A program made the translations under genes and the position numbers. A stretch of DNA of 27,026 bases, from the UHGV virus genome UHGV-0327176; one strand, written 5' to 3'. Shown one piece after another: positions 1-27,026 of the stretch. The stretch comes from a virus. Positions within the stretch are counted from its first letter, which is position 1; every line of letters begins with the position of its first letter. The notes under the pieces were generated by a model, which saw only the letters and a list, made by a program, of their open reading frames with translations, had not been told where the DNA came from and made no database searches.

Positions 1-1
1 C

Positions 2-100
2 AAGCCAATCCCAAAAGAATCTGACGTAAAAACCTTCAACTACACGGCTCACCTGTGGGATATCCGGTGGCTTAGAGAACGTGCGAGGAAAACAAGGTGA
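2..100 (+). CDS. ninE: NinE-like protein, C-terminal fragment (5' end lies outside the window)
   Basis: Open frame from the window edge to TGA at 98-100, translating to [32 protein letters not shown], which matches my recollection of the lambda NinE C-terminus. The stop overlaps the ninF GTG start. Confidence 0.5.
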
Positions 101-267
101 TTGACCAAAATCGAAGTTACGAACAAGGAAGTGTCGAGCGAGCTTTAACGTGCGCTAACTGCGGTCAGAAGCTGCATGTGCTGGAAGTTCACGTGTGTGA
201 GCACTGCTGCGCAGAACTGATGAGCGATCCGAATAGCTCGATGCACGAGGAAGAAGACGATGGCTAA
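97..267 (+). CDS. ninF: NinF-like small protein with a 4-Cys motif (GTG start)
   Basis: Not in the ORF track (under 60 aa). Hand translation gives [56 protein letters not shown] then TAA. It sits between ninE and ninG as in lambda and overlaps the ninG ATG. Confidence 0.6.
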
Positions 268-871
268 ACCAGCGCGAAGACGATGTAAAAACGATGAATG
301 TCGGGAATGGTTTCACCCTGCATTCGCCAATCAGTGGTGGTGCTCTCCAGAGTGTGGAACCAAGATAGCTCTCGAACGACGAAGCAAAGAACGCGAAAAA
401 GCGGAAAAGGCAGCAGAGAAGAAACGACGACGAGAGGAGCAGAAACAGAAAGATAAACTTAAGATTCGAAAACTCGCCTTAAAGCCCCGAAGTTACTGGA
501 TTAAACAAGCCCAACAAGCCGTAAACGCCTTCATCAGAGAAAGAGACCGCGACTTACCATGTATCTCGTGCGGAACGCTCACGTCTGCTCAGTGGGATGC
601 CGGGCATTACCGGACAACTGCTGCGGCACCTCAACTCCGATTTGATGAACGCAATATTCACAAGCAATGCGTGGTGTGCAACCAGCACAAAAGCGGAAAT
701 CTCGTTCCGTATCGCGTCGAACTGATTAGCCGCATCGGGCAGGAAGCAGTAGACGAAATCGAATCAAACCATAACCGCCATCGCTGGACTATCGAAGAGT
801 GCAAGGCGATCAAGGCAGAGTACCAACAGAAACTCAAAGACCTGCGAAATAGCAGAAGTGAGGCCGCATGA
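260..871 (+). CDS. ninG: NinG (Rap) recombination-associated endonuclease
   Basis: 203 aa ORF. The sequence, with two Cys clusters (CKNDEC...CSPEC and CISCG...CVVCN), matches the lambda NinG protein as I remember it. Its stop overlaps the next gene's start (ATGA). Confidence 0.9.
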
Positions 872-1074
872 CGTTCTCAGTAAAAACCATTCCAGACATG
901 CTCGTTGAAGCATACGGAAACCAGACAGAAGTAGCACGCAGACTGAAATGTAGTCGCGGTACGGTCAGAAAATACGTTGATGATAAAGACGGGAAAATGC
1001 ACGCCATAGTCAACGACGTTCTCATGGTTCATCGCGGATGGAGTGAAAGAGATGCGCTATTACGAAAAAATTGA
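868..1074 (+). CDS. ninH: NinH small DNA-binding protein
   Basis: 68 aa [40 protein letters not shown]..., recalled as near-identical to lambda NinH, with a helix-turn-helix-like segment. Confidence 0.85.
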
Positions 1075-1717
1075 TGGCAGCAAATACCGAAATATTTGGG
1101 TAGTTGGCGATCTGCACGGATGCTACACGAACCTGATGAAAAAACTGGAGACGATAGGATTCGACACCAAAAAAGACCTGCTTATCTCGGTTGGCGATTT
1201 GGTCGATCGCGGTACAGAGAACGTTGAATGCCTGGAATTAATCACATTCCCCTGGTTCAGAGCTGTACGTGGAAACCATGAGCAAATGATGATTGATGGC
1301 TTATCAGAGCGTGGAAACGTCAATCACTGGCTGCTTAATGGCGGTGGCTGGTTCTTTAATCTCGACTACGACAAAGAAATTCTGGCTAAAGCTCTTGCCC
1401 ATAAAGCAGATGAACTTCCGTTAATCATCGAACTGGTGAGCAAAGATAAAAAATATGTCATCTGCCACGCCGATTATCCTTGTGACGAATACGAATTTGG
1501 AAAGCCAGTTGATCATCAGCAGGTAATCTGGAACCGCGAACGAATCAGCAACTCACAAGACGGGATCGTGAAAGAAATTAAAGGCGCGGACACGTTCATC
1601 TTTGGTCATACGCCAGCAGTGAAACCACTCAAGTTTGCCAACCAGATGTATATAGATACCGGCGCAGTGTTCTGCGGAAACCTCACATTGATTCAGGTAC
1701 AGGGAGAAGGCGCATGA
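1052..1717 (+). CDS. ninI: NinI Ser/Thr protein phosphatase (lambda PPase type)
   Basis: Metallophosphatase motifs GDLHG, GDLVDRG and GNHE are present. The sequence from [23 protein letters not shown] matches lambda phosphatase (221 aa). I chose the ATG at 1052; the ORF track starts at a GTG at 1043. Confidence 0.9.
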
Positions 1718-2337
1718 GACTCGAAAGCGTAGCTAAATTTCATTCGCCAAAAAGCCCGATGATGAGCGACTCACCACGGGCTACGGCTTCTGACTCTCTT
1801 TCCGGTACTGATGTGATGGCTGCTATGGGGATGGCGCAATCACAAGCCGGATTCGGAATGGCTGCATTCTGTGGTAAGCACGAACTCAGCCAGAACGACA
1901 AACAAAAGGCTATCAACTATCTGATGCAATTTGCACACAAGGTATCGGGGAAATACCGTGGTGTGGCAAAGCTCGAAGGAAATACTAAGGCAAAGGTACT
2001 GCAAGTGCTCGCAACATTCGCTTATGCGGATTATTGCCGTAGTGCCGCGACGCCGGGCGCAAGATGCAGAGATTGCCACGGTACAGGTCGGGCGGTTGAT
2101 ATAGCAAAAACAGAGCAGTGGGGGAGAGTTGTTGAGAAAGAGTGCGGAAGATGTAAAGGCGTCGGTTATTCAAGGATGCCTGCAAGCGCAGCATATCGCG
2201 CTGTGACGATGCTAATCCCAAATCTTACCCAACCCACCTGGTCACGCACTGTTAAGCCGCTGTATGACGCTCTGGTGGTGCAATGCCACAAAGAAGAGTC
2301 AATCGCAGACAACATTTTGAATGCGGTCACACGTTAG
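1714..2337 (+). CDS. Q: Late-gene antiterminator Q
   Basis: 207 aa [34 protein letters not shown]..., recalled as essentially lambda Q, including the zinc-binding CRDCHGTGR...CGRCKG region. Followed by a pR'-like promoter. Confidence 0.95.
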
Positions 2338-2379
2338 CAGCATGATTGCCACGGATGGCAACATATTAACGGCATGATA

Positions 2380-2408
2380 TTGACTTTTTGAATAAAGTTG
2401 GGTAAATT
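2380..2408 (+). promoter_or_regulatory. Late promoter pR' (-35 TTGACT, 17-bp spacer, -10 TAAATT) with adjacent qut region
   Basis: TTGACT at 2380-2385 and TAAATT at 2403-2408, immediately downstream of Q. The flanking sequence agrees with my memory of lambda pR'. Confidence 0.6.
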
Positions 2409-2548
2409 TGATCCAACGATGGGTTAATTCGCTCGTTGTGGTAGTGAGATGAAAAGAGGCGGCTCTTACTACCGATTCCGCCTAGTTGGTCAGTTCGACG
2501 TATCGTCTGGAACTCCAACCATCGCAGGCTGAGAGGTCTGCAAAATGC

Positions 2549-2609
2549 AATCCCGAAACAGTTCGCAGGTAATAGTTAGAGCCTGCACAACGGTTTCGGG
2601 ATTTTTTAT
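2549..2609 (+). terminator. tR'-like intrinsic terminator (end of the short pR' leader / 6S RNA)
   Basis: Inverted repeat aatcccgaaac (2549-2559) and gtttcgggatt (2593-2603) followed by a T-run to about 2607. Position relative to pR' is as in lambda. Confidence 0.5.
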
Positions 2610-2611
2610 TT

Positions 2612-2686
2612 GGGTCAGTCGTATAAAGGTAATTACGGAAGGCTGTTAACCTTCTTATCGTGGTTCGAGTCCACGCTGTCCCGCCA
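2612..2686 (+). tRNA. tRNA, predicted anticodon GTT (Asn)
   Basis: Hand-folded cloverleaf: acceptor gggtcag/ctgtccc (6 of 7 bp), perfect anticodon stem gaagg/ccttc, loop ctgttaa with U33 and anticodon GTT, perfect T-stem cgtgg/ccacg, T-loop ttcgagt, encoded 3' CCA. The D-stem is weak (3 bp). Confidence 0.7.
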
Positions 2687-2691
2687 AACAT

Positions 2692-2767
2692 GCTGGTTTA
2701 GCTCCAATGGTAGAGCAGTCGCCTTGTAAGCGAATGGGTAGCGGTTCAAGTCCGTTAACCAGCACCA
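2692..2767 (+). tRNA. tRNA, predicted anticodon TGT (Thr)
   Basis: Hand-folded cloverleaf: perfect 7-bp acceptor gctggtt/aaccagc, D-stem gctc/gagc, D-loop with GG, anticodon loop cttgtaa (anticodon TGT), T-stem agcgg/ccgtt, T-loop ttcaagt, discriminator A, encoded CCA. Confidence 0.8.
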
Positions 2768-2854
2768 TAACTGAGCCGTAGCCACTGGCTATCCTGGATT
2801 CATCAGTGATAGTTACGCTGCGGCCTTCTACACATGATCTTCGTGAAAGCGGGT

Positions 2855-2889
2855 GGCAGGAGGTCGCGCTAACAACCTCCTGCCGTTTT
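2855..2889 (+). terminator. Candidate intrinsic terminator downstream of the tRNAs
   Basis: Perfect 10-bp stem ggcaggaggt (2855-2864) / acctcctgcc (2875-2884) with a 10-nt loop, followed by gtttt. Confidence 0.4.
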
Positions 2890-3009
2890 GCCCGTGCATA
2901 TCGGTCACGAACAAATCTGATTGCTAAACACAGTAGCCTGGATTTGTTCTATCAGTAATCGACCTTATTCCTAATTAAATAGAGCAAATCCCCTTATTGG
3001 GGCTAAGAC

Positions 3010-3333
3010 ATGAAGATGCCAGAAAAACATGACCTGTTAGCCGCCATTCTCGCGGCAAAGGAACAAGGCATCGGGGCAATCCTTGCGTTTGCAATGGCGT
3101 ACCTTCGCGGCAGATATAATGGCGGTGCGTTTACAAAAACAGTAATCGACGCAACGATGTGCGCCATTATCGCCTGGTTCATTCGTGACCTTCTCGACTT
3201 CGCCGGACTAAGTAGCAATCTCGCTTATATAACGAGCGTGTTCATCGGCTACATCGGTACTGACTCGATTGGTTCGCTTATCAAACGCTTCGCTGCTAAA
3301 AAAGCCGGAGTAGAAGATGGTGGAAATCAATAA
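3010..3333 (+). CDS. S: Holin S (class I, dual-start S107/S105)
   Basis: 107 aa ORF beginning MKMPEKHD (Met1-Lys2-Met3 dual start), with three hydrophobic segments. Recalled as near-identical to lambda S. The upstream sequence ...caaatccccttattgggg... also matches lambda. Confidence 0.95.
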
Positions 3334-3793
3334 TCAACGTAAGGCGTTCCTCGATATGCTGGCGTGGTCAGAGGGAACTGATAACGGACGTCAGAAAACC
3401 AGAAATCATGGTTATGACGTCATTGTAGGAGGAGAGCTATTCACTGATTACTCCGATCACCCTCGCAAACTTGTCGCGCTAAACCCCAAACTCAAATCAA
3501 CAGCCGCCGGACGTTACCAGCTTCTTTCACGTTGGTGGGATGCCTACCGTAAGCAGCTTGGCCTGAAAGACTTCTCCCCCAAAAGCCAGGACGCTGTGGC
3601 ACTGCAACAGATTAAAGAGCGTGGCGCTTTACCAATGATTGATCGCGGTGATATTCGTCAGGCAATTGACCGTTGCAGCAATATCTGGGCTTCACTTCCG
3701 GGCGCTGGTTATGGTCAGTTCGAGCATAAGGCTGACAGCCTGATTGCAAAATTCAAAGAGGCTGGCGGAACGGTCAGAGAGATTGAGGTATGA
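3317..3793 (+). CDS. R: Endolysin R (lytic transglycosylase)
   Basis: 158 aa [42 protein letters not shown]..., recalled as lambda R. It overlaps the end of S as in lambda. Confidence 0.95.
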
Positions 3794-4227
3794 GCAGAGT
3801 AACCGCGATTATCTCCGCTCTGGTTATTTGCATCATCGTCTGCCTGTCATGGGCTGTTAATCATTACCGTGATAACGCCATCGCCTATAAAGAACAGCGC
3901 GATAAAGCCACGTCCATCATCGCTGACATGCAGAAGCGTCAACATGATGTAGCAGAACTCGACGCCAGATACACAAAGGAGCTTGCTGATGCTAACGCGA
4001 CTATCGAAAGTCTTCGTGCTGATGTTTCTGCTGGTCGTAAGCGCCTGCAAGTCGCCGCCACCTGTGCAAAGTCAACGACCGGAGCCAGCAGCATGGGCGA
4101 TGGAGAAAGCCCAGGACTTACAGCAGATGCTGAACTCAATTATTACCGTCTCCGAAGTGGAATCGACAGGATAACCGCGCAGGTTAACTACCTGCAGGAG
4201 TACATCAGGACTCAGTGCCTGAAATAA
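3790..4227 (+). CDS. Rz: Spanin inner-membrane subunit Rz (i-spanin)
   Basis: 145 aa ORF with an N-terminal transmembrane segment ([17 protein letters not shown]) and a coiled-coil periplasmic region. Lambda-Rz-like N-terminus, directly downstream of R. Confidence 0.85.
3983..4174 (+). CDS. Rz1: Spanin outer-membrane lipoprotein Rz1 (o-spanin), embedded in Rz in the +1 frame
   Basis: 63 aa ORF wholly inside Rz in another frame, with a signal peptide and lipobox-like LVVSAC followed by a proline-rich segment ([12 protein letters not shown]). This is the classic embedded Rz/Rz1 arrangement. Confidence 0.7.
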
Positions 4228-4259
4228 TTTTTTTGCAAATCACAAAGTCCATTTAATGA

Positions 4260-4284
4260 GCCTCGCGAAAAGCGGGGCTTTTTT
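4260..4284 (+). terminator. Intrinsic terminator after the lysis cassette
   Basis: Stem gcctcgc / gcggggc (7 bp including one G-U pair), loop gaaaa, then TTTTTT at 4279-4284. Confidence 0.55.
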
Positions 4285-4435
4285 ATGTCCTCAGTAAACC
4301 GCGCATTCTCGTGCGCATATCAACCAAGAGCTTTTCGGGATATGAGACAGAGACAGGACGGTGGCTTACATCGTGCCGCTCTTGGGCTGTCCATGTCTGC
4401 GAGAACTGGCTCATATCACCAAAAAGGTAAATACG

Positions 4436-5164
4436 ATGTCCAATATCATCCCGATTGATTTCGAAGGCCATCCCATGCGTTTTTCTGACGATGGCTGGTT
4501 TGACGCGACTGCGGCAGCTGACAAGTTCAACAAGGAGCCGGCTCAGTGGCTTAGGCTTCCTGAGACTGTCCGTTACATCGAGGCGTTAAAGAGTAGATAT
4601 GGGAATATCACATATGTAAAAACCAGCCGCGCTCGCAAAGACCGTGGCGGCGGAACATGGCTTCACCCAAAACTGGCGGTCAGATTTGCTCGATGGCTTT
4701 CTGTAGATTTTGAGATCTGGTGTGATGAGCAAATTGACGCAATCATTCAGGGTTCCGTTCATCATATCGACGATGAAAGAATAAAGGCTATTTTCCTTCT
4801 GGATAAATCTCAGCCATGGGAAAAGAGGTTTAGCGATCCGTTTTATTCTGCGATGTTCAAAATGTCAGGGCTGCCCCGTCATCGACCAGGTCGTCGCCCC
4901 GCACTATTTGGGATGATCAGTGCCAAGTGGGTATATGGCCAGGTATTACCACCAGAAGTATATGCAGAGGTTAAAAGACGGCTGGCTGCGGGAGACAAAA
5001 TCCATCAGCACCTTAAACCTGACGCGCTGACATTGGTTGAGCGACAGATCATTGCCGTTACCAGCATTGCCAATGGGTGCTCTGATTATCGTGATTTCGA
5101 AGCGCGTTGCATGTCGGCATTCCCGGTGAAAGGGCAGATGAAATTGCTCTATGCGGCGGCCTGA
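4436..5164 (+). CDS. KilA-N domain protein with a C-terminal domain I recall as P63C-like (accessory gene)
   Basis: The N-terminal region MSNIIPIDFEGHPMRFSDDGWFDATAAADKFNKEPAQWLRLPE...HPKLAVRFARWLSVDFEIWCDEQIDAI resembles KilA-N (APSES-type DNA-binding) domains. Start chosen at the ATG at 4436 with AAAGG 8 nt upstream; the ORF track extends to a GTG at 4361. Confidence 0.65.
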   Translation: MSNIIPIDFEGHPMRFSDDGWFDATAAADKFNKEPAQWLRLPETVRYIEALKSRYGNITYVKTSRARKDRGGGTWLHPKLAVRFARWLSVDFEIWCDEQIDAIIQGSVHHIDDERIKAIFLLDKSQPWEKRFSDPFYSAMFKMSGLPRHRPGRRPALFGMISAKWVYGQVLPPEVYAEVKRRLAAGDKIHQHLKPDALTLVERQIIAVTSIANGCSDYRDFEARCMSAFPVKGQMKLLYAAA

Positions 5165-5166
5165 TC

Positions 5167-5424
5167 ATGAGCACCCGAATAATAGAATGCGCCTCCAGAG
5201 CGGGGCGCGACTTCTCAGAGTTCATGAAAGGCGAGAAGGGCATGATGGAAGCATTGGCCTCGGTGGATGAGTTTGGCGAGCAGCTGCGCCTCAACGGCTG
5301 TGTCAATCATCACTTTGTTAGCTACATGATGCGGAACTCGATCATGCAGGCATTCATGGACATGGCAAAAGCCGAGAGGAAAGAAGAGCGCCGGCGTAAG
5401 CGAGCGGAAGCAAAAGCGAAGTAG
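5167..5424 (+). CDS. Hypothetical small protein with a basic C-terminal tail, coupled to the KilA-N gene
   Basis: ATG at 5167 lies 2 nt after the KilA-N stop (TGATCATG). 85 aa ending in the lysine/arginine-rich KAERKEERRRKRAEAKAK. No homolog recalled. Confidence 0.45.
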   Translation: MSTRIIECASRAGRDFSEFMKGEKGMMEALASVDEFGEQLRLNGCVNHHFVSYMMRNSIMQAFMDMAKAERKEERRRKRAEAKAK

Positions 5425-5778
5425 CCATTACAAAGCCCATCTACTGGTGGGCTTGATAATGAAACCGTGATTTACATCCCTCACAATCCAGGTATGTAAA
5501 AGCTGGATCATGCGAGAACGGATTTAACTAAATCTGTGCGCCACCAGTTAACGGCAGTACCACGAAACAACCCAAGCCAGTAAGTGGGGAAATAACACTG
5601 GCAGCCACTGAAAGATGAACCTCCAGCCTTATGGCAAAAAAGATTCTTTGTGGTGGCGGACTGATGGAAAGACATCGGTTATTGCAGAGGCCATTCAATG
5701 AGTGGTCTCGACAATGGCTTATACCCTACACGGGATAACTTAACTGATATCCCTTTTAACGGATAAACGGAGCCAACA

Positions 5779-6276
5779 ATGGCAAAGCTCGCAGACAAAC
5801 AAGAGCTGTTTGCCCATCCGGATGATGTGTATGTCGGAGAGTGTGTGATTTATACCGGCTACATAAATAAGCGAGGGTATGGGCAGAAGCACATTTCACG
5901 AAAGCCGCACTACGCACATCGAATCGCATACTGCGAAGCTAACGGAATTTCGCTAGATAGCATCAAGGACCTGGTTGTTAGGCATAAATGCGATAATCCA
6001 TCATGCGTGAATCCTGACCATCTGATTATAGGTACTGTCGCTGACAATAATCGGGACAGGTCAAGGCGAGGCAGAAACTCATACCCTGACCGTTCAGGTG
6101 AAAAGAACGGAATGGCGAAATTAAAAGAGTGCGATGTCATCTGCATTCGCCGCGAGTATGTGCGCGGGAGTGTAGGTAATGGGCTTAGGTCTTTAGCAAA
6201 GAGATATGGCGTATCCACTACCATGATTGCTGACATCGTTAATCATAGAAATTGGAGCAATGTTTCGGAGGTGTGA
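5779..6276 (+). CDS. HNH endonuclease (terminase-associated)
   Basis: 165 aa ORF with the HNH-type motif HKCDNPSCVNPDHLIIGTVADN and a C-terminal helix-turn-helix-like segment (LAKRYGVSTTMIADIVNHRNW). GGAG ribosome-binding site upstream. Lies immediately before the small terminase. Confidence 0.8.
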   Translation: MAKLADKQELFAHPDDVYVGECVIYTGYINKRGYGQKHISRKPHYAHRIAYCEANGISLDSIKDLVVRHKCDNPSCVNPDHLIIGTVADNNRDRSRRGRNSYPDRSGEKNGMAKLKECDVICIRREYVRGSVGNGLRSLAKRYGVSTTMIADIVNHRNWSNVSEV

Positions 6277-6277
6277 T

Positions 6278-6847
6278 TTGAAACAGCTCACACCTAAGCA
6301 GGAACTGTTCTGCAGGGAATATTTAAAAGATTTAAACGCCACACAGGCAGCTATCAGGGCGGGTTACAGCGAGAAGACTGCCAATGAACAAGCATCACGC
6401 CTGTTAGCAAATGTTAATGTCCAAAACTTTGTCGCCGAACTTAAGGCAGCCCGCATTGAGCAGACTGGTATCGATGCCGCCTATGTTCTGCGACGCTTGG
6501 TTGAGATAGACCAAATGGACGTGCTCGACATCATGACTGATGACATGAGTCTGAAGCCTGTCTCTGAGTGGCCTGCATCATGGCGGCGCTACCTCAGTGG
6601 ATTTGATCTTGCGGAAATGTTCGAAGGACGCGGCGATGACCGAGAGATGGTTGGCATCCTGAAGAAGATTAAATGGCCTGATAAGGTTAAAAACCTTGAG
6701 TTGCTTGGGCGCCATGTTTCTGTTCAGGCGTTTAAAGACAACGTCAAAAATGAAGTGACTGGTGCTGACGGAGGACCAGTCAGAACAGAAATTACCAACT
6801 TAACGCCGGAGCAGGCTGCAGAAGCGTATAAAAAAATGATGGGCTAA
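6278..6847 (+). CDS. Terminase small subunit (P27-family type)
   Basis: The N-terminal motif [34 protein letters not shown] is typical of this small-terminase family as I recall it. I propose the TTG at 6278 (GGAGG 6 nt upstream, 1 nt after the HNH stop); alternative in-frame starts are the ATG at 6260 or 6227. Confidence 0.75.
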
Positions 6848-6849
6848 GT

Positions 6850-8472
6850 ATGCCGTTACCATTTCCCTTCGATTTTAAACATCCTGATTACCAGATGGTT
6901 TTTGAATGGCGGATGGAACGCTTACAGCGCATTCGCCAGAACCCCGAAATGCTGCCAGCGCTTAAGCAGTTTTACCGAACCAATCCGGCTCAGTTCATCA
7001 TCGACTGGGGCATGACAACGGACCCACGTAACATCGATTATGGCCTGCCGGTGACCATTCCGTTTTTACTCTTCCCTAAGCAGGAGGAGTGGATCCACTG
7101 GATTATGGAACGCTGGGGTAATCGGGAGAATGGTATTACCGAAAAATCCCGTGAAATGGGGCTCAGTTGGACCGCGATCGGACTGGCCTGCTCGCTTTGT
7201 CTCTTCAACAAAGAAATGGTTATCGGTTTCGGCTCCCGTAAAGAGGAATACGTCGACAGCACTGGTGACCCGAAAGCATTGTTCTGGAAGGCGCGCAAGT
7301 TCGTGGAAACACTACCTGTAGAGTTTCGCGGTTCGTGGAGCGAGAAGAAGCACGCGCCATATATGCGTGTTGAGTTTCCTGAAACTGGTGCCGTTATCAA
7401 AGGCGAGGCTGGCGATAATATTGGTCGTGGTGACCGTACCACGCTTTATCTGGTTGATGAGGCTGCATTCCTTCAGCGTCCTCTGCTGATTGATGCGGCG
7501 TTGTCACAAACCACCCGCTGCCGTATCGACCTGAGTTCGGTTAACGGCATGGCGAACCCGTTCGCGCAGAAGCGTCACGGCGGGAAGATACCGGTATTCA
7601 CATTCCACTGGCGAAATGACCCGCGCAAGGATGAAGAGTGGTATCGCAGGGAATGCGAGAAAATCGATAATCCGGTGGTGGTGGCACAGGAACTTGATCT
7701 GAACTACAGCGCATCAGCGGAAGGCGTCCTGATTCCATCCGAATGGGTACAGGCTGCCGTTGATGCGCATATCAAACTGGGGATCCAGCCAACAGGCAAA
7801 CGACTTGGCGCGATGGATGTCGCCGACGAAGGCAGGGACAAAAATTCCTTTTCCACTCGTCATGGCTTCCTCCTGGAGAATGTGCGGGAATGGTCCGGTG
7901 TGGGCAGCGACATTTATCAGTCCGTCGAGAAGGTCTTCGGCTTTTGCGAACAGGACGATCTTGAAGAGTTTCGCTTTGACGAGGACGGGCTGGGCGCTGG
8001 CGTTCGCGGCGATGCACGCGCTATCAACGAACTGCGTAACGCTGCGCGCCGACAGTCAATACTCGCCACACCGTTTCGTGGTAGCGGCGCGGTATTTGAT
8101 CCGGACGATGAAGCGGTGCGCGGGGACAACGGACAGGCCGCACGCCTGAACAAGGACTTCTTCGCCAACGCCAAGGCCCAAAGCTGGTGGTGGCTACGCA
8201 ACCTTTTCCAGAACACCTATCGCGCCGTGGTTGAGGGCATGGCCTACAACCCGGACGAAATCATCTCAATCAGCAGTAGCATGGCGCTCAAAGATAAACT
8301 CATCATCGAGCTTTCGCAGCCGACCTATTCCATTAATGGTGTGGGAAAAATCGTTATTGATAAACAGCCTGATGGAACCCGGTCGCCAAACCTTGCCGAC
8401 TCGGTGATGATCAGCTACGCGCCAATGAATTCAGCCCTGAACATCTGGGAGCTGCTAGGGAGACAGGCCTGA
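6850..8472 (+). CDS. Terminase large subunit
   Basis: 540 aa ORF directly after the small subunit and before the portal. Has an N-terminal ATPase-like region and an acidic DEAAF segment consistent with a terminase nuclease/ATPase. Assignment rests on size, order and general resemblance. Confidence 0.8.
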
Positions 8473-9938
8473 TGGCACGAAACAAACAAGCCACGCGGCG
8501 AACGGCACAGGCCACCGCTGATGGATATGAGAACTTTGTCGCCCGCGTGGGGATGCAGACGCCTAACCAGCACTCAGCATCGACCTACCGGGCTAACTTC
8601 ACCAGCCGCAACCGCATGCTGGTGGAATGGTCCTATCGTTCGTCCTGGATCATCGGCGAAGCGGTCGACGCTATCCCGGATGATATGACCCGCAAAGGCA
8701 TTCGCATCACTTCGGAAATTGATGCAAAAGATCGCGGCATTCTCGAATCACAACTTGATGAGTTGCAGATCTGGGATGCGCTGAACGACGTGCTGAAATG
8801 GTCTCGCCTCTACGGCGGCGCGGTCGGCTTCATCATGATCGAGGGGCAGGCACCAATGACCCCGCTGCGGCTCGAAACCATTGGAGAAGGCAAGTTTAAG
8901 GGTATTCTCCCGCTCGACCGCTGGATGATTAACCCGGTGCTGACCCGCCGCATTAAAGAGATGGGGCCGGACCTGGGTAAACCTGAGTTTTACGACGTGG
9001 TGACCACTGCAACGGGCATCCCGGCCTGGCGAATCCATCACAGCCGCCTGATTCGCTTCGATGGCGTCACGCTGCCATTCCAGCAGAAGATGACCGAGAA
9101 CGAATGGGGAATGTCGGTTGTAGAGCGAATCTGGGATCGGCTTACTGCGTTCGACAGCGCCACTGTCGGCGCGGCTCAGCTGGTCTACAAAGCGCATCTG
9201 CGCACCTACAGCGTGGAGAAGCTGCGAGAGCTTATCGCACTTGGTGGCCCCGCGTTCGAGGCGTTGCTGAAGAACATCGACCTGATCCGCCAGTTCCAGA
9301 GCAATGAAGGCATGACGCTCATGGACTCGCGGGATAAGTTCGAAACCCACCAGTACAGCTTTAGTGGTCTGGATGACATTCTTTCGCAGTTTGCTGAGCA
9401 GATCAGCGGTGCCGTTGGTATCCCGCTGGTACGCCTGTTCGGTCAATCCCCGAAAGGCTTCTCTACTGGTGATGCAGACCTCGCCAACTATTACGACCGG
9501 GTGAGCTCATTGCAGGAACGCCGCTTACGGATGCCGATGCGTCGGATACTGGACATCATGCATCGTTCGGAGCTTGGCAAGCCGCTGCCGGACGATTTCA
9601 CGTTTGAGTTTAACCCGCTATGGCAAATGTCTGACGTTGACCGCTCAACGGTGGCCGTAAACACTACCAACGCAATCAGTACGGCGCTGGGTGATGGTCT
9701 GATGACACTGAAAGCCGCTATGACTGATTTGCGCGAAAATTCTGACGTAACCGGCATCGGGGCGTCCATTACCGACGAGGACATAGAGAATGCCGAAGAC
9801 GAAGCGCCGCCAGGCATCGGCGAACTTGGCGACAAACCGCCAGAGTCGCCAGGCGGAGATCCGATATCGAACGAGCCTACGGCAGATAGCGCGGGCGGTC
9901 GGGGATATCGTAAATGGTCGCTACGATGGTTCAAATGA
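8472..9938 (+). CDS. Portal protein
   Basis: 488 aa ORF following the large terminase (ATGA overlap), with an acidic low-complexity C-terminal tail. Called by position and size. Confidence 0.75.
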   Translation: MARNKQATRRTAQATADGYENFVARVGMQTPNQHSASTYRANFTSRNRMLVEWSYRSSWIIGEAVDAIPDDMTRKGIRITSEIDAKDRGILESQLDELQIWDALNDVLKWSRLYGGAVGFIMIEGQAPMTPLRLETIGEGKFKGILPLDRWMINPVLTRRIKEMGPDLGKPEFYDVVTTATGIPAWRIHHSRLIRFDGVTLPFQQKMTENEWGMSVVERIWDRLTAFDSATVGAAQLVYKAHLRTYSVEKLRELIALGGPAFEALLKNIDLIRQFQSNEGMTLMDSRDKFETHQYSFSGLDDILSQFAEQISGAVGIPLVRLFGQSPKGFSTGDADLANYYDRVSSLQERRLRMPMRRILDIMHRSELGKPLPDDFTFEFNPLWQMSDVDRSTVAVNTTNAISTALGDGLMTLKAAMTDLRENSDVTGIGASITDEDIENAEDEAPPGIGELGDKPPESPGGDPISNEPTADSAGGRGYRKWSLRWFK

Positions 9939-10563
9939 CAGTGTCACCGAAATAATGGATGCGCTGGAGCGCTACAGCGAAATCATCACCCCCTGGGCGA
10001 CTAAGGTTGCTGAGAGCTTCACCGCCGACATTGCGCGCCAGAATGAAAAGCAGTGGCGTCAGCACAGTCGGAACATCAGCGCAGAACTACGCAACATGGT
10101 CGACCGCGCCCCGGTAGGCCAGGTGATGAAATCCATCGTCGCCGAGCAAATTAAGTACATCAAATCTCTGCCTCTTGAGGCCGCCGATCGGGTGTATGAC
10201 ATTCAGAACAAGGCCATCGAGGCTGTAGTAACTGGTGGCCGCGCTGAGCCATTCGCGAAAGAGATAGCTGCTTCCGGTGACGTGTCACGCTCACGAGCGA
10301 ACCTTATCGCCCGGACTGAGCTTGGGCGCGCAACCGGTGCACTGGATCAGGCGCGTGCGCTGTCAATCGGCTCGAATGGTTATATCTGGCGTACAGCCGA
10401 AGATGGCGACGTCCGGCATTCTCATCGAGAGATGGAAGGGAAGTTTGTCGAATGGGGCCGACCTCCAACGCTTGACGGCATGACCGGTCACGCTGGCGAG
10501 CTCCCGAACTGCCGCTGTTACAAAGAAATCGTCTTCCCCAACCCTCATTCTTATCTCGCCTGA
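9790..10563 (+). CDS. Head morphogenesis protein (Mu F-like minor head protein)
   Basis: The C-terminal region NGYIWRTAEDGDVRHSHREMEGKFVEWGRPPTLDGMTGHAGELPNCRCY matches the Mu F-type motif as I recall it. The ORF overlaps the portal 3' end by 149 nt in another frame; an alternative start is the ATG at 9955. Confidence 0.7.
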   Translation: MPKTKRRQASANLATNRQSRQAEIRYRTSLRQIARAVGDIVNGRYDGSNDSVTEIMDALERYSEIITPWATKVAESFTADIARQNEKQWRQHSRNISAELRNMVDRAPVGQVMKSIVAEQIKYIKSLPLEAADRVYDIQNKAIEAVVTGGRAEPFAKEIAASGDVSRSRANLIARTELGRATGALDQARALSIGSNGYIWRTAEDGDVRHSHREMEGKFVEWGRPPTLDGMTGHAGELPNCRCYKEIVFPNPHSYLA

Positions 10564-10577
10564 ATCGCAGGTAAACC

Positions 10578-11810
10578 ATGAAATATTTTTTCAATACCCG
10601 GCTGGGGGAAACCCGTTATCAGCTGGCTGACGGCTCGCTACTGTGCAAAGACGTGCCGATAGGTCGAACGGGTAAGCAGCTTTACGGCGCTGCCGATCTG
10701 CCAAACCTCAAACCCGACAAGCTCGGCGAGATAGTCGTAACGCGCTCTCCTGATCAGGTGTTCCATCCGGCCACGCTCGCCTCATTCGAAGGGATGAGCA
10801 TCACGATCCTGCATCCTGAAGATGAAAACGGGAATGTGCGGCTGGTCAACCCCGAGAACTGGAAAGAGCTTGCGGTCGGGCATCTTCAGAACGTTCGGCG
10901 CGGGACTGGTGATCAGTCTGATTTGATGCTGGCTGACCTTATCGTCAAAGACGAAAGCGCCATTCAGCTGATCGAAGATGGTCTGCGCGAAGTGTCGTGC
11001 GGCTATGACGCTGAGTACGAGCAGACCGAACCCGGAAAAGCCGAGCAGGTCGATATTACCGGAAACCATGTGGCTCTTGTCCCTAAAGGCAGAGCCGGAA
11101 ATCGTTGTGCAATTGGAGACAGAGACACAATGGCAAATCAAAAGAAAAGCTGGTGGACCCGCATGCGCACGGCCATCAAAACGGGTGATGCTGACACCAT
11201 GAACGAACTGCTGGACTCTGCGCCAGCGGCGGTAACGGGCGATGAAGGGGATCTGCCGAGCGGCGTTAACCTCAACATTAATCTTTCACCGCAACAACCA
11301 TTGCCGGACAAAAAGCCGGAAATGGGCGGAGAGCCAACCGGCGACGGCGAGGACGATATCAAAACCTTGCTCAAAGCCCTGCTGGCTAAGCTGGAAGGTA
11401 CTGCAACGGGCGATAACGACGATAAGCCTGACGGCAAAGATAACAAAGACCCTACCGGCGACGGTGAGGACGACGAAGAGGAAACCACGATTACCGGTGA
11501 CGCTGCTTATCGTGCCGAAGTTATCGTTCCGGGTATCGATCTGAGCCGTAAGGTGAAACCGACCGCGTTCAAACGTGATGTGCTGTCCGCCGCTGACAAA
11601 ACACTGGTTCGCCAGGTTGTCGGTGATGCAGATATCCGCAAATTGCCCAAGCAATCGGTCGATATGGCGTTTAACGCCGTGTCTGAGATTGCCAAAGGGC
11701 GAAACACCCGCAGCACCACGGGCGATGCACAACGTCCAAATATGGGCATGACCAGCATCGCTTCCCTGAACAAACAAAACGCCGACTTCTGGTCTAACCG
11801 CAAAGGATAA
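10578..11810 (+). CDS. Putative prohead protease/scaffolding protein with an acidic low-complexity core
   Basis: 410 aa ORF between the head morphogenesis and capsid genes. The central region is rich in D/E/G/T with a repeated PTGDGEDD unit. I recall similar proteins as DUF2213-type; not verified. Confidence 0.55.
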   Translation: MKYFFNTRLGETRYQLADGSLLCKDVPIGRTGKQLYGAADLPNLKPDKLGEIVVTRSPDQVFHPATLASFEGMSITILHPEDENGNVRLVNPENWKELAVGHLQNVRRGTGDQSDLMLADLIVKDESAIQLIEDGLREVSCGYDAEYEQTEPGKAEQVDITGNHVALVPKGRAGNRCAIGDRDTMANQKKSWWTRMRTAIKTGDADTMNELLDSAPAAVTGDEGDLPSGVNLNINLSPQQPLPDKKPEMGGEPTGDGEDDIKTLLKALLAKLEGTATGDNDDKPDGKDNKDPTGDGEDDEEETTITGDAAYRAEVIVPGIDLSRKVKPTAFKRDVLSAADKTLVRQVVGDADIRKLPKQSVDMAFNAVSEIAKGRNTRSTTGDAQRPNMGMTSIASLNKQNADFWSNRKG

Positions 11811-11814
11811 TCCA

Positions 11815-12318
11815 ATGACTGCATATTTGTACCGGATGCCTGTTGGCATTGCCGGGGCTATCTCTCGCCCGCAGGACTTAACCGTCGAACCGGTGATCCT
11901 TAAATCCGCTAACGCCTTCGCTGCCTATGGTCTGGCTGGCAAATATGACGCTGACGGCTTTTTCGTGCCGCTGGCGGACGGTGACACCGCCGACAAGGTG
12001 AAGGGGATCTACGTTCGTCCGTATCCGACCACATCGCAGCCAGACATGGTTCGCCAGGTGGGGACGGATAAGAACTTCCCGGGTGACGCCATGAAGCGTG
12101 GCTACATGACCGTTAACCTCGGATCTGGCTTCGATGCCAGCACCATCAAAAAAGGCGATCCTGTCTACGTGGTCGTTTCGCTCGATTCAACCATTGACGT
12201 GCCGCTGGGCGGCTTCATGTCCACGTCCGTCAGTGGCAAAAACGTGGCGCTGACCAACGCCGAATTCACAGGGGCCGGTGACGCTAACGGCAATGCAGAA
12301 ATCTCCTGGAAGATTTAA
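11815..12318 (+). CDS. Hypothetical head protein (possible decoration or scaffold-associated)
   Basis: 167 aa ORF immediately upstream of the putative major capsid gene. Called by position only. Confidence 0.45.
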   Translation: MTAYLYRMPVGIAGAISRPQDLTVEPVILKSANAFAAYGLAGKYDADGFFVPLADGDTADKVKGIYVRPYPTTSQPDMVRQVGTDKNFPGDAMKRGYMTVNLGSGFDASTIKKGDPVYVVVSLDSTIDVPLGGFMSTSVSGKNVALTNAEFTGAGDANGNAEISWKI

Positions 12319-12329
12319 GGAACAGACGA

Positions 12330-13271
12330 ATGATTACTTTTGATCAGGCAACCGTTGATAGCTCTGGTGCCTTTCTCATCGGGGAGCTGGAGCGACTCGA
12401 CCAGACGCTGAACCTGCCGCTGGTGGGTTACACCTGGACCCGCGATATTCAGCTGCGTGAAGACGTTTCTATCGCAGATGACATTTCCAGCTGGACTAAC
12501 ACCAGTTTTGGCGCTGCGGGTACTGGCGCAAATCCGAACGGTAAAAACTGGGTAGGCAAAGACTCCACTGCTATTGCTGGCGTGAGTGTTGATATCGGCA
12601 AAGACGGCAATCCGCTGAACCTCTGGGGCATGGAGCTGGGCTGGACCGTTGTGGAGCTGGCAGCAGCTCAGCAGGTAGGTCGCCCGATTGATACCCAGAA
12701 GTACGACGGGATGCAGCTCAAATGGCAGATGGACAACGACGAGCAGGTTTACATTGGCGATGATGCGCTCGGCCTGAAAGGGCTGGCAAACCTTGTCGGT
12801 GTGACGCTGAACAATGCGCCGAAGACCTGGGCGAACTCCACCAACGACGAGATCCTCGATAGCGTGAACAGCATTCTGTCGAATGCCTGGGCAGCATCCG
12901 GTTATTCCGTCGTGCCTTCTGATCTGCGCATTCCGCCAGAGCAGTATTCACTGCTGGCGAGCCGTAAGGTTTCCGAAGCGGGTAACCAGTCACTGCTGAC
13001 CTATCTGGCCGTGAACACTATCGCTTTCCACCAGAACGGCGTTCCGCTGGAAATCAAAGCGGTTAAATGGCTGAAAGGGCGCGGGGTTGGCGGTAAAGAC
13101 CGTATGGTCGCCTACACCAACGACAAGAAATATGTGCGCTATCCGCTGGTGCCGTTGCAGAGCGTTCCTATCCAGTATCGCGGTCTGTACCAGATTGCGA
13201 CCTACTACGGCAAGCTCGGTGCGGTTGAGCCAGTGTACAAAGAAACCCTGTCCTACGTGGACGGTATCTGA
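12330..13271 (+). CDS. Major capsid protein (putative)
   Basis: 313 aa ORF at the expected position and size, followed by a GC-rich stem-loop, consistent with a highly expressed capsid gene. Family not confirmed. Confidence 0.65.
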   Translation: MITFDQATVDSSGAFLIGELERLDQTLNLPLVGYTWTRDIQLREDVSIADDISSWTNTSFGAAGTGANPNGKNWVGKDSTAIAGVSVDIGKDGNPLNLWGMELGWTVVELAAAQQVGRPIDTQKYDGMQLKWQMDNDEQVYIGDDALGLKGLANLVGVTLNNAPKTWANSTNDEILDSVNSILSNAWAASGYSVVPSDLRIPPEQYSLLASRKVSEAGNQSLLTYLAVNTIAFHQNGVPLEIKAVKWLKGRGVGGKDRMVAYTNDKKYVRYPLVPLQSVPIQYRGLYQIATYYGKLGAVEPVYKETLSYVDGI

Positions 13272-13282
13272 TAACCAGAACG

Positions 13283-13298
13283 GCCCCGAAAGGGGCCA
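13283..13298 (+). other. Stem-loop after the capsid gene (ggcccc-gaaa-ggggcc), no T-run
   Basis: Perfect 6-bp GC stem with a GAAA tetraloop 12 nt after the capsid stop. Probably an RNA-stabilising or processing hairpin rather than a terminator. Confidence 0.35.
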
Positions 13299-13312
13299 GA
13301 AGGAAACTGAAA

Positions 13313-13681
13313 ATGGCGAAAGAAAAGCTGGTTACCATCCATGTTCACACTCCGTTTACGCTGACGCTCGGCGATCAGTCAAAACAGGAGTTTGGCCGGG
13401 GGCGGCATAACGTACCGGAAGAGGTCGCGTCTCACTGGTTCACCCAGGCGCACTCTGAGCTTTCCGAAAGCGTGATTAGCGACACCGATGATCTGCAACC
13501 CATTATCGACAGCCTGCAAGCGCAGATTGCCGACAAAGATAAGCAGATTGTCGATCTGAAAGAAGCGCTGCTCAAGCTGCAAGAGCAGAACGACAGCCTG
13601 CAAGCGCAGATTGCTGCCGCCCAGACTGGCGGTAATGGGGCGAAAGATGCCAAAGAATCAAAGCCTGCCAACAGTAAGTGA
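13313..13681 (+). CDS. Hypothetical virion protein with a C-terminal coiled coil
   Basis: 122 aa ORF with an AGGAAA ribosome-binding site. The C-terminus has heptad-like repeats (DSLQAQIA occurs twice), encoded by a 23-bp perfect direct repeat. Confidence 0.5.
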
Positions 13682-14054
13682 TTTTCGCCGCGACTTCCCG
13701 CAGTTTGCTGACCCTGCCAAATATCCCGAAGCGCAAATCCAGTTTCGTCTGAATCTGGCCGACGAGCTGCTGAGCGAAAACGTCACCGGCAAAAAGTTGT
13801 TTCCGTATTTTGCCGAGTTGTTTGTGGCGCACTACATGACACTCTGGGCGGCAGATAGCCGGGCAATGCTCGTCGGCGGCCCAGGTGGCTCAACCAATGG
13901 TGTTCAGTCCTCCAAGTCCGTTGACAAGGTAAGCGTCAGCTATGACACCAGCGCGACGCTAAACCCTGACGCAGGCTTCTGGAATAACACCCGATATGGC
14001 GCTGAATTTTATCAGCTGATCACGATGTTCGGTGCGGGCGGTCGCCAGCTATGA
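13647..14054 (+). CDS. Head-tail connector-type protein (recalled as DUF4054-like)
   Basis: The N-terminus (after the chosen start) [32 protein letters not shown] resembles the conserved start of DUF4054 phage proteins as I remember them. Start chosen at the ATG at 13647; the ORF track begins at 13611. Confidence 0.5.
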
Positions 14055-14605
14055 GTTTCAAAAGTGGTGTAACAACGAGGGTTGATAACGCTCAGGCCAT
14101 TCTGGATGTGCTCCGGTCGCTAACCAAAAAGGATGTGCTGGTGGGCATCCCGGAAGAAGACAGCGAGCGTGAGGATGTTCCGTTTGGTAATGCCGGGATC
14201 GGTTACGTCAACGAATACGGCTCACCAGCGCAAAACATACCCCCACGCCCGCACCTGATCCCCGGCGTTAAATCCGTAGAGGAACAGACGGTGCCGCAGC
14301 TCAAAGCAGCGGCGCAGGCTGCGCTTGATGGAAATGCGGCGGGTGCGGAAAGAGCGCTTAACCGCGCAGGAACGCTGGCCGCGAATGGCGTCAGGCGTTA
14401 CATGACCATTACCGGCTTTACACCGCTTGCTGATAGCACCGTTGAAGCACGCGCACGCCGTGGGCGCAAAGGGGCAAAAGAGGAACTTGCGCGGCGCGCT
14501 GCTGGTGAGTCTCCTGGAACCGATCTGGTGAAACCGCTAATCGACACCGGGCAATATCGCAGAGCTATTACCCATATTGTGAGGGATAAAGATGCCGACT
14601 CTTGA
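14051..14605 (+). CDS. Hypothetical virion morphogenesis / head-tail joining protein
   Basis: 184 aa ORF with start overlapping the upstream stop (ATGA). Called by position in the head-tail joining block. Confidence 0.5.
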
Positions 14606-14981
14606 TGTAACAGACGTGCTTTTTGACCCCGATTTTTGCGACTTCAACCTGTGGGTAACGCGTCGCGCGCAAACGGTGGACGATGACGGGATCGGCAGCG
14701 ACAGCGAAGTTAAAACGCAGTTTGCCGGGGTTGTTACTGTTGACCGCTCCCTGGAAAACCGCCGCATGCAGGCCGGGCAGGTTATCAGCGGCGCGATTCT
14801 CATCGTGACAACTGAGCGGCTGACGCAGGGGCAGACTGGCCGTGATGCCGATATCGTGACGTATCAGAACCGTGATTATCGCGTGACATTCGTCGACCCG
14901 TATACGGCTTACGGTGCTGGCTTCGTCCAGGCTCATTGTGAATTACTGCCGTTTGATGGGGGAACTCCCATTGAGCAATAA
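14592..14981 (+). CDS. Hypothetical head-tail adaptor protein
   Basis: 129 aa ORF overlapping both neighbours. Called by position only. Confidence 0.45.
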   Translation: MPTLDVTDVLFDPDFCDFNLWVTRRAQTVDDDGIGSDSEVKTQFAGVVTVDRSLENRRMQAGQVISGAILIVTTERLTQGQTGRDADIVTYQNRDYRVTFVDPYTAYGAGFVQAHCELLPFDGGTPIEQ

Positions 14982-15519
14982 CACCAGCACAGAGCGCGGC
15001 TGGCTGACACCCACCAGCGGCGATCCGGCTTATGACGAAGCGCTCGACAGGCTGCTAAGCCAGTGGATGCGCAATGTTTCCGGCTTGCCGTCTGGAATGG
15101 TTCGTCCGCGCTGGCAGAAAAATCAGCCGCCACTGCCACCCGTTGAAACGAACTGGTGCGCGTTTGGCGTTACCGGGTTGCTCATTGATAACAACCCTGC
15201 ATTCACCGGGCAGACTGAAGAGGGCGCTCAGCTCTGGAGGCATGAAACGTTCGAGTGCATGGCGTCGTTCTATGGTCCGGCTGGTATGTCTTATGCGTCC
15301 CGTTTTCGCGATGGTATATCTGTCCCGCAAAACAATGCTGAGCTGAACGCGCTTGGTTTATCCCTTGGCGACTATACCGCTCTGACCCCTTTCCCCGAAC
15401 TTATCAACCAGCAATGGGTTCGCCGTTACGACATGACGGTGCGACTGCGCCGGAAGGTTGTCCGCGAGTATGGCATCAAATCGCTGGTGGAAGTGCCAGT
15501 CACCTTTTTTGGAGAATAA
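14956..15519 (+). CDS. Hypothetical neck/tail completion protein
   Basis: 188 aa from the ATG at 14956; the ORF track starts at 14914. Sits directly upstream of the sheath gene. Confidence 0.45.
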   Translation: MGELPLSNNTSTERGWLTPTSGDPAYDEALDRLLSQWMRNVSGLPSGMVRPRWQKNQPPLPPVETNWCAFGVTGLLIDNNPAFTGQTEEGAQLWRHETFECMASFYGPAGMSYASRFRDGISVPQNNAELNALGLSLGDYTALTPFPELINQQWVRRYDMTVRLRRKVVREYGIKSLVEVPVTFFGE

Positions 15520-15522
15520 ACT

Positions 15523-16683
15523 ATGACGCAGGGCTTACCTGTATCCAACGTTGTAAACGTTGATGTGATCATCTCGCCGAAAGCGGCTACTGGTCGTAAC
15601 TTCGGCGCATTGCTAATCCTTGGCTCTTCCACTGTCATTCCGGTGACAGAACGTACTCGCCTATATGCTTCCATTGAGGACATTGGCGAAGACTTCGGTG
15701 TCGACAGCCCGGAATATAAAGCAGCGCAGGTTTTCTTCAGCCAGTCACCGAAGCCGACACAGGTTTATGTTGGTCGCTGGGCGAAGACGCTGAGTTCTTC
15801 CGAGAGTGGAGATACTGAAACTATCGTGCAAGCCGTTAATGCCTGCCTGCAATATACCAACTGGTATGGGCTGGTTGTCGCTGATGATGTTGTCGCTGGT
15901 GGCGATGTGCTTGATGCTGATGACGTGATTGAGGTCGCCAAACTTATTGAAGCGTCCAGCCTTAGCCGTATCTTTGGTGTGACCTCTGCCGACGCCGAGA
16001 TTATCAGCACGACTTCGACGACCGATGTTGCGTCGAAATTAAAGGCTGGCAAGTATGCCCGTACCTTTATTCAGTATTCCACCAGCAGCCCTTACGCAGC
16101 GGTTTCTGCTTTCGGTCGTGCGTTTACTGTCAATTTCAACGGCAGCAATACCACCATTACCCTGAAGTTCAAACAGGAACCAAGCGTAACCTACGAAACG
16201 TTGACGGTAGGCCAGGCGGCTGCGGTGGATACGAAGAATGCGAACGTGTTCGTGTACTACGCCAACGACACGGCGATCCTGCAACAGGGTGTCATGGCGA
16301 ACGGTGACTTCTTCGACGAGCGCCACGGGCTCGACTGGTTGCAGAACTACGTTCAGACCAACCTCTATAACCTGCTTTACACCAGCACCACCAAAATTCC
16401 GCAGACTGATGCCGGTGTTACCCGTCTGCTTTCCAACGTTGAAAAGTCCATGGATCAGTCCGTCACGAACGGTCTGGTTGCTGCTGGCGTGTGGAATGGT
16501 GGCCCTATCGGACAGCTGAATTCCGGCGATACGCTGACCAAAGGCTATTACGTGTATGCGCAACCGCTGTCCGAACAGGCGCAGGCCGACCGCGAAGCGC
16601 GCAAAGCACCGTTAATCCAGGTGGCCTGTAAGCTGGCTGGCGCAGTTCATTATGCCGATGTGCAGATCAACGTGGTTCGCTAA
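15523..16683 (+). CDS. Tail sheath protein (recalled as DUF3383-type)
   Basis: 386 aa ORF followed by a tube-sized gene, a chaperone and the tape measure. The N-terminus [30 protein letters not shown] resembles DUF3383 sheath proteins as I remember them. Confidence 0.65.
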
Positions 16684-16693
16684 GGAGCGATAA

Positions 16694-17134
16694 ATGGCAA
16701 CTTATTCTTTTCTCGATGTAACCGCGTCGCTCACCGGGCCGACCGGCGTTATCGATCTTGGTCAGGGTTCTGCGAACTCTGAGGAAGGTATCACCCAGAC
16801 CATGGGCGGCAACAAAAACACCATGACCATCGGTGCCGATGGCGAGGTGATGCACAGCCTGCACGCCGATAAGTCAGGCACCATTACGGTGACGCTACTC
16901 AAAACCTCCCCGGTGAATAAAAAGCTGTCTCTGGCGTATAACGCGCAAAGCCAGTCCTCTGCCACCTGGGGCAATAACGTGATCGTCATTCGCAACACGG
17001 CATCGGGTGATATTTCTACTGCGCGTTCGTGTGCATTCCAGAAACAGCCTGATTTCAATAACGCTAAAGAGGGCGGAACCGTCGCCTGGGTATTCGACTG
17101 CGGCAAGATTGACCAGCTTCTCGGGGAGTTTTAA
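16694..17134 (+). CDS. Tail tube protein (recalled as DUF3277-type)
   Basis: 146 aa ORF immediately after the sheath gene. Size and position fit a contractile-tail tube. Confidence 0.6.
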   Translation: MATYSFLDVTASLTGPTGVIDLGQGSANSEEGITQTMGGNKNTMTIGADGEVMHSLHADKSGTITVTLLKTSPVNKKLSLAYNAQSQSSATWGNNVIVIRNTASGDISTARSCAFQKQPDFNNAKEGGTVAWVFDCGKIDQLLGEF

Positions 17135-17137
17135 CGC

Positions 17138-17563
17138 ATGGAATTCGAAATTAAAGGCGTGAAATATCGCACCGCAAAGCTCAGCGTTTTCGAACAGCTG
17201 AAGGTGTCCCGCAAGCTGTTGCCGGTTCTGGCCGGGATGGTTTCGGACTTCCGGAGCGTTCAGGAGAAGATCAGCAGCAAAGACACCGAAGGCGCGATGG
17301 CTACCATCCTGCCAAAGATTGCCAATGCTGTGTCCGATCTGAGTGATGGCGACGTGGACGCTATCCTGTTCCCCTGTCTTTCCGTTGTTTCACGCGAGCA
17401 CATGAAAGGCTGGGTGCCGGTCTGCCAGCATGGCGAAATGGCGTTTGACGATATCGACCTGCTGACCATGCTGCAACTGGTGGCGCGGGTGGTCGCCGAC
17501 TCTCTGGGAAATTTTTTGCAAGGACTCCCTACCAGCGAGACGCCCACCCCGCCAGCGGAATAA
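17138..17563 (+). CDS. Tail assembly chaperone (short, G-like product)
   Basis: 141 aa ORF between the tube and tape measure genes. It contains a slippery heptamer near its 3' end (see next feature). Confidence 0.6.
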   Translation: MEFEIKGVKYRTAKLSVFEQLKVSRKLLPVLAGMVSDFRSVQEKISSKDTEGAMATILPKIANAVSDLSDGDVDAILFPCLSVVSREHMKGWVPVCQHGEMAFDDIDLLTMLQLVARVVADSLGNFLQGLPTSETPTPPAE

Positions 17564-17751
17564 CCTTCAATAGCCTGCCGGGCGGTGAAGATTTTATTCT
17601 TCGTCCGGCGCTTGCCTTCCATATTGACCAGAAAGACCTTAACAGCGGTGCGGTAGATCTTTGCCGCATCGCGCTTCTCAATGACTACCTCGACATGCGC
17701 GAGGATAACGACGCCCGGGTAGATAAATGGAGAGCGGCCAATGAGCGGTAA
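17138..17751 (+). CDS. Tail assembly chaperone, predicted -1 frameshift fusion (GT-like product)
   Basis: Slippery heptamer A_AAT_TTT at 17509-17515 in the zero frame (codons gga|aat|ttt, followed by a TTTTTT run). The -1 frame is open for 78 codons (17515-17748) and stops at TAA 17749-17751, overlapping the tape measure ATG at 17741. Hand-translated with no internal stops. Confidence 0.55.
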
Positions 17752-19753
17752 CGCAGATACGATTAAAGATTTCCTTGTTTCGCTGGGATTCGATATCGAT
17801 CAGGCTGGCGCTAATAAGTTTGAAGCCGTGCTGAAAGGTGTTACCGCGAACGTTCTGAAGGTCGGCGCGGTGGTGGAAGGCGCAGCGCTGAGCATTGTCG
17901 GATTTACCACCCAGATCGCGAATGGTCTGGATAAAATTTACTGGGCATCCCAGCGGACGGGGGCCAGCGTCCAGGGCATCAAAGCGCTGGGCTATGCCGC
18001 ATCGCAAACCGGTGCCAGCGCCGAGTCGGCTATGTCCTCCCTCGAAGGGCTGGCGGGGTTCATGCGTAGCAATCCGGGGGCGGAAGGCTTCCTGAACCGC
18101 CTGGGTGTCCAGACCCGTGATGCCAGCGGAAAGATGCGTGATACTGCGGCCATCTTTACTGGCGTTGGGCAAAAGCTCAACAACATGCCGTATTACCGCG
18201 CGAAGCAATACGCGCAGATGCTTGGCATCGATGAAAACACGCTGATGGCGATGCGGCGCGGCATGAATGGCTTTACCGCCGATTACCAGTCGATGCTGCA
18301 AAAGACAAGGTTCAACGCTGATAAAGCGGCTGTTCAGTCCAACAAATTCATGACGTCCATGCGCGGGCTTACGTCGCTGTTCGGCATCATGCGGGACAAG
18401 ATCGGCTCAAACCTCGCTGGTGGCCTGGCTGGTTCGCTGGACAGCCTGCGGCGGCGCATCCTCGACAATTTCCCGAAGATTGAAGAGACGCTTACCAGAG
18501 TTATTAACGGCGTGATCTGGCTTGCGAACGCATTCACGAGAATGGCGTGGCGGCTGATACAGGGCGCTGGCTCTGTCATCGACTGGTGGAAGCGTCTTGA
18601 CGATGGCAGTAAAAATCTGCTGAAAATATTCGGTGCTCTACTTGTCGCATGGCGTCTGCTTAATTCTGCGTTCCTGAAATCCCCGATTGGAATTATCACC
18701 ACGCTGATTCTGGCGATCGGATTACTCTATGACGATTACCAGACGTGGAAAGAGGGCGGAAAAAGCCTGATTGACTGGAGCAAGTGGGAACCAGCAATAG
18801 AAAAGGCGAAAAAGGCAATTATCTGGCTGCGAGATAAGCTGTTGGAGCTAAAAGATTCTGTCGGTGGGTGGCAGAACTCACTGGAAATTTTGGCTACCTT
18901 CATTGCAGGGGTATGGTTAAGCAAAATAACCTCTGCATTTGCTAAGTTAGCCGGAATACCTATGCCGCCATGGCTGAAGCTGTGGGCTATTTATGCCGGG
19001 TATCTGGTGGACGACAGGCATAATATTAAAGAAAGCGCTAAATCATCATGGGACTACACCAAAGGAAACATCGGAGATGCGCTCCGCTGGATGGGGTTTA
19101 ATACCGATTTTGGCCGCAATCCCAATACCGTGTATGGCGCGAATATTCAGTCAGATATTCCAGGCGCTGAACCGGAGCAATACGCCCAGTCAGTGAAGCG
19201 CCCACAAGCCACAGCCCAGGGTAAGGTATTGCTCGACTGGATGGGGCCAATGTTCAATAAACTGGAGTCGCTTTATCAGCTGCCAGCTGGCCTGTTGAAA
19301 AGCGTGGCGATCACCGAGTCGGGTGGTAACCAGTTCGCCATATCCGGCGCAGGCGCGAAAGGACTGTTTCAGTTTATGGATGGCACGGCGCGCGACATGG
19401 GCCTGCGTGGGAATGATGTATTCGACCCGGAAAAGTCAGCTCAGGCAGCCGCTAAGTACCTCAGCCAGCTGTTGCGGCAGAACGGCGGAGACCTTAGCAA
19501 AGCACTGGCATCATATAACTGGGGGATCGGGAATGTTAAGCGTTATGGAATGGGGCTAATGCCGCAGGAAACGCGCAATTACATTCCGAAAGTAATGAGC
19601 AATATGCCCACCAGCGCCCCGGTGATTCAGCAGGAAACGAACATTAACATCCACGGCGTTTCCGATCCTCGCGAAGCTGCCCGTTTGACTGTTGACCGTC
19701 AAAAGGGCGTGAATTCACAGTTAACCCAGCAACTCCCCGCAGGACCGAGATAA
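17741..19753 (+). CDS. Tape measure protein with a C-terminal lytic transglycosylase (SLT) motif
   Basis: 670 aa ORF after the chaperone, with hydrophobic segments in the middle (IFGALLVAWRLL, IITTLILAIGLLY). The segment ITESGGNQFAISGAGAKGLFQFMDGTARDMGL matches the catalytic-Glu-Ser lytic transglycosylase motif. Confidence 0.75.
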   Translation: MSGNADTIKDFLVSLGFDIDQAGANKFEAVLKGVTANVLKVGAVVEGAALSIVGFTTQIANGLDKIYWASQRTGASVQGIKALGYAASQTGASAESAMSSLEGLAGFMRSNPGAEGFLNRLGVQTRDASGKMRDTAAIFTGVGQKLNNMPYYRAKQYAQMLGIDENTLMAMRRGMNGFTADYQSMLQKTRFNADKAAVQSNKFMTSMRGLTSLFGIMRDKIGSNLAGGLAGSLDSLRRRILDNFPKIEETLTRVINGVIWLANAFTRMAWRLIQGAGSVIDWWKRLDDGSKNLLKIFGALLVAWRLLNSAFLKSPIGIITTLILAIGLLYDDYQTWKEGGKSLIDWSKWEPAIEKAKKAIIWLRDKLLELKDSVGGWQNSLEILATFIAGVWLSKITSAFAKLAGIPMPPWLKLWAIYAGYLVDDRHNIKESAKSSWDYTKGNIGDALRWMGFNTDFGRNPNTVYGANIQSDIPGAEPEQYAQSVKRPQATAQGKVLLDWMGPMFNKLESLYQLPAGLLKSVAITESGGNQFAISGAGAKGLFQFMDGTARDMGLRGNDVFDPEKSAQAAAKYLSQLLRQNGGDLSKALASYNWGIGNVKRYGMGLMPQETRNYIPKVMSNMPTSAPVIQQETNINIHGVSDPREAARLTVDRQKGVNSQLTQQLPAGPR

Positions 19754-20355
19754 TGGATATTTTATCAGCGATTTTTCGCCAGCAATCCCGGCGAATTGGC
19801 CTGCTGATCCCCAGCGTGGTCGTCTCCGAAAAGCATTCTGATGCGCTCGAAATTACTGAGCACCCGGTGGAGAAGCCAACAACGAATAGCGCTTCGGGCT
19901 TCATCGCCGATCATGCGTATAAGCGCCCCAGCGAAGTCACAATGGAATGCGGCTTCGCTGGTGGCGGTTCGTTGCTGGACTTCATTGATACATCTTCAAT
20001 CGGCCTCAGCGCCGGACTAAGCCCGAAAGAGACCTATCAGCAACTGCTGGATCTCCAGTCCTCTCGGGTGCCGTTCGATGTGATGACCGGAAAGCGGGTG
20101 TACAGCAATATGCTGGTGCGAGCCATCGAGGTGACAACGGACAAAACCAGCGAAAACGTGCTGAACTGCACGCTTACCCTGCGTGAAGTGATCATGTCGC
20201 AAACGCAGAGCGTTAGTGTTGCTGATAAATCAGATATGCAGGATGGCGTCAGCACATCGGCGGTGCAAAATTCCGGGACGAAATCCACTACACAGCCAAA
20301 CGAATCCTTGCTGAGCCAGCTTGGCGGAAGCGTTACATCAGCATTCGGGGGATGA
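19753..20355 (+). CDS. Hypothetical tail/baseplate protein
   Basis: 200 aa ORF whose ATG overlaps the tape measure stop. Called by position between tape measure and hub. Confidence 0.45.
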   Translation: MDILSAIFRQQSRRIGLLIPSVVVSEKHSDALEITEHPVEKPTTNSASGFIADHAYKRPSEVTMECGFAGGGSLLDFIDTSSIGLSAGLSPKETYQQLLDLQSSRVPFDVMTGKRVYSNMLVRAIEVTTDKTSENVLNCTLTLREVIMSQTQSVSVADKSDMQDGVSTSAVQNSGTKSTTQPNESLLSQLGGSVTSAFGG

Positions 20356-20356
20356 T

Positions 20357-20662
20357 ATGCAGTTTAACGAAATACCGCTTTCTCCTGACAATCAGCAGTT
20401 CCGCGTTTTGCTGGGCAATACCACCTATACGCTCAGGATCATCTGGCGCGATGCGGCTGGCTGGATCATGGACGTGATGGATAGCGGCGGTGCTGCGCTT
20501 CTTTCTGGCGTGCCGCTGGTAACCGGTGTAAATCTTCTTGAGCAATATCCTCAACTAGGTATTAACGGGGCGCTGCTCGTTGGCTGCGATGTAGGCGCAC
20601 CGGACGAGCCCACCAAAACCAACCTCGGCACATACAGCCACCTCATTTTCGTGCAGGAGTAG
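20357..20662 (+). CDS. Hypothetical small tail protein
   Basis: 101 aa from the ATG at 20357, with GGGGG upstream and 1 nt after the preceding stop. The ORF track starts at 20321. Confidence 0.45.
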   Translation: MQFNEIPLSPDNQQFRVLLGNTTYTLRIIWRDAAGWIMDVMDSGGAALLSGVPLVTGVNLLEQYPQLGINGALLVGCDVGAPDEPTKTNLGTYSHLIFVQE

Positions 20663-20664
20663 AA

Positions 20665-21729
20665 ATGTCTCTTAACTGGATGCGCCATTTTGAGCTGCAA
20701 CTGTTGGACCAGAACGGGCAGGGCGTTTCCCTGTCTGACTTTAAGGTCACGTTCCAGATCGAGTGGGCAGACACACGCTGGCCGCGCGTGGCGAACGTGA
20801 AAATTTACAACCTTTCGACCGATACCACGAACAAGATACTGGGGCAGGAGTTTGCCAAAATTCGCATCATTGCCGGGTATGACGGTATAGCGCCGGATGT
20901 TGATGCGAGCCAGGTCGGCGTCGCCCGAGAGATTTCACCAGACCAGATAGGGCAGGTGAACGGTCAGAACTACGGCCTGATTTTTGACGGTGATATTCGC
21001 TTTACCGTAACCGGGAAGGACAACATTACCGATTCCTGGGTGTTGATTCAGGCTATTGGAGATCATGAAGCGTTCCTCTACGCGACTACCATCACTACGC
21101 TTGCCGCTGGCTATACCGTTGCGGATCTGCACCGGGCGACGATGCAGGATTTCAACGTGTTCGGCGTGACACAGGGCATTACCGGCGATTTTCCTGATAC
21201 CGTGTTTCCTCGTGGCCGCGCGATTTACTCATCCACTCGTAACGTGATGGATAATATTGCAGCGCAGTGCAAAGCGACATGGCAGCTGGTGGATGGTCAG
21301 GTCCAGATGGTGCCGGAGGATAAATATATTCACGAAGCCATTGTGTTGAATGCCAATACTGGCCTGATTGGTATGCCGCAACAGACGATGGGCGGCGGCG
21401 TAAACGTGCGGTGCCTGATAAACCCAAACATCCGCATTAATGGTCTTATCCAGCTCGATCAGGCTTCGGTGTACCGCGCGTCGCTCGGTAATAGCGAAAT
21501 CGCACAGTCGCCCGGGCGTATCACCGAAACTGAAGAGAATGGCAACCGTGTGCTGACCGGTACGACGTCACAGGCTGCCAGCATTGCGACGGATGGCGTT
21601 TATATCGTCAAAGCTATCGACTATACTGGCGACACCAGAGGTCAGGCGTGGTACATGGATTTGATGTGCTTTGCGCGTGGCAGTCGTGAATTATATAGTC
21701 AGTCGACGCTCCAAAAAGTACAGGTGTGA
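20665..21729 (+). CDS. Putative baseplate hub protein (P2 gpD / Mu P-like position)
   Basis: 354 aa ORF upstream of the spike-like gene in a P2/Mu-like baseplate gene order. Family inferred from order and size only. Confidence 0.5.
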   Translation: MSLNWMRHFELQLLDQNGQGVSLSDFKVTFQIEWADTRWPRVANVKIYNLSTDTTNKILGQEFAKIRIIAGYDGIAPDVDASQVGVAREISPDQIGQVNGQNYGLIFDGDIRFTVTGKDNITDSWVLIQAIGDHEAFLYATTITTLAAGYTVADLHRATMQDFNVFGVTQGITGDFPDTVFPRGRAIYSSTRNVMDNIAAQCKATWQLVDGQVQMVPEDKYIHEAIVLNANTGLIGMPQQTMGGGVNVRCLINPNIRINGLIQLDQASVYRASLGNSEIAQSPGRITETEENGNRVLTGTTSQAASIATDGVYIVKAIDYTGDTRGQAWYMDLMCFARGSRELYSQSTLQKVQV

Positions 21730-21730
21730 T

Positions 21731-22081
21731 ATGACAAAAATTAGGAATGTTATCTGCGGAGCCGTTCTTTCGTTGGTCGGAGCTTCAACTGCAATGGCTG
21801 ATACCCAATGCGGGCCATATCGCCTCACCGCAGGTAATGATGGTTTTATGCATATTAATGGTGTAAAGCCAGAAAACCAGAAAATGACCTTTCTGAAAGC
21901 CAAGGAAGATTATCAAAATCTCAAGATGGAATGGACGGTTGCAACTAATCAACCCGGCCGCTGGGTTGGGCTTGAGTACATCAAGCGCAACGGCAAAGCC
22001 ATTCTCAACGCACAGTGGCTGCAAGCCAGCATGGATTCGCCGCGTCAGTATGCAACATACGACTGCCGAAAAGTAAAATAG
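21731..22081 (+). CDS. Moron: secreted (periplasmic) protein with a Sec signal peptide, unknown function
   Basis: ATG at 21731, 1 nt after the hub stop, with AGGTG upstream. The N-terminus MTKIRNVICGAVLSLVGASTAMA/DTQCG is a typical signal peptide with an AxA cleavage site. Two Cys in the mature part. GC content is lower than the flanking tail genes. Stop TAG at 22079-22081 runs into a GC hairpin. Confidence 0.6.
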   Translation: MTKIRNVICGAVLSLVGASTAMADTQCGPYRLTAGNDGFMHINGVKPENQKMTFLKAKEDYQNLKMEWTVATNQPGRWVGLEYIKRNGKAILNAQWLQASMDSPRQYATYDCRKVK

Positions 22082-22099
22082 CCCGCCAGATAGGCGGGC
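22081..22099. terminator. Shared hairpin between the convergent moron genes (intrinsic terminator for the - strand gene)
   Basis: Perfect 7-bp stem gcccgcc / ggcgggc with loop agata. On the - strand it is followed by TATTTTACTTTT; on the + strand it is preceded by an A-rich run. Confidence 0.55.
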
Positions 22100-22104
22100 A
22101 TGCG

Positions 22105-22395
22105 TCAAAAATATTGAGCTTTAATTATAATAAACACAATAATTACGAACAGGATGTTTCTAATTATTTTTTGCTTATGAGTAAGTTGTTTTTTTTCTGT
22201 CGATTTCCCGGGAGAGTAAAGGTTAGTGGTATGCGACAGCCCCGTGCCGGGAAGGCCATTTGTCATCTTTACGCCTTTTTTTCCGATGTTAATGGTGGAA
22301 CCTTTACCACCAATTGAAGTGCTTACTCCGCTTTTACTAATGTTGATCGCGAGTCCGGGCGCAATCCGGATTCTTTTACGAAATCTAAATCCCAT
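22105..22395 (-). CDS. Moron: small membrane-anchored protein, N-terminal domain recalled as DUF4236-like
   Basis: The only standalone - strand ORF in the window. Strong ribosome-binding site AGGAG 6 nt before the ATG (read on the - strand). The N-terminus MGFRFRKRIRIAPGLAINISKSGVSTSIGGKGSTINIGKKG...GLPGTGLS matches my recollection of the DUF4236 signature. C-terminal hydrophobic helix IIRNILFVIIVFIII. Very AT-rich 3' half. Confidence 0.65.
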   Translation of the reverse strand: MGFRFRKRIRIAPGLAINISKSGVSTSIGGKGSTINIGKKGVKMTNGLPGTGLSHTTNLYSPGKSTEKKQLTHKQKIIRNILFVIIVFIIIKAQYF

Positions 22396-22582
22396 TTGTT
22401 ACTCCTGTAGTCAATAATGCGATGGTGCAGGTCCACTCTATGGCGGCTTCATGGCTGAAATTGATTTTCAATGCTTACTTGTTGCAAACATATCCTAATA
22501 CACCTTGTGAATGTGTGCCATTGCAGCGGAAAAGCCTTACTTCACACTGATGTAGCTTAGTTACTAAGAGATAATTGATACC

Positions 22583-22607
22583 AAACCAGCTTCGGCTGGT
22601 TTTTTTA
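22583..22607 (+). terminator. Intrinsic terminator at the right edge of the moron island
   Basis: Stem accagc / gctggt (22585-22600) with loop ttcg, followed by a T-run of 6-7, about 10 nt upstream of the spike gene ATG. Confidence 0.55.
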
Positions 22608-22617
22608 TGGGGGTTTT

Positions 22618-23358
22618 ATGCCAATTCCAACTCAATCACAGATCGGGGGTGAGCAGCAGACCGCGCAGGCCATTGCCGATTCGGTGTCTACCCAGATGCG
22701 CGTAGCGATGCCCGGCATCATTCAGTCGTTCGATCCTGACACTGTTACCTGCACAGTAGAGGTAGCGCTTCGCGGTATTGTTGGCGATGGCTCCACCGAA
22801 TTAAAACCGCTGGTGGATGTGCCGGTTATCTTCCCGCGCGGCGGCGGTTGCACGCTGACCTTTCCGGTAAAAGAAGGCGACGAGTGCCTGCTGATCTTTG
22901 CCGACCGTTGCATCGATTTCTGGTGGCAGAGCGGCGGCGTTCAGGAGACCGTCGATCCGCGACAGCATGACTTATCTGATGCGTTCGCCATCGTTGGCCC
23001 GCAGTCGCAAGCACAGAAAATCAGCGGTATCAGTACCAGCGCCGCGCAGCTGCGAACCGATGATGGTGCGGCGTTCGTAGAGGTTGCCGCAGGACATAAC
23101 ATCACCGTTCAAACACCGGGCCAGCTCACGGCTACGGCTGAAGGTGGAACGACAATCACATCCCCGACTATCACGCTGAACGGCAACGTAACGATTAATG
23201 GCAATCTGTCTCAGGGAATGGGCGAAAGTGGCGGTACTGCGACGATGCTTGGGCCGGTGACGGTGACTAACGATGTGAAGGCTGGAGGAAAGAGCCTCAT
23301 CCAGCATACCCATGGCGGTGTGCAGAATGGCAGCGGGAATACTACCGCGCCTAATTAA
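22618..23358 (+). CDS. Baseplate spike protein (gpV / Mu gp45-like)
   Basis: 246 aa ORF with a Gly/Thr-rich C-terminal region typical of spike beta-helix proteins, and HTHGG near the C-terminus reminiscent of the His-containing apex motif. Lies upstream of W-, J- and I-like genes. Confidence 0.65.
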   Translation: MPIPTQSQIGGEQQTAQAIADSVSTQMRVAMPGIIQSFDPDTVTCTVEVALRGIVGDGSTELKPLVDVPVIFPRGGGCTLTFPVKEGDECLLIFADRCIDFWWQSGGVQETVDPRQHDLSDAFAIVGPQSQAQKISGISTSAAQLRTDDGAAFVEVAAGHNITVQTPGQLTATAEGGTTITSPTITLNGNVTINGNLSQGMGESGGTATMLGPVTVTNDVKAGGKSLIQHTHGGVQNGSGNTTAPN

Positions 23359-23377
23359 AAACTACCAAACAGACAAA

Positions 23378-23410
23378 AGCCCCGGGTGCGCTAACACTTC
23401 GGGGCTTTTT
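23378..23410 (+). terminator. Candidate intrinsic terminator after the spike gene
   Basis: Stem agccccg (23378-23384) / cggggct (23400-23406) with a 15-nt loop, followed by TTTTT. Confidence 0.45.
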
Positions 23411-23484
23411 ACTTTCTGCACCTTGAGGATAGCAAGGGAGAATATGTGATTAATTTTAGCAAACTGATACGGGAGTTGCGAGTC

Positions 23485-23583
23485 ATGGGCGAAAAACTAC
23501 CCAACTGGAAATTCTTCCTCATCTGGGCCGTGTTCTTTTTATTCGGTCTGTCAAGCGTTATTAGCGCTATACGCTGGTGGTGA
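23485..23583 (+). CDS. Small hydrophobic peptide (32 aa, single predicted transmembrane helix)
   Basis: Not in the ORF track (under 60 aa). ATG at 23485 preceded by GGGAG with a 9-nt spacer. Translates to MGEKLPNWKFFLIWAVFFLFGLSSVISAIRWW then TGA at 23581-23583, 3 nt before the next gene's ATG. Confidence 0.4.
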   Translation: MGEKLPNWKFFLIWAVFFLFGLSSVISAIRWW

Positions 23584-23586
23584 TTT

Positions 23587-23940
23587 ATGCGATACAGACG
23601 TGAAGACACCGACGGTGATTACACTTTCGGGCAGGGTGACGATACTTTCCTTATCGACAGTCCGGAATGTGTCGCCCAGGCAGTAAAAACCCGCTTCGAG
23701 CTGTGGCGCGGTCAGTGGTTTCTCGATCTGACGGAAGGCACGCCGTATGTTCAGTCGGTGCTTGGTAAACAGCGATCTGACGTCTACATCCTGGCTATAC
23801 GTGAACGCATACAGGACACACCGGGCGTTCTGTCGATTCTTTCCTTCGATACCAATTATGACGGCACCAGCCGTCGCGTCACCTTCACTTCCTCCATTGA
23901 CACAATCTACGGCCAGACGACTGTAACAAGCGAGGCATAA
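23587..23940 (+). CDS. Baseplate protein (gpW / gp25-like position)
   Basis: 117 aa ORF immediately upstream of the J-like gene (stop/start TAAATG). Called by size and order. Confidence 0.5.
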   Translation: MRYRREDTDGDYTFGQGDDTFLIDSPECVAQAVKTRFELWRGQWFLDLTEGTPYVQSVLGKQRSDVYILAIRERIQDTPGVLSILSFDTNYDGTSRRVTFTSSIDTIYGQTTVTSEA

Positions 23941-25140
23941 ATGGCTTTGAACCTCGACACGCTGGGGCTATCGGCAACGGTAACCGCCCAGGGGATTAGT
24001 GCGCCTGATTACCAGACAATCCTTGATACACTGACCAGCTATTTCAGGCAGATTTACGGTAGTGATGCCTACCTCGAACCAGACAGCAAAGATGGGCAAA
24101 TGGTCGCGCTGGTGGCTCTTGCGGTGCATGACGCTAACAATACCGCTATCGAGATCTACAACTCTTTTTCACCGACGACAGCGCAGGCCGCAGCGCTTAG
24201 CAACAATGTGAAAATTAACGGGATCACGCGAAAAGTAGCGACAAACTCTACTGCTGACCTTCTGTTAACCGGTACGGCAGGCACGACTATCACGAATGGC
24301 TCCGCACGGGATAAAAACGGCATTATCTGGAATTTTCCCGCAAGTGTAGCGATCGGCGTTGATGGTACTGTGCTGGTGACGGCCACATGTGCGAATAGCG
24401 GTTCGGTTGCTGCGATGGCCGGGACTATTACCACCATTAACACACCGACTCGTGGCTGGGTTTCGGTAACCAATCCTGCTGCAGCTACTGTAGGCACTCC
24501 AGCAGAAACTGATGCGGAGTTACGTATCCGCCAGTCGCAAAGCGTCGCGCTACCATCGATCACACCGTTTGAAGGTGTCGACGGTGCAATAGCTAACGTT
24601 GCTGGCGTGACACGTCACAAGTTGTATGAGAACGACACAGGAACAACAGACAGCAACGGGCTACCGCCGCACTCAATTTCCGCCATCGTCGATGGTGGGG
24701 ATGTTACCGAAATAGCCCAGACCATCAGGGGGAATAAAGGACAGGGAACGGCAACCTACGGGACAACTTCTGTCACGGTGCCGGATACTTACGGTAATCC
24801 TCACGTCATCAGTTTTTCACGCTCTACCGATGTGCCAATTTTCGTAGCCATTACCCTGAAAGTTTTTACCGGCTATACCTCTCAAATCGGCGAGCAGATT
24901 AAACAGGCTGTTGCCGATTATATAAATGGCCTAACAATTGGCGACGACGTTCTGCTGAGCCGTATTTATTCCCCGGCAAACCTCGGCGTTGTGAGCGGCG
25001 GGAATGCCCGCTATTACGATATTACCGACCTGCTGATCGGTAAGTCGTCTGGCAGCGTATCGGCATCAAACATTGATATTGCCTATGATGCTTCAGCGTC
25101 CTGTAGCACCGCGAATATCAGTATCACGGTGACCTCATGA
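23941..25140 (+). CDS. Baseplate J-like protein
   Basis: 399 aa ORF in the conserved V-W-J-I order. Size and position match baseplate wedge J-family proteins. Confidence 0.7.
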   Translation: MALNLDTLGLSATVTAQGISAPDYQTILDTLTSYFRQIYGSDAYLEPDSKDGQMVALVALAVHDANNTAIEIYNSFSPTTAQAAALSNNVKINGITRKVATNSTADLLLTGTAGTTITNGSARDKNGIIWNFPASVAIGVDGTVLVTATCANSGSVAAMAGTITTINTPTRGWVSVTNPAAATVGTPAETDAELRIRQSQSVALPSITPFEGVDGAIANVAGVTRHKLYENDTGTTDSNGLPPHSISAIVDGGDVTEIAQTIRGNKGQGTATYGTTSVTVPDTYGNPHVISFSRSTDVPIFVAITLKVFTGYTSQIGEQIKQAVADYINGLTIGDDVLLSRIYSPANLGVVSGGNARYYDITDLLIGKSSGSVSASNIDIAYDASASCSTANISITVTS

Positions 25141-25817
25141 GCAAATACACCGAACTGATCACTAACTACCACGCTACCAAGCCACTCTTTTTTGACCATA
25201 TAGATCTGAGCACCCGCCCGCTGATTGATGTGTCCAGCACTATGTCAGGGCTTATAACAGCCTTCGATATCGATACTGCTGTCGGTGTACAGCTCGACAT
25301 CCTCGGTCTGTGGATCGGACGCAGTCGCATAGTCAGCCAGCCAATTAGCGGAGTTTATTTCAGCTGGGACACTGACGGGCTTGGGTATGACCAGGGCATC
25401 TGGCAAGGGCCATATGATCCTGATTCTGGCTATACGACTCTAAGCGATGAGACGTACCGCATCATTCTGAAAGCGAAAATCGCTATCAACAACTGGGACG
25501 GTCGGAACGACTCTCTGCCTCCCATCCTTGACGCTGCTACCGCAGGCTCAGGCCTGAGGATGCAGATCGTCGACAACCAGGACATGACGATTTCGGTCTG
25601 GGTTTTCCCTGAAACTGATATTTCTGATGTGTCTCTCGAACTGATCGCCGCTATCAAACAGGGCTATCTCACCGTTAAATCAGCTGGCGTATGGGCCGGT
25701 GATGTTGAAACGCCTTCGGTTGAAACACCTTCCGAGGGTTCTAAATTCTTTGGGTTTGATATTGATAACGAATACATCAGTGGTTTTGATGTAGGGGCAT
25801 GGGGAGTATTACTCTGA
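25137..25817 (+). CDS. Baseplate/tail protein (P2 gpI / Mu gp48-like)
   Basis: 226 aa ORF overlapping the J-like stop (ATGA), upstream of the tail fiber. Recalled as DUF2313-like; not verified. Confidence 0.6.
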   Translation: MSKYTELITNYHATKPLFFDHIDLSTRPLIDVSSTMSGLITAFDIDTAVGVQLDILGLWIGRSRIVSQPISGVYFSWDTDGLGYDQGIWQGPYDPDSGYTTLSDETYRIILKAKIAINNWDGRNDSLPPILDAATAGSGLRMQIVDNQDMTISVWVFPETDISDVSLELIAAIKQGYLTVKSAGVWAGDVETPSVETPSEGSKFFGFDIDNEYISGFDVGAWGVLL

Positions 25818-26527
25818 TGGCGAAAAATGACTTTAAAGCGTTTGCAACTGATCGGAATGCCAATGTTATGTCGCAGGAGGAATGGGAAGCGTTGCCTGCG
25901 CTTATATCCGGATTTACAGCAGGGAAAGCATCCAGTGCGCAAGTCAATAAGGTTATTCGACAGGCCAGCTTTATTGCTGCAGCTCTGGCCCAGTTTGTAA
26001 GTGATAAAACGCAACGGGATGTGCTTGATAATGGTGATCTGCCCGGTTTTGTTGAATTGCTGGGATCGGGGTTTGCTGTTGAATACCTGAGCCGCAAGAA
26101 TCCGTTTGGCGATATCAAATCGGATGGCACGGTGAAAACGGCTCTCGAAAACCTTGGTTTAGGGGAATTGTCTGATGCTGGGGTTAGCGGTGGTTCATTA
26201 ACCGCTTCTGGTTACATAACGATTCCTATGATTATCAATGGAGCAAGGCGAGCCTTATACATTCAATGGGGTGGATTTACTGGAAATACAGATAGCTCCG
26301 GCTCTAACGGAATATATGAAAACTCAAATATCACCGTTACCTGGCCCGTAGCATTCCCAAATGCAGTTTTTCAGGTGATAACTGGCGGTTCAGCTGATGT
26401 TGGAGGGGTTGGTCAGCAGGAGATGACATGGAGTCTGGGTAAGACAAAAACTTACGGGAATTTTGGTTTTCAGTGCCGGACACCAAACGCATCGATGACT
26501 GGCTCATATCTTGTAATTGGTTATTAA
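25817..26527 (+). CDS. Tail fiber protein (short)
   Basis: The N-terminus MAKNDFKAFATDRNANVMSQEEWEALPALISGFTAGKASSAQVNKVIRQASFIAAALAQFV resembles the conserved baseplate-attachment N-domain of phage tail fibers. ATG at 25817 overlaps the upstream stop (TGATG). The C-terminal half is low-GC. Confidence 0.65.
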   Translation: MAKNDFKAFATDRNANVMSQEEWEALPALISGFTAGKASSAQVNKVIRQASFIAAALAQFVSDKTQRDVLDNGDLPGFVELLGSGFAVEYLSRKNPFGDIKSDGTVKTALENLGLGELSDAGVSGGSLTASGYITIPMIINGARRALYIQWGGFTGNTDSSGSNGIYENSNITVTWPVAFPNAVFQVITGGSADVGGVGQQEMTWSLGKTKTYGNFGFQCRTPNASMTGSYLVIGY

Positions 26528-26540
26528 ACGAGGGCATCAC

Positions 26541-27026
26541 ATGAGATTTTCAGTTAGTACCCAATCATTCTACGATGATAATTACGAGGAAAACGCAGTA
26601 GTCAACGATTTACCCTCAGATGTTCAGGTGATAGATGATGAGCAATATGCTAGTTTTTTTAATGCAATAAATAGTGACCGGGTGGTTTATCTGGTTGCTG
26701 ACGAATTCACGATTTCTCAACCCCGCCCCGATAAATACTATTCATGGGATATAACAAGTAAGACCTGGGCTATGACTGATGCTGCCGTAGCACAAAAGTC
26801 GGCAGACCTGATAGCTGATGCTGAGCTACGGAGAACAACGTCGTTATCAGCAGCAGGTATCGCAATATCCCCGCTGCAAGATGCCGTTGATCTGGGTATG
26901 GCTACAGATGCAGAAACGAGGCGACTGACAGAATGGAAAAAATATCGGGTGCAGTTGATGCGGATTGATACATCAAAAGCTCCCGATATTGAGTGGCCTA
27001 CGCCTCCGGCAGTTCAGGCCAGATGA
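26541..27026 (+). CDS. Tail fiber assembly protein (Tfa-type chaperone)
   Basis: The C-terminal motif PLQDAVDLGMATDAETRRLTEWKKYRVQLMRIDTSKAPDIEWPTPP is typical of lambda-like tail fiber assembly proteins. ATG at 26541 with GAGGG upstream. The stop TGA falls at the last 3 nt of the window. Confidence 0.7.
   Translation: MRFSVSTQSFYDDNYEENAVVNDLPSDVQVIDDEQYASFFNAINSDRVVYLVADEFTISQPRPDKYYSWDITSKTWAMTDAAVAQKSADLIADAELRRTTSLSAAGIAISPLQDAVDLGMATDAETRRLTEWKKYRVQLMRIDTSKAPDIEWPTPPAVQAR

Follow-up and report, generated by a model that had tools for sequence, protein, structure and literature searches.

A Near-Lambda Q and Lysis Region Ahead of the Virion Genes of a Contractile-Tailed Lambda-like Phage Group

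Introduction

How does a region that closely resembles the nin, Q, and lysis genes of phage lambda come to stand ahead of the genes for a contractile tail? The question is raised by a 27,026-nucleotide stretch of UHGV virus genome UHGV-0327176 (the window throughout). The original prediction, made from its letters alone, was of lambda joined to a foreign virion module. The near-lambda character of 1-2609 and the contractile-tail virion module both stood, whereas Rz, the stretches 2610-2768 and 4228-5787, and the type of small terminase had to be reassigned. The near-lambda Q/lysis region lies ahead of the virion genes of an already described group of contractile-tailed lambda-like phages, SEN34 and its relatives. 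Salmonella phage SEN34 (genus Brunovirus) has been described in the literature as lambda-like with the morphology of a myovirus, its tail being contractile by electron microscopy, and belongs to the "temperate 26" lambda cluster (PMC5261728). Judging from its sequence, the window very probably represents the right half of a temperate phage or prophage of this SEN34-like group, lambdoid and mosaic in its make-up. Only this half of the element is covered, and integrase, immunity, and replication genes fall outside.

Layout of the Locus

The window falls into two blocks by its sequence identities, its gene content, its breakpoints, and its distribution among relatives (Table 1). The left block (1-5787) is collinear with HK446 and similar HK97-like siphoviruses. 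It begins with ninE'-ninF-ninG-ninH-ninI, followed by a lambda-type Q with pR'/qut/tR', the tRNA-Asn/tRNA-Thr cassette, S and R, Rz/Rz1 of HK97 type, and lastly the KilA-N/P63C gene with a small ORF behind it. From 5788 to the window end, the right block is a virion module of the Terminase_2/DUF1073-portal/DUF3383-sheath kind, with an HNH_3 gene inserted in the 5' end of terS. The GC content is 48.9% over 1-5787 versus 53.1% from 5788 to the end, and every major gene between Q and the tail fibre, both included, lies on the + strand.

Table 1. Features located in the window and the evidence for each
Feature	Position	Strand	Evidence
ninE 3' end (last 32 codons; truncated by window start)	1..100	+	97% to lambda NinE, 100% to HK97 NinE
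ninF	97..267	+	Pfam NinF; 98% to lambda
ninG (Rap junction endonuclease)	260..871	+	Pfam NinG E=4e-92; 99.5% to lambda
ninH	868..1074	+	Pfam Phage_NinH; 100% to lambda
ninI (Ser/Thr phosphatase)	1052..1717	+	Pfam Metallophos; 97% to lambda
Q, lambda-type late antiterminator	1714..2337	+	Pfam Antiterm PF03589 E=1e-57; 99.5% to lambda Q
pR' (-35 TTGACT, -10 TAAATT), Q-binding spacer, AACGAT pause element (qut)	2380..2420	+	promoter scan; alignment to lambda and relatives
tR' terminator, CCCGAAAC...GTTTCGGG stem and T6	2552..2609	+	alignment with lambda 44502-45191
tRNA-Asn (GTT)	2612..2686	+	ARAGORN; Rfam tRNA 55.3 bits
tRNA-Thr (TGT)	2692..2767	+	ARAGORN; Rfam tRNA 61.5 bits
S holin/antiholin	3010..3333	+	Pfam Phage_holin_3_1; 99% to lambda
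R endolysin	3317..3793	+	98% to lambda R, 99% to HK97
Rz (i-spanin), HK97 allele	3790..4227	+	Pfam Phage_lysis; 57% to lambda, 97% to HK97
Rz1 (o-spanin lipoprotein), embedded in Rz in another reading frame	3989..4174	+	lipobox in translation
Intrinsic terminator after Rz (9-bp stem, T6)	4258..4280	+	terminator scan; 98-100% identical to HK97
KilA-N/P63C accessory gene, HK97 gp73/HK446 gp58 type	4361..5164	+	Pfam KilA-N, P63C; 99% to HK97 and HK446 proteins
Small ORF, kept in HK97, HK446, S51	5167..5424	+	sequence comparison
Conserved boundary segment (~250 bp), ending at start codon of first packaging gene	5537..5787	+	six-way alignment
HNH_3 endonuclease gene inside terS 5' end	5779..6276	+	Pfam HNH_3, zf-His_Me_endon
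Small terminase (TTG start, GGAGG 6 nt upstream)	6278..6847	+	Pfam Terminase_2 E=7e-39
Large terminase	6850..8472	+	95-98% to TerL of SEN34, 611R5, Omnitron, LR-71-1
Portal protein	8472..9938	+	Pfam Phage_portal_3 E=2e-105
Head genes: Mu F-like protein, DUF2213, cement/minor capsid, major capsid	9790..13271	+	Pfam Phage_Mu_F, DUF2213, XM1_gp53/Phage_cement, Major_capside
Head-completion/neck genes (DUF4054, adaptor, neck terminator)	13313..15519	+	Pfam DUF4054, Phage_tail_terminator_9; LR-71-1 annotation
Tail sheath	15523..16683	+	Pfam DUF3383 E=4e-102; PDB XM1 7kh1 3e-36, Pam3 8hdr 2e-28
Tail tube	16694..17134	+	Pfam KPP10_Orf10 E=6e-60
Tail assembly chaperone and overlapping DUF6889 ORF	17138..17750	+	Pfam Phage_TAC_15, DUF6889
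Tape measure protein with SLT domain	17741..19753	+	Pfam SLT, PhageMin_Tail
Baseplate core: Dit-like protein, plug, hub	19753..21729	+	Pfam Dit_like, Pam3_gp18, E217_GP41
DUF4236 gene, moron (independently transcribed insert) within tail module	22105..22395	-	Pfam DUF4236
Membrane-piercing spike	22618..23358	+	Pfam spike N-terminal domain PF18352, GpV Apex motif
Baseplate wedge genes (small wedge protein, Baseplate_J, DUF2612)	23587..25817	+	Pfam Baseplate_J, DUF2612; SEN34 annotation
Tail fibre and tail-fibre assembly protein (latter truncated by window end)	25799..27026	+	Pfam Gp53-like_C, Caudo_TAP; tblastx to lambda tfa

The Near-Lambda Region and Its Limits

Positions 1-2609, from ninE to tR', correspond to lambda 42173-44781 with 97.7% identity and zero gaps. 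Alignment reveals that the pR' hexamers and AACGAT are unchanged relative to lambda and that two substitutions in the pR' spacer are common to HK97, HK446, LR-71-1, and EC291; pR', qut, and tR' are intact, with spacer variants common to phages encoding the same Q. The Q protein itself is 100% identical to that of HK446, LR-71-1, and EC291. The start of ninI was set from lambda coordinates 43224-43889, and ninF is the first complete gene of the window. Homology to lambda stops exactly at the end of the T-tract of tR', which marks the end of the 6S RNA unit, and the 163 bp that follow tR' in lambda are replaced by two tRNA genes. A recombination junction had been proposed at 2610-2770, but ARAGORN and Rfam identify 2610-2768, directly 3' of tR', as a known and widespread two-tRNA cassette that also occurs in Sf6, SfI, BTP1, and HK446. 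Identity to lambda then resumes at 90-100% over 2769-3908 (the S leader, S, R, and the first ~120 nt of Rz). The noncoding DNA upstream of S is lambda-like as originally claimed, since both the pR'-qut-tR' stretch and the S leader align with lambda. The accompanying claim that NinE through Rz are near-lambda proteins holds at 97-100% for NinF, NinG, NinH, NinI, Q, S, and R; NinE, named as the start of the block, is represented by its last 32 codons only, and Rz is to be assigned to HK97 instead.

Identity to lambda is lost at ~3909, within Rz, rather than at the junction placed at ~4230, and the module boundary lies at 5787/5788. Lambda's remaining Rz sequence, its bor region and cos, and its virion genes are all unrelated to the window, the C-terminus of tfa excepted. 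Nor does another lineage begin at the terminator after Rz, as had been stated, because 4228-5787 is still lambdoid, with 94-99% identity to HK97, HK446, and the S51 prophage. Within this segment, the KilA-N/P63C gene has an alternative start at 4436, and the small ORF has zero Pfam matches. The left block as a whole is closest to Escherichia phage HK446 (Hendrixvirinae, a siphovirus), whose collinear match over 125-5787 (96.7%) takes in Q and pR', the tRNA cassette, the lysis genes S, R, and Rz with the terminator, the KilA-N gene, and the boundary segment. HK97, another Escherichia siphovirus of the Hendrixvirinae, matches 2839-5787 at 95.4%. For both phages homology ends at 5787, and past the shared boundary they differ from the window in having a gp74-type HNH gene, cos, and HK97-type siphovirus head and tail genes.

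The Virion Module and Its Relatives

Packaging genes open the right block. The HNH_3 gene is an optional insertion, absent from the S51 prophage and present in LR-71-1 and EC291; the start of S51 terS corresponds to the first ~12 codons of the HNH_3 ORF, and the terS start in the window was set by alignment to S51 terS. The small terminase had been called P27-type and is assigned by Pfam to Terminase_2 (PF03592) instead. The predicted Mu F-like head protein was recovered, and the sheath, tube, tape measure, Baseplate_J, and spike found by Pfam and PDB sequence searches bear out a contractile-tail module. The description of its baseplate as P2/Mu-like is only partly apt, in that an E217/Pam3 type is seen for the hub, plug, and Dit-like proteins. 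Sheath, cement/minor capsid, plug, and hub match the families of XM1, Pam3, and E217, whose contractile tails have solved structures, but these phages of other hosts are distant relatives at the family level only. To our knowledge, none of the three has a lambdoid genome organisation. The DUF4236 moron is flanked by terminator-like hairpins and is also found in LR-71-1. When blastn and tblastx were used to look for the virion genes of lambda (1-23000) 3' of 4228, the only match was the tfa C-terminus at 26811-27017.

SEN34 has the order nin-Q-holin-endolysin-Rz-terS-terL-portal...sheath-tube-baseplate-fibre, with 84.8% nucleotide identity across virion genes (6809-17261) and 95.6% amino-acid identity in TerL. 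It differs in its Q, which is another allele (26% identity), and in its holin (29%) and Rz (42%), lacks the tRNA cassette, the KilA-N gene, and HNH_3, and is just 65-75% identical in the tape measure and baseplate regions. The same layout with other Q alleles is found in SEN34, 611R5, and S51. Among isolated phages, the closest virion module is that of Citrobacter phage Omnitron (93.7% over 6794-18787 and 86-93% over most of 19625-25950), although its lysis genes have diverged (S 81%, Rz 75%), its terS is unlike at the 5' end, and it has no close HNH_3 homologue at the terS site.

Several complete E. coli genomes combine the same layout with an identical Q. Prophages between sbcB and dacD (LR-71-1, S1, 873.10, SY3626, and EC291, the last compared around the junction only) carry the identical lambda-type Q, S and R at 99%, HK97-type Rz at 97%, HNH_3 at 99%, TerL at 97%, and a virion module at 91-95% nucleotide identity; the first four each cover 82-90% of window 1-25000. 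The overall layout of the LR-71-1 prophage agrees with that of the window and reads int, cI, cro, O, P, nin, the identical Q, S, R, Rz, HNH_3, and terS through to the tail fibre. It differs in having a Rha gene in place of KilA-N, a nin region with NinX and another HNH, and no tRNA cassette, with homology interrupted over 2438-2838. No isolated phage in the collection pairs a lambda-type Q with this virion module.

Late Transcription

From this arrangement we infer Q-dependent transcription of the virion operon from pR'. Q would bind at pR'/qut and make RNA polymerase terminator-resistant, and transcription would then run through tR', the tRNA genes, the lysis genes, the terminator after Rz, the accessory genes, and the entire virion operon. 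Terminators on the + strand at 4258-4280 and 22583-22602 lie inside the operon and, together with genes on one strand, fit a need for processive antitermination. An alternative accepts the layout but has a promoter or activator belonging to the virion operon, and not Q-modified polymerase from pR', account for most of its transcription. The strong terminator after Rz and the 350-nt gap ahead of the HNH/terS start could be taken that way, but passage of Q-modified polymerase through terminators is an established mechanism in lambda. The + strand of 4228-6278 holds neither a regulator gene nor a good sigma-70 promoter, and the scan of the virion module returned 10 weak sigma-70-like sites, whereas chance alone would give 15.7. 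Several Q families are also consistently represented upstream of the module. This alternative is very unlikely, although the virion module may contain internal promoters.

A Q-family gene precedes the virion module in SEN34, 611R5, Omnitron, and the E. coli prophages. Among 32 loci, taken as species representatives having 8 kb upstream of a related TerL, 20 have a Q homologue upstream on the same strand, with lysis genes too in most. This recurrence indicates that the module is not foreign to lambdoid phages. The original interpretation was right that a non-lambda myovirus-type virion operon follows lambda-type Q, pR'/qut, and tR' on one strand, but not in describing lambda proper joined to a foreign module.

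Origin of the Join

Among phage records, 194 contain the boundary segment, P22-like podoviruses and HK97-like siphoviruses among them, and it is common to lambdoid phages of sipho-, podo-, and myovirus type, immediately 5' of their packaging genes. In a six-way alignment its columns are mostly invariant and both flanks diverge; mean column identity is 91% over the aligned stretch (5530-5830 plus flanks). Homologous exchange within these ~250 bp is the most likely route by which the two blocks would have been joined. The same repeat, present in many prophages, could mislead an assembler, but it is highly unlikely that the window is a contig misjoined there or a defective lambdoid remnant (1-5787) abutting an independent myovirus prophage. 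In favour of such a reading, E. coli genomes match the window at a median of 2 and as many as 11 places, and the exact contiguous 4230-6900 combination is absent from the complete E. coli genomes of the collection. Against a chimera or two elements, the adjacency of Rz, accessory gene, (HNH), and terS recurs in the closed genomes LR-71-1, S51, and EC291 and in the isolated phages SEN34 and 611R5, neither integrase, attachment site, nor repressor lies between the blocks, and the part of the virion module inside the window brings with it neither lysis nor regulatory genes. A recent, unique recombination of lambda itself with an unrelated myovirus, with crossovers at 2610-2770 and ~4230 and capture of a foreign operon by Q, would account for the very high lambda identity of 1-2609 and 2769-3908 and for the missing lambda virion genes, but it is scarcely credible when the HK446 match is more extensive than that of lambda (megablast coverage of 1-4284, 99%), the sequence from Rz through the terminator, KilA-N gene, and small ORF to 5787 is HK97-type lambdoid, the tRNA cassette is widespread, the virion module is habitually tied to Q-lysis cassettes in many Enterobacterales, and breakpoint mapping contradicts it.

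Conclusions

The preferred reading remains a mosaic lambdoid element of the SEN34-like group, in which exchange at a shared boundary would have set a contractile-tail virion module behind an HK446-like left block. The role of Q would be as in lambda, and the virion module, which stands behind several different Q alleles, would be interchangeable.

Late Control Region and Lysis Genes

A lambda-type Q and lysis region does stand ahead of contractile-tail virion genes in this phage, and that core observation of the original prediction is real, with several of its details corrected here. The window starts within ninE, so ninF is the first complete gene. A megablast search of window 1-4284 against the phage collection matched 618 records. 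Lambda, expected to align closely, covers 88% of this stretch at 97.2-97.3% identity, and the top match is HK446, an HK97-like Escherichia siphovirus, with 99% coverage and 97.6% identity. Direct blastn aligned lambda 42173-44781 with window 1-2609 at 97.7% without a gap and gave 92.6% for window 2769-4038. The proteins from NinE through Rz had been read as near-lambda, which holds for NinF, NinG, NinH, NinI, Q, S, and R (97-100% protein identity) but not for Rz, which is 57% identical to lambda Rz versus 97% to HK97 Rz. In a 60-nt sliding comparison, lambda identity is lost at about 3909, some 120 nt into Rz, and HK97 identity is 93-100% from there to 4300. HK446 is collinear with window 125-5787 at 96.7% and HK97 with window 2839-5787 at 95.4%, and there is no lineage change at the terminator that follows Rz. 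The view that a different lineage begins after that terminator, with a recombination junction near 4230, is therefore rejected, because HK97 identity remains 97-100% between about 3970 and 4300 and the homology continues to 5787.

The late control elements are nearly those of lambda. Q belongs to the lambda Q family (PF03589, E = 1e-57) and is 99.5% identical to lambda Q. Directly downstream of it, the pR' hexamers and the AACGAT element are identical to lambda, and the two substitutions in the pR' spacer are common to HK97, HK446, and the prophages of E. coli strains LR-71-1 and EC291, all of which encode the same Q. The terminator tR' differs from its lambda counterpart by one loop substitution. 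Once loaded at pR'/qut, Q would make RNA polymerase resistant to terminators, as it does in lambda, and a single late transcript would then span tR', the tRNA and lysis genes, the terminator behind Rz, the accessory genes, and the virion operon. Several features agree with such Q-dependent read-through into the late genes: all major genes lie on the plus strand, plus-strand terminators occur within the operon after Rz and at 22583-22602, and promoter-like sites are no commoner than chance.

Lambda homology stops at 2609, exactly where the T-tract of tR' ends, and a tRNA-Asn/tRNA-Thr cassette stands in place of 163 bp of lambda sequence. A recombination junction had been proposed near 2610-2770, and this interval is instead a known mobile cassette, as the same pair occupies that position in HK446, Sf6, SfI, BTP1, and many P22-like phages. 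The pair begins 2-3 nt past the T-tract of tR', so late transcripts that read through tR' should be the sole source of the tRNAs. Compensation for the codon usage of the virion module is an unsupported explanation for the cassette, since the virion genes are not enriched in the matching codons: ACA accounts for 14% of their Thr codons versus 28% in the left block (1-5787), and AAC/AAT usage was unremarkable in the codon test of tRNA-Asn need.

Features of the late control region, the lysis and accessory genes, and the first packaging genes (window positions)
Feature	Position	Strand	Remarks
pR' -35 TTGACT	2380-2385		intact in alignment with lambda
pR' -10 TAAATT	2403-2408		17-nt spacing from -35
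AACGAT pause element	2415-2420		promoter-proximal; lambda-identical
tR' hairpin and T-tract	2552-2607 (stem 2552-2600)		closes short leader (6S) transcript
tRNA-Asn(GTT)	2612-2686		in the 159 nt following 2609
tRNA-Thr(TGT)	2692-2767		in the 159 nt following 2609
Rz1 lipoprotein gene	3989-4174		embedded in Rz
Intrinsic terminator	4258-4280	+	good; after Rz
KilA-N/P63C gene	4361 or 4436 to 5164		within HK97/HK446-like stretch
Small conserved ORF	5167-5424		within HK97/HK446-like stretch
HNH_3/His-Me endonuclease ORF	5779-6276		Pfam
terS, second 5' end	6278 onward		TTG start, GGAGG 6 nt upstream

Boundary Segment and Terminase Genes

The homology to HK97 and HK446 ends at 5787, eight bases beyond the ATG at 5779 that starts the first packaging gene, and the GC content is 48.9% in 1-5787 versus 53.1% downstream (54-55% in the head and tail core). 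Immediately before this point lies a segment of about 250 bp, 5537-5787, that hardly varies between HK97, HK446, and three E. coli prophages, with flanks that differ on both sides. The segment is present in 194 phage records, P22-like podoviruses and HK97-like siphoviruses among them, and is almost unchanged across lambdoid phages of sipho-, podo-, and myovirus type. The crossover most likely lies within this shared stretch bordering the first packaging gene, where homologous recombination can exchange virion modules. An exact 48-mer spanning the 5787 junction had no match in the species-representative genomes, a result that is uninformative because the collection holds a single genome per species. 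When the alignment was read for coding potential, both small frames of the segment proved to be broken or non-synonymously changed in some relatives, and some P22-like records annotate it within a DUF2560/orf25 gene. A more elaborate proposal, which we consider quite improbable, makes 5537-5787 both a conserved element that acts in cis within the late transcript and a preferred crossover site for virion modules, with HNH_3 as an active homing endonuclease that promotes the exchanges. The cis-element part of this proposal draws on a modest RNA fold z-score of -3.4, and if the proposal were true, the segment would be more than the remnant of a DUF2560/orf25-type gene.

The HNH_3 gene itself is, by sequence comparison, an optional homing-endonuclease-type insertion into the start of terS, because terS in the HNH-less prophage S51 begins with a sequence identical to the first ~12 codons of the HNH ORF and because a second terS 5' end follows that ORF. 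The ribosome-binding site, start codon, and first ~12 codons that originally belonged to terS now serve the HNH_3 ORF, and the terS 5' end behind that ORF (6278-6320) differs from the original one. LR-71-1 and EC291 carry the HNH_3 gene. S51, Salmonella phage SEN34 (Brunovirus), and E. coli phage vB_EcoM-611R5 (611R5) have the same terS/terL module without it. Presence of HNH_3 varies between otherwise similar prophages.

Two other accounts of this gene pair were set aside. The idea that the HNH gene invariably accompanies the terminase genes does not fit a gene inserted in the terS 5' end and missing from relatives with the same module. An HK97-style packaging pair of HNH and P27 is likewise rejected, given the HNH-less relatives and the family of terS, for which the P27-type assignment has to be replaced: its only Pfam match is Terminase_2 (PF03592, E = 7e-39). 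NCBIfam gave no family match for terS, HNH_3, terL, sheath, KilA-N, or R. Pfam, with E values up to 0.1 allowed, gave none for terL or R, and these two were therefore identified through relatives that are 95-99% identical.

Virion Module

The virion genes downstream are non-lambda, as anticipated: a comparison of 4228 to the window end with lambda 1-23000 by blastn and tblastx found no lambda virion genes (nu1, A through J), the C-terminus of Tfa being the sole match. Pfam recognized a head and neck set (portal, Mu F-like protein, DUF2213, cement protein, major capsid protein, and neck proteins), a tail set (DUF3383 sheath, KPP10_Orf10 tube, tail assembly chaperone, and tape measure with an SLT domain), a baseplate set (Dit-like protein, Pam3-type plug, E217-type hub, GpV-apex spike, Baseplate_J, and DUF2612), and a distal set (fibre and Tfa), which bears out the predicted Mu F-like head protein, sheath, and tube. 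Description of the baseplate as P2/Mu-like is apt for the gpJ/gp47-type wedge (Baseplate_J, E = 1e-15) and the GpV Apex motif but not for the hub, plug, and Dit-like protein, which belong to E217_GP41, Pam3_gp18, and Dit_like. In sequence, the sheath matches the XM1 and Pam3 sheath proteins, whose structures are solved. A contractile tail is thus probable for the window phage, from the homology of sheath and tube and by analogy with SEN34, for which electron microscopy revealed a contractile tail (PMC5261728). At the nucleotide level, Citrobacter phage Omnitron is 93.7% identical over 6794-18787, SEN34 is 84.8% identical over 6809-17261 (collinear blastn, 65-85% across 6809-26050), and 611R5 is 86-88% identical over 6452-15789 (head, neck, and the start of the sheath gene) and 65-78% further downstream. 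TerL shares 95.6% amino-acid identity with that of SEN34.

Some smaller features of the module deserve mention. The ORFs for the tail assembly chaperone (17138-17563) and DUF6889 (17560-17750), which precede the tape measure gene, share 4 nt, at a position at which tailed phages often use a programmed frameshift. Inside the tail module, a reverse-strand DUF4236 ORF (22105-22395), also found in the LR-71-1 prophage, sits in a stretch of lower GC (21730-22617, 49%) between terminator-like hairpins at 22099-22081 (minus) and 22583-22602 (plus). It has the look of a moron, an inserted gene with transcription of its own. The final 48 nt of the window (26979-27026) match HK97 20831-20784 in inverted orientation, and in 611R5 inverted tail-fibre/tfa copies and a DNA invertase follow tfa (locus L005, 37007-38757). 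Immediately past the end of the window there may be an invertible segment that governs host range.

Relatives and Distribution

SEN34 has been described in the literature as lambda-like, of myovirus morphology, and the prototype of a lambda cluster (PMC5261728), and its genes have the same order as those of the window, nin-Q-holin-endolysin-Rz-terS and onward. The virion module of the window is homologous and syntenic with SEN34-like phages from terS to tail fibre, and nin-Q-lysis genes lie directly upstream on the same strand. Membership in the wider SEN34-like cluster is supported for this partial genome. Placement in the same genus, for which a threshold of 70% whole-genome nucleotide similarity applies (quoted in PMC12945033), is unlikely because the left 5.8 kb of the window, itself only part of a genome, has no nucleotide match to SEN34 and because a related E. 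coli phage scored only 31% against SEN34. By its arrangement the window phage is an ordinary representative of an already described type of lambdoid phage, and the combination is not unusual.

At least 80% of window 1-25000 is covered by four complete E. coli genomes at 94-95.5% identity. The LR-71-1 prophage, located between sbcB and dacD, carries int, cIII, cI, cro, cII, O, P, and nin and shares with the window an identical Q, the genes S, R, and Rz, the same HNH_3, and the same virion module. Other Q alleles precede the same virion module in S51, SEN34, and 611R5. TerL relatives occur at 57 loci in species-representative Enterobacterales genomes. For 32 of these loci the sequence extends 8 kb upstream, and in 20 of the 32 a same-strand Q homologue precedes TerL, mostly together with lysis genes. 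In the single draft genome of Candidatus Arsenophonus triatominarum ATi (L039-L066), more than 20 separate contigs encode TerL relatives, many with lysis genes upstream, and this type of prophage seems to be heavily amplified or fragmented there. A contig labelled Chryseobacterium sp. 18061 (GC 53.6%) encodes a TerL that is 81% identical along with Q and holin homologues, and Elizabethkingia phage EKP1 has 72% nucleotide identity across the baseplate genes. These matches could stem from mislabelled or contaminated records, or the hosts could be distributed more widely than expected.

Annotation of a common class of E. coli prophage gains from the corrected breakpoints, the tRNA pair, and the HNH gene inserted in terS, and no new question arises from them. 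The case has little significance outside annotation. It illustrates in clean textbook form how lambdoid phages are mosaics of modules, in that the same lambda-type Q/pR' unit fronts HK97-type siphovirus genes in HK446 and SEN34-type myovirus genes in the window and several E. coli prophages.

Follow-up and report, generated by a model that had tools for sequence, protein, structure and literature searches.

A phage 21-type tRNA-Asn/tRNA-Thr cassette behind a lambda-type late terminator: probable replacements for host tRNAs cut by anticodon-stem nucleases

Introduction

The classical explanation for tRNA genes carried by phages is codon supply. A cassette of two such genes, for tRNA-Asn and tRNA-Thr, is ordinary in lambdoid phages, already known and widely annotated in GenBank; annotated copies exist in phage 21, Sf6, SfI, mEp506, Kapi1, and many prophages, and the cassette carries little weight as a discovery. 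The Sf6 record places tRNA-Asn and tRNA-Thr right after the late terminator with the remark "similar to phage 21", and the phage 21 record is annotated likewise. The paper on phage SfI describes the tRNA pair and lists Sf6, ST64T, PS3, and p21 with one or both of the tRNAs (PMC3636060).

Two nucleases that cut host tRNAs bear on the possible use of this pair. Govande et al. (2025) describe P2-OLD as killing mainly by cutting host tRNA-Thr(UGU); cleavage occurs at paired CNG motifs, the prime target is tRNA-ThrU, and tRNA-Asn(GUU) is one of the three tRNAs in the kinetic comparison. The same paper reports that phage tRNA-Thr(UGU) species rescue cells from P2-OLD. [quoted passage not shown] For resistance of tRNA-Thr to OLD, a changed motif alone was insufficient, motif change and shortened stem both being needed, and rescue by a related phage tRNA-Thr needed the UGU anticodon decoding ACA. 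[quoted passage not shown] PARIS protects against lambda (PMC9122126).

Here we describe the Asn-Thr pair in a 27,026-bp stretch of viral DNA (the window, meaning the whole stretch that was analyzed) and compare its sequence, its surroundings, and its anticodon stems with those of these systems.

Results

Two tRNA Genes Directly Follow the Late Terminator

Across the 27,026 bp of the window, ARAGORN calls two tRNA genes and no more, for Asn and Thr, and in an Rfam scan of the whole window no RNA family other than tRNA reaches threshold. Both genes lie above the RF00005 gathering score of 29. The initial annotation had folded by hand two tRNA genes 5 nt apart after tR′, with anticodons GTT and TGT, and the ARAGORN and Rfam calls match that fold in anticodons and coordinates.

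2612-2686, + strand: tRNA-Asn, anticodon GUU (GTT); ARAGORN, Rfam RF00005 55.3 bits
2687-2691, + strand: spacer AACAT, 5 nt, between tRNA-Asn and tRNA-Thr; direct sequence reading
2692-2767, + strand: tRNA-Thr, anticodon UGU (TGT); ARAGORN, Rfam RF00005 61.5 bits

In both genes the 3′ CCA is encoded, and both tRNAs show the loop features of RF00005, namely a 7-nt anticodon loop (CUGUUAA and CUUGUAA) with U33 and a purine at position 37 and a T-loop of the form GTTCRA; the T arms of the two are GGTTCGAGTCC and GGTTCAAGTCC. The tRNA-Asn has discriminator G73, a U4·U68 mismatch, and a variable loop of 4 nt. The tRNA-Thr has G1-C72, C2-G71, and A73, and a G27·A43 mismatch reduces its anticodon stem to 4 bp. 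The identity elements of E. coli AsnRS are the anticodon nucleotides G34 U35 U36 and the discriminator G73, and those of E. coli ThrRS are G1-C72, C2-G71, G35, and U36; the complete AsnRS set is present in the tRNA-Asn of the window and all four ThrRS elements in its tRNA-Thr.

Comparison with diverged relatives, few of which could be aligned, shows five stem differences, and all five (5/5) are compensatory double changes. Three fall in tRNA-Asn (6:66, 7:65, and 28:42, all in the Klebsiella-phage copy) and two in the acceptor stem of tRNA-Thr (3:70 and 6:67, in relatives), four of the five being found in one Klebsiella phage. The mismatches U4·U68 of tRNA-Asn and G27·A43 of tRNA-Thr are kept in the copies of the Klebsiella phage and of a bat-faeces virome phage. 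The compensatory changes argue that these tRNAs are structurally constrained rather than chance cloverleaves, and the small diverged sample is consistent with constraint on tRNA structure.

A pseudo-tRNA or chance cloverleaf is ruled out: both genes score above threshold, their identity elements and CCA ends are intact, and all five stem changes are compensatory. We also rejected an attP-type fragment of a host tRNA gene or a duplicated host gene, as identity to asnT is only 48/76 and to thrU 55/76; moreover, both genes are full-length and lie midway through the late operon, neither of them beside an integrase.

Nucleotide 14 is A in nearly all tRNAs, where it partners U8. In tRNA-Thr this nucleotide (position 2705 of the window), the first of the D-loop, is C; every phage copy inspected shares the C14, among them the phage 21 tRNA that is active in experiments.

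The Pair Lies in a Lambda-Type Late Region

Upstream of the cassette, the window encodes ninG, a ninI-type phosphatase, and then Q; downstream lie S, R, and Rz of lambda type. The features between Q and S, with both genes included, are as follows.

1714..2337, + strand: Q, lambda-type late antiterminator gene, 207 aa; Pfam Antiterm PF03589, E 1.3e-57
2380..2408, + strand: late promoter pR′, TTGACT-17 nt-TAAATT; promoter scan, aligned with the HK446 site annotated "similar to coliphage lambda PR'"
2415..2608, + strand: 6S-type late leader RNA including the qut region, approximate; ends placed by inference from lambda 6S RNA
2549..2611, + strand: tR′ terminator, hairpin 2549-2603 plus U-tract TTTTTTATTT reaching the first tRNA nucleotide; RNA fold, match to lambda tR′
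2855..2889, + strand: terminator-like hairpin GGCAGGAGGT...ACCTCCTGCC (2855-2884), then GTTTT, between the tRNAs and S; fold
3010..3333, + strand: S, holin gene, 107 aa, first late protein gene downstream of the tRNAs; Pfam Phage_holin_3_1, E 2.4e-30

The HK446 homologue of the window Q is recorded as "late gene regulator Q, similar to lambda", and the lambda 6S RNA, by which the leader was placed, is 194 nt long. The tR′ hairpin folds at −28.2 kcal/mol with a z-score of −6.2, and none of 200 shuffled sequences is as stable. An automatic terminator scan of 2200-3100 found none; tR′ was overlooked because its hairpin is long and internally structured, and direct folding shows it clearly. Its T-run (T6) occupies 2602-2607 and is followed by ATTT and then by G2612, so that tRNA-Asn begins 4 nt after T6, in keeping with the 3-4 nt that had been stated initially. 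In lambda, tandem late terminators lie downstream of tR′; the hairpin at 2855-2889 (−28.2 kcal/mol, z −3.8) is kept in lambda, HK446, and Sf6, as seen by alignment.

A promoter scan of 2200-3100 finds the pR′ homologue as the sole sigma-70-like site, by which we rejected a promoter belonging to the tRNAs themselves, and the space between tR′ and the first tRNA is too short to hold a promoter. Since no promoter-like site other than the pR′ homologue lies between Q and S and there is no promoter room after tR′, it is a reasonable inference that the tRNAs would be transcribed mainly upon antitermination by Q, as the initial annotation had proposed.

The tRNAs stand at the very start of the late transcript, 4 nt past tR′ and 243 nt ahead of S, a placement that would also suit a role in RNA processing. 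RNase P and 3′ processing would then separate the late mRNA from the 6S-type leader and alter the stability or translation of that mRNA, with decoding secondary. Excision of a tRNA would necessarily cut the transcript; punctuation of this kind leaves unexplained, however, why the same two specificities are conserved with their anticodons and identity elements and why further tRNAs are added in arrays at the same slot, and we regard it as extremely unlikely to be the main role.

Several further features of the region downstream were noted. The R-like endolysin ORF (3317-3793, 158 aa) matches no Pfam family at E ≤ 0.001, and its neighbors S and Rz give strong matches. A gene with a KilA-N/P63C domain (4361-5164) follows Rz, as in HK446 and HK022, and its end is overlapped by a 105-aa ORF (5107-5424) with no Pfam match. 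An HNH endonuclease gene (5779-6276; Pfam HNH_3, zf-His_Me_endon) runs into the beginning of the gene for the terminase small subunit (6227-6847), a pairing usual in cos-type packaging modules. The window as a whole joins a lambdoid regulatory and lysis module to a contractile-tail module, and its virion genes are like those of Omnitron and SEN34, not lambda-like.

The Cassette Replaces a Lambda Segment of Nearly Equal Length

Anchored comparison and alignment with lambda delimit the exchanged segment.

2610..2768, no strand assigned: tRNA cassette module, 159 bp, in place of lambda 44782-44944 (163 bp)

The lambda flanks of the cassette are 96-97% identical: 264 of 272 positions match lambda on the left, from the stop codon of Q to the T-run of tR′, and 232 of 241 on the right, from AACTGAGCC to the start of S. 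The event is a module swap of nearly equal length, not a pure insertion, and the initial claim that the segment after the tR′ T-run is replaced relative to lambda is borne out by the alignment. The left junction lies inside the U-tract of the terminator, and both junctions fall on sequence shared between modules, TTTTTTATTT on the left, which occurs in lambda-type and 21-type contexts, and AACTGAGCC on the right. ARAGORN finds no tRNA in the Q-S region of lambda, and we accordingly rejected the idea that the matching lambda segment is a decayed tRNA pair. The locus is a clear case of lambdoid mosaicism, with a 159-bp module exchanged at the T-run of a terminator.

The same slot is occupied differently in Stx phages. 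The initial annotation had described it as holding tRNA genes plus the toxin, and the Q-S interval of 933W does contain ileZ, argN, and argO followed by stxA2B2. Between 2768 and S (3010), the window has no ORF of toxin size, as had been noted; the only ORF there is one of 50 aa with a GTG start in lambda-homologous leader DNA. The specificities also differ, as was claimed: ARAGORN reads anticodons CAT, TCG, and TCT in 933W vs GTT and TGT here. With neither the specificities nor a following stx gene, the window does not carry the Stx-phage island, and the genomic slot alone is shared. The Q-S interval thus serves as a cargo slot for tRNAs besides toxins.

Relatives and Variants of the Cassette

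A 160-bp cassette query matches 61 phage records. Identity is 99.4% to phage 21 (OL657228, AJ237660), Sf6, BTP1, SEN22, and others and 97.5-99.4% across most copies in Escherichia, Shigella, and Salmonella phages, and it falls to ~89% in the ST64T/L and JLK-2012 variants. Approximately 344 of 5,426 complete E. coli genomes carry the cassette, and PGAP calls both tRNAs in the rows sampled. Over the first 12 kb of the window, the best complete E. coli genomes align across ~80% at ~95% identity. The tRNA-Thr of the window is 100% identical to that of phage 21 and Sf6; the tRNA-Asn is one D-loop base off the phage 21/Sf6 copy, with A and not C at 2631.

At position 2631, C is found in phage 21, Sf6, HK446, and all four matches in species-representative genomes. 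An exact-match search of the species-representative genomes found no copy of the A20 variant joined to the lambda tR′ junction; a looser junction pattern found four contigs there, all with C at the A20 position. Short contigs from metagenome bins labeled Segatella copri and Collinsella sp., neither of them enterobacterial, contain a tRNA-Asn identical to that of Escherichia phages, flanked by tR′ sequence of 21 type or lambda type; they are most likely mis-binned lambdoid phage contigs.

Other phages have longer arrays in the slot after Q, all built around Asn and Thr: Asn-Phe-Thr-Arg(TCT) in a Klebsiella phage, Asn-Phe-Thr in the bat-faeces virome phage, and Asn-Thr-Gly(TCC) in JLK-2012, the Thr gene of the last being altered. 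The slot behaves as an expandable tRNA array. The annotated tRNA-Thr of JLK-2012 (JQ347801.1 23482-23557) is chimeric, with nucleotides 1-26 identical to the phage-type Thr gene (26/26) and nucleotides 27-76 matching host thrU at 46 of 50 positions; the anticodon stem has a disrupted 3′ strand (UCAUC), and the gene receives no ARAGORN call. The sequence suggests recombination of a phage tRNA gene with host thrU. In Salmonella phage L, of the ST64T family, the second gene of the cassette is annotated as tRNA-Leu(TAA) and is likewise not called by ARAGORN; it differs from the Thr gene by a 4-nt deletion and many changes and, judged by this comparison, may descend from the Thr tRNA through decay or a change of use. 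The listing of ST64T with "one or both" tRNAs in the SfI paper (PMC3636060) fits the picture in phage L.

Such a distribution raises the question of whether the cassette is a neutral passenger, of no current use to the phage and carried along as a mosaic module flanked by the conserved tR′ T-run and the conserved S leader. Junctions placed exactly on the module-shared sequences TTTTTTATTT and AACTGAGCC are what hitch-hiking would leave, lambda manages without the cassette, and some copies are degenerate, with no ARAGORN call for the second tRNA in phage L or for the Thr gene in JLK-2012. Set against this are the 97.5-99.4% identity of most copies, the exclusively compensatory stem changes of the diverged ones, the intact identity elements and CCA ends, and the experiments of Govande et al. 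(2025), in which a Thr tRNA of the same sequence reads ACA and rescues cells. We consider a passenger without function very unlikely.

Codon Usage of the Late Genes

Codon supply, as an explanation of its own, would have the tRNAs raise the translation of late genes where their codon usage departs from that of the host, with no defense system involved. The initial annotation had suggested a comparison of the anticodons with late-gene codon usage, and this comparison gave a 2.1-fold enrichment of ACA in the late ORFs of the window over 40 K-12 genes (10.8 vs 5.2 per 1000; OR 2.1, p 8e-6), the reference being 40 annotated K-12 genes only, from a strain that may not be the host of this phage. AAT is 1.6-fold enriched, both Asn and Thr are commoner as amino acids, and E. 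coli K-12 has a single tRNA with a UGU anticodon. The same ACA bias, 17.3% vs 7.1%, is reported in the SfI paper (PMC3636060).

Other codons, however, are over-used more strongly relative to the host, namely AGG (7.6-fold), AGA (4.7-fold), and ATA (2.3-fold), and ACA and the Asn codons rank lower. With AGG, AGA, and ATA the most over-used codons, codon demand would predict the tRNA set of the Stx phages, not Asn and Thr. In addition, AAC is not enriched in the late ORFs of the window, the late genes of lambda, which lacks the cassette, contain ACA at 8.1 per 1000, a load not significantly different from that of the window (p 0.13), and the SfI authors had no explanation for the Asn tRNA either (PMC3636060). 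Codon supply as the whole explanation therefore seems to us unlikely.

Anticodon Stems Compared with the Nuclease Targets

For the comparison with P2-OLD substrates, the sequence of Thr21 was taken from the phage 21 GenBank record. In host thrU, the anticodon stem has 5 bp and carries C28UG and C40AG; in the tRNA-Thr of the window, the corresponding positions read U28-C29-G30 and C40-G41-A42, with no CNG on either strand. The UGU anticodon, the altered CNG at 28-30/40-42, and the short stem, which together mark the P2-OLD-resistant rescue tRNAs, are all found in this tRNA. Host asnT bears the signature of an OLD substrate, with C28GG, C40CG, and A37; the tRNA-Asn of the window has A28AG and C40UU, so that CNG is gone from both strands, and its stem is still 5 bp long. 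In the Klebsiella-phage copy of tRNA-Asn, CNG is regained on both strands (CAG and CUG), which counts against an anti-OLD role of this tRNA. Comparison of anticodon-stem motifs is a weak test because any diverged tRNA differs from the host somewhere in the anticodon stem.

As to AriB, the U39 of its cleavage site is absent from both tRNAs of the window, which read UAAGCG (Thr) and UAACCU (Asn), and nucleotide 16 in the D-loop, U in host thrU and asnT, is A in both. The two changes that would be expected for evasion of AriB, loss of the U36AAUC/A41 site and loss of U16, are thus present in both tRNAs. Apart from tRNA-Lys, the targets of AriB are precisely the two specificities of the cassette, Thr(UGU) and Asn(GUU). 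ARAGORN and Rfam find no tRNA-Lys(UUU) in the 27-kb window, which speaks against escape from PARIS of the kind shown for T5; the rest of the phage genome lies outside it.

The timing of expression may be a point against rescue by the cassette. The Q gene itself has four ACA codons, and if host tRNA-Thr(UGU) were gone before Q is made, a cassette that depends on Q may come too late.

Discussion

We propose, with a probability of about 0.6, that the main role of the cassette is to supply nuclease-resistant replacements for host tRNAs destroyed by Toprim anticodon-stem nucleases, with decoding of ACA secondary. Counter-defense accounts for the cassette better than codon supply does. The proposed course of events begins with a cassette of the phage 21/Sf6 type joined to a lambda-type Q-pR′-qut-tR′ region, which places the tRNAs at the very start of the late transcript. 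They would be made in quantity only when Q allows readthrough of tR′, and RNase P together with 3′ processing would excise them from the transcript, the CCA being already encoded. During lambdoid infection, the released tRNAs would then stand in for host tRNAs cut by nucleases of P2-like prophages or P4-like satellites. For Thr, the proposal draws on published experiments in which a phage 21 tRNA of the same sequence was used, and for Asn it is drawn from sequence only. A secondary benefit would be extra decoding of ACA, which is rare and read by a single-copy host tRNA.

More tentatively, tRNA-Asn(GUU) could be the partner of tRNA-Thr in a kit that counters Toprim anticodon-stem nucleases and not a codon-usage accessory, a possibility to which we give less than even odds. 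Were it so, lambdoid phages with the cassette would be expected to be less sensitive than lambda to interference by P2 and to some PARIS variants, and the Asn tRNA left unexplained in the SfI paper would gain a defined role.

The cassette itself is that of phage 21 and Sf6, also present in SfI, BTP1, SEN22, and many P22-like Salmonella phages, with the same gene order, the same 5-nt spacer, the same place after the T-run of the late terminator, and the same TTTTTTATTT junction. Compared with phage 21, the Q/pR′/qut/tR′ region of the window is of lambda type, not 21 type, and lysis is by lambda S/R/Rz in place of the pinholin and SAR endolysin of phage 21. The full layout, with lambda-type Q, pR′, and tR′, the Asn-Thr cassette, and lambda S, recurs in HK446, mEp506, vB_EcoP_Kapi1, and phiv205-1, to which the 672-bp Q-S interval is 97.5-97.9% identical. 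The mEp506 and Kapi1 records annotate both tRNAs; the HK446 record has no tRNA annotation, and ARAGORN calls both there. The virion modules of these four phages differ from that of the window, whose structural genes are like those of Citrobacter phage Omnitron and the SEN34-type myoviruses.

The ileZ-argN-argO island of 933W occupies the same slot, between Q/tR′ and the lysis genes, lies within the late transcription unit, and is flanked by terminator-like hairpins. In contrast to the window, 933W has an annotated putative tRNA promoter, pT, its island lies ~370 nt from the first terminator, and the tRNAs are followed by stxA2B2 and further cargo. In principle of action, the proposed counter-defense role is closest to the Lys/Thr/Asn variants of T5 and the tRNA-Thr(UGU) rescue tRNAs of coliphages, in which the phage supplies the targeted isoacceptor with its anticodon arm altered where the nuclease cuts; the cassette of the window covers the prime OLD target and, of the three AriB targets, two. 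The setting differs from that of T5 in that the window comes from a temperate lambdoid phage whose two tRNAs are tied to late antitermination, in place of a large early tRNA array.

Follow-up and report, generated by a model that had tools for sequence, protein, structure and literature searches.

The 150 nt between the Rz terminator and the KilA-N gene in the window studied here (the whole analysed stretch of 27,026 nt from UHGV virus genome UHGV-0327176) are a conserved folded RNA leader rather than a promoter. This leader is followed by two genes. The sequence of the cassette is already known from phage HK97, and its genes are an unstudied member of the KilA-N/Bro/Rha network. Our best explanation, to which we assign a probability of roughly 45%, is that the HK97 gene-73 cassette is an allele of a polymorphic 'rha slot' in the Q-dependent late operon of lambda-like phages and encodes a late-transcribed, translationally gated DNA-binding pair. 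As part of the same explanation, the cassette would have three functional parts and not two. The coordinates of the features are collected in Table 1.

Table 1. Features of the cassette and of its surroundings in the window.
Feature	Position	Strand	Basis
Q gene	1714-2337		Pfam Antiterm, E 1e-57
Late promoter, pR'-like, TTGACT-17-TAAATT	2380..2408	+	Promoter scan; 43 nt past Q gene
Intrinsic terminator after Rz, GAGCCTCGC-GAAAA-GCGGGGCTT + T6	4258..4285	+	Terminator scan
Structured mRNA leader, ~150 nt, up to KilA-N ATG	4285..4438	+	Covariation, covariance model
Leader, 5' hairpin	4301-4305/4312-4316	+	
Leader, helix A / A' (pseudoknot or alternative)	4324-4330 / 4379-4385	+	
Leader, H2 / Shine-Dalgarno region	4331-4335 / 4422-4426	+	
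Leader, H3	4344-4350 / 4406-4412	+	
Leader, H4	4356-4361 / 4387-4392	+	
KilA-N + P63C gene, 242 aa, HK97 gp73 homologue	4436..5164 (ATG 4436, stop 5164)	+	Pfam
Small gene, 85 aa, three-helix protein, basic C-terminal tail	5167..5424 (ATG 5167, stop 5424)	+	PHROG 875

Every gene from 3010 to 27026 lies on the + strand. In HK106 and HK544, the site equivalent to the pR'-like promoter bears the annotation 'similar to lambda PR''. The first-pass annotation had placed an intrinsic terminator ahead of the gene pair, and the terminator scan confirmed it. The stem-loop (4258-4280) consists of 9 pairs, 6 of which are G-C, and the T-run then ends at 4285, so this position marks the terminator boundary and not a gene start. 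A rho-independent terminator is also annotated after Rz in HK106, HK544, and phi80. The spacer from the terminator to the KilA-N ATG measures exactly 150 nt (4286-4435) and holds no conserved ORF. A 57-codon ORF (4285-4458) was considered as a leader peptide and rejected because it is not conserved; the same frame stops after 17 codons in HK106 and after 11 codons in L032. On the 3' side of the cassette there is a hairpin (5436-5457, AAGCCCA...TGGGCTT), which is devoid of a T-run and was not called by the terminator scan. It is an HNH_3 gene that lies downstream of the cassette here, followed by the gene for a Terminase_2 small subunit.

The RNAalifold analysis of the leaders gave 24 pairs, half of them (12) with compensatory changes. 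Among 33 distinct leader sequences, 93% of the cells were paired, compared with 36-54% in slid controls, and 14 pairs were altered on both sides. The covariation score was 0.456 as against at most 0.126, and none of 500 shuffles scored as high; these statistics come in part from a model-fitted alignment of related sequences. Four helices covary, namely H2, H3, H4, and A:A'. The last of these, scored with a custom script and not with an established test, has 6-8 bp in all leader types and occurs in at least 11 sequence versions. Helix H2 contains the Shine-Dalgarno region, which is maintained there by compensatory changes (CUUUC:GAAAG, CUUUU:AAAAG, CUUUA:UAAAG, CUUUG:CAAAG, CUUAG:CUAAG, and CCUACAG:CUGUAGG). 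In the L024/P22 leader type, the H2 segment is located just upstream of the likely Shine-Dalgarno sequence and is not the Shine-Dalgarno sequence itself. The minimum-free-energy fold of the window's leader alone departs in detail from the consensus. Many pairs are G-U, which correspond to C-A mismatches on the opposite strand, so the leader is structured in a strand-specific manner. The conserved structure begins about 15 nt past the terminator T-run; therefore, the transcript must begin upstream. In Rfam 15 there was no match of the leader at the gathering threshold, and at E up to 5 only noise (E 1.3-2.9) was obtained.

The leader was found ahead of at least 8 unrelated gene types, including rha of phi80 and rha of P22; KilA-N, Rha, P22_AR_N, T5orf172, and HNH-AP2 genes are represented among them. 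Its carriers include P22, phi80, HK97, HK022, HK620, and Stx phages, and its covariance model matches P22, phi80, Yersinia, Gilliamella, Xenorhabdus, and Morganella. Between phi80 and HK106, the leaders show 100% identity, and the P22 leader was matched with E 9e-19. A P22_AR_N-ORF11CD3 gene stands behind the same leader type, and endonuclease-type genes (HNH_3-AP2 and T5orf172) are preceded by the same syntax of terminator and leader. In L009, the 3' part of the leader is duplicated and a further gene separates the leader from the KilA-N gene; we call this inserted gene endonuclease-like solely from its sequence resemblance to a 170-aa HNH_3-AP2 protein. Autoregulation specific to one gene was rejected as the role of the leader, since an identical leader type is present ahead of T5orf172, Rha, and KilA-N-ORF11CD3 genes.

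The first-pass annotation had described about 150 bp of noncoding DNA that could hold the pair's own promoter. The noncoding part of this description stands, but the promoter does not: promoter prediction, the check it had proposed, revealed no sigma-70-like site on the + strand of the spacer. In the consensus scan, no + strand sigma-70 promoter was present in 3000-6900. A relaxed scan of nine leader versions gave none in the window's leader and none conserved across the versions, and promoter-like sites in 3000-6900 and 5400-12400 did not rise above chance. A sigma-54-like GG-N10-GC motif picked out by eye was rejected, as it is present in the window's copy only. The bor gene of lambda, to which the position had been likened, is a lysogen-expressed moron. 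The likeness is unlikely to hold here, where the cassette is part of one late operon whose genes all run in the same direction behind a pR'-like promoter; the sigma-70 promoter directly upstream that would mark a moron was not found. The operon architecture suggests that the cassette is transcribed only late, from 2380-2408. Our search found no transcriptome covering the cassette. P22 rha is described as belonging to the late operon, as being under IHF regulation, and as detrimental when IHF is missing (PMC4936722), and the note on rha in the phi80 record reads 'DNA synthesis inhibition in IHF- hosts'. The IHF consensus WATCAANNNNTTR was not found within one mismatch in any of 16 leader types, so the effect of IHF on rha is not explained by the leader model. 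A conserved upstream element of rha may already be in Henthorn & Friedman 1995.

The first gene of the pair had been read as coding for a KilA-N protein, and the Pfam analysis agreed, with a KilA-N (PF04383) match of 80.2 bits (cut-off 23.8) over residues 8-105. It also revealed a second domain, missed in the first reading, which is P63C (PF10546; 43.9 bits, cut-off 26.1, residues 117-192). Residues 1-108 have an APSES-type alpha/beta fold and represent the predicted DNA-binding domain, and residues 113-228 make up the all-helical P63C domain. The APSES domains of Mbp1 and Bqt4, which are eukaryotic transcription factors, share 14-16% identity with the KilA-N protein; by analogy, this likeness supports DNA binding alone. 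The KilA-N-P63C architecture is kept in the best 120 of 1133 clusters. In Yersinia, Gilliamella, and Morganella, its homologues are found between the lysis genes and the terminase, and in the end-cut Xenorhabdus contig immediately before the terminase. KilA-N-P63C genes are widespread without the small ORF, so the partnership is not obligatory. In neither protein did Pfam show a match to Phage_pRha (PF09669, E up to 0.1), to ANT/KilA-C (PF03374), or to P22_AR_N/C. Neither has a recognisable nuclease domain or, by sequence, a relative with a solved structure, and NCBIfam gave no family. There was no PADLOC match to the BstA model or to another named defence family; the sole match was to the candidate PDC-S22 (E 9e-5), a weak one covering 30 residues of the KilA-N motif. 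The literature search found no published work on HK97 gp73 or on the combination of KilA-N and P63C.

The second gene was correctly described at first as that of a small basic protein tightly coupled to its neighbour. Its ATG follows the KilA-N stop after 2 nt, 10 of the last 19 residues of its product are K or R, and the family is conserved. The initial statement that the 85-aa protein has no homolog had to be corrected: a family exists in PHROG 875 (E 1e-53, function unknown), with no characterised member. It comprises 137 homologous clusters, all from Enterobacteriaceae, and only 21 representatives among 1.84 billion proteins. A small ORF without conservation in related prophages would have spoken against the first-pass reading of the pair; what we found was conservation in related phages, with dN/dS of 0.04-0.24 against copies that are 56-98% identical, which indicates purifying selection. 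Both genes of the pair are under such selection. The invariant residues of the family include C8, C45, and H49. The AF2 model of the 85-aa protein (pLDDT 88) shows helices at residues 3-20, 26-42, and 48-84, and the fold search in PDB and BFVD returned generic helical bundles only.

Residues 4-59 of the 85-aa protein correspond to a domain, here named 'X', which elsewhere is located N-terminal to T5orf172/MUG113 nuclease-type domains. The hhalign comparison with P0133 gave a probability of 96.7% and E 5e-10 over these residues, and the homology to the T5orf172 N-terminus is based on P0133, P0134, and PHROG 4284. HK106 gp64 was rejected as a basis, for it reached only E 0.005 and a probability of 7.5% against the small-ORF profile. 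The T5orf172/MUG113 catalytic domain is absent from the 85-aa protein, in which no Pfam domain at all was found. The small ORF always stands behind a KilA-N gene, with the 2-nt gap or with an ATGA overlap, and this holds across two KilA-N architectures. In L108, the order is reversed, and a protein composed of X domain and T5orf172 is encoded directly upstream of a KilA-N-P63C gene. The 85-aa gene has no good Shine-Dalgarno sequence of its own; together with the 2-nt gap, this makes its translational coupling with the KilA-N gene likely, as judged from the sequence.

The proposal that the pair is an exchangeable accessory cassette, placed at a cargo site after Rz and before the packaging genes, was borne out by the mosaic joints at 4283-4336 and 5422-5426 and by the presence of other genes in sister phages. 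The left joint is where the flank identity with HK106, HK544, Sf101, and L024 ends. The Rz terminator is part of this conserved flank, which phages with different cassettes have in common. The alleles of the slot, delimited by sharp joints, are Rha-ORF11CD3 (Sf101), T5orf172/MUG113 (HK106), and KilA-N-ORF11CD3-like (HK544). The cassette of the window is 99% identical to HK97 gp73 plus small ORF (HK97p60/HK97p61). Over 4228-5474, the nucleotide identity is 98-99% with HK97, the mEp phages, and HK446, and 96% with HK022; the pair is also present in mEp234, mEp506, mEpX1, mEpX2, mEp235, HK446, and HK022. In HK97, the cassette occupies the same site after Rz and the terminator and has the same leader. 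The packaging module, however, differs from that of HK97, the likeness ending at ~5787, and the small ORF of the HK97 reference is frameshifted after codon 54 (77 aa). No function is recorded for any copy of the HK97 gp73/small-ORF pair. A packaging role was rejected because one and the same cassette is combined with various packaging modules downstream and because sister phages lack it.

The rha genes of phi80 and P22 (orf201) resemble the cassette in their late-operon slot, in the lysis genes and terminator before them, and in the leader family. In contrast to the KilA-N protein, Rha has Phage_pRha as the DNA-binding domain and no coupled small ORF. The Rha-family protein of Sf101 has a C-terminal ORF11CD3 in place of P63C.

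We propose that RNA polymerase would start at 2380-2408, become Q-modified, and pass the Rz terminator to transcribe first the cassette and then the structural genes, and that the same terminator would keep unmodified transcription out of the cassette. In the folded leader, the Shine-Dalgarno region of the KilA-N gene would be paired with the upstream CUUUC-type segment. The 7 nt beside this segment may pair instead, or additionally, with the apical loop, and translation would then be gated by a pseudoknot or by switching between two states. The helices themselves are documented by covariation, and from them we infer the gating. The KilA-N/APSES-type domain would bind DNA, and the 85-aa partner would be made by coupled translation. 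Its X domain may provide the contact as the KilA-N partner, with the basic tail contributing an affinity for nucleic acids that is not sequence-specific; where the X domain occurs in other phages, the place of the tail is taken by a nuclease domain of GIY-YIG type (T5orf172). We infer these roles from the established homology of the proteins. The pair may act in lytic growth and interfere with the replication or expression of another genome, be it a competing phage, a satellite, or the host.

By analogy with Rha and BstA, interference with another genome during lytic growth is the most likely role, and a lysogenic-conversion factor is unlikely. Rha, in the same slot and behind the same leader, inhibits DNA synthesis once its regulation is lost. 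BstA is described as an abortive-infection protein of prophages; it has a KilA-N domain at its N-terminus and prevents phage DNA from replicating (PMC8585504). KilA-N, Rha, P22_AR_N, and ORF11CD3 belong to a 'Bro network' of swapping domains, among whose members are known anti-repressors (bioRxiv 2022.07.18.500453). What links Rha and BstA to the KilA-N protein is no more than this broad domain network, and the transfer of function from them is weak. With BstA, the 4436-5164 product has the KilA-N domain in common, but it does not match the PADLOC model. BstA is reportedly expressed from the prophage, adjoins the repressor locus, differs in its C-terminal part, and contains an internal anti-BstA DNA element.

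Alternatively, and close to the first-pass reading, the cassette could be a moron or defence gene expressed from the prophage through an unrecognised promoter in or just ahead of the 150 nt, with a KilA-N protein that, like BstA, aborts or excludes superinfecting phages. In favour are the classical nature of the cargo site and the terminator upstream, by which transcription without antitermination is kept off the cassette. The weak PDC-S22 match points in this direction, as does the precedent of BstA, a prophage-encoded KilA-N protein (PMC8585504). We consider this reading unlikely, given that even relaxed criteria gave no sigma-70-like site, that an RNA hairpin about 15 nt past the T-run places the transcript start upstream, that the late-operon rha of P22 and phi80 has the same leader, and that no named family such as BstA was matched in PADLOC; a paired Shine-Dalgarno region is also ill-suited to constitutive expression. 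The KilA-N protein, with or without the 85-aa protein, might instead act as an anti-repressor that binds and inactivates the repressor of its own or a co-resident prophage or of a satellite, so that one element in its lytic growth induces others. The membership of KilA-N in the Bro network alongside known anti-repressors (bioRxiv 2022.07.18.500453), the annotation of P22 rha as 'anti-repressor', and the P22_AR_N-ORF11CD3 gene with the same leader type all favour such a function. It seems improbable, however, since neither protein has an ANT/KilA-C, P22_AR, or Rha domain and the annotation of rha rests on name only; moreover, late-operon output follows the lysis decision, which would restrict the action to other elements.

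The joints are sharp, one at the terminator/leader 5' part and the other right after the stop codon, and this would also suit a selfish mobile cassette. In that reading, the leader and its gene or genes would move among lambdoid genomes through recombination or homing at the conserved flanks and bring the phage little or nothing, the tight repression limiting the cost. The HNH_3-AP2 and T5orf172 genes under the same terminator and leader, the endonuclease-like insertion with leader duplication in L009, and the homing-endonuclease genes of T-even phages, which are under RBS-sequestering RNA control (PMC2988022), are consistent with it. We consider this explanation unlikely as well: neither protein contains a recognisable nuclease domain, both genes are under purifying selection, and the occurrence of the two-domain protein in the same slot across Enterobacterales and Orbales suggests a retained function. 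Still less probable is that the leader acts as DNA (a recombination linker or a protein-binding site, for instance for IHF or as an operator) and that its RNA helices are by-products. Its 5' 50 nt are common to different cassettes and coincide with the left mosaic joint, and rha is reportedly regulated by IHF (PMC4936722). Against this, the four helices stay paired through two-sided changes, A:A' doing so in at least 11 versions, and the many G-U pairs would read as mismatched C-A in a transcript of the opposite strand. The 16 leader types hold no IHF consensus within one mismatch, and the structure always terminates at the Shine-Dalgarno sequence and ATG.

Returning to the gated late cassette, two groups of RNA-controlled genes can be compared with it. 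In T-even phages, RBS-sequestering RNA structures and multi-layered control of homing-endonuclease genes have been described (PMC2988022); in these genes (I-TevI, I-TevII, I-TevIII, segB, and mobE), as proposed here, an RBS-occluding RNA is combined with a dispensable and often nuclease-type gene in a long polycistronic phage transcript. The T-even hairpins are simple and local and are relieved by a late promoter inside the hairpin, whereas the leader studied here forms a conserved domain of 110 nt and several helices, one of them a pseudoknot or an alternative pairing; it has no internal promoter and serves many gene families. The C4, CI, and IsrK antisense/leader RNAs of P1, P7, P4, and Gifsy-1 exert RNA-level control over ant-type/Bro-network genes of temperate phages and satellites (bioRxiv 2022.07.18.500453), as proposed here for the leader. 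Their architecture differs, there is no sign here of an antisense RNA made separately, and even at E up to 5 the leader gave no Rfam match to C4/isrK.

A broader reading, which we offer tentatively and regard as rather unlikely, is that the leader represents a new class of pseudoknotted riboregulators, responding to a ligand, a protein, or transcription kinetics. In temperate phages of Enterobacterales and Orbales, it would be a common 'safety catch' for accessory genes that are exchangeable and potentially toxic. It would then be the missing cis element of the 40-year-old Rha/IHF phenotype of phi80 and P22, and the KilA-N and X-domain proteins would form a two-part DNA-targeting system with a swappable effector, either a basic tail or a GIY-YIG-type nuclease. 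If this is true, one RNA fold absent from Rfam would be the common control of the most variable cargo of lambdoid late operons. The interest is centred on the control element, the two genes themselves being ordinary. The leader offers a concrete route to testing how rha-type genes stay harmless and why IHF matters, and the association of the X domain with KilA-N proteins hints at modular DNA-targeting systems built from two proteins, which would be relevant to phage-phage and phage-satellite conflict. The leader model could also sharpen start-codon calls, for example those of rha in P22 and phi80. The annotated rha starts of both phages fall inside the leader.

The first-pass annotation had described a terminator, a noncoding spacer of about 150 bp, a KilA-N gene and a coupled 85-aa ORF after the lysis genes, and ORF and terminator scans recovered all of them. 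Its start coordinate, 4285, is the edge of the terminator and not a gene start. The KilA-N assignment was confirmed with Pfam (80.2 bits; cut-off 23.8), which also matched a previously missed P63C domain in the same protein (43.9 bits; cut-off 26.1). The C-terminus of the small protein is indeed basic, with K or R at 10 of the last 19 residues. The promoter suggested for the 150 nt was not found: a consensus scan gave no sigma-70-like site on the + strand of this stretch, and a relaxed scan of the leader versions gave none in the window's leader and none conserved across versions. The 150 nt are instead a conserved RNA leader.

Features of the cassette and its surroundings
Feature	Position	Details
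Q gene	1714-2337	
Late promoter	2380-2408	TTGACT-17-TAAATT
tRNA-Asn(GTT), tRNA-Thr(TGT)	2612-2767	between late promoter and holin gene
Rz gene	ends 4227	
Spacer, Rz stop to terminator	4228-4257	30 nt, TTTGCAAATCACAAAGTCCATTTAATG
Intrinsic terminator after Rz	stem-loop 4258-4280; T-run ends 4285	9 pairs, 6 G-C; strong
KilA-N-P63C gene	ATG 4436; stop 5164	ATG 150 nt past terminator; 242 codons
Small gene	ATG 5167; ends 5424	ATG 2 nt past KilA-N-P63C stop; 85 codons
Stretch without long ORF	5426-5778	~350 nt
Hairpin without T-run	5436-5457	
HNH_3/His-Me endonuclease gene	5779-6276	
Terminase_2 small-subunit gene	6227-6847	

Spacers before different cassettes contained sequence blocks in the same order ahead of different genes. 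RNAalifold analysis of 11 versions predicted a nested three-helix domain behind a 5′ hairpin, with compensatory changes in 12 of 24 pairs. In helix H2 a CUUUC-type segment pairs with the Shine-Dalgarno region, H3 joins GAGCCUG to CAGGCUC, and H4 is the inner hairpin. A covariance model, R1, was built and 33 distinct leader copies were aligned to it. Paired cells amounted to 93%, compared with 36-54% when partners were slid, 14 pairs were altered on both sides, and the covariation score was 0.456 (vs. at most 0.126; 0.456 was reached by 0 of 500 shuffles), all for related sequences in an alignment fitted to the model. A fourth helix, A:A′, scored with a custom script, has 6-8 bp and occurs in all leader types, in at least 11 sequence versions. 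A is the 7 nt directly 5′ of the anti-Shine-Dalgarno segment, and A′ lies in the apical loop, on its 3′ side. Since A:A′ crosses H2-H4, it would represent a pseudoknot or else an alternative state; no linker separates A from the H2 strand, and a rigid rod therefore presumably could not hold both helices together. No Rfam family matched the leader, which appears to be previously undescribed in the literature covered, to which the 1995 rha paper does not belong.

A hairpin, usually with a T-run, nearly always lies 5′ of the leader, and the leader's 3′ end is always at an ATG. The genes behind it encode KilA-N-P63C, KilA-N-ORF11CD3, Rha-ORF11CD3, T5orf172/MUG113, HNH_3-AP2 and P22_AR_N-ORF11CD3 proteins, a 155-aa unknown protein and a 242-aa phi80 ORF. 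As one leader type precedes unrelated genes, it is not an operator for the product of its own gene. The HK106-type leader was present in 187 phage records, including HK620, epsilon34, CUS-3 and many Stx phages; the phi80 rha leader is of this type (100% identical), and the P22 leader was matched with an E of 9e-19. Leaders 5′ of KilA-N-P63C genes were found in Yersinia (E 3e-15), Xenorhabdus (3e-12), Morganella (7e-11) and Gilliamella (2e-8), where further compensatory changes preserve the helices.

Second leader copies were observed within the same phages, in phi80 (L100, 4095-4223) and in loci L014 (5893-6021), L062 (1606-1733) and L050 (1531-1672). They precede the 242-aa x171.28 (similar to N15 gp59), the 155-aa unknown, the HNH_3-AP2 and the P22_AR_N-ORF11CD3 genes, respectively, and one genome could therefore hold several leader-gated accessory genes. 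The annotated rha start of P22 (L107, 2076) falls inside the leader (1993-2147), 69 nt upstream of the in-frame ATG at the leader end; that of phi80 (L100, 2608) also falls inside it (2501-2646), 36 nt upstream of the corresponding ATG. In both phages the leader-end ATG bears a conserved Shine-Dalgarno sequence, and the annotated N-termini of both Rha proteins are probably too long. In Scandinavium hiltneri (L009, 3535-4255), an endonuclease-like gene, resembling by eye the 170-aa HNH_3-AP2 protein of L062, begins at the leader ATG. Between it and the KilA-N-P63C gene stands a second copy of the leader's final ~35 nt (H3 3′ strand and Shine-Dalgarno), which suggests insertion of the endonuclease gene into the leader.

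Positions 4228-5474 were 99.0% identical to HK97 37463-38710 (gp73, the HK97 copy of the KilA-N gene, and small ORF HK97p61), 98-99% to mEp234, mEp506, mEpX1, mEpX2, mEp235 and HK446, and 96% to HK022. Among 5426 complete E. coli genomes, 18 hold at least 80% of this interval and 1074 hold part of it. Judged by sequence, the cassette is already known, its gene pair is in GenBank, and it is ordinary for the rha slot, the accessory-gene site between lysis and packaging genes of lambda-like phages; a literature search found no paper on the function of the gp73-type cassette. In sister phages whose lysis genes and right flank are near-identical, the same site is filled otherwise: Sf101 has Rha-ORF11CD3 there, HK106 a T5orf172/MUG113 (GIY-YIG-type) protein and HK544 a 173-aa KilA-N protein. 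Pairwise alignment placed the left joint at 4283-4336, right after the terminator or 50 nt on, and the right joint at 5422-5426, directly past the small-gene stop codon. The phi80 rha and P22 rha (orf201) genes occupy this slot as well. Full-length KilA-N-P63C homologues form a large family (1133 clusters). In prophages of Yersinia, Gilliamella and Morganella they are flanked by lysis genes and terminase, and they lie directly upstream of terminase in Xenorhabdus, where the contig end cuts off the would-be lysis-gene region; in Alcaligenes, Acinetobacter and Delftia they are at other genomic sites.

The small gene, whose conservation had been proposed as a check, is real; its homologues comprise 137 clusters, all from Enterobacteriaceae, with identity down to 56% and dN/dS of 0.04-0.24. 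The protein had been reported to lack a recognised homolog. PHROG 875, a family annotated as of unknown function, matches its whole length (E 1e-53); no relatives were found in Pfam, NCBIfam or PDB. The family is narrow: among 1.84 billion representative proteins, a search with its profile gave only 21 matches. A KilA-N gene was always upstream (80 viral loci plus genome loci), either KilA-N-P63C of 242-251 aa with a 2-nt gap or KilA-N-ORF11CD3 of 165 aa with an ATGA overlap, and the joint between the two cassette types lies 15 nt into the small gene. This repeated association appears not to have been described before. The AlphaFold model (pLDDT 88) has three helices, the long last one bearing the basic tail; fold searches with it were uninformative. 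C8, C45 and H49 never vary, H48 is mostly kept (3 of the 21 sequences have Q or Y instead), and a metal site at these residues is possible. The small ORF of the HK97 reference (L001, 3941-4174), given there as 77 aa, departs after codon 54 from the 85-aa consensus of all other phages; relative to that consensus this is a frameshift, which may be genuine or may stem from a sequencing error.

The farthest relatives are proteins of 164-179 aa in which the helical domain, here called X, is N-terminal and fused to T5orf172/MUG113. The hhalign comparison gave a probability of 96.7% and an E of 5e-10 over residues 4-59, and PHROG 4284 matched the small protein (E 3e-6). The small protein would be the X domain of T5orf172-type proteins standing alone, a recognition that appears to be new. 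One such fusion protein, P0134, is the sole occupant of its lysis-terminase slot; the gene of another, P0133, is followed directly by a KilA-N-P63C gene with 43% identity to the one in the window. Because X stands beside KilA-N proteins in two gene orders, we propose a physical partnership. The second order is seen at L108 3001-4488, where an X-T5orf172/MUG113 gene directly 5′ of a KilA-N-P63C gene lies among tail genes without a leader, beside Arc-like and Bro-N genes; this is an independent case of the two protein types occurring together.

From 3010 to the window end, every gene is on the + strand. The late promoter carries the hexamers of lambda pR′, and its counterpart in the HK106 and HK544 records is noted as 'similar to lambda PR''. 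In lambdoid phages, all late genes are served by a single Q-antiterminated transcript. Between cassette and structural genes, promoter-like sites were not above chance. As this architecture makes the structural genes reachable only through the cassette, the latter is presumably transcribed late. P22 rha is a late-operon gene, regulated by IHF and detrimental to lytic growth without IHF (as summarised in PMC4936722), and in the phi80 record rha carries the remark 'DNA synthesis inhibition in IHF- hosts'. In T-even phages, RNA structures sequestering the ribosome-binding site contribute one layer to the multi-layered control of homing endonucleases, a precedent in which the restrained genes are dispensable and lie on long transcripts (PMC2988022).

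We tentatively favor (probability about 0.45) the view that the cassette is an allele of the rha slot, transcribed late and gated at the level of translation. The leader would gate translation of a DNA-binding KilA-N protein and its coupled partner, and the pair, by analogy with Rha and BstA, would act in lytic growth against another genome, interfering with its replication or expression. Results of the analysis are the anatomy, the homologies and the covariation of the RNA, while the route of transcription, the gating, the protein partnership and the role are inferred. A moron or defence gene expressed in the lysogen is unlikely; Pfam and defence-model scans of the KilA-N-P63C protein gave no nuclease, ANT, Rha or named defence signatures. 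With ANT among the signatures sought, an anti-repressor role seems improbable. It is also doubtful that the cassette is a selfish mobile element, a reading to be set beside both the nuclease genes behind other leaders and the scans of the window's own protein. The leader structure is specific to the sense strand, as it has many G-U pairs, and a DNA-level element, a reading that concerns the leader alone, is very unlikely.

The 30-nt spacer between Rz and the terminator hardly varies, even between phages whose Rz genes share only ~54% identity, and has equivalents in loci L011 and L032 and in HK106. By eye, a weak -10-like TTTAAT lies 1 nt 5′ of the terminator stem. On the other side, the stretch after the small gene is 97-98% conserved in HK97-like phages independently of cassette type, and includes a short ORF at 5633 whose mEp234 counterpart is annotated 'Orf80'. 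HK97-like similarity runs from the nin/Q region to ~5787 and ends there, at the very start of the HNH_3 gene, which overlaps the beginning of the gene for the Terminase_2 small subunit. Large terminase, portal and a myovirus-type tail module (DUF3383 sheath-like protein, Baseplate_J) follow; this packaging/tail module, of a different, myovirus-like type, is joined to a lambdoid late-control region.

Follow-up and report, generated by a model that had tools for sequence, protein, structure and literature searches.

Between the gene for the tail assembly chaperone and that for the tape measure protein, the virus genome UHGV-0327176 (27,026 nucleotides, hereafter the window, to which all coordinates refer) has an otherwise gene-free stretch of 177 bp, from 17564 to 17740. 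What does this gap encode, and how could it be translated? The original prediction was that the chaperone gene carries a programmed -1 ribosomal frameshift, such that the gap would hold the second half of a longer chaperone. We find that this is very probably so: from its sequence and from the comparison with related loci, we predict in the tail chaperone gene a programmed -1 ribosomal frameshift of the lambda G/GT and P2 E/E+E' type.

The following mechanism is proposed. The majority of the ribosomes would translate 17138-17563 into the 141-aa chaperone G, i.e., the unshifted product. A minority would step back one base on A-AAT-TTT-TTG, at T_TTT_TTG, at A_AAT_TTT, or at both, and these shifted ribosomes would read the -1 frame up to the TAA at 17749-17751, giving a predicted G-T fusion of 204 aa. 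The fusion would consist of the G domain, a disordered linker of roughly 20 residues and the helical DUF6889 domain. By analogy with gpG and gpGT of lambda, the G part of both products would coat the tape measure protein, and the T part would recruit the tube protein. No downstream RNA structure would take part, as in P2, and a conserved stretch 10-16 nt upstream, complementary to the 3' end of the 16S rRNA, may stimulate the slip, as in dnaX. The G/GT frameshift is a conserved feature of long-tailed phages (PMC5009743).

The tail locus and the predicted product of the -1 frame

The chaperone ORF is embedded in a set of tail genes, of which the tube, chaperone and tape measure genes are on the + strand. 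The tail sheath gene (15523-16683; DUF3383, phrog_205) precedes the tail tube gene (16694-17134; PF11681 KPP10_Orf10 / Phage_Tube_PhiTE at 5.8e-60), which is the upstream neighbour of the chaperone ORF (17138-17563). On the other side of the gap lies the tape measure gene (17741-19753; phrog_2276 at 1e-221), whose product has a C-terminal SLT lytic transglycosylase domain (PF01464 SLT at 3.4e-25), followed by genes for a Dit-like protein, a plug and a hub. Portal, capsid, NinG and antiterminator Q genes are found upstream of the tail genes. Together with the tail gene set, these identify the window as a temperate prophage with a contractile tail, and the DUF3383 sheath and the PhiTE-type tube are those of an enterobacterial myovirus. 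The placement of the chaperone pair between the tube and the tape measure genes, in the gene order of the G/GT type, had been part of the original prediction and is borne out by these family matches. The same order (sheath, tube, chaperone, gap, tape measure) occurs in the phages vB_EcoM-689R2, GZ7 and ST405-OXA48phi1.2, and the Citrobacter phage Omnitron is 97.7% identical to the window over this region. Among 5426 complete E. coli genomes, 119 (~2%) contain a match to the region, which covers at least 80% of it in 39 of them.

The zero-frame product is a G-type tail assembly chaperone according to the profile searches, in agreement with what had been proposed: it matches PF21822 (Phage_TAC_15) over residues 6-128 at E 3.6e-32, its score of 112 bits lying above the Pfam gathering threshold of 22, and phrog_1688 at 2e-53. 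The gap that follows is filled by an open -1 frame. This frame is open from 17449 to 17748, i.e., over 100 codons, 78 of which lie past the slip site, and its stop (TAA 17749-17751) falls 11 nt inside the tape measure ORF, which begins with the ATG at 17741. The coordinates thus agree with the predicted reading of 78 codons up to a stop that overlaps the tape measure start. The extension itself, or T part (17515-17751, 78 codons and TAA), lacks a start codon of its own; the earliest ATG, GTG or TTG in the -1 ORF of the window is the ATG at 17695, 60 codons in, which leaves 18 codons.

The extension encodes a recognisable domain. Over residues 165-200 of the fusion, it matches DUF6889 (PF21829) at E 1e-10, again with a score (41.6 bits) above the Pfam gathering threshold (23.9), and phrog_4364 at 2e-17. 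The gene-free 177 bp, which the original prediction had attributed to the -1 frame, are accounted for in this way. Pfam and PHROG scans gave only PF21822, PF21829, phrog_1688, phrog_4364 and phrog_1613; no other chaperone family matched in Pfam at E<=0.01, and the scan of the fusion against NCBIfam gave no family match.

In an AlphaFold model of the fusion (mean pLDDT 71), the G domain occupies residues 1-128, the final helix of which stops at the slip site. A linker at residues 126-148 is predicted to be disordered (pLDDT <50), and the T domain is modelled as three helices. The linker is encoded in the dual-coding overlap (17519-17563), where the zero frame gives the tail of G, QGLPTSETPTPPAE, and the -1 frame the start of the linker, ARTPYQRDAHPASG. 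When BFVD was searched with Foldseek, the G part of the model hit predicted tail assembly chaperones of viruses (1.6e-8). Among solved structures, phmmer against the PDB sequences returned nothing meaningful, and Foldseek of the model against the PDB returned nothing at E below 1.

About a dozen assemblies carry alleles with 7 T at the slip site that encode the exact predicted fusion (…GNFFAYTPY…) as one ORF, e.g., P0004, L150 and E. coli ISC7 (CDL28562.1). These single ORFs would display the form of the fused protein, whether the alleles are genuine or homopolymer errors. P0001, a protein of 160 aa with both Pfam domains, was set aside as a natural fusion; it looks like an assembly with several indels.

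Conservation of the extension

We compared 68 loci, i.e., 3 annotated phages and 65 loci from bacterial assemblies (one genome per species) that cover many enterobacterial genera. Their chaperones are 46-100% identical to that of the window. These bacterial-genome loci replaced a set of 80 loci from viral contigs, which were 95-100% identical to the window and of no use for studying conservation. Two peptide patterns served to retrieve the loci. One of them, DSLGNFL, favours loci that keep these residues, but it leaves their codons unbiased.

The original prediction would have been refuted had the -1 extension not been conserved in homologous gene clusters. The extension is kept in 67 of the 68 loci, with 77-83 codons, and ends at or just inside the start of the tape measure gene; in L110, the one locus that departs from this, the frame is broken a second time within T. 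Between the stop of G and the stop of T, the 67 loci contain no stop at all in the -1 frame; the two remaining frames have 287 and 343. The part that encodes only T has a dN/dS of ~0.23 (NG86), and the mean pairwise nucleotide differences at the three codon positions of the -1 frame are 0.31, 0.23 and 0.54. The extension aligns over its full length, with the motifs FARTPR, LP.GEDY..RP, G.VDL.DIAL.ND and DN..RI..WR, and the zero-frame stop stands 12-17 codons past the slip in every locus. These patterns indicate that the -1 extension encodes a genuine protein domain, conserved in divergent relatives as in systems of the G/GT type. We found no conserved start codon in the -1 ORF of the 67 loci. 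The first ATG, GTG or TTG is placed anywhere from 8 to 60 codons past the slip, and independent initiation therefore cannot yield the conserved domain.

The predicted slip site and its possible stimulators

At the slip site, the zero frame reads GGA (17507-17509), AAT (17510-17512), TTT (17513-17515) and TTG (17516-17518). The heptamer that had been singled out at first, A_AAT_TTT, is indeed there, at 17509-17515 and in the X_XXY_YYZ phase of the chaperone frame, with every position as predicted. Two further in-phase heptamers had gone unnoticed, G_GGA_AAT (17506-17512) and T_TTT_TTG (17512-17518), so that the slippery run G GGA AAT TTT TTG (17506-17518) comprises three that overlap. Across the 33 ORFs of the window, in-phase heptamers number 20 among 7950 codon positions, and three of them fall in this single run of 13 nt. 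From a random position within a gene, the -1 frame stays open over a median of 10 codons and reaches at least 78 in 4.4% of cases, some of which coincide with the frame of the next gene. The slip run and the long open -1 frame exceed the chance expectation.

The codons of the run are nearly invariant. GGA is found in 66, AAT in 65 and TTT in all of the 67 distinct loci; the loci being mutually related, such counts overstate the number of independent observations, which is mitigated by the scan along the gene described below and by the variable synonymous sites on the flank. Elsewhere in these genes, GGA, AAT and TTT account for 10%, 40% and 51% of the codons in their respective synonymous sets, and the two codons that precede GGA vary freely (six codons at the Ser position and four at the Leu position). 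The fourth codon of the run is TTG in 62 loci, TTA in 1, TTC in 2 and TTT in 2.

As a slip site, A_AAT_TTT fits 65 of the 67 loci. The other two keep only T_TTT_TTN, 3 nt downstream, with the T heptamer and the extension intact, and T_TTT_TTN is retained by all 67. One of the two (L113) reads GGT AGT TTT TTT; there, the shift would be confined to the T run, because a TAG in the -1 frame stands directly 5' of it. The other (L120) reads GGA AGT TTT TTG. Since both lack A_AAT_TTT, the universally conserved candidate for the slip heptamer is T_TTT_TTG (17512-17518). The overlapping A_AAT_TTT is a likely second slip site, or may act together with it. Ribosomes may use T_TTT_TTG, A_AAT_TTT, or both, and the products predicted for the two sites differ at one residue (GNF-F-ART vs GNF-L-ART). 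In E. coli, H_HH.U_UU.Y heptamers, including A_AAU_UUU, are among the most efficient (PMC4066793). The frameshift efficiency at T_TTT_TTG alone may be low, because U_UUG was weakly shifty in the E. coli tetramer assay of the same study (PMC4066793). The invariance of the rare GGA codon, otherwise unexplained, fits the use of A_AAT_TTT. As for G_GGA_AAT, we demoted it as a functional heptamer, its first base not being conserved (7 loci have CTC or CTT as the Leu codon before GGA).

A downstream stimulatory RNA structure, suggested as a check on the original prediction, was found by none of three approaches: single-sequence folds of 82 and 181 nt of the window gave z-scores of 0.20 and 0.12, RNAalifold predicted 0 pairs on 28 diverse loci, and the 67 loci, when folded, had z-scores with a median of 0.33 and no value below -2. 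Upstream of the slip site, the stretch GGGTGGTC (17487-17494) is a candidate Shine-Dalgarno-like stimulator. It is complementary to the 3' end of the 16S rRNA, GAUCACCUCCUUA, with which it can pair over 8 bp (-12.7 kcal/mol in the window). Over the 67 loci, the mean best anti-SD duplex has -10.9 kcal/mol, versus -6.9 for versions of the same peptides in which synonymous codons were randomised. When we scanned 26 positions along the gene, an excess appeared only at the two just upstream of the slip site (-3.9 and -3.0 kcal/mol), the remaining positions deviating from zero by no more than about 1.1 kcal/mol.

In most cases, the pairing stops 8 or 11 nt short of GGA, i.e., 10-13 nt before A_AAT_TTT, which is the spacing range known to stimulate frameshifting in dnaX. 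The frameshift signal of E. coli dnaX was reportedly described by Larsen et al. in 1994; it consists of A_AAA_AAG and a strong downstream hairpin, and the shift is about 50%. As predicted for the locus studied here, dnaX has a -1 shift on X_XXY_YYZ and an upstream element that can pair with the 3' end of the 16S rRNA, roughly 10-14 nt before the heptamer. It differs by its strong hairpin, whereas the folds described above gave no hairpin or pseudoknot of the dnaX type, and the candidate pairing here uses the GAUCACC part of the rRNA tail, unlike dnaX. In this set of phylogenetically related loci, these results are suggestive of an rRNA-pairing frameshift stimulator at GGGTGGTC.

A broader and rather doubtful possibility, which we put forward tentatively, is that a compound signal sets the ratio of G to G-T. 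Two to three overlapping in-phase heptamers would act with the conserved upstream element that pairs with 16S GAUCACC, without any downstream structure, and DUF6889 would be a T domain made solely by frameshifting. If this were true, the locus would combine the frameshift of a tail chaperone with an rRNA-pairing stimulator like that of dnaX, and the Pfam family DUF6889 would be established as a 'T domain' that arises in no other way than by frameshifting.

Alternative explanations and known systems

The same G-T fusion could be made if the RNA polymerase, rather than the ribosome, stuttered on T6 and added an extra U to some of the mRNAs. Nothing but the run of 6-7 T is conserved in all 67 loci, the genomic 7-T variants that encode the fusion in frame mean that it is prone to indels, and the resulting protein would be identical, so sequence alone does not separate this process from ribosomal slippage on T6. 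However, for bacterial polymerases to slip productively, A or T runs of at least about 8-9 bases are needed, and the run falls short of this length, being 6 T long in 65 loci and 7 T long in the other 2. The near invariance of GGA (66/67) and AAT (65/67) suits a ribosomal and not a polymerase mechanism, and the upstream anti-SD complementarity makes sense for a ribosome, not for a polymerase. Furthermore, the identical TTTTTTG of P2 has been described as a translational frameshift (PMC3091744). We regard transcriptional slippage as improbable.

Slippage of any kind would be superfluous if DUF6889 were an independent small gene, translated from an internal and possibly non-canonical start, with G and T never fused. 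We give this very little chance. The conserved residues (FARTPR…LP.GEDY..RP) and the purifying selection reach the slip site, upstream of all candidate starts, no start codon is conserved, and the first one in the window leaves only 18 aa. The annotations that speak for such a gene, namely a 27-aa 'DUF6889 family protein' of PGAP, a 58-aa CDS in the gap of GZ7 and DUF6889 ORFs of 42-75 aa in public sets, are inconsistent in length, and the RefSeq CDS begins at ATC. Work cited in PMC12846349, which suggests a mechanism other than frameshifting in T4-like phages, also speaks for such a gene. Scarcely credible, finally, is a decayed gene, i.e., a former single ORF that a 1-nt deletion broke in a defective prophage, or that a sequencing error in the homopolymer split. 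The same frame relation recurs in 67 of the 68 loci, from many genera, and in the plaque-forming or induced phages Omnitron, GZ7 and vB_EcoM-689R2. Both frames are under purifying selection, and the zero-frame stop follows the slip at a similar place in every locus (12-17 codons). In favour of a decayed gene are the position of the break within a homopolymer, the in-frame 7-T versions in about a dozen assemblies and the broken T frame of L110. A -1 ribosomal frameshift is the interpretation of this tail chaperone locus that the comparisons support, and they point to a well-supported, ordinary and unannotated case of the conserved tail-chaperone frameshift.

The predicted -1 frameshift can be compared with that of lambda. 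The lambda G/GT frameshift and its conservation among long-tailed phages were reportedly described by Levin in 1993 and by Xu, Hendrix and Duda in 2004 (both cited in PMC5009743). The slippery sequence of lambda is G_GGA_AAG, and it differs from the A_AAT_TTT and/or T_TTT_TTG predicted here. The protein families differ as well, since the window encodes PF21822 and DUF6889, belongs to a contractile-tailed virus and has a candidate upstream Shine-Dalgarno-like element. The lambda gpG/gpGT genes and those of long-tailed dsDNA phages share with this locus a pair of ORFs that overlap and are placed between the gene for the major tail (or tube) protein and that for the tape measure protein (PMC5009743). 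In both, the second ORF is in the -1 frame without a start of its own, the T stop abuts the tape measure start, and a downstream structure is not needed.

From its sequence, the site appears to work like that of P2, but outside the P2 E protein family. Homology to gpE or gpE+E' of P2 was not found, i.e., the Pfam and PHROG scans contained no P2 E family. The P2 E / E+E' frameshift is said to have been described by Christie et al. in 2002 (cited in PMC5009743 and PMC3091744). In P2, the ribosomes slip at TTTTTTG, and no downstream structure is involved (PMC3091744; PMC5009743). The T_TTT_TTG of P2 is identical to that of the window and in the same phase, it has no downstream hairpin, and both viruses are myoviruses; in P2 too, a short chaperone and a longer -1 product are encoded between the tube and tape measure genes (PMC3091744). 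The P2 products have 91 and 142 aa, compared with the 141 and 204 aa predicted here, and the overlapping A_AAT_TTT and the upstream anti-SD complementarity are additionally conserved at the locus studied here.

A similar situation was described in the paper on phage Adele for Pakpunavirus / Vandenendeviridae and Andersonviridae, in which the region between the chaperone and tape measure genes is likewise annotated as hypothetical or intergenic (PMC12846349). The -1 frame is open in all relatives, a poly-T motif is conserved at the 3' end of TAC-N, and the proposal of a frameshift is, as here, one of comparative genomics only (PMC12846349). These are lytic Pseudomonas and enterobacterial myoviruses, and their motif, GTTTTT, is different (PMC12846349). 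The temperate enterobacterial family with PF21822 and DUF6889 lies outside the scope of PMC12846349.

A search of the literature returned no papers on DUF6889, PF21829, PF21822 or Phage_TAC_15, and nothing relevant on DUF3383 or DUF3277 in connection with frameshifting. What this analysis adds is modest: T_TTT_TTG as the putative universal heptamer, DUF6889 as the likely T domain, and a candidate upstream stimulator that pairs with the rRNA. The general picture known from lambda and P2 is unchanged. The loci with both heptamers, those with T_TTT_TTN only and those with in-frame 7-T fusions form a natural series for studying the use of the heptamers and the tuning of a low-level shift by rRNA pairing.

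The main value of the result lies in annotation. This prophage is present in ~2% of complete E. coli genomes (119/5426) and in many other Enterobacterales, with its tail chaperone mis-annotated. If DUF6889 is read as the T domain that frameshifting adds to the PF21822 chaperone, a domain of unknown function would gain a role and many records would be corrected. The records of the phages vB_EcoM-689R2, GZ7 and ST405-OXA48phi1.2 contain no frameshift annotation. Records give the chaperone gene followed either by an empty gap or by an arbitrary 'DUF6889' ORF of 27-75 aa. In RefSeq/PGAP this is the 27-aa protein that starts at ATC, and in public protein sets the ORFs have inconsistent starts, several of them being misnamed 'lytic transglycosylase'.

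Variation in the slip run and the T frame

The slip run of the tail assembly chaperone gene (GGA AAT TTT TTG, 17507-17518), at which some ribosomes would probably pass from the G part (17138-17563) into the -1 frame extension or T part (17515-17751, DUF6889 domain), has six T in the window. At one related locus (L150 1896-1910, Logan SRR23924998) the T run has seven bases instead of six, as it likewise does in E. coli ISC7 (CDL28562.1), and with seven bases the G and T parts are joined in a single ORF of 213 aa. The protein falls in a cluster of 16 members; UniRef contains ten E. coli sequences of it. The seven-T sequences may be genuine alleles that encode only the G-T product, or else homopolymer sequencing errors.

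The -1 extension is broken in only one of the 68 related loci compared, that of Enterobacter sp. R1(2018) (L110, about 1870-2200), where it stops after 38 codons and the remaining T domain is carried on in a different frame. Prophage decay or an assembly indel could account for this break.

Annotation of the T part and antisense ORFs

RefSeq records part of the extension in E. coli CX12 (L149 2031-2114, corresponding to window 17668-17751) as a 27-aa 'DUF6889 family protein' with the start codon ATC (WP_371831623.1). Such DUF6889 fragments are named 'lytic transglycosylase' in other records, a label apparently taken over from the adjoining tape measure gene (17741-19753, plus strand).

Two long minus-strand ORFs lie opposite the chaperone gene (120 aa, 17260-17622) and the tape measure gene (207 aa, 17678-18301). 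Both are probably non-coding shadow ORFs, because the plus-strand -1 frame between 17564 and 17740 has the codon-position pattern expected for coding sequence.

Downstream genes and genome mosaicism

Another in-phase heptamer, A_AAG_GGC (19702-19708), lies 15 codons ahead of the tape measure stop, within that gene, and the -1 frame continuing from it directly enters the Dit-like gene (19753-20355), which has an ATG of its own at 19753. This continuity is probably an ordinary overlap of adjacent genes.

Between the baseplate hub (20665-21729) and spike (22618-23358) genes there is a small ORF (21671-22081), whose true start is likely ATG 21731. It matched no family in an NCBIfam scan, and its N-terminus (MTKIRNVICGAVLSLVGASTAMA…) resembles a signal peptide; the ORF may be a moron or serve in lysogenic conversion.

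The genome is mosaic: the genes at its early-late junction (260-5164) are lambdoid (NinG, a Ser/Thr phosphatase-like metallophosphoesterase, antiterminator Q and KilA-N), whereas the virion module (6850-27026) is of the DUF3383-sheath myovirus type, with baseplate parts resembling those of E217 and Pam3.

Follow-up and report, generated by a model that had tools for sequence, protein, structure and literature searches.

A gene for an exported protein of predicted beta-barrel fold occupies the hub–spike slot in tail modules of SEN34-like phages

Introduction

Lambdoid morons of the lom, bor and HK97 gp15 type are promoter–gene–terminator units within late operons, and a terminator inside a Q-dependent late operon forms the classic right-hand end of such a unit. 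Other phage proteins act in the envelope against later infections: Imm and Sp of the virulent phage T4 are early-expressed inner-membrane proteins, and Sp is a reported inhibitor of the tail lysozyme. MliC/PliC and Inh are inhibitors of lysozyme or protease, and calycins bind a small ligand in their barrel. For T4 Imm the binding target is the tape measure protein (bioRxiv 10.64898/2026.03.06.709160), and T5 Llp—a small, disulfide-containing periplasmic lipoprotein encoded beside a tail gene—jams FhuA from the periplasmic side (PMC9586334).

Here we describe a gene in a 27,026-nucleotide stretch of viral DNA (UHGV virus genome UHGV-0327176; hereafter, the window) that shares some features with each of these systems. 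We file it as a tail-operon moron coding for an envelope protein of a previously uncharacterised family; the protein is a member of neither the Llp nor the Imm family. In the literature on the SEN34 baseplate, STY1064-1066, DUF4236, hub–spike hotspots and periplasmic exclusion, we found no description of the family or of the slot it occupies.

Results

The gene lies between the baseplate hub and spike genes

The closest named relatives of the window are Citrobacter phage Omnitron and Salmonella phage SEN34, the latter a temperate lambdoid phage of myovirus morphology (PMC5261728). The window is part of a lambdoid prophage and carries genes for NinG, a Q antiterminator, holin, Rz and the small terminase subunit; its tail module is of the contractile type. 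This module encodes, in order, a tape measure protein with a C-terminal SLT domain (17741..19753; SLT at residues 504-604, PF01464, E 3e-25), a Dit-like protein, the baseplate plug, a Mu gp44-like baseplate hub (20665..21729, plus strand; phrog_196, E 1e-82), the exported protein studied here, a DUF4236 protein on the minus strand and a gpV-type baseplate spike (22618..23358, plus strand; PF18352, E 1e-41, with a GpV Apex motif). On the 3' side of the spike follow a 45-codon ORF, genes for gp25-like and gpJ-like wedge proteins and a DUF2612 protein, and the tail fibre genes.

The exported-protein gene (21731..22081, plus strand) runs from an ATG at 21731 to a TAA at 22081 and encodes 116 amino acids. 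The hub gene, which marks the left border of the slot, ends just before this start: its TGA stop codon occupies 21727-21729 and the ATG follows 1 nt later, with a Shine-Dalgarno-like AGGTG (21722-21726, plus strand) placed 4 nt 5' of the ATG, within the final hub codons. Its GC content is 0.47 (GC3 0.49), compared with 0.53 (0.63) for the hub and 0.57 (0.62) for the spike gene. A longer reading from a TTG at 21671 (136 aa) was rejected, as it overlaps the hub and relatives begin at the ATG; an overlapping minus-strand ORF (21785..22108) was likewise rejected as an alternative frame.

A first, sequence-only reading of the window had described a 116-aa gene of lower GC content than its neighbours between the hub and spike genes. 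Position, length and composition all hold, but the gap also contains a second gene. This is a DUF4236 gene (22105..22395, minus strand; 96 aa, GC 0.39), whose product has a hydrophobic segment at its C-terminus and which forms the variable cargo of the slot. Right behind the exported-protein stop codon lies a GC-rich hairpin, GCCCGCC-AGATA-GGCGGGC (22081..22099, minus strand), which is accompanied by a T-run on the minus strand only, none following on the plus strand; this makes it the DUF4236 terminator.

A small family with a predicted barrel fold

Residues 8-116 matched positions 6-114 of the 115 in the profile phrog_3443 (function unknown) at E 4.4e-46, placing the protein in this family. 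Its homologues form 79 protein clusters at 90% identity, all from Enterobacterales, and the mature part is under purifying selection (dN/dS 0.21). Taken together, the profile match, the homologues and the dN/dS argue that the ORF is a real gene rather than a chance reading frame. The family is tiny: an exhaustive profile search returned 59 representative clusters among 1.84 billion representatives, with three large multi-repeat proteins among these 59 matches discarded as spurious (WD40 or Flg_new repeats).

The AlphaFold2 model (mean pLDDT 83.6; 88-94 across most of the mature protein) has eight beta strands following the signal peptide, so that the mature 93-aa part (21800-22078, plus strand) is predicted to be a small 8-stranded beta-barrel. 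Structure comparison yielded similarities at background level and no specific relative of the barrel, and searches of viral structure models gave no significant match. Nor did the window protein match Pfam (even at E 0.1), NCBIfam or the PADLOC anti-phage defence models (0 families at E ≤ 0.01). The only match in a PDB profile search was a marginal one to avidin (E 0.008 over 35 residues), which does not place the protein in the avidin family, and neither profile, motifs nor close structural similarity linked it to MliC/PliC. What it shares with avidin/calycin-like proteins and with MliC/PliC/PhiA is fold class, size, a signal peptide and periplasmic location, along with two conserved cysteines that lie, in the window family, near the mature N- and C-termini.

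One alternative explanation is that the gene is a lysogenic-conversion factor of benefit to the host and unrelated to phage entry, its product being a periplasmic barrel that inhibits an external hydrolase or binds a small ligand. The weak avidin match and the moron-like setting of the gene are in keeping with this idea; the lack of a Pfam match at E 0.1 and of a specific structural neighbour speaks against it, as do two further observations given below.

Export features are kept while the signal peptide drifts

The signal peptide (codons 1-23; 21731-21799, plus strand) was judged by heuristic rules for n-, h- and c-regions. K3 and R5 charge the n-region, a hydrophobic stretch spans residues 6-20 (Kyte-Doolittle 11-residue maximum 2.5), and A21-M22-A23/D24 fits the AxA rule, with the small residues at -3 and -1 that type I signal peptidase calls for. 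The same three Sec features recur in 58/58 distinct N-termini of PHROG 3443 family members. Over the same segment the sequence drifts neutrally, with dN/dS about 1 (1.06). Since all N-termini keep the export features while their sequence drifts, export itself seems to be what selection maintains. The Sec signal peptide and AMA/DTQ cleavage motif proposed at the outset are thereby borne out and, as far as sequence can tell, the gene product is a Sec-exported periplasmic protein and no part of the virion.

Several deposited records place the start of the gene too late, which hides the signal peptide. One is that of SEN34, in which the full ORF begins 2 nt past the hub stop codon; the present analysis corrects the database annotation in this respect.

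The precursor contains three cysteines, of which C9 falls within the signal peptide; the two cysteines noted originally are those of the mature protein, C27 and C112. Both are invariant in alignments of 26 and of 37 sequences and probably form a disulfide. With its 93 residues, the mature protein has a pI of 9.4; the mass of the exported product is about 10.8 kDa. Around the cleavage site (...LVGASTAMA/DTQC) the lipobox L-[AS]-[GA]-C is absent, so the window protein is not a lipoprotein.

These properties invite comparison with Llp and with Cor of the T1/phi80 type. In both cases the product is small, targeted to the envelope and equipped with a conserved cysteine pair, and the gene lies within or beside tail genes; moreover, some variants of the present family are lipoproteins of the outer-membrane type. 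The window protein differs from Llp/Cor in having a type I signal peptide without a lipobox and in forming a barrel of ~93 residues, as against a lipoprotein of ~61, and its gene adjoins the hub and spike genes, not that of a receptor-binding protein. No sequence or structural similarity to Llp/Cor was detected in Pfam, among solved PDB chains or by structure comparison.

The hub–spike slot is accessory and almost always occupied

We asked how regularly the gene is found at this position. Among 76 loci picked by hub similarity alone (69-98% identity) and also containing the spike gene, 70 carry a family gene in the gap; with all sets pooled, it is present in the slot in 95 of 102 SEN34-like tail clusters. 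Loci picked by the family gave a matching picture. Where the sequence sufficed, the gene lay between hub and spike in 18/18 genome loci, and in 79 IMG/VR loci the hub was directly upstream in 78 and the spike downstream in 75, again with no exception where the sequence sufficed. The start varies in annotated relatives from 8 nt within the hub gene to 9 nt past the hub stop codon. The PHROG 3443 family was never found outside the hub–spike slot of this one tail type, which would be odd for a factor with a general role in host fitness. The family gene is thus the standing occupant of an accessory slot in SEN34-like temperate lambdoid myophages of Enterobacterales.

That the slot is accessory follows from Rosemountvirus SE13 and Edwardsiella phage ZHS, which are more distantly related but share the tail gene order, and in which the hub is joined directly to the spike: the exported-protein gene is not required to build such tails. 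At the other extreme, the shortest gaps (400-430 nt) contain the family gene as the sole gene between hub and spike. At the nucleotide level the window and its relatives are homologous across the hub and the exported-protein gene as far as the stop codon of the latter; homology is lost there and resumes at ~22595-22600, a short distance 5' of the spike gene. Only the segment 22082-22595 is swapped; here it holds the DUF4236 cargo, in place of which relatives have a Phd/Doc toxin-antitoxin pair or other genes. By these comparisons the exported-protein gene is old and almost universal in the SEN34-like clade, and the recent insertion is the neighbouring DUF4236 gene. The initial description of an inserted gene is accordingly right as regards its accessory nature, but not if a recent or sporadic arrival is meant. 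The sequence-only reading had also named, as an outcome that would speak against it, conservation in all related tail clusters together with a match to a known baseplate component; the conservation was largely observed and no such match was found.

At the first position of the slot, the seven clusters of 102 without a family member have an unrelated lipoprotein or secreted protein instead. The replacement lipoproteins (loci L007, L038, L078, L090 and L094) have a C-terminal region in common, and two further loci (L096 and L102) encode a Sec-secreted protein of 182-183 aa. A homolog of the latter is present in Hafnia phage yong1, its signal peptide masked by a late annotated start, and in Burkholderia phage Magia the slot is taken, on the opposite strand, by a gene for an unrelated secreted protein. 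None of the alternative occupants tested matched Pfam, NCBIfam or PADLOC, nor, for those tested there, PHROGs. The hub–spike slot selects for envelope or exported proteins.

The family itself also includes lipoproteins. In the same slot of other loci (among them L016 and L034), the barrel forms the C-terminal domain of lipoproteins of ~296 aa with lipoboxes such as LLVTGC and LLLSGC. Their N-terminal module, ~200 residues long, is also found joined to a different C-terminal domain (P0149). In a folded model of one such fusion the N-terminal domain was helical, and no PDB neighbour was found for it.

Might the protein instead be a component of the baseplate or of tail assembly, with a hydrophobic N-terminus that stays uncleaved? 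Its position in the baseplate block, the tight junction with the hub and the high conservation within the clade would agree with such a role. We nevertheless strongly disfavour it and regard it as highly improbable: n-, h- and c-region features persist in every N-terminus examined despite neutral drift, some variants are lipoproteins, the gene is missing from the same-architecture tails of SE13 and ZHS, unrelated exported proteins replace it in seven clusters, and no structural family in Pfam or PHROGs matches it. The original view that this is no part of the virion baseplate agrees with these findings.

A conserved terminator and a candidate promoter frame a moron-like unit

The right border of the slot in the window is an intrinsic terminator, AAACCAGC-TTCG-GCTGGTTT followed by a T-run (22583..22609, plus strand), the end of which lies 9 nt 5' of the spike start codon. 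At least 78 of 81 distinct regions upstream of the spike gene have such an intrinsic terminator, a GC-rich hairpin with a T-run located 16-24 nt 5' of the start codon, and its stem shows compensatory changes (CCAGC/GCTGG, CCCGC/GCGGG, GCCGC/GCGGC). In loci without further cargo it directly follows the family gene. The slot thus extends from the hub stop codon to the conserved terminator 5' of the spike, and extra cargo enters between gene and terminator.

On the 5' side, a sigma-70-like site, TTTATA-17-TATACT (21599..21627, plus strand), lies inside the 3' end of the hub gene, ~100 nt 5' of the exported-protein gene, and is a candidate moron promoter. No other promoter-like site in the hub gene is recurrent, whereas this one was found in 74 of 100 unique hub sequences. 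Its -10 hexamer takes the last T from a Thr codon that reads ACT in 19/19 divergent representatives, compared with 20% ACT overall, and synonymous conservation in the hub peaks at codons 307-323. A scan of the single sequence for promoters found 2 sites where 2.9 were expected, which is not above chance, and the comparative signal, though suggestive, is confounded by a strongly conserved protein motif, DGVYIV..YTGD, within which the site falls. In the -35 half, moreover, a synonymous TAC would match the consensus better, yet TAT is kept. Given this motif and the retained TAT, the nucleotide conservation at the hub 3' end could equally well reflect a recombination anchor.

The layout resembles that of lambdoid morons: the late genes on either side of the exported-protein gene adjoin each other in the relatives SE13 and ZHS, its base composition differs from that of its flanks (GC 0.47 and GC3 0.49 against 0.53-0.57 and 0.62-0.63), an intrinsic terminator follows downstream and the product is an envelope protein. 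It departs from them in being fixed in nearly the whole clade, not sporadic; in abutting the upstream structural gene without an intergenic promoter region, its own promoter being a candidate inside the hub coding sequence; and in that its slot has turned into a secondary hotspot for other morons.

The way in which the gene abuts the hub, in late operon orientation, also raises the idea of a periplasmic helper of the phage's own lytic cycle—acting in lysis timing or envelope remodelling—that is expressed late only and plays no part in exclusion. The presence of a Q antiterminator and a lysis cassette in the phage would accommodate such a helper, as would the candidate status of the promoter. 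However, another part of the window already encodes a complete cassette of holin, putative endolysin and Rz, and the conserved terminator and lower GC content fit a separate transcription unit. A housekeeping role would also lead one to expect neither the allele shuffling and paralog arrays described below nor substitution by unrelated exported proteins. We therefore consider a lytic helper very unlikely.

A fast-evolving N-terminal half, shuffled alleles and paralog arrays

Selection is uneven along the mature protein. For residues 24-62 we obtained a dN/dS of 0.61, for residues 63-116 one of 0.15, so the N-terminal half evolves ~4 times faster. In clusters with hubs 96-98% identical to that of the window, the exported protein shares anywhere between 58 and 99% identity with its window counterpart, implying that alleles have been shuffled. 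The gene also occurs in tandem arrays, with 7 copies in Serratia aquatilis (L015) and 4 in Pseudescherichia vulneris (L014), each copy with a signal peptide. In the Serratia array, identity is mostly 59-72% between N-terminal halves and 83-98% between C-terminal halves, figures that leave out one copy of a divergent subfamily. The fast N-terminal half, the shuffling of alleles, the lipoprotein fusions and the arrays fit a binder with a polymorphic partner.

These features also complete the case for and against the host-benefit factor introduced above. An N-terminal half that is hypervariable, and paralogs arrayed up to seven in a row, speak for a polymorphic partner rather than for a fixed enzyme or ligand; with this and the confinement to a single slot, we hold that explanation to be unlikely.

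With respect to the partner, we correlated divergence of the exported protein with that of neighbouring tail proteins (Mantel correlations). The coefficient was highest for the hub (0.74), followed by the plug (0.67), Dit (0.65), the spike (0.62) and the tape measure C-terminus (0.56). The correlation thus decays with distance, and no covariation beyond linkage was found among these neighbouring tail proteins. The tail fibre gene was too variable for the test, with 4 loci usable.

These data bear directly on a narrower version of an entry block, in which the protein would be a specific periplasmic inhibitor, or immunity protein, of the peptidoglycan-cleaving SLT domain of the tape measure. Analogues exist in T4 Sp, which acts against the gp5 lysozyme, and in the periplasmic immunity proteins of type VI peptidoglycan-hydrolase effectors. 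The tape measure carries an SLT domain in relatives as well as in the window, its C-terminal region diverges more than any other structural segment (mean identity 0.57), and the paralog arrays look like orphan immunity arrays. Yet the exported protein shows no surplus covariation with the tape measure C-terminus, for which r is below that of nearer genes, its structural similarities stay at background level, and the unrelated exported replacements would all require the same activity. An SLT-specific inhibitor hence seems quite unlikely.

Discussion

The reading that we favour, if tentatively, is that of an old, fixed moron-like gene whose product is a periplasmic binder that blocks phage entry, that is, a superinfection exclusion factor. 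Exclusion gains in plausibility from the replacement of the gene by other exported proteins, from the lipoprotein fusions and from the divergent paralog arrays. Because the gene abuts the hub, its product would be made late, together with the tail genes, and the Q antiterminator in the window should allow late transcription to read through the terminator. The lysogen may additionally express the gene from a weak promoter within the hub 3' end, and the terminator would then keep such transcripts off the remaining tail genes. The tight hub junction suggests late expression only, which would be unusual for exclusion of the prophage type.

Once in the periplasm—or tethered to the outer membrane, as for the variants fused to a lipoprotein module—the protein would bind a polymorphic partner through its fast N-terminal half. 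Possible partners are an outer-membrane receptor, bound at its periplasmic face, and the tail tip of the arriving phage, meaning the spike or the tape measure with its SLT domain. Binding would stop penetration or DNA delivery by related phages, resulting in superinfection exclusion, and progeny would be spared wasteful ejection into infected cells and debris. The proposed logic, in which a phage protein in the envelope halts DNA delivery by a later tail, is that of T4 Imm and Sp, which we take to be unrelated in sequence to the window protein. The latter differs from both in being a predicted soluble periplasmic barrel and in being encoded in the late operon of a temperate phage.

A bolder proposal, which we put forward as unlikely, would treat the hub–spike slot as a whole as a recombination-driven locus for polymorphic, immunity-like periplasmic binders directed against the tail tip or SLT tape measure of rival phages or tailocins. 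Barrels, lipoprotein–barrel fusions and swappable C-terminal domains, sometimes arrayed, would each recognise one variant of tail tip or tape measure. If true, phages would carry their own counterpart of the orphan immunity arrays known from type VI secretion, and the binders would make up a new entry-blocking family with a hypervariable specificity half.

Prophages of the SEN34-like type are common in E. coli, Salmonella, Klebsiella, Serratia, Yersinia and related bacteria, and IMG/VR holds more than 500 related stretches. The gene-plus-terminator slot is a predictable hotspot for further cargo, as illustrated by the DUF4236 gene and the Phd/Doc pair, and further work is most worthwhile on the architecture of the slot, on the domain shuffling and on the paralog arrays. 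Should the barrel and its replacements indeed block entry, they would constitute an unrecognised and widespread family of prophage exclusion proteins, with a bearing on host range, phage therapy and competition between prophages.

Variable cargo between the hub and spike genes

A DUF4236 gene (PF14020, E = 2e-20) at 22105..22395, on the minus strand opposite to its neighbours, is the cargo that truly varies in the slot between the baseplate hub and spike genes. It has a GC content of 0.39 and its own terminator hairpin (22099..22081, minus strand), and its product possesses a C-terminal hydrophobic segment. Some of the related tail clusters also carry this gene (L004, L005, L033, L043 and others); in further clusters, different genes take its place. 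A PADLOC search with the DUF4236 protein returned no match. In an E. coli prophage (L006), whose flanking genes share 94-97% protein identity with those of the window, the cargo position (3065-3885) is taken by a Phd/YefM-Doc toxin-antitoxin pair.

Directly 5' of the spike gene lies an intrinsic terminator (22583..22609, plus strand) that at least 78 of 81 distinct relatives share; changes in its stem are compensatory. Its position is mid-operon, among late tail genes.

Nucleotide homology to the relatives is broken in a second small segment, 23347-23587. Within it, between the spike and gp25-like genes, a 45-aa ORF (23446..23583, plus strand; phrog_6632, E = 3e-21) encodes one predicted membrane-spanning stretch and may represent another small accessory membrane protein. 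Residues 504-604 of the tape measure protein (gene at 17741..19753, plus strand) form an SLT lytic transglycosylase domain, and among relatives the C-terminal region of this protein is the most divergent structural segment (mean identity 0.57). Two tRNA genes (2612..2764, plus strand) reside 3' of the Q antiterminator gene and 5' of the lysis cassette.

Alternative exported occupants of the first slot position

Where the PHROG 3443 gene is missing, the first position of the slot is held by either of two further uncharacterised families of predicted exported proteins. The first comprises lipoproteins with a common cysteine-rich C-terminal region, found in L007 (2660-3775), L038 and L094 (both at about 6070-6795), L078 (6068-6796) and L090 (6073-6795). 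The second consists of secreted proteins 158-183 aa long, encoded in L096 (6068-6616), L102 (6068-6619) and the Hafnia phage yong1 (L108; 4056-4532). The alternative occupants tested had no matches in Pfam, NCBIfam, PHROG or PADLOC.

Start sites in two deposited annotations are placed too late: the slot gene of SEN34 (L001) spans 3959-4300 rather than 4067-4300, and that of yong1 begins at 4056 rather than 4122. Both proteins thereby lose their signal peptides, so the public records conceal that the slot proteins are exported. In the partial genome of Escherichia phage vB_EcoM-683R1 (L003), the annotation divides the hub gene (2928-3992) into one ORF at 2928-3566 and another at 3573-3992, suggesting a frameshift or sequencing error. 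A contig titled Chryseobacterium sp. 18061 (L022; CACSKA010000001.1) carries an enterobacterial-type, SEN34-like tail cluster; this assembly may be mislabelled or contaminated.

Lipoprotein fusions and tandem arrays of the barrel

Several loci encode lipoprotein fusions, in which the predicted beta-barrel of PHROG 3443 follows an N-terminal, helical module some 170 residues long: L016 (3404-4294), L034, L041, L047 and L052 (each 6069-6959), and L085 (6069-6947). In L042, glycine stands in place of the lipobox cysteine (LLSGG). Another protein, P0149, joins the fusion-type N-module to a different C-terminal domain, which resembles the yong1/L096 family as judged by eye.

Divergent PHROG 3443 paralogs also form tandem arrays. 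Serratia aquatilis (L015) harbors an array of seven (1695-6583), which includes one truncated copy and is split by a transposase gene of an IS element on the minus strand (4562-5770). Besides its four paralogs, the array of Pseudescherichia vulneris (L014; 629-2849) contains a duplicated piece of the hub 3' end, pointing to cassette exchange in which this end serves as the anchor.

Follow-up and report, generated by a model that had tools for sequence, protein, structure and literature searches.

A DUF4236 moron cassette beside a fixed exported-protein gene at the hub-spike junction of a lambdoid myovirus prophage: a proposed superinfection-exclusion locus

Introduction

Does the convergent gene pair located between the baseplate hub gene and the central spike gene of the virus genome UHGV-0327176 form a single acquired unit, and on which step of infection might its products act? 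At this point the window, that is, the whole stretch of 27,026 nucleotides analysed here, carries a gene for an exported protein (ORF1) on the plus strand and a gene for a small membrane protein of the DUF4236 family on the minus strand. In the original prediction, the pair was regarded as a moron island bracketed by hairpins, of which the periplasmic and the inner-membrane products could work together in exclusion of, or defence against, other phages. The architecture alone is unsurprising to specialists, because the moron layout is textbook and hotspots within tail operons are already known. HK97 gp15, a small inner-membrane protein encoded by a moron of the tail operon, blocks DNA entry in a manner that depends on the tail of the incoming phage (PMC3594210), and the Z/fun hotspot of P2 is located among the tail genes, downstream of a baseplate gene (bioRxiv 10.1101/2024.10.15.618418). 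Our reading of the locus, to which we give a probability of about 0.5, is that two separate things are present in a Q-dependent late operon, a fixed ORF1 and a moron cassette with a proposed role in superinfection exclusion.

Results

Organization of the late operon

The phage is a prophage with lambda-like regulation and a myovirus tail with a baseplate of the E217/Pam3 type. The gene for the Q antiterminator (1714-2337, plus strand; PF03589 Antiterm, E 1.3e-57) is located upstream of the entire plus-strand late operon that contains the hub-spike region, and all late genes in the window are on the plus strand. These include the genes for the tape measure protein (17741-19753, plus strand; C-terminal SLT lytic transglycosylase domain, PF01464, E 3.4e-25), which contains hydrophobic segments and, at residues 331-347, the loop motif DDYQTWKEGGKSLIDWS, the baseplate hub (20665-21729, plus strand; PF22759 E217_GP41, 26.7 bits against a cut-off of 27) and the central spike (22618-23358, plus strand; PF18352, E 1.1e-41; PF18946, E 3.8e-07), which has a Gp138-type N-terminal domain and an Apex motif. 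The hub, 96-98% identical among relatives with differing cargo, is the conserved left flank of the locus, and the spike gene is the conserved right flank. The two genes between them, both hairpins and a 187-bp spacer were all found where they had been described, and the region does interrupt the baseplate operon.

ORF1 is fixed in position behind the hub

ORF1 (21731-22081, plus strand) encodes a protein of 116 amino acids with a signal peptide (residues 1-23, MTKIRNVICGAVLSLVGASTAMA, followed by DTQC) and a mature part forming an 8-stranded up-and-down beta-barrel with two invariant cysteines. Its start codon is located 1 nt past the hub stop codon. Directly behind the hub, ORF1 was detected in 73 of the 76 hub-anchored relatives belonging to the lineage of the window, as a free-standing gene in 63 and fused into a lipoprotein in 10, and it is kept in 71 of the 75 hub-anchored relatives of a second lineage. 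Since about 95% of the relatives have ORF1 whatever cargo lies downstream, ORF1 is a late-operon gene fixed in position, outside the mobile cassette. Alleles of ORF1 that are 97-99% identical adjoin quite different cargo.

The avidin/streptavidin fold is, like ORF1, a secreted 8-stranded up-and-down barrel of about 90-120 residues. A local sequence match was found between ORF1 and avidin strands 5-7, with an hhalign probability of only 30%, and Trp68 and Trp97 of ORF1 align with avidin Trp70 and Trp97, which we take to be tryptophans of the biotin pocket. Besides these two, the biotin-binding residues of avidin do not line up with ORF1, the disulfide partner differs, the N-terminal half of ORF1 gave no match to avidin and ORF1 gave none to Pfam Avidin. 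Local match and fold resemblance were together too little for an assignment as avidin.

A hypervariable cargo slot and its DUF4236 cassette

The segment from the ORF1 stop codon to the spike ribosome-binding site is a hypervariable cargo slot. Among 79 junctions, the ORF1-to-spike gap holds at least 27 unrelated cargo classes and is between 62 bp (terminator only) and 1.7 kb long, and a second, Klebsiella-type lineage repeats the pattern with gaps of 69-1850 bp and many more cargo classes. In the empty sites, 62 and 69 bp long, the terminator alone is kept. The cargo includes Phd/Doc, the YafO toxin, recurring two-gene sets with weak HEPN_IX matches and a homolog of SNIPE / PD-Lambda-1 (E 3.6e-84), the last present in 15 of the 80 second-lineage loci, while most of the dozens of cargo types are unannotated. 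The slot thus has the features of a phage accessory/defence hotspot, namely conserved flanks enclosing many unrelated cargo sets that include known defence genes.

The mobile unit of the window, a cassette of low GC content, spans about 0.5 kb (22081-22606) and consists of the antisense DUF4236 gene and two terminators. The cassette has a GC content of 37-46%, against 44-52% for ORF1 and 52-57% for the flanks. Of the hub-anchored relatives, 21 of 68 in the lineage of the window and 11 of 75 in the second lineage have the cassette. A near-identical form (96-100% amino acid identity) occurs with 7 different ORF1 allele groups, and five ORF1 allele groups hold both cassette-positive and cassette-negative members. 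Because ORF1 and the cassette reassort freely, the mobile unit begins on the left at 22081/22082 and not at 21731. The comparison of hub-spike junctions proposed originally has borne out an insertion, that of the cassette, but ORF1 is not part of the inserted unit, and the frequencies and allele combinations given above contradict the idea of a two-gene unit. The suggested moron layout is itself well founded: presence or absence among close relatives, an own terminator and a deviant base composition, as known from HK97 and HK022, all apply to the cassette, which is best read as a classical moron.

Terminators and upstream spacer

Hairpin 1 (22081-22099) has a 7-bp stem of G-C pairs throughout (GCCCGCC / GGCGGGC) and a 5-nt loop, with a folding energy of -16.4 kcal/mol on the plus strand and -16.7 on the minus strand (z-score about -3.8; 0 of 200 shuffles folded equally well). 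The hairpin begins on the final base of the ORF1 stop codon, and the DUF4236 stop codon is 5 nt away. This hairpin had been assumed to be shared by the convergent genes. A role as a shared bidirectional terminator was, however, rejected, because the U-tract (UAUUUUACUUU, 22070-22080) follows on the minus strand only and the hairpin travels with the cassette and not with ORF1, being identical in all DUF4236 cassettes whatever the ORF1 allele and absent in other cargo types. Hairpin 1 is the minus-strand intrinsic terminator of the DUF4236 gene itself and the left end of the cassette.

The second hairpin (22583-22606, plus strand; stem 22583-22590 / 22595-22602, loop TTCG, T-run 22600-22606) is a canonical intrinsic terminator just upstream of the spike gene, as had been predicted, and ends 11 nt before the spike ATG (22618). 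Its folding energy alone is unremarkable (z -1.9; 9 of 200 shuffles as good). In 175 of 192 related loci, an equivalent hairpin with a T-run precedes the spike ATG by 14-16 nt. The stem-loops of these loci take 24 different forms with compensatory changes between them, for example ACCAGC/GCTGGT, ACCCGC/GCGGGT and AGCCGC/GCGGCT. This conservation with compensatory change is far above chance. The variants were counted by a hairpin search in each sequence, the columns of a MAFFT alignment being unsuitable with the stem arms out of register. The ACCAGC stem is linked to the DUF4236 cassette, accompanying 21 of 21 cassettes at 96% identity or above. Since Q is encoded in the window and the late genes are all on the plus strand, Q-dependent read-through of this terminator, as originally proposed, is a reasonable inference.

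The 187-bp spacer upstream of the DUF4236 gene (22396-22582, minus strand) carries the SD sequence AGGAG, a 5' leader and a presumed promoter. The spacer is non-coding as expected, but the minus-strand promoter assigned to it did not come out of the search: a consensus scan of 22396-22582 gave no sigma-70-like site on the minus strand and a looser scan gave weak candidates only. The first 54 nt of the spacer (22396-22449) are conserved with the cassette of a lambda-like siphovirus (L199), to which nucleotide homology extends over 22241-22449, and part of the spacer region is deleted in another relative (L023). Two RNA candidates were rejected, the Rfam isrK sRNA at 22523-22605 (plus strand; 23.4 bits against a threshold of 50), which rests on the terminator and has broken helix pairs, and a Trp-leader in the spacer, a sub-threshold match likewise resting on the terminator.

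The DUF4236 protein and its family

The DUF4236 gene (22105-22395, minus strand) encodes a protein of 96 amino acids, which matches PF14020 over residues 3-55 (E 1.8e-20; 73.6 bits, cut-off 27). The N-terminal domain is a basic six-strand beta-meander (net charge +10; aa 3-55, nt 22231-22389; AF2 pLDDT 78.6), followed by a linker and a hydrophobic C-terminal membrane helix (aa 73-95, nt 22111-22179). The protein is predicted to be tail-anchored with the N-terminal domain in the cytoplasm, so that about 70 residues, about 55 of them in the conserved folded domain, precede the helix on the predicted cytoplasmic side. None of the families in PADLOC-DB 2.0 was matched by ORF1 or the DUF4236 protein, the domains DUF4041 and GIY-YIG (T5orf172) were not found in the proteins of the window but in other cargo of the slot, and fold searches gave generic beta-sheet matches only. 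The view that the system is undescribed held for the DUF4236 product, for which no functional description was found in the literature on DUF4236, STY1065, STY2022 and phrog_3443. In E. coli the cassette is rare (19 of 5426 complete genomes); strain I3 (NZ_CP195969) has a copy that is 100% identical.

The family itself is large: with an E value of 0.001 or lower, DUF4236 matches 8,561 cluster representatives, corresponding to about 8,500 clusters at 50% identity. In each of the 150 best matches listed, the domain stands at the very N-terminus. The net charge of the first 60 residues ranges from +6 to +12. Of 256 representatives, about 90% have a membrane helix after the domain, 59% are tail-anchored and 24% carry an additional domain longer than 40 aa behind the helix, for example SH3. 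An own terminator was found in the same place for 8 of 14 divergent DUF4236 genes. Genes of this family are located in the hub-to-spike slot of at least five diverged lineages (hub 51-63% identical to that of the window where measured), at the tape-measure-to-gpM junction of lambda-like tails, at the gpK-to-gpI junction, and at the chaperone-to-tape-measure junction, which is the slot of the HK97 gp15 moron. At this last junction, phiCD38-2 gp15 and the DUF4236 gene of one further locus (L242) are co-oriented with the tail genes. The domain is also present in large, strictly lytic phages and in non-phage contexts, and the family is therefore not confined to tail operons or to lysogeny.

Beside DUF4236 genes there is usually a gene that encodes a small exported protein or a small lipoprotein, variable in sequence. 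Counted over distinct genomic contexts, six of which are the ORF1 slot itself with an exported gene there in any case, the immediate neighbours of DUF4236 genes were exported proteins or lipoproteins in 13 of 28 cases, compared with 10 of 141 for other ORFs of the same loci (Fisher p 1.8e-6). Further exported neighbours were spotted by eye. No homology was detected between ORF1 and the exported neighbours elsewhere (hhalign probability 3.5% or less).

Discussion

Proposed role of the cassette

From its position and topology, the DUF4236 protein would most likely be a superinfection-exclusion factor comparable to HK97 gp15. That it interferes with the genome entry of incoming phages is a tentative proposal from the same position and topology, at clearly less than even odds. 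In a lysogen, the DUF4236 gene would be transcribed alone from the spacer, stopping at hairpin 1, and plus-strand transcription arriving from the hub and ORF1 would stop at the plus-strand terminator and leave the baseplate genes silent. After induction, Q-modified RNA polymerase would pass both hairpins, and convergent late transcription would then damp DUF4236 expression. The protein would be anchored in the inner membrane so that the strongly basic beta-sheet domain faces the cytoplasm, and the block would fall where the tape measure and tail-tip proteins of the incoming phage form a channel. Such an action would be comparable to that of HK97 gp15, P22 SieA or T4 Imm, with no relationship to any of them. 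Several points weigh against this reading: the scans gave no convincing minus-strand promoter, PADLOC gave no match for DUF4236 and fold searches only generic ones; the domain also occurs in lytic phages and in non-phage contexts; the domain is predicted to be cytoplasmic and the channel forms from outside, so that a route for stopping it is not obvious; and position alone is a weak argument, because the slot also holds toxin-antitoxin pairs and genes with no evident defence role.

Alternative explanations

The closest competitor keeps the partnership of the original prediction: ORF1 in the periplasm and the DUF4236 protein in the inner membrane would be one two-component envelope module that excludes phages, resembling T4 Imm and Sp. 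The convergent pair recurs in the same slot across several deeply diverged lineages, exported neighbours are enriched beside DUF4236 genes (13/28 versus 10/141), and the 24% of the family with a domain behind the helix look like fused pairs. We nevertheless regard a dedicated pair as unlikely, since ORF1 is present in about 95% of the relatives and the cassette in only 15-31%, the same cassette accompanies 7 ORF1 allele groups while ORF1 alleles 97-99% identical lie beside different cargo, no homology links ORF1 to the exported neighbours seen elsewhere, and six contexts in the neighbour count are this very slot. A looser cooperation of the two products across the envelope is possible, because exported neighbours are enriched and fused domains occur in the family. 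A wider idea, speculative and improbable in our estimate, is that a trans-envelope module, widespread and so far undescribed, has DUF4236 proteins as its conserved half in the inner membrane. If so, its second half would be an exported protein or lipoprotein that evolves fast and is either encoded by an adjacent gene or fused behind the helix; phages would place the module beside their own tape measure and tail-tip genes, controlling the passage of genomes through the envelope; and the exported partner would set the specificity, with the basic cytoplasmic beta-sheet engaging the incoming DNA or tape measure protein.

Many abortive-infection effectors are small membrane proteins, and a small single-pass membrane protein in a slot that also holds toxin-antitoxin modules might act on the membrane as an abortive-infection effector, or as a modulator of lysis timing, instead of blocking entry. 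This appears quite unlikely, as the cassette has a single ORF with no partner antitoxin or sensor, the lysis cassette (3317-4227) is far from the DUF4236 gene, the large predicted cytoplasmic part and the tail anchoring are unlike holins, and DUF4236 genes recur specifically beside tape measure and tail-tip genes. The same recurrence beside the injection-machinery genes of unrelated tail types is hard to explain if the cassette were a lysogenic-conversion gene aiding the host, for example in envelope stress or colonisation, in the manner of lambda Bor and Lom, and the domain also occurs in strictly lytic phages. For conversion, to which we leave a slim chance, it can be said that the moron layout by itself is silent on function, that the cassette is rare in E. 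coli (19/5426) and that the products of many morons are envelope proteins with roles in host fitness (PMC3594210). Finally, the co-oriented DUF4236 genes that some phages have between chaperone and tape measure genes would suit a protein serving the phage's own cycle, in tail assembly or delivery of its own genome, and not an accessory one; with the gene missing from 69-85% of close relatives that have near-identical tail genes, and with the window's copy antisense to the late operon and ended by its own terminator, such a role is very improbable.

Comparison with known systems

As an exclusion moron, the cassette is nearest to HK97 gp15 (Juhala et al. 2000; Cumby et al. 2012). Both are single small genes in a tail operon, the gp15 gene adjoins the tape measure gene and some DUF4236 genes occupy exactly this chaperone-to-tape-measure slot, and the terminators are similarly placed (HK97, terminator 8398-8422 and tape measure start 8435; here, terminator end 22606 and spike start 22618). 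In contrast, the membrane helix of gp15 (62 aa) is N-terminal, whereas the DUF4236 protein begins with a folded domain and is anchored at its C-terminus, and the DUF4236 gene of the window is antisense to the operon, with a second, minus-strand terminator. Homology of the two was rejected, as translated gp15 showed no evident resemblance by inspection. SNIPE, an inner-membrane defence protein that binds tape measure proteins and cuts DNA during injection (PMC13190303), shares with the DUF4236 protein an inner-membrane anchor and a positively charged cytoplasmic domain, but its anchor is N-terminal and it carries DUF4041 and a GIY-YIG nuclease, whereas the DUF4236 protein has no enzymatic domain.

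T4 Imm in the inner membrane and Sp in the periplasm each act on the injection step independently of the other, and Sp is a helical protein that inhibits the gp5 lysozyme. The two are the nearest precedent for an arrangement in two layers, with no homology to the present pair; unlike Sp, ORF1 forms a beta-barrel, and a lysozyme domain is missing from the spike of the window. Tai tail-assembly-interference systems were set aside as a match, the main text of the paper having no DUF or transmembrane term and the genes lying mostly upstream of the packaging module.

The slot resembles the Z/fun and old/tin hotspots of P2 (Rousset et al. 2022) in its conserved structural flanks and variable cargo, with known defence systems and toxin-antitoxin pairs among it. 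It differs from them in being the hub/ORF1-to-spike junction of a lambdoid-regulated myovirus, and in that a terminator hairpin immediately precedes the spike ribosome-binding site in every cargo version and in the empty site alike. A limited literature search gave no description of this junction. It forms a compact hotspot, sharply bounded from stop codon to terminator, in which defence genes may be sought. For the large DUF4236 family a testable hypothesis is gained: recurrence beside tape measure, hub and tail-tip genes of unrelated tail types, together with a slot in common with SNIPE, points to genome injection, a step for which few defence mechanisms are understood.

ORF1 as a possible accessory factor

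If the cassette acts on genome entry, ORF1 is probably a separate periplasmic accessory factor acting on that step too, which is a weaker inference than that for the DUF4236 protein.

To this reading belongs one variant of ORF1, the lipoprotein fusion. An SLT-like region in this variant was dismissed, being a weak second BLAST segment with no Pfam backing. The loop motif DDYQTWKEGGKSLIDWS of the tape measure protein is common to the variant, the lipoprotein part of which copies the tape measure loop.

Cassette boundaries at the hub-spike junction

Between the genes for the E217 gp41-type hub (20665-21729, +) and the Gp138-type spike (22618-23358, +), the two genes and two hairpins of the original prediction are all present: ORF1 (21731-22081, +), hairpin 1 (22081-22099), the minus-strand DUF4236 gene (22105-22395) and the plus-strand terminator (22583-22606). 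The junction was compared in three sets of loci, anchored on ORF1, on the hub (unbiased as to ORF1) or on the DUF4236 gene, and the hub-anchored sampling was repeated in a sister lineage, with Klebsiella phage RCIP0034 as its representative. The slot from the ORF1 stop codon to the spike start was hypervariable: the window's lineage has slots of 62-2121 bp, the sister lineage slots of 69-1850 bp. At least 27 unrelated slot classes were distinguished in one of the two lineages, and many more were present in the second. The cargo includes Phd/Doc pairs, YafO toxin, recurrent pairs of genes in which the second product matches HEPN_IX weakly, a weak PD-T4-9_C match, SNIPE / PD-Lambda-1 homologs with a T5orf172/MUG113 domain (PADLOC, E 3.6e-84; 15/80 sister-lineage loci, L268 at 4483-5712 and 14 other Klebsiella-type loci), and the DUF4236 cassette (21/68 loci in the window's lineage and 11/75 in the sister lineage). 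The slot is a phage accessory and defence hotspot, comparable to those described for P2 and other phages; the recognition of this particular junction as a hotspot is new.

Both ends of the cassette are sharply defined. Hairpin 1, the sequence right after the ORF1 stop codon, does not vary among the DUF4236 cassettes and differs in every other class, indicating that the left edge of the mobile unit lies at this stop codon (22081/22082) and not, as originally proposed, at 21731. ORF1 is located directly 3' of the hub in 63 of the 76 hub-anchored loci of the window's lineage, and is present in 71/75 loci of the sister lineage. In another 10 of the 76, its domain forms the C-terminal part of a 296-aa lipoprotein (L109, 4069-4959; also L096, L105, L110, L111, L113, L115, L117, L127 and L166), and an unrelated lipoprotein takes its place in the remaining 3. 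Comparison of the junction thus supports insertion for the cassette but not for the near-universal ORF1. Among 87 dereplicated junctions, ORF1 falls into 22 allele groups at 90% identity, and a near-identical cassette was found with 7 of these groups, 5 groups being mixed, with members with and without the cassette. ORF1 and the cassette assort independently, and the two genes can no longer be regarded as a co-inherited pair.

Plus-strand terminator

A G+C-rich hairpin is located directly 5' of the conserved spike ribosome-binding site in every locus, empty sites included. By a strict rule, a hairpin followed by a T-run was detected before the spike in 175 of 192 loci, while the others carry variant hairpins, part of them lacking a clean T-run. 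The stem-loops at this position come in 24 distinct forms, their stems related by compensatory changes, and the version in the window (ACCAGC/GCTGGT) was tied to the DUF4236 cassette in 21/21 cases, indicating that the terminator is transferred together with its cargo. Recombination at the right-hand end must have taken place within the T-run or the ribosome-binding site. Since the DUF4236 gene is on the opposite strand, this terminator cannot serve it, and only plus-strand transcription that enters from the hub/ORF1 side can be stopped there. The simplest reading, given the Q gene upstream (1714-2337, +; PF03589, E 1.3e-57), is that the terminator would insulate the baseplate genes in the lysogen and would be read through after induction. 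The same logic was proposed for the HK97 morons (PMC3594210), and the geometry is shared by HK97, in which the gp15 moron is followed by a terminator (8398-8422) and then by the tape-measure gene, starting at 8435. The layout is that of a classical moron, as first suggested, in three of its five defining features, with only weak candidates for a promoter of its own. An E. coli prophage at 96.5% identity carries cI, cro, cII, N and Q, indicating lambda-like regulation. A match to isrK, a prophage sRNA in Rfam, at 22523-22605 (+) scored 23.4 bits against a gathering score of 50; the terminator hairpin drives this score while helices 1 and 2 contain broken pairs, and the match was dismissed as due to chance.

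ORF1 product

The ORF1 start is one base past the hub stop codon, with the Shine-Dalgarno sequence AGGTG. The product, a member of phrog_3443, contains two invariant cysteines and a signal peptide whose cleavage motif is A-M-A, and its AlphaFold model (pLDDT 83) is an eight-stranded up-and-down barrel; searches of Pfam, NCBIfam and PADLOC gave no match. The N-terminal part of the lipoprotein-fused variant contains DDCQTWKSKGKSLIDWS, approximately a copy of DDYQTWKEGGKSLIDWS, a tape-measure loop between hydrophobic segments (window residues 331-347), with a BLASTP E-value of 3e-6 for this variant and the tape measure. This resemblance points to a connection of the ORF1 domain with the tape measure. 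Avidins were at the top of the fold searches, and, with the family profile, residues 64-99 of ORF1 showed weak local similarity to avidin strands 5-7 (hmmsearch E 0.0036-0.9; hhalign probability 30%), pairing Trp68 and Trp97 of ORF1 with Trp70 and Trp97 of avidin. The Pfam avidin model, however, matched none of 45 ORF1 family members, and we judged the local match and the fold resemblance insufficient to assign ORF1 as an avidin.

DUF4236 protein and its possible role

The minus-strand gene encodes a DUF4236 domain (PF14020, E 1.8e-20). In the protein model (pLDDT 78.6), a six-strand beta-meander, a variable linker and a C-terminal helix follow in that order, and the product is for this reason predicted to be a tail-anchored membrane protein. 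The net charge of the first 60 residues is +10, ranging from +6 to +12 across 48 homologs. At an E-value threshold of 0.001 the family comprises 8,561 representatives, and among the 150 best of these the domain starts at, or at most about 60 residues from, the N-terminus. Of the 256 closest members, a membrane helix follows the domain in about 90%, 59% are tail-anchored, and in 24% the helix is succeeded by another domain longer than 40 residues, such as SH3. Among divergent copies of the gene, 8/14 have their own terminator on the 3' side. The cassette was found in 19 of 5,426 complete E. coli genomes, always in single copy. The 54 nt preceding the start codon (22396-22449) are about 75% identical to 3947-4000 of L199, a copy in a lambda-like siphovirus tail operon, the window cassette being of a myovirus; this likeness suggests a common leader or regulatory element.

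Homologs of 51-61% identity occupy the same slot between hub/ORF1 and spike in at least five diverged lineages (Klebsiella, Hafnia and three metagenomic types), the hubs of which, where measured, are 51-63% identical to that of the window. Elsewhere, homologs are located between tape measure and gpM in lambda-like tails, between gpK and gpI in Pseudomonas syringae prophages, between tail chaperone and tape measure in metagenomic siphoviruses, a Pantoea prophage and Clostridioides difficile phage phiCD38-2, and upstream of a 1,643-aa ORF, a putative tape measure by size only, in an Acinetobacter phage. More distant members are present in lytic phages and in non-phage contexts. This recurrent tail-operon placement is a new observation on an unstudied family, for which we found no functional literature. 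In HK97, the gpK-to-gpI gap (6014-6334), the junction held by DUF4236 in the Pseudomonas syringae prophages, contains a 32-aa ORF, absent from the annotation, that encodes a membrane helix; the annotated terminator comes after it.

In HK97, the chaperone-to-tape-measure junction carries the gene for gp15, a small inner-membrane protein whose block of DNA entry depends on the tail of the incoming phage (PMC3594210). The ORF1-to-spike slot can be held by homologs of SNIPE, which is membrane-anchored, contacts tape-measure proteins, is active during injection and carries a positively charged cytoplasmic DNA-binding domain (PMC13190303). From position and architecture, the evidence at hand, the most likely role of the DUF4236 protein would be interference with genome entry at the inner membrane, to which we assign roughly one chance in three.

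The original prediction raised the possibility that the two products form a joint envelope module. Independent assortment within the lineage counts against an obligate ORF1-DUF4236 pair, but a looser form, a trans-envelope module of two parts, draws on the fused variants with a further domain past the membrane helix and on a newly observed, unexpected association: in most distinct contexts a neighbour of the DUF4236 gene, in convergent, divergent or tandem orientation, encodes a small exported protein, which is usually a lipoprotein. By a crude signal-peptide rule, 13/28 neighbours were exported against 10/141 other ORFs of the same loci (Fisher p 1.8e-6), a count inflated by six contexts that represent the same slot, in which an exported gene occurs in any case. 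These neighbours are unrelated to ORF1 and, by inspection, appear mutually unrelated, some without a family match, and the enrichment may stem from a general richness of tail-operon morons in envelope proteins. We consider the two-part module a minority hypothesis and rather unlikely.

Other features of the late operon

The window represents the late half of a prophage, encoding NinG and Q, lysis, head and contractile tail functions, all on the plus strand. Besides hub and spike, the tail module includes a tape-measure protein with a C-terminal SLT domain (17741-19753, +), a Dit-like protein (+), a Pam3-type plug (+) and, 3' of the spike, a 117-aa gene (23587-23940, +) whose counterpart in relatives is annotated as sheath initiator (PF10934), the Pfam search giving no match for the gene in the window. 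The tape-measure protein contains a motif repeated three times, GSVIDWW (about 276-282), GKSLIDWS (339-346) and GKVLLDWM (494-501). A strong plus-strand terminator (4258-4280) is located directly after the lysis genes and is followed by a KilA-N/P63C gene (4361-5164), in what looks like another moron-like site. Between the spike and the 117-aa gene, a second small insertion (23359-23586) carries a hairpin at about 23379-23406 and a 45-aa ORF (23446-23583) with a GTG start, the Shine-Dalgarno sequence AGGGAG and a C-terminal membrane helix. This insertion is limited to the relatives in which the spike aligns over all 246 residues (L007, L022, L031, L036 and L064).

Follow-up and report, generated by a model that had tools for sequence, protein, structure and literature searches.

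Among the described proteins that come closest to the one reported here, gp15 of phage HK97 is a superinfection-exclusion protein that inserts in the inner membrane; its specificity has been mapped to the tail (Cumby et al. 2012, reviewed in PMC3594210). [quoted passage not shown] Imm of phage T4 binds the tape measure protein via a loop between its membrane helices, thereby blocking the genome translocation of a contractile-tailed phage (bioRxiv 10.64898/2026.03.06.709160). SNIPE, likewise membrane-bound, associates with the tape measure protein as it comes in; DNA, and probably the tape measure complex as well, is bound by its DUF4041 domain, which carries a positive charge (PMC13190303). 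With regard to gene arrangement, taiEcA of phage phi80 lies within the Q late operon on the opposite strand; it is expressed in the lysogen, and its expression drops when Q is expressed (PMC11364771).

The locus presented here carries a gene of the DUF4236 family in a stretch of viral DNA of 27,026 nucleotides (UHGV-0327176), which was analyzed as a whole and is termed the window. The host element reads as a temperate myovirus whose tail is of the E217/PhiTE type, and its late operon lies downstream of a Q-like antiterminator gene (Table 1). The tail and baseplate neighbors assigned by Pfam and PHROG comprise an SLT tape measure protein (with two hydrophobic segments, residues 38-56 and 311-329), a Dit-like protein, plug, hub, spike, sheath initiator, and Baseplate_J; the gene order at the locus is hub (+), 116-aa gene (+), DUF4236 gene (-), and spike (+), with the Q-like gene and the promoter-like site upstream. 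The 116-aa protein on the left flank is highly variable in sequence between otherwise similar backbones. An opposite-strand gene inside the tail cluster had been claimed in the original prediction, and the ORF at 22105..22395(-) indeed interrupts the co-directional operon amid these assigned genes, an arrangement that corresponds to a non-contiguous operon in the sense applied to phi80 tai/ati (PMC11364771). Elsewhere in the window, the minus-strand ORFs of at least 60 aa all overlap plus-strand ORFs or tRNA genes, with one exception, namely a 66-aa, GTG-start minus-strand ORF at 23409-23609, within a second small insert.

Table 1. Coordinates of the DUF4236 locus and of related features in the window.
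Feature	Position	Strand	Remarks
Q-like antiterminator	1714..2337	+	
Promoter-like site TTGACT-17-TAAATT	2380..2408	+	Just 3' of Q; probable late promoter
Lysis cassette: holin, endolysin, spanin	3010-4227		
Tape measure protein	17741..19753	+	C-terminal SLT transglycosylase domain
Baseplate hub	20665..21729	+	phrog_196; weak E217_GP41 match
116-aa signal-peptide protein, left flank	21731..22081	+	phrog_3443; RefSeq name STY1065/STY2022 family
Intrinsic-terminator-like hairpin and T-rich tail	22069..22099	-	Stem 22099-22081, 7 G-C pairs
Variable cargo slot (moron cassette)	22082..22594		Homology with other-cargo prophages breaks at ~22079 and resumes at 22595-22600
C-terminal membrane helix, predicted	Residues 73-95, nt 22111-22179	-	AF2 model
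Basic linker	Residues 61-76		
Cassette 5' non-coding region	22396..22582	-	Promoter expected here
Shine-Dalgarno AGGAG	22402..22406	-	6 nt 5' of ATG
Hairpin AAACCAGC-TTCG-GCTGGTTT and T-run	22583..22609	+	Directly before spike RBS and ATG
Central membrane-puncturing spike, right flank	22618..23358	+	gp138_N and GpV Apex motif

The ORF was verified as a 291-bp frame with an ATG start that encodes 96 aa, and the encoded protein reads MGFRFRKRIRIAPG...GLPGTGLSH...NILFVIIVFIIIKAQYF. With 8,801 matching cluster representatives and a dN/dS of 0.06, it is a genuine gene and no chance ORF. Its AGGAG ribosome-binding site sits within a block, TTGACTACAGGAG, that is kept in Klebsiella and in other E. 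coli lineages. On the 3' side, the predicted intrinsic terminator starts 5 nt past the stop codon and consists of the hairpin GCCCGCC-TATCT-GGCGGGC followed by TATTTTACTTTT; none of 200 shuffles equals its folding energy of -19 kcal/mol (z = -3.35), the element ends at the stop codon of the upstream plus-strand gene, and an equivalent predicted hairpin is found in 8/8 loci compared, with six different stems. The G+C content is 38.8% in the CDS, 41.3% in the 513-bp cassette, and 52.2% in the window, and a scan of all 27 kb places the start of the lowest-G+C 513-bp segment at 22101. The strong ribosome-binding site, the terminator of its own, and the AT-rich composition that had been attributed to the gene are thus all upheld, the terminator as a predicted element.

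The gene occupies a variable cargo slot, for which at least seven alternative contents were found in backbones with a hub 88-99% identical, one of them in Citrobacter phage Omnitron; the other cargo includes Phd/Doc, a 371-aa lipoprotein, a three-TM protein, a secreted protein, and soluble or short ORFs. The plus-strand hairpin before the spike gene is kept in 12/13 related loci with at least seven different stems, independent of the cargo. In the 222-nt spacer, a plus-strand small RNA was considered and rejected as probably a chance match; the isrK match concerned reaches 23 bits, where the gathering score is 50, and looks terminator-driven. The cassette is conserved at 96-100% identity over 17 E. 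coli genomes, in which the flanking 2.6 kb reaches 93-96%; in E. coli strains I3 and WEM25, the identity of the cassette is 99.8-100%. With respect to the criteria by which morons are recognized (Juhala et al. 2000; PMC3594210), the cassette is replaced in relatives, deviates in composition, and has a predicted terminator of its own; judged from these sequence features, it is a self-contained moron cassette in reverse orientation with the DUF4236 gene as its cargo, and the gene product is very probably a non-structural accessory cargo rather than a part of the virion. As a swappable add-on that recurs beside membrane-piercing tail genes, it is a testable candidate for blocking the DNA entry of rival phages; since a Phd/Doc toxin-antitoxin pair also occurs in the slot, position alone is no proof of exclusion.

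On the promoter side, no minus-strand sigma-70-like site upstream of the DUF4236 gene reached the threshold of the promoter tool, and a relaxed scan of nine loci returned weak candidates, with no convincing sigma-70 consensus in any lineage; transcription could therefore originate elsewhere or only during lytic growth. Expression from the prophage, which the original prediction had suggested on the grounds of placement and orientation, is nonetheless judged rather probable; it gains indirect support from the variable cargo slot, from the terminators kept with differing stems on either side of the cassette, from the Q-like antiterminator gene upstream of the surrounding operon, and from the repressor, integrase, and antirepressor genes near more distant viral homologues. 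The outcome of the promoter searches would also suit a protein that is expressed upon induction or infection and helps the phage itself in the lytic cycle, either by the exclusion of secondary infection, by controlling lysis timing, or by helping tails or baseplates to assemble at the membrane. In line with such a helper, homologues are carried by apparently virulent large phages of ~140-150 kb (Klebsiella) and ~320-350 kb (Brevundimonas, jumbo), the gene is co-oriented with the tail genes in three siphovirus contexts, and its divergence tracks that of the structural genes. In the present phage family, however, the gene always lies opposite to the late operon and has its own terminator, and unrelated cargo replaces it where the baseplate proteins are 88-100% identical; this replacement in near-identical backbones means that DUF4236 is not needed for assembly. 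A lytic-cycle helper is considered very unlikely.

Regarding its age and spread, the DUF4236 gene was found in 53 of 5,426 complete E. coli genomes, with identical slot and orientation in those inspected. Both are also shared by a Klebsiella phage, Hafnia, and Serratia, the slot in Serratia being assigned from ORF sizes, Pfam family counts, and tblastn. In comparison with an 85%-identical orthologue, the dN/dS of 0.06 overall falls to 0.035 in the domain, with synonymous sites near saturation. The gene diverges in step with the structural genes. A comparison of its divergence with that of the tape measure protein gave a weak trend (Spearman 0.54 over 8 loci, the pairs being non-independent). 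By these comparisons, DUF4236 is a long-standing resident of the slot, under purifying selection. A hitch-hiking remnant, functionless in this phage at present, would account for the dispensability of the slot content and for the frameshifts in some Klebsiella alleles (P0027, P0028, P0033, and P0041), which lie past the domain and cost the membrane segment; the low dN/dS, the conservation of the RBS, the terminator, and the architecture across genera, and a cassette less diverged than its flanks over the 17 E. coli genomes all argue against a remnant, which is thereby rendered extremely improbable.

The DUF4236 identity, which the original prediction had proposed, is firmly established by a Pfam match to PF14020 at E=1.8e-20 (73.6 bits vs a cut-off of 27), which spans residues 3-55 (nt 22231-22389) and profile positions 1-54 of 55. 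All the invariant or near-invariant columns of a 137-sequence alignment were found in the window protein, and the family motif is complete (M-G-F-R-F start, P13-G14, N18, K21-x-G23, G29, G32, and P49-G50-x-G52). An AlphaFold (AF2) model with a pLDDT of 85.9 has strands at residues 6-60 and a helix at 73-95; the modeled domain is a six-stranded beta-meander with a net charge of +10, for which no solved structure of similar fold was found, and it is followed by a linker and the C-terminal membrane helix. The hydrophobic segment itself covers residues 77-93 (mean Kyte-Doolittle 2.57 for the 17-mer), after which about three residues remain. Across the family, the segment after the domain is hydrophobic in 122/135 cluster representatives, and the protein ends no more than 10 aa beyond it in 72/135. 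Hydropathy, model, and family-wide architecture therefore agree with the earlier description of a conserved N-terminal domain combined with a C-terminal membrane helix, and it is virtually certain that a real tail-anchored DUF4236 protein is encoded. No signal peptide is present, the domain beginning at residue 1; residues 1-79 contain 16 K/R vs 1 D/E, and the net charge of the domain ranges from +6 to +12 in 121/121 tail-anchored homologues. The product is thus predicted to be a C-tail-anchored protein of the inner membrane, the compact and strongly basic residues 1-60 of which presumably face the cytoplasm.

A small, single-pass protein with a very hydrophobic helix may alternatively damage the membrane, whether as an abortive-infection executor, a type I-like toxin, or a holin-like protein, by oligomerizing via its helix and depolarizing the cell once triggered. 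One long relative has a weak match to Phage_holin_3_6 (E=5e-5, below the cut-off), Phd/Doc occupies the same slot in a sister prophage, and a Doc-like toxin is located beside a homologue in L147, all of which would be in keeping with such an effector. However, a protein of 96 aa with a conserved, folded soluble domain of 58 aa is unlike type I toxins, and neither a tiny hydrophobic peptide with a cis-antisense RNA nor adjacency to an endolysin, the marks of a type I toxin or holin, was found at the locus. Moreover, the search for a partner gene, an antitoxin, or an antisense RNA family gave none (the Rfam matches are sub-threshold and look terminator-driven), the lysis cassette is located elsewhere, PADLOC returned no match, and a free-standing toxin is not expected to survive as a lone, constitutively placed gene throughout the E. 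coli, Klebsiella, and Hafnia lineages. A membrane-damaging effector is accordingly regarded as quite unlikely.

The wider family was explored with an 18-sequence domain alignment as the query for the locus search, and the 8,801 representatives mentioned above, which stand for clusters at 50% identity, match the window protein at E<=1e-3. A survey of homologue neighborhoods, which the original prediction had proposed as a check, located the closer relatives in phage tail modules only, in at least six independent tail types. The DUF4236 gene lies between the tape measure gene and gpM on the opposite strand in a lambda-like prophage of Leclercia, between the tail tube and tape measure genes on the opposite strand in Pantoea, between gpK and gpI/J in P. 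syringae, and between the chaperone and tape measure genes in a metagenomic siphovirus and in C. difficile phiCD38-2; homologues do occur in prophage cargo positions. More distant viral copies have mostly repressors, integrases, antirepressors, and tape measures as neighbors, and the family is also represented in a Vibrio integron-like array. A census of species-representative genomes placed many tail-anchored homologues among housekeeping genes and gave no general phage association for the distant ones, and the association with tail modules is therefore claimed for the closer relatives only. As a whole, the family is far broader than phage morons. In longer relatives, the membrane segment is followed by SH3_3 or Excalibur domains; FtsK-gamma or WYL domains occur in relatives that lack this segment, and TPR repeats in other long forms for which a hydropathy scan gave no such segment. 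These combinations agree with a cytoplasmic N-terminus. The N-terminus also matches nine PHROG families, including 18347, 27590, 17982, and 8279, all of unknown function, the profiles of which are mostly longer (133-441 positions) and have just the N-terminal domain in common with the window protein. PADLOC and NCBIfam gave no match for the protein, and the literature on DUF4236, PF14020, IPR025330, and the RefSeq accessions held one incidental mention, with no function assigned to the family.

The very large size of the family and its many tail-anchored members in ordinary chromosomal neighborhoods would be compatible with a lysogenic-conversion factor that does not exclude phages, whereby a membrane-tethered polybasic sheet binds anionic lipid, nucleic acid, or ribosomes and alters host physiology, e.g., stress tolerance or envelope properties. 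For comparison, the C-tail-anchored proteins ElaB, YqjD, and YgaM of E. coli tether stationary-phase ribosomes to the membrane. The conserved positive charge of the domain, as well as its fusion to generic modules (TM, SH3_3, TPR, FtsK-gamma, and WYL) and never to an enzyme, point in the same direction, and among the classical morons of tail regions, lambda lom exemplifies an action on host traits rather than on phages (PMC3594210). On the other hand, the restriction of the closer relatives to phage tail modules of several independent types speaks against a conversion factor, and a general host-fitness role would leave the tight linkage to tape measure, hub, and spike genes unexplained; this role is thus held to be unlikely.

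In comparison with HK97 gp15, the DUF4236 protein is likewise small, predicted to span the inner membrane once, and encoded by an add-on cassette inside a tail operon; the position of the gp15 gene between chaperone and tape measure genes is the same as that of DUF4236 in phiCD38-2 and the metagenomic siphovirus, and the positive-inside rule puts the soluble part of both proteins in the cytoplasm. The two differ in that the membrane helix of gp15 is N-terminal and its tail helical (YebO family), whereas the DUF4236 protein begins with a beta domain and is anchored at its C-terminus; the gp15 gene runs in the direction of the tail genes, and the window gene is reversed; and exclusion has been demonstrated for gp15 and is proposed for DUF4236. 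As a homologue, gp15 was ruled out by BLASTP, which gave no alignment at E<=100. Imm of T4 is a small phage-encoded inner-membrane protein, as is predicted for the DUF4236 protein, and, at ~9-10 kDa, of similar mass, but it is a four-helix protein with a periplasmic N-terminus from a virulent phage, and it contains no DUF4236. The soluble domain of DUF4236 is presumably cytoplasmic, whereas Imm meets the tape measure via its inter-helix loop. With no gp15 alignment, no PADLOC model, and an all-helical Imm set against a beta domain, homology to characterized exclusion proteins was not found; for this reason DUF4236 is not classed with the inner-membrane exclusion proteins of the gp15, Imm, or SieA type, and the likeness is restricted to an analogous action. 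SNIPE sets a precedent for a membrane-bound protein with a positive surface that meets the injected tape measure complex and DNA, although it consists of DUF4041 and a GIY-YIG nuclease, usually behind an N-terminal anchor, and the DUF4236 protein has no catalytic domain. As in phi80, the window has a Q-like gene upstream; unlike DUF4236, the 26-kDa TaiEcA blocks tail assembly and is encoded upstream of the packaging genes, and no counter-defense partner was identified for the window gene. The genes of Cor and of Llp (T5) adjoin the tail gene that they match. This linkage of an exclusion gene to the virion gene of the blocked step would have a parallel in the present locus; both proteins, however, are outer-membrane lipoproteins acting on the receptor FhuA, whereas the DUF4236 protein would be an inner-membrane, cytoplasm-facing one. 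Cor of phi80 and N15 is known as a receptor-blocking exclusion lipoprotein (PMC3594210).

In view of the overall evidence, the best explanation, although a tentative one, is that the gene encodes a prophage-expressed accessory protein of the inner membrane that would block superinfection at DNA entry, and entry-blocking exclusion as the role of DUF4236 is put forward with caution. Under such a mechanism, the repressed prophage would transcribe the DUF4236 gene at a low level, convergent to the silent late operon, and the terminator of the gene would halt the transcript before an antisense run into the tail genes. The protein would then enter the inner membrane and protect the lysogen, the target step being the opening of the inner membrane, and the passage of DNA, by the tape measure and spike complex of an incoming phage; the tape measure is the proposed kind of target. 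The block would resemble the exclusion by HK97 gp15 and T4 Imm, via an unrelated fold acting from the cytoplasmic face. Upon induction, late transcription modified by Q would cross the plus-strand hairpins and run antisense over DUF4236, which should damp its expression. A broader and rather doubtful proposal is that tail-anchored DUF4236 proteins represent a large, unrecognized family of cytoplasmic-face entry blockers in phages, in which a membrane-held, polybasic, single-layer beta-sheet would capture the emerging tape measure channel or the leading DNA end; as the gene travels with tape measure and hub genes, each phage's blocker would then match its own injection device.

The element is of an ordinary kind, and the family within it is uncharacterized and interesting. 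For this very large family, the locus offers a concrete, testable setting, with one gene of 291 bp in a delimited cassette that belongs to an inducible family of E. coli prophages, and the survey provides further leads, namely the conserved tail-anchored architecture with a polybasic, presumably cytoplasmic beta-sheet, the repeated independent placement beside tape measure, hub, or spike genes or, for distant copies, near the lysogeny module, and, in this phage lineage, a hotspot for cargo between hub and spike with terminators on both sides. Should exclusion fail, the gene would remain a clean case of a long-lived reverse moron. Should exclusion hold, the known repertoire of entry-blocking proteins would be widened, with relevance to host-range prediction for phage therapy in E. 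coli and Klebsiella; and if the family-wide proposal were true, superinfection exclusion would gain a new fold and a new topology, and a domain present in thousands of bacterial and phage protein clusters would gain a function.

The sequence looks like the right-hand portion of a temperate phage in which lambdoid regulatory genes accompany a simple contractile tail. Because all of the listed neighbouring genes lie on the plus strand, the DUF4236 gene runs backwards within its surroundings, almost certainly a single late operon transcribed from the promoter-like site under Q-like control. Both tRNA genes sit between that site and the lysis cassette, and the lytic transglycosylase (SLT) domain of the tape measure protein is C-terminal (residues 504–604). 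All remaining minus-strand ORFs of at least 60 aa in the window overlap plus-strand ORFs or tRNA genes, with the exception of a 66-aa GTG ORF in the second insert.

Features of UHGV-0327176 around and upstream of the DUF4236 gene (positions in nucleotides)
Feature	Position	Strand	Remark
NinG		+	regulatory gene
NinI-like phosphatase		+	regulatory gene
Q-like antiterminator	1714-2337	+	
Promoter-like site	2380-2408	+	directly past Q-like gene
tRNA-Asn(GTT)	2612-2686	+	
tRNA-Thr(TGT)	2692-2767	+	
Holin, endolysin, spanin		+	lysis genes
HNH endonuclease, large terminase, sheath		+	packaging/tail genes
Tape measure protein with SLT domain	17741-19753	+	
Dit-like protein, plug, hub		+	tail-tip genes
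116-aa gene	21731-22081	+	left flank of slot
Left homology break	about 22079		at stop codon of 116-aa gene (alignment)
DUF4236 cassette (slot)	22082-22594		
Terminator-like hairpin of DUF4236 gene	22099-22081	-	
DUF4236 gene	22105-22395	-	
isrK match	22523-22605	+	sub-threshold
Pre-spike hairpin	22583-22609	+	with T-run, immediately 5' of spike RBS
Right edge of slot	22595-22600		homology returns just 5' of spike RBS (alignment)
Spike		+	gp138_N plus Apex
Second small insert	23359-23586		between spike and sheath-initiator genes
Hairpin in second insert	23375-23412		terminator-like
45-aa ORF	23446-23583	+	in second insert, 3' of hairpin
Sheath initiator, Baseplate_J, wedge protein		+	tail-tip genes

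The finding is real, and the reading offered in the original prediction is supported. The ORF is present, with an ATG start and 96 codons, and the AGGAG ribosome-binding site ascribed to it lies 6 nt upstream of the ATG. Similarly, the terminator claimed for the gene is found as a predicted hairpin of seven G-C pairs followed by TATTTTACTTTT, which starts five nucleotides past the stop codon and folds at -19 kcal/mol (none of 200 shuffles folds equally well); it is kept in 8 of 8 loci, on six different stem sequences. The AT-rich composition is borne out by a G+C content of 38.8% in the coding sequence and 41.3% in the cassette, against 52.2% for the window, and the 513-bp stretch with the lowest G+C in all 27 kb begins at 22101. 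The proposed DUF4236 identity is confirmed by a Pfam match of E = 1.8e-20 (73.6 bits; cut-off 27), and RefSeq already carries the annotation 'DUF4236 domain-containing protein'. As for the C-terminal transmembrane helix, residues 77–93 are strongly hydrophobic, and a helix is modelled at 73–95. No sigma-70 consensus promoter was found upstream of the gene in the nine loci scanned; a TTGACTACAGGAG block upstream of the start codon is common to four lineages. In kind, the gene is ordinary, that is, a moron within a tail operon.

Closely related baseplate regions were compared across Citrobacter phage Omnitron and the 67 E. coli genomes, out of 5,426 complete ones, that carry them. DUF4236 on the minus strand occupies the slot in 19 of the 30 records listed; the alternative contents, found in E. 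coli prophages L003, L004, L005, L006 and L007 and in Omnitron (L001), comprise the toxin-antitoxin pair Phd/Doc, a lipoprotein of 371 aa with the lipobox ISGC, a 185-aa protein with three transmembrane segments and its partner of 70 aa, proteins of 128 aa (secreted) and 181 aa (soluble), and an ORF of 53 aa. These cargoes gave no Pfam or PADLOC match, except for weak Doc matches to PADLOC candidate models, and several of them are envelope proteins. By sequence comparison, the hub/spike slot is a cargo hotspot, and its content is dispensable for tail building, because the hub proteins of backbones with other cargo remain 88–99% identical to that of the window. Moreover, the 513-bp cassette is 96–100% identical in 17 genomes (at least 85% over its full length in 19), whereas the surrounding 2.6-kb region is only 93–96% identical in the genomes with the most conserved cassette, a pattern to be expected of a unit exchanged by recombination.

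The left-flank gene encodes a 116-aa protein (phrog_3443; 'STY1065/STY2022 family' in RefSeq) with the signal peptide MTKIRNVICGAVLSLVGASTAMA followed by D, and this protein is 31% to 99% identical, or absent, where the hub is 88–99% identical. The gene is hypervariable, and therefore the variable region probably begins at the end of the hub gene; the 116-aa gene appears to be part of it rather than a fixed baseplate gene. The second insert, present as a whole in only 3 of 5,426 E. coli genomes, holds a strong hairpin (-22 kcal/mol, z = -3.8); downstream of it come an AAGGGAG ribosome-binding site and the 45-aa ORF, which has a C-terminal hydrophobic segment (MINFSKLIRELRVMGEKLPNWKFFLIWAVFFLFGLSSVISAIRWW). 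This ORF has tblastn matches in 53 phage records (60–82% identical in 23 of them), including Stx1/Stx2-converting phages, H-19B, SPN3UB and SEN34, and the copies are mostly without annotation.

The gene is detectable with the window cassette in 53 E. coli genomes, and all E. coli copies inspected lie in the same slot on the opposite strand. The same slot and orientation recur in Klebsiella phage RCIP0034, in Hafnia paralvei prophages and in additional contigs, both E. coli and metagenomic. The sizes and order of adjacent ORFs point to this arrangement in 44 of the best 80 viral-contig matches; for the Serratia fonticola prophage L029, it is indicated by tblastn together with ORF sizes and Pfam family counts. 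Across same-slot loci the DUF4236 protein is 51–85% identical to that of the window, the same range as the hub (60–74%) and the spike (48–74%). A rival reading, that the gene is a mere remnant, has to be set beside a dN/dS of 0.06 overall and 0.035 in the domain relative to the 85%-identical orthologue; in pairs that lie farther apart, synonymous sites have reached saturation, and changes affect just 13–19% of the non-synonymous sites of the domain. From such comparisons, DUF4236 is an old, selected resident of the slot. As a separate observation, the Klebsiella alleles P0027, P0028, P0033 and P0041 keep the N-terminal domain, but a frameshift after about residue 58 removes the membrane segment, and 15 contigs share one frameshifted Klebsiella allele. 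In some lineages the gene seems to be undergoing decay.

The closer tail-anchored relatives all lie within phage tail modules, of varied kinds. The gene stands on the opposite strand between the tape measure and gpM genes in Leclercia lambda-like prophages and between the tail tube and tape measure genes in Pantoea septica; it lies between gpK and gpI/gpJ in P. syringae, between the tail chaperone and tape measure genes in a metagenomic siphovirus and in C. difficile phiCD38-2, and about 1.5 kb upstream of a 1,643-aa gene taken as the tape measure in Acinetobacter phage Ab11510-phi. The HK97 gp15 moron occupies exactly the chaperone/tape-measure position that DUF4236 has in phiCD38-2 and the metagenomic siphovirus. 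Repressors, other regulators, integrases, antirepressors and tape measure proteins are the genes met most often beside DUF4236 in 17 more diverse viral loci; regions near repressors, integrases, antirepressors and tape measures are classical homes of prophage-expressed genes. Copies are also found in phages of about 140–350 kb that appear virulent, where a lytic-cycle helper, another rival explanation, comes into consideration. Many distant tail-anchored members lie among housekeeping genes in species-representative genomes, and membership of the family extends beyond tail and lysogeny modules; here the rival of a host-physiology factor bears on the question. On the Vibrio diabolicus chromosome, a DUF4236-TM-SH3 protein (L025, 6001-6504) stands among small genes that share one orientation and are separated by spacers of about 130 bp, an integron-like arrangement typical of a chromosomal integron cassette array, with a DUF4238 protein and an NgoFVII-like restriction enzyme a few cassettes off.

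An AlphaFold2 model built with 137 aligned homologues (mean pLDDT 85.9) predicts six short strands (6–12, 15–20, 24–30, 33–38, 41–48 and 53–60) joined by Gly-rich turns, followed by a linker of lower confidence and the helix. Reading residue alternation along the strands, rather than computing the faces, one face of the sheet would be aliphatic and the other would bear polar residues that are invariant in the family (N18, S25, S27, N36, T45 and S54). Charge is the most striking property of the protein: residues 1–79 contain 16 K/R and one D/E, and the 58-residue domain carries a net charge of +6 to +12 in 121 of 121 tail-anchored homologues. The domain lies at the extreme N-terminus in nearly all relatives; among 135 cluster representatives, a hydrophobic segment follows it in 122, and the protein ends at most 10 residues past that segment in 72. 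Longer forms carry SH3_3 (19 of 67 long forms) or Excalibur domains beyond the membrane segment, forms lacking the segment carry FtsK-gamma or WYL domains, and other long forms have TPR repeats and no membrane segment by hydropathy scan. These fusions and the positive-inside rule, together with the lack of a signal peptide, lead us to infer a probably cytoplasmic domain with a C-tail anchor. Beyond generic beta-meanders, no solved structure or annotated viral model is similar to the domain, and no enzymatic domain occurs among the fusions examined; it is against this architecture that a membrane-damaging effector, a further rival, is to be weighed.

The pre-spike hairpin, with 6–8 T, is present in 12 of 13 related loci (the window, L001, L003-L007, L020, L111, L112, L115 and L116) on at least seven different stems, and is kept whatever the cargo, even with cargo on the other strand. 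It may end lysogenic plus-strand transcripts or tune spike dosage, and either role would require antitermination for read-through. Since a hairpin and T-run precede the spike ribosome-binding site, late transcription must be terminator-resistant, which fits the Q-like gene. The cassette would be expressed from the prophage, its own terminator would prevent minus-strand transcription from continuing as antisense into the genes for hub and tape measure, and late transcription would also cross the DUF4236 gene in antisense. A tested precedent is the tai gene of phi80, which lies on the opposite strand inside the Q operon, is expressed in the lysogen and is reduced by Q (PMC11364771). A sub-threshold Rfam match to the isrK family of prophage sRNAs scores 23.4 bits (gathering score 50; E = 0.003 in a 245-nt search) and is probably due to chance, as it ends in the plus-strand terminator and looks largely hairpin-driven. 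The spacer is about 100 nt longer in the window lineage than in the Klebsiella and Hafnia lineages.

The cassette is self-contained, selected and reverse-oriented; it codes for a predicted tail-anchored membrane protein, and virion assembly does not depend on it. The favoured function, by analogy, is that the protein would exclude superinfecting phages at the inner-membrane step, because the gene is repeatedly linked to components that open the inner membrane; this reading is tentative, a possibility that falls somewhat short of probable. HK97 gp15 and T4 Imm are small inner-membrane proteins that exclude via the tape measure protein (PMC3594210; bioRxiv 10.64898/2026.03.06.709160), and SNIPE, which is membrane-bound with a positively charged domain, encounters the tape measure complex and the DNA as they arrive during injection (PMC13190303). 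The tape measure protein of the window has two hydrophobic segments (residues 38–56 and 311–329) that could be membrane-inserting. DUF4236 divergence seems to follow that of the tape measure (Spearman 0.54) slightly more closely than that of genes lying nearer (0.31–0.37 for hub and spike, about 0.1 for distal baseplate genes), in a small sample of non-independent pairs. The missing promoter and the non-phage family members are weak points of the exclusion reading. The moron nevertheless carries a large, wholly uncharacterised family of conserved and unusual architecture, whose recurrent association with tail and lysogeny modules suggests a specific and easily tested function.

What the first reader, a model, noticed from the sequence alone, without database searches (positions are those of the whole stretch)
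23378..23583. Unannotated 32-codon hydrophobic ORF with a strong ribosome-binding site between spike and W-like genes
MGEKLPNWKFFLIWAVFFLFGLSSVISAIRWW is a single transmembrane helix with Trp-rich ends. The ORF follows a terminator-like hairpin, has GGGAG at optimal spacing, and stops 3 nt before the next gene. It is below the ORF-track cut-off. Such peptides can be membrane toxins, holin-like or anti-holin factors, exclusion proteins or small virion components.
Basis: seen in the sequence. Interest (0 to 1): 0.45.

Follow-up and report, generated by a model that had tools for sequence, protein, structure and literature searches.

The report
Mobile small membrane-protein gene cassette
The short hydrophobic reading frame is a real, strongly conserved phage gene, but it is 45 codons long rather than 32, and it travels between phage late operons as a 228-bp cassette with its own upstream hairpin and probably an antisense control RNA; its function has never been studied, although about one in six complete E. 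coli genomes carries it.

Summary
ATG 23485 to TGA 23583 is open, GGGAG lies 9 nt upstream, a hairpin precedes it, and the next gene starts 3 nt after the stop.

The gene is longer than described. It starts at GTG 23446, has its own Shine-Dalgarno (SD) sequence, and encodes 45 aa. It matches PHROG phrog_6632 (function unknown) end to end. About 105 homologous loci are intact, with dN/dS about 0.19. Some records annotate it as a hypothetical protein.

It is a 228-bp, low-GC insertion between the spike gene and the W-like (sheath-initiator) gene. Its commonest site is between the endolysin and i-spanin genes of lambdoid prophages. These include Stx phages and 870 of 5,426 complete E. coli genomes. 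It also occurs in tail clusters of sipho- and podovirus-like phages and in Pseudomonas phages.

A covarying, bidirectional terminator-shaped hairpin always lies 34-41 nt upstream. Synonymous sites are frozen exactly where the minus strand reads TCGCAA-17 nt-TGCTAAAAT, an extended -10 promoter.

I infer a late-made, tail-anchored inner-membrane peptide. [quoted passage not shown] It is probably a lysis accessory. Neither function nor expression has been tested.

The parts
23359..23586 (+). The whole 228-bp cassette, inserted between the spike stop codon and the start of the W-like gene.
   Evidence: In a related prophage (UPEC957C, L103) the spike stop is separated from the W-like ATG by only 3 nt. 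Cassette GC is 45%, against 57% for the spike gene and 53% for the W-like gene. DNA similarity to lambdoid phage SPN3UB starts at the hairpin, near window position 23376.
23375..23410 (.). Hairpin shaped like a bidirectional intrinsic terminator: A-run 23375-23378, 27-nt stem-loop 23379-23405, T-run 23406-23410.
   Evidence: Present in every homologous cassette examined, ending 34-41 nt before the start codon (89 nt in L034 by the automated fold; an aligned hairpin lies closer), including in Pseudomonas-type phages. Covariation: 94.5% of cells are paired, 6 of 10 pairs show changes on both sides, and there are 42 double-change cells against 8.9 in shuffles (0 of 500 shuffles reach this). Hairpin folding energy is -15.5 kcal/mol.
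23411..23445 (+). Conserved 35-nt leader. It holds a small stem (CCTTG 23421-23425 with CAAGG 23433-23437) and SD1 (AAGGGAG 23434-23440; GGGAG ends 5 nt before the GTG).
   Evidence: The leader is conserved at nucleotide level across enteric and GC-rich clades. SD-like motifs lie 5-6 nt before the GTG or TTG in all unique sequences. The small stem appears in both the sense and the antisense folds.
23446..23583 (+). The 45-codon gene (GTG start, TGA stop): VINFSKLIRELRVMGEKLPNWKFFLIWAVFFLFGLSSVISAIRWW. It has an N-terminal amphipathic helix (residues 4-17), Pro19, and a C-terminal transmembrane helix (23-42).
   Evidence: phrog_6632 E = 3e-21 over positions 1-45 of 45. dN/dS is 0.19. 406 relatives in IMG/VR and 95 protein clusters. 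Hydropathy and hydrophobic moment; AlphaFold2 model.
23471..23487 (+). It would give a 32-aa product.
   Evidence: Met14 is invariant. In enteric members Arg9-Glu10 is always CGG GAG or AGG GAG (rare Arg codons that keep GGGAG), whereas Arg43 uses five different codons. The GC-rich clade has GAGGTG 6 nt before ATG14 instead. Three loci lack the upstream start (L082 GCG, L094 GTA, and deletion variant L047). Use of this start is inferred only.
23453..23481 (-). Predicted sigma-70 promoter for an antisense RNA, embedded in codons 3-12: -35 TCGCAA (23481 to 23476), 17-nt spacer, extended -10 TGC-TAAAAT (23461 to 23453).
   Evidence: TGCTAAnAT is present in 49 of 49 unique enteric and Pseudomonas modules, and the GC-rich metagenomic clade has TGCTAAGAT or TGCTAAACT. 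Third-position entropy is 0.17, 0 and 0 at codons 3-5 and 0 at codon 12. These are exactly the bases of the TG, of -10 positions 2 and 5, and of the first base of the -35. Neighbouring codons 6-8, 11 and 13 vary, with entropy 0.5-2.0. AT-rich or rare codons (GAT, CTT/TTT, CGA) are kept even in genomes of 60% GC. No transcript data exist.
23368..23446 (-). Predicted cis-antisense RNA of about 75 nt. It would start opposite the GTG, carry an anti-SD (UUCUCCCUUGC), and end at the hairpin plus UUUUGUCUGUUU.
   Evidence: Fold of the minus strand 23365-23452: -28.9 kcal/mol, z = -3.55, with a single-stranded 5' end, a small stem and the terminator stem. The consensus structure over 14 diverse homologues keeps both stems. 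Existence is inferred, not shown.
23587..23940 (+). Downstream W-like (sheath-initiator) gene. Its ATG lies 3 nt after the cassette's stop, and the TGGTGGTGA at the end of the small gene supplies an SD-like GGTGA.
   Evidence: In most loci the stop lies 1-3 nt before the next ATG, whether that gene is Rz or W-like. RefSeq names the orthologue 'contractile injection system sheath initiator'.

Best explanation
The region is a self-contained, horizontally mobile cassette (23359-23586). It was inserted into the Q-antiterminated late operon of a SEN34-like myovirus prophage that has a lambdoid regulatory backbone.

The cassette encodes a 45-aa protein of family phrog_6632, starting at GTG 23446. 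The protein has a conserved, positively charged amphipathic N-terminal helix in the cytoplasm and one C-terminal transmembrane helix that ends in RWW. This is a tail-anchored, N-in inner-membrane peptide.

Sense expression can only come from late transcription that reads through the upstream intrinsic terminator. There is no room for a sense promoter between the hairpin and the SD. Translation is tightly coupled to the next gene.

The first 12 codons also carry, on the other strand, an extended -10 promoter. I infer that it makes a cis-antisense RNA of about 75 nt. This RNA would cover the SD and the GTG and would be terminated by the same hairpin. That explains why an upstream terminator travels with the gene at a fixed distance. 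[quoted passage not shown] The peptide would then accumulate only late.

The family lives mainly between endolysin and i-spanin genes, so I propose that the peptide acts on the inner membrane at the lysis step. It could be an accessory depolariser or a lysis-timing factor, comparable in effect to hokW-sokW of Stx prophage Sp5.

Shown: the gene is real, conserved, mobile and membrane-type, and it has nucleotide-level constraints. Inferred: the antisense RNA, restriction to late expression, and the role in lysis.
For: The gene is real:
- Full-length match to phrog_6632.
- 406 IMG/VR relatives and 95 protein clusters.
- All of about 105 loci are intact.
- dN/dS is 0.19, with pS 0.73 in the transmembrane half.
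- Other frames carry stop codons.

The start is the GTG:
- The N-terminal 13 residues and SD1 are conserved.

The cassette is mobile:
- An empty site exists in L103, and the cassette has low GC.
- About 52 of 97 loci lie between an endolysin and the i-spanin Rz, next to at least five unrelated endolysin types. About 30 lie between spike and W-like genes in two myovirus lineages.
- Others lie between tail genes I and J, between K and I, after the tape measure gene, or before internal virion proteins.

Late read-through:
- The Q antiterminator (PF03589) is at 1714-2337, and all late genes are on the + strand.
- No sigma-70-like sense promoter was found.

Hairpin:
- It is universal, at a fixed distance, and covaries.

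Antisense promoter:
- The motif is present in all homologues, and the frozen synonymous sites coincide with its key bases, even in genomes of 60% GC.
- The minus-strand fold has z = -3.55.

Membrane topology.

Precedent for a prophage type I toxin that helps lysis: hokW-sokW (PMC8621323).
Against: - No transcript, ribosome-profiling, proteomic or phenotypic data were found for any family member.
- The -35 is weak (TCGCAA, 3 of 6). TGNTAAAAT alone occurs 3 times in the window against 0.8 expected, so the promoter rests on conservation only.
- Frozen 5' codons could instead reflect constraints on translation initiation, protein-level selection on the N-terminal helix, or frequent recombination in this segment. 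L097 looks recombinant.
- Type I toxins normally have their own promoter, and this gene has none.
- The occurrence in baseplate and tail clusters, in phages that already have complete lysis cassettes (window 3010-4227), weakens a specific role in lysis.
- The conserved part of the protein is the cytoplasmic helix, not the transmembrane segment. That is unlike simple pore-forming toxins.
- No hit in Pfam, NCBIfam or PADLOC.
Confidence: 0.45

Rival explanations
1. It is a superinfection-exclusion or DNA-entry-blocking moron. A small inner-membrane protein would prevent injection by related phages, in the manner of HK97 gp15 or T4 Imm (both recalled from my own knowledge).
For: It is a discrete low-GC insertion in late or tail operons. 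It often lies next to tail-tip, spike, tape-measure or ejection-protein genes. It is a membrane protein with a conserved cytoplasmic helix that could bind a host or phage partner. It is an accessory gene, since close relatives lack it.
Against: It has no sense promoter and is preceded by a strong terminator, so expression from a repressed prophage, which exclusion normally needs, is unlikely. Most copies sit in lysis cassettes, not tail clusters. It shows no similarity to known exclusion or defence proteins.
Confidence: 0.15
2. It is a dual-start lysis regulator. The 45-aa (GTG) and 32-aa (ATG14) products would act as an antagonist/effector pair that tunes holin triggering, by analogy with lambda S107/S105.
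For: Met14 is invariant. An SD-like motif precedes it in both clades: GGGAG kept by rare Arg codons in enteric members, and GAGGTG in GC-rich members. Three loci have lost the upstream start but keep the ATG14 frame. The family's position next to the endolysin fits. The predicted antisense RNA would block only the upstream start.
Against: Met14 sits in a heptad-like hydrophobic position of the amphipathic helix, so it may be conserved for structural reasons. The N-terminal 13 residues are the best-conserved part of the protein, which is not expected of a mere inhibitory extension. The protein has no holin-like charged C-terminal tail. There are no translation data.
Confidence: 0.12
3. It is a selfish or neutral passenger. 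The cassette would spread by recombination at gene boundaries, or persist as an addiction-type toxin/antisense pair, without helping the phage.
For: It has extreme positional promiscuity across myo-, sipho- and podovirus-like late operons. The same hairpin and leader head other, unrelated small transmembrane ORFs. Degenerate copies exist (L047, P0109, P0120).
Against: Purifying selection on the protein is strong (dN/dS 0.19) over a range from Enterobacterales to Pseudomonas and marine metagenomes. The precise translational coupling to the downstream gene suggests integration into operon expression.
Confidence: 0.13
4. It is not a protein gene. The conserved element would be an RNA or DNA signal (terminator plus sRNA), and the ORF would be incidental.
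For: The 5' third of the ORF and the leader are conserved at nucleotide level more than expected for coding alone (pS 0.24 against 0.73). The hairpin covaries.
Against: The 3' two-thirds show saturated synonymous change while hydrophobicity, length and the RWW end are preserved. There is not one premature stop in about 105 loci. Alternative frames are closed. An SD is conserved at the correct spacing.
Confidence: 0.05
5. It is a small structural or assembly component of the baseplate, as the location between the spike and W-like genes suggests.
For: Its position in the window, and its translational coupling to the W-like gene.
Against: Close relatives with the same spike and W-like genes lack it entirely. 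Most family members lie in lysis cassettes of tailed phages with unrelated tails. A hydrophobic transmembrane helix is atypical for a virion baseplate protein.
Confidence: 0.03

Closest known systems
PHROG family phrog_6632 (phage proteins of unknown function; examples are SEN34_23/YP_009191629.1 and WP_000459345.1)
   Same: End-to-end profile match (positions 1-45 of 45, E = 3e-21) with the same length and architecture. It is a member of this family.
   Different: Nothing differs in sequence terms. The family has no described function, and no paper was found.
Type I toxin-antitoxin systems, especially hok/sok and the prophage locus hokW-sokW of Stx2 prophage Sp5 (PMC8621323)
   Same: A small hydrophobic inner-membrane peptide carried by a prophage. 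A cis-antisense RNA is predicted to overlap the ribosome-binding site and end at an intrinsic terminator. A contribution to host lysis after induction is plausible.
   Different: There is no sequence similarity, no promoter for the peptide mRNA, and no mok-like leader ORF. The transmembrane helix is C-terminal and is preceded by a conserved cytoplasmic helix. The antisense RNA and the toxicity are untested.
Phage P22 sar antisense RNA acting on ant (recalled from my own knowledge; not checked with the tools)
   Same: A short antisense RNA that starts at the 5' end of a gene, covers its ribosome-binding site and stops at a terminator in the upstream intergenic space.
   Different: The P22 target is a soluble antirepressor in the immI region, not a small membrane protein in a late operon. 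The present RNA is only predicted.
Morons of lambdoid phages (for example HK97 gp15, lambda bor and lom; own knowledge, and Juhala et al. 2000 as cited in PMC4104026)
   Same: A discrete extra gene between conserved late genes. It has lower GC, is absent from close relatives, and encodes a membrane protein.
   Different: Classical morons carry their own promoter upstream and a terminator downstream, and are expressed in the lysogen. Here the terminator is upstream, no sense promoter is present, and the only promoter-like element points backwards.
Dual-start holin/antiholin genes (lambda S105/S107, phage 21 S68/S71; own knowledge)
   Same: A small membrane protein gene inside lysis cassettes, with two in-frame potential starts that each have an SD.
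   Different: The starts are 13 codons apart instead of 1-3. There is a single transmembrane helix with only 3 residues after it, so no charged C-terminal tail. The cassettes already contain a recognised holin.

Membership tests
phrog_6632 | Significant full-length match to the family profile | tested here: met
   E = 3.3e-21, 75.9 bits, residues 1-45 on profile positions 1-45 of 45. The Stx-phage homologue gives E = 1.2e-29.
Type I toxin-antitoxin system | Toxin is a small (under 60 aa) hydrophobic peptide with a transmembrane helix | tested here: met
   45 aa. Kyte-Doolittle hydropathy is 2.3 over residues 23-42. AlphaFold2 gives helix 20-44.
Type I toxin-antitoxin system | An antisense RNA gene (own promoter and terminator) overlaps the toxin mRNA | tested here: inconclusive
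   A conserved minus-strand signal, TCGCAA-17 nt-TGCTAAAAT, is present. The frozen synonymous sites coincide with it. A covarying hairpin shaped as a bidirectional terminator lies downstream of it. No transcript evidence was available.
Type I toxin-antitoxin system | The toxin mRNA is made from its own promoter | tested here: not met
   Only about 35 nt lie between the terminator T-run and the start codon. The consensus scan finds no sense promoter. In the window the hairpin starts 20 nt after the spike stop codon.
Type I toxin-antitoxin system | The peptide is toxic when over-expressed and is neutralised by the RNA | not testable with these tools
   This needs inducible expression with and without the antisense RNA.
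Moron (lambdoid extra-gene cassette) | Discrete insertion between genes that are adjacent in relatives, with deviant base composition | tested here: met
   Empty site in L103, with 3 nt between the spike and W-like genes. Cassette GC is 45% against 53-57% in the flanks.
Moron (lambdoid extra-gene cassette) | Own promoter upstream and terminator downstream, allowing expression from the repressed prophage | tested here: not met
   The terminator is upstream. The stop codon lies 1-3 nt from the next gene's ATG. No sense promoter was found.
Holin | Transmembrane domain(s) followed by a hydrophilic, highly charged C-terminal tail | tested here: not met
   Only RWW follows the transmembrane helix.
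Holin | Encoded in the lysis cassette as the only candidate for the membrane lesion | tested here: not met
   In the window the gene is 19 kb from the lysis cassette, which has its own lambda-S-type holin (PF05106) at 3010-3333. The lambdoid loci also have a separate holin.
Spanin (Rz/Rz1) | Periplasmic coiled-coil domain (i-spanin) or lipobox (o-spanin) | tested here: not met
   Three periplasmic residues, no lipobox, and no PF03245 hit. A separate Rz gene follows it in the lambdoid loci.
Known anti-phage defence proteins (PADLOC-DB) | Match to a defence-system profile | tested here: not met
   No hit at E up to 1 for three diverse family members.

The most novel reading that the evidence does not exclude
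This is an unrecognised class of antisense-controlled small membrane-peptide cassettes. Each is built as bidirectional terminator, leader, then an ORF with a backward promoter written into its first codons. The cassettes hop between late operons of myo-, sipho- and podoviruses from Enterobacterales to Pseudomonas. The peptide, possibly in two isoforms (45 and 32 aa), acts as a lysis-timing or membrane-depolarising factor. If so, many Stx-converting phages, and the prophages of about 16% of complete E. coli genomes, carry an overlooked additional component of the canonical holin-endolysin-spanin lysis cassette, one governed by RNA.
Probability: 0.3. Interest if true: 0.7.

Novelty: new variant of a known kind. 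Interest (0 to 1): 0.55.

Why it matters
The lambdoid holin-endolysin-spanin cassette is one of the best-studied gene sets in phage biology. It controls the release of Shiga toxin from Stx phages. Despite this, a conserved 45-codon gene between R and Rz is skipped by most annotations and has no published function. It is present in 870 of 5,426 complete E. coli genomes and in many Salmonella prophages.

If the peptide modulates lysis timing or membrane integrity, it bears on burst size, on toxin release and on phage engineering. If the embedded antisense promoter is real, the cassette is a compact example of three overlapping codes (protein, backward promoter, internal ribosome-binding site). 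It would also be a new way in which toxin-like peptides are kept silent inside prophage late operons.

The case also shows that ORF-length cut-offs hide mobile genes that recur across phage morphotypes.

Tried and rejected
- Rfam, whole window at gathering score and the local region at E up to 10: only two tRNAs and sub-threshold chance hits. Three lambdoid loci gave nothing.
- Pfam, NCBIfam and PADLOC on the peptide: no family.
- Minus-strand 66-aa ORF (23409-23609): rejected, because that frame has stop codons in 30 of 43 unique homologues.
- Link to the Pas, AgvB and AsxR prophage sRNAs: rejected. PasA lies between the esterase and holin genes, and the anti-sRNAs lie at the pR' moron site, not at the R-Rz junction.
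- Literature searches by family id, accession numbers and peptide strings, and searches of the supplements of Salmonella and EHEC small-protein, ribosome-profiling and TSS papers: nothing found.
- Locating the Sakai or EDL933 copies so that published coordinates could be used: neither strain was among the 60 best E. coli hits, so I gave this up.
- The consensus promoter/terminator scan missed both the hairpin (its loop and stem rules are too strict) and the extended -10 promoter (it requires two hexamers).
- An RNA stem between codons 5-6 and 11-12 was considered by eye and dropped, because Ile11 variants break it.
- Structure search was not attempted. A two-helix 45-mer would give meaningless matches.
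Full report
**1. The observation**

- ATG 23485 opens a 32-codon frame that ends at TGA 23581-23583.
- GGGAG (23471-23475) lies 9 nt upstream of that ATG.
- A G+C-rich hairpin (stem-loop 23379-23405, A-run 23375-23378, T-run 23406-23410) follows the spike stop codon (23356-23358).
- The next gene starts at 23587.

The neighbours are a spike protein (spike N-terminal domain plus GpV apex motif), then a W-like gene, Baseplate_J and DUF2612. The W-like gene has no Pfam hit; RefSeq names its orthologue 'contractile injection system sheath initiator'.

An ORF of this size is not unusual by chance: 67 ORFs of at least 25 aa overlap the surrounding 5 kb. Everything therefore depends on comparison with relatives.

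**2. The true gene**

The frame is open from GTG 23446. AAGGGAG lies upstream, with GGGAG ending 5 nt before the GTG.

Every relative shares the 13 extra residues (consensus xDFSKLIRELRxM). These are the best-conserved part of the protein.

The 45-aa protein matches PHROG phrog_6632 (unknown function) over positions 1-45 of 45, with E = 3e-21. Pfam, NCBIfam and PADLOC give nothing.

The gene is annotated as hypothetical in Salmonella phage SEN34 (SEN34_23) and in some RefSeq E. coli genomes (WP_000459345.1). The identical 45-aa protein exists in NCBI. Some gene callers report the 32-aa form. The nearest RefSeq record (99.8% identical DNA) leaves it unannotated.

**3. Selection**

I recovered about 105 homologous loci from phage records, E. 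coli genomes, GTDB species genomes, IMG/VR (406 relatives there) and metagenomes. All of those not cut by a contig end are intact, at 44-49 codons.
- On 44 unique 45-codon sequences, Nei-Gojobori dN/dS is 0.19. In the transmembrane half, pS is 0.73 and pN is 0.24.
- The two other plus-strand frames have stop codons in all relatives. The minus-strand 66-aa ORF frame has stop codons in 30 of 43.
- A few decayed copies exist (L047, P0109, P0120), as expected for cryptic prophages.

This is a protein-coding gene.

**4. The protein**

Residues 23-42 form a transmembrane helix (Kyte-Doolittle 2.3). Residues 2-18 form an amphipathic helix (hydrophobic moment 0.5-0.6) with net charge +3. Only RWW follows the membrane segment.

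AlphaFold2 on a 30-sequence alignment gives helix 4-17, a break at Leu18-Pro19, and helix 20-44, with pLDDT 81.

By the positive-inside rule this is an N-in, tail-anchored inner-membrane peptide. This is an inference.

**5. It is a mobile cassette**

A related prophage (UPEC957C) has the spike stop and the W-like ATG only 3 nt apart. The window therefore carries a 228-bp insertion (23359-23586). Its GC is 45%, against 53-57% in the flanks.

Among 97 classified loci:
- About 52 lie between an endolysin and the i-spanin Rz of lambdoid phages. These sit next to at least five unrelated endolysin types: GH24 SAR-type R, GH108, GH19, an 'NNNPGNIR' type, and an M15 peptidase.
- About 30 lie between spike and W-like genes, in two different myovirus lineages (SEN34-like and Rac-SA53-like).
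- The rest lie between lambda-like tail genes I and J, between K and I in a Pseudomonas siphovirus, directly after a tape measure gene, after head genes in a marine contig, or before internal virion proteins.

The lambdoid version, found in Stx1- and Stx2-converting phages, H-19B and SPN3UB, occurs in 870 of 5,426 complete E. coli genomes. PGAP usually leaves it unannotated.

In most loci the stop lies 1-3 nt before the next ATG.

**6. The hairpin belongs to the cassette**

Every cassette, including the copies in genomes of 58-61% GC, has a G+C-rich stem-loop flanked by an A-run and a T-run. It ends 34-41 nt before the start codon (89 nt in L034 by the automated fold; an aligned hairpin lies closer).

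On a 40-sequence alignment, 94.5% of cells pair and 6 of 10 pairs show compensatory double changes. There are 42 double-change cells against 8.9 in shuffles (0 of 500), and slid controls fall to 35-58% paired.

No sense promoter fits in the 35-nt leader.

The window phage has a lambda-type Q antiterminator (PF03589, 1714-2337) and a single-strand late operon. Essential baseplate and fibre genes downstream of this terminator must therefore be reached by antiterminated transcription. This is an inference from established lambda biology.

**7. Extra nucleotide-level constraint in the first 12 codons**

Synonymous diversity is 0.24 in codons 2-13, against 0.73 in codons 23-45.

Third-position entropy is 0.17, 0 and 0 at codons 3, 4 and 5, and 0 at codons 10 and 12. 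It is 0.5-2.0 at codons 6-9, 11 and 13.

Read on the minus strand, codons 3-6 give TTTGCTAAAATC. This is an extended -10 element, TGC-TAAAAT (window 23461 to 23453). Codons 11-12 give TCGCAA exactly 17 nt upstream.

The frozen sites are precisely the G of the TG, -10 positions 2 and 5, and the first base of the -35.

The motif (TGCTAAnAT, or TGCTAAACT in one lineage) is present in all 49 unique enteric and Pseudomonas modules and in the metagenomic GC-rich clade. That clade keeps GAT, CTT/TTT, AGC and the rare CGA, while its neighbouring codons have shifted to GC-rich synonyms.

A transcript started about 7 nt downstream would begin opposite the GTG. It would carry an anti-SD (UUCUCCCUUGC) and run into the hairpin, whose other face is followed by UUUUGUCUGUUU. 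That gives an RNA of about 75 nt. The minus strand folds at -28.9 kcal/mol with z = -3.55, and the two stems recur in a 14-sequence consensus.

This gives a reason why an upstream terminator travels with the gene at a fixed distance. It is an inference. The motif alone is weak evidence (3 matches in the window against 0.8 expected), and I found no transcript data.

**8. A possible second start**

In enteric members Arg9-Glu10 is always CGG GAG or AGG GAG. These are rare Arg codons that preserve GGGAG. In the same sequences Arg43 uses five different codons.

The GC-rich clade lacks GGGAG but has GAGGTG 6 nt before ATG14.

Three loci have lost the upstream start.

A 32-aa isoform is therefore possible. 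However, Met14 also occupies a hydrophobic position of the amphipathic helix.

**9. What it most likely does**

I commit to the following model. A late-expressed, antisense-restrained inner-membrane peptide acts at the lysis stage.

The reasons are:
- its dominant location between endolysin and spanin genes, whatever the endolysin family;
- the double safeguard of terminator plus antisense RNA, which is typical of harmful membrane peptides;
- the experimentally shown precedent of hokW-sokW in Stx prophage Sp5, which speeds lysis and doubles phage release (PMC8621323).

Confidence in the complete model is about 0.45. Confidence that this is a real, mobile membrane-protein gene that starts at GTG 23446 is about 0.9.

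The rivals are superinfection exclusion (0.15), a selfish passenger (0.13), a dual-start regulator (0.12), an RNA-only element (0.05) and a virion part (0.03).

**10. Comparison with known systems**

It is a member of phrog_6632.

It resembles type I toxin-antitoxin loci and the P22 sar arrangement, but it lacks a promoter for the peptide mRNA.

It resembles morons, but with the terminator on the 'wrong' side.

It fails the holin and spanin criteria.

I therefore rate it a new variant of a known kind. No publication on the family was found.

Noticed in passing
window 21730-22617: A low-GC (43.5%) cargo island lies between the baseplate hub and spike genes. It holds a 116-aa ORF with a signal-peptide-like N-terminus (21731-22081, + strand) and a DUF4236 protein on the minus strand (22105-22395). 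Terminator-like hairpins bracket it at 22081-22099 (-) and 22583-22602 (+). Relatives carry different genes at this site.
   Followed up: partly
L102 1673-2001; L009 827-1077; L004 2305-2415: The lambdoid endolysin-Rz junction is a hotspot for alternative small transmembrane ORFs. A 60-aa ORF (MAKCKRILL...LVIALKS) uses the same hairpin and leader as the cassette studied here. It is followed by a 43-aa ORF (MSDKLITLAK...). SPN3UB has a further 36-aa hydrophobic ORF that overlaps the end of its lysozyme gene.
   Followed up: partly
L005 2356-2465; L004 2416-2505; L102 1517-1607: A conserved non-coding stretch of about 110 nt (aaaaatgc...cacgcgggcggataacac...) lies between the endolysin stop and the hairpin in lambdoid phages. 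It is more widespread than the small gene itself (about 2,000 E. coli genomes). It could be a 3'-UTR-derived sRNA that ends at the same hairpin. It has no Rfam match.
   Followed up: partly
L047 about 3990-4120: This is a deletion variant in a SEN34-like prophage. The spike stop codon TAA is followed directly by codon 7 of the small gene. The hairpin, leader, GTG and predicted antisense promoter are all gone, and only the internal ATGs remain.
   Followed up: no
window 2612-2767: tRNA-Asn (gtt) and tRNA-Thr (tgt) lie between the Q antiterminator gene (1714-2337) and the holin gene (3010). This is the position where lambdoid and Stx phages carry tRNAs and morons.
   Followed up: no
window 1-27026: The prophage is a hybrid. 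It has a lambdoid NinG-Q-holin-endolysin-Rz regulatory and lysis module (260-4227). This is joined to a SEN34-like contractile-tail structural module (sheath DUF3383 at 15523-16683, tape measure with an SLT domain at 17741-19753). An HNH endonuclease (5779-6276) lies next to the terminase region.
   Followed up: partly
L001 (NZ_CP021535.1), between locus tags AM366_RS16810 and AM366_RS16800: The RefSeq locus-tag series skips RS16805 exactly where the small gene lies. This suggests that a gene call was once made there and later dropped.
   Followed up: no
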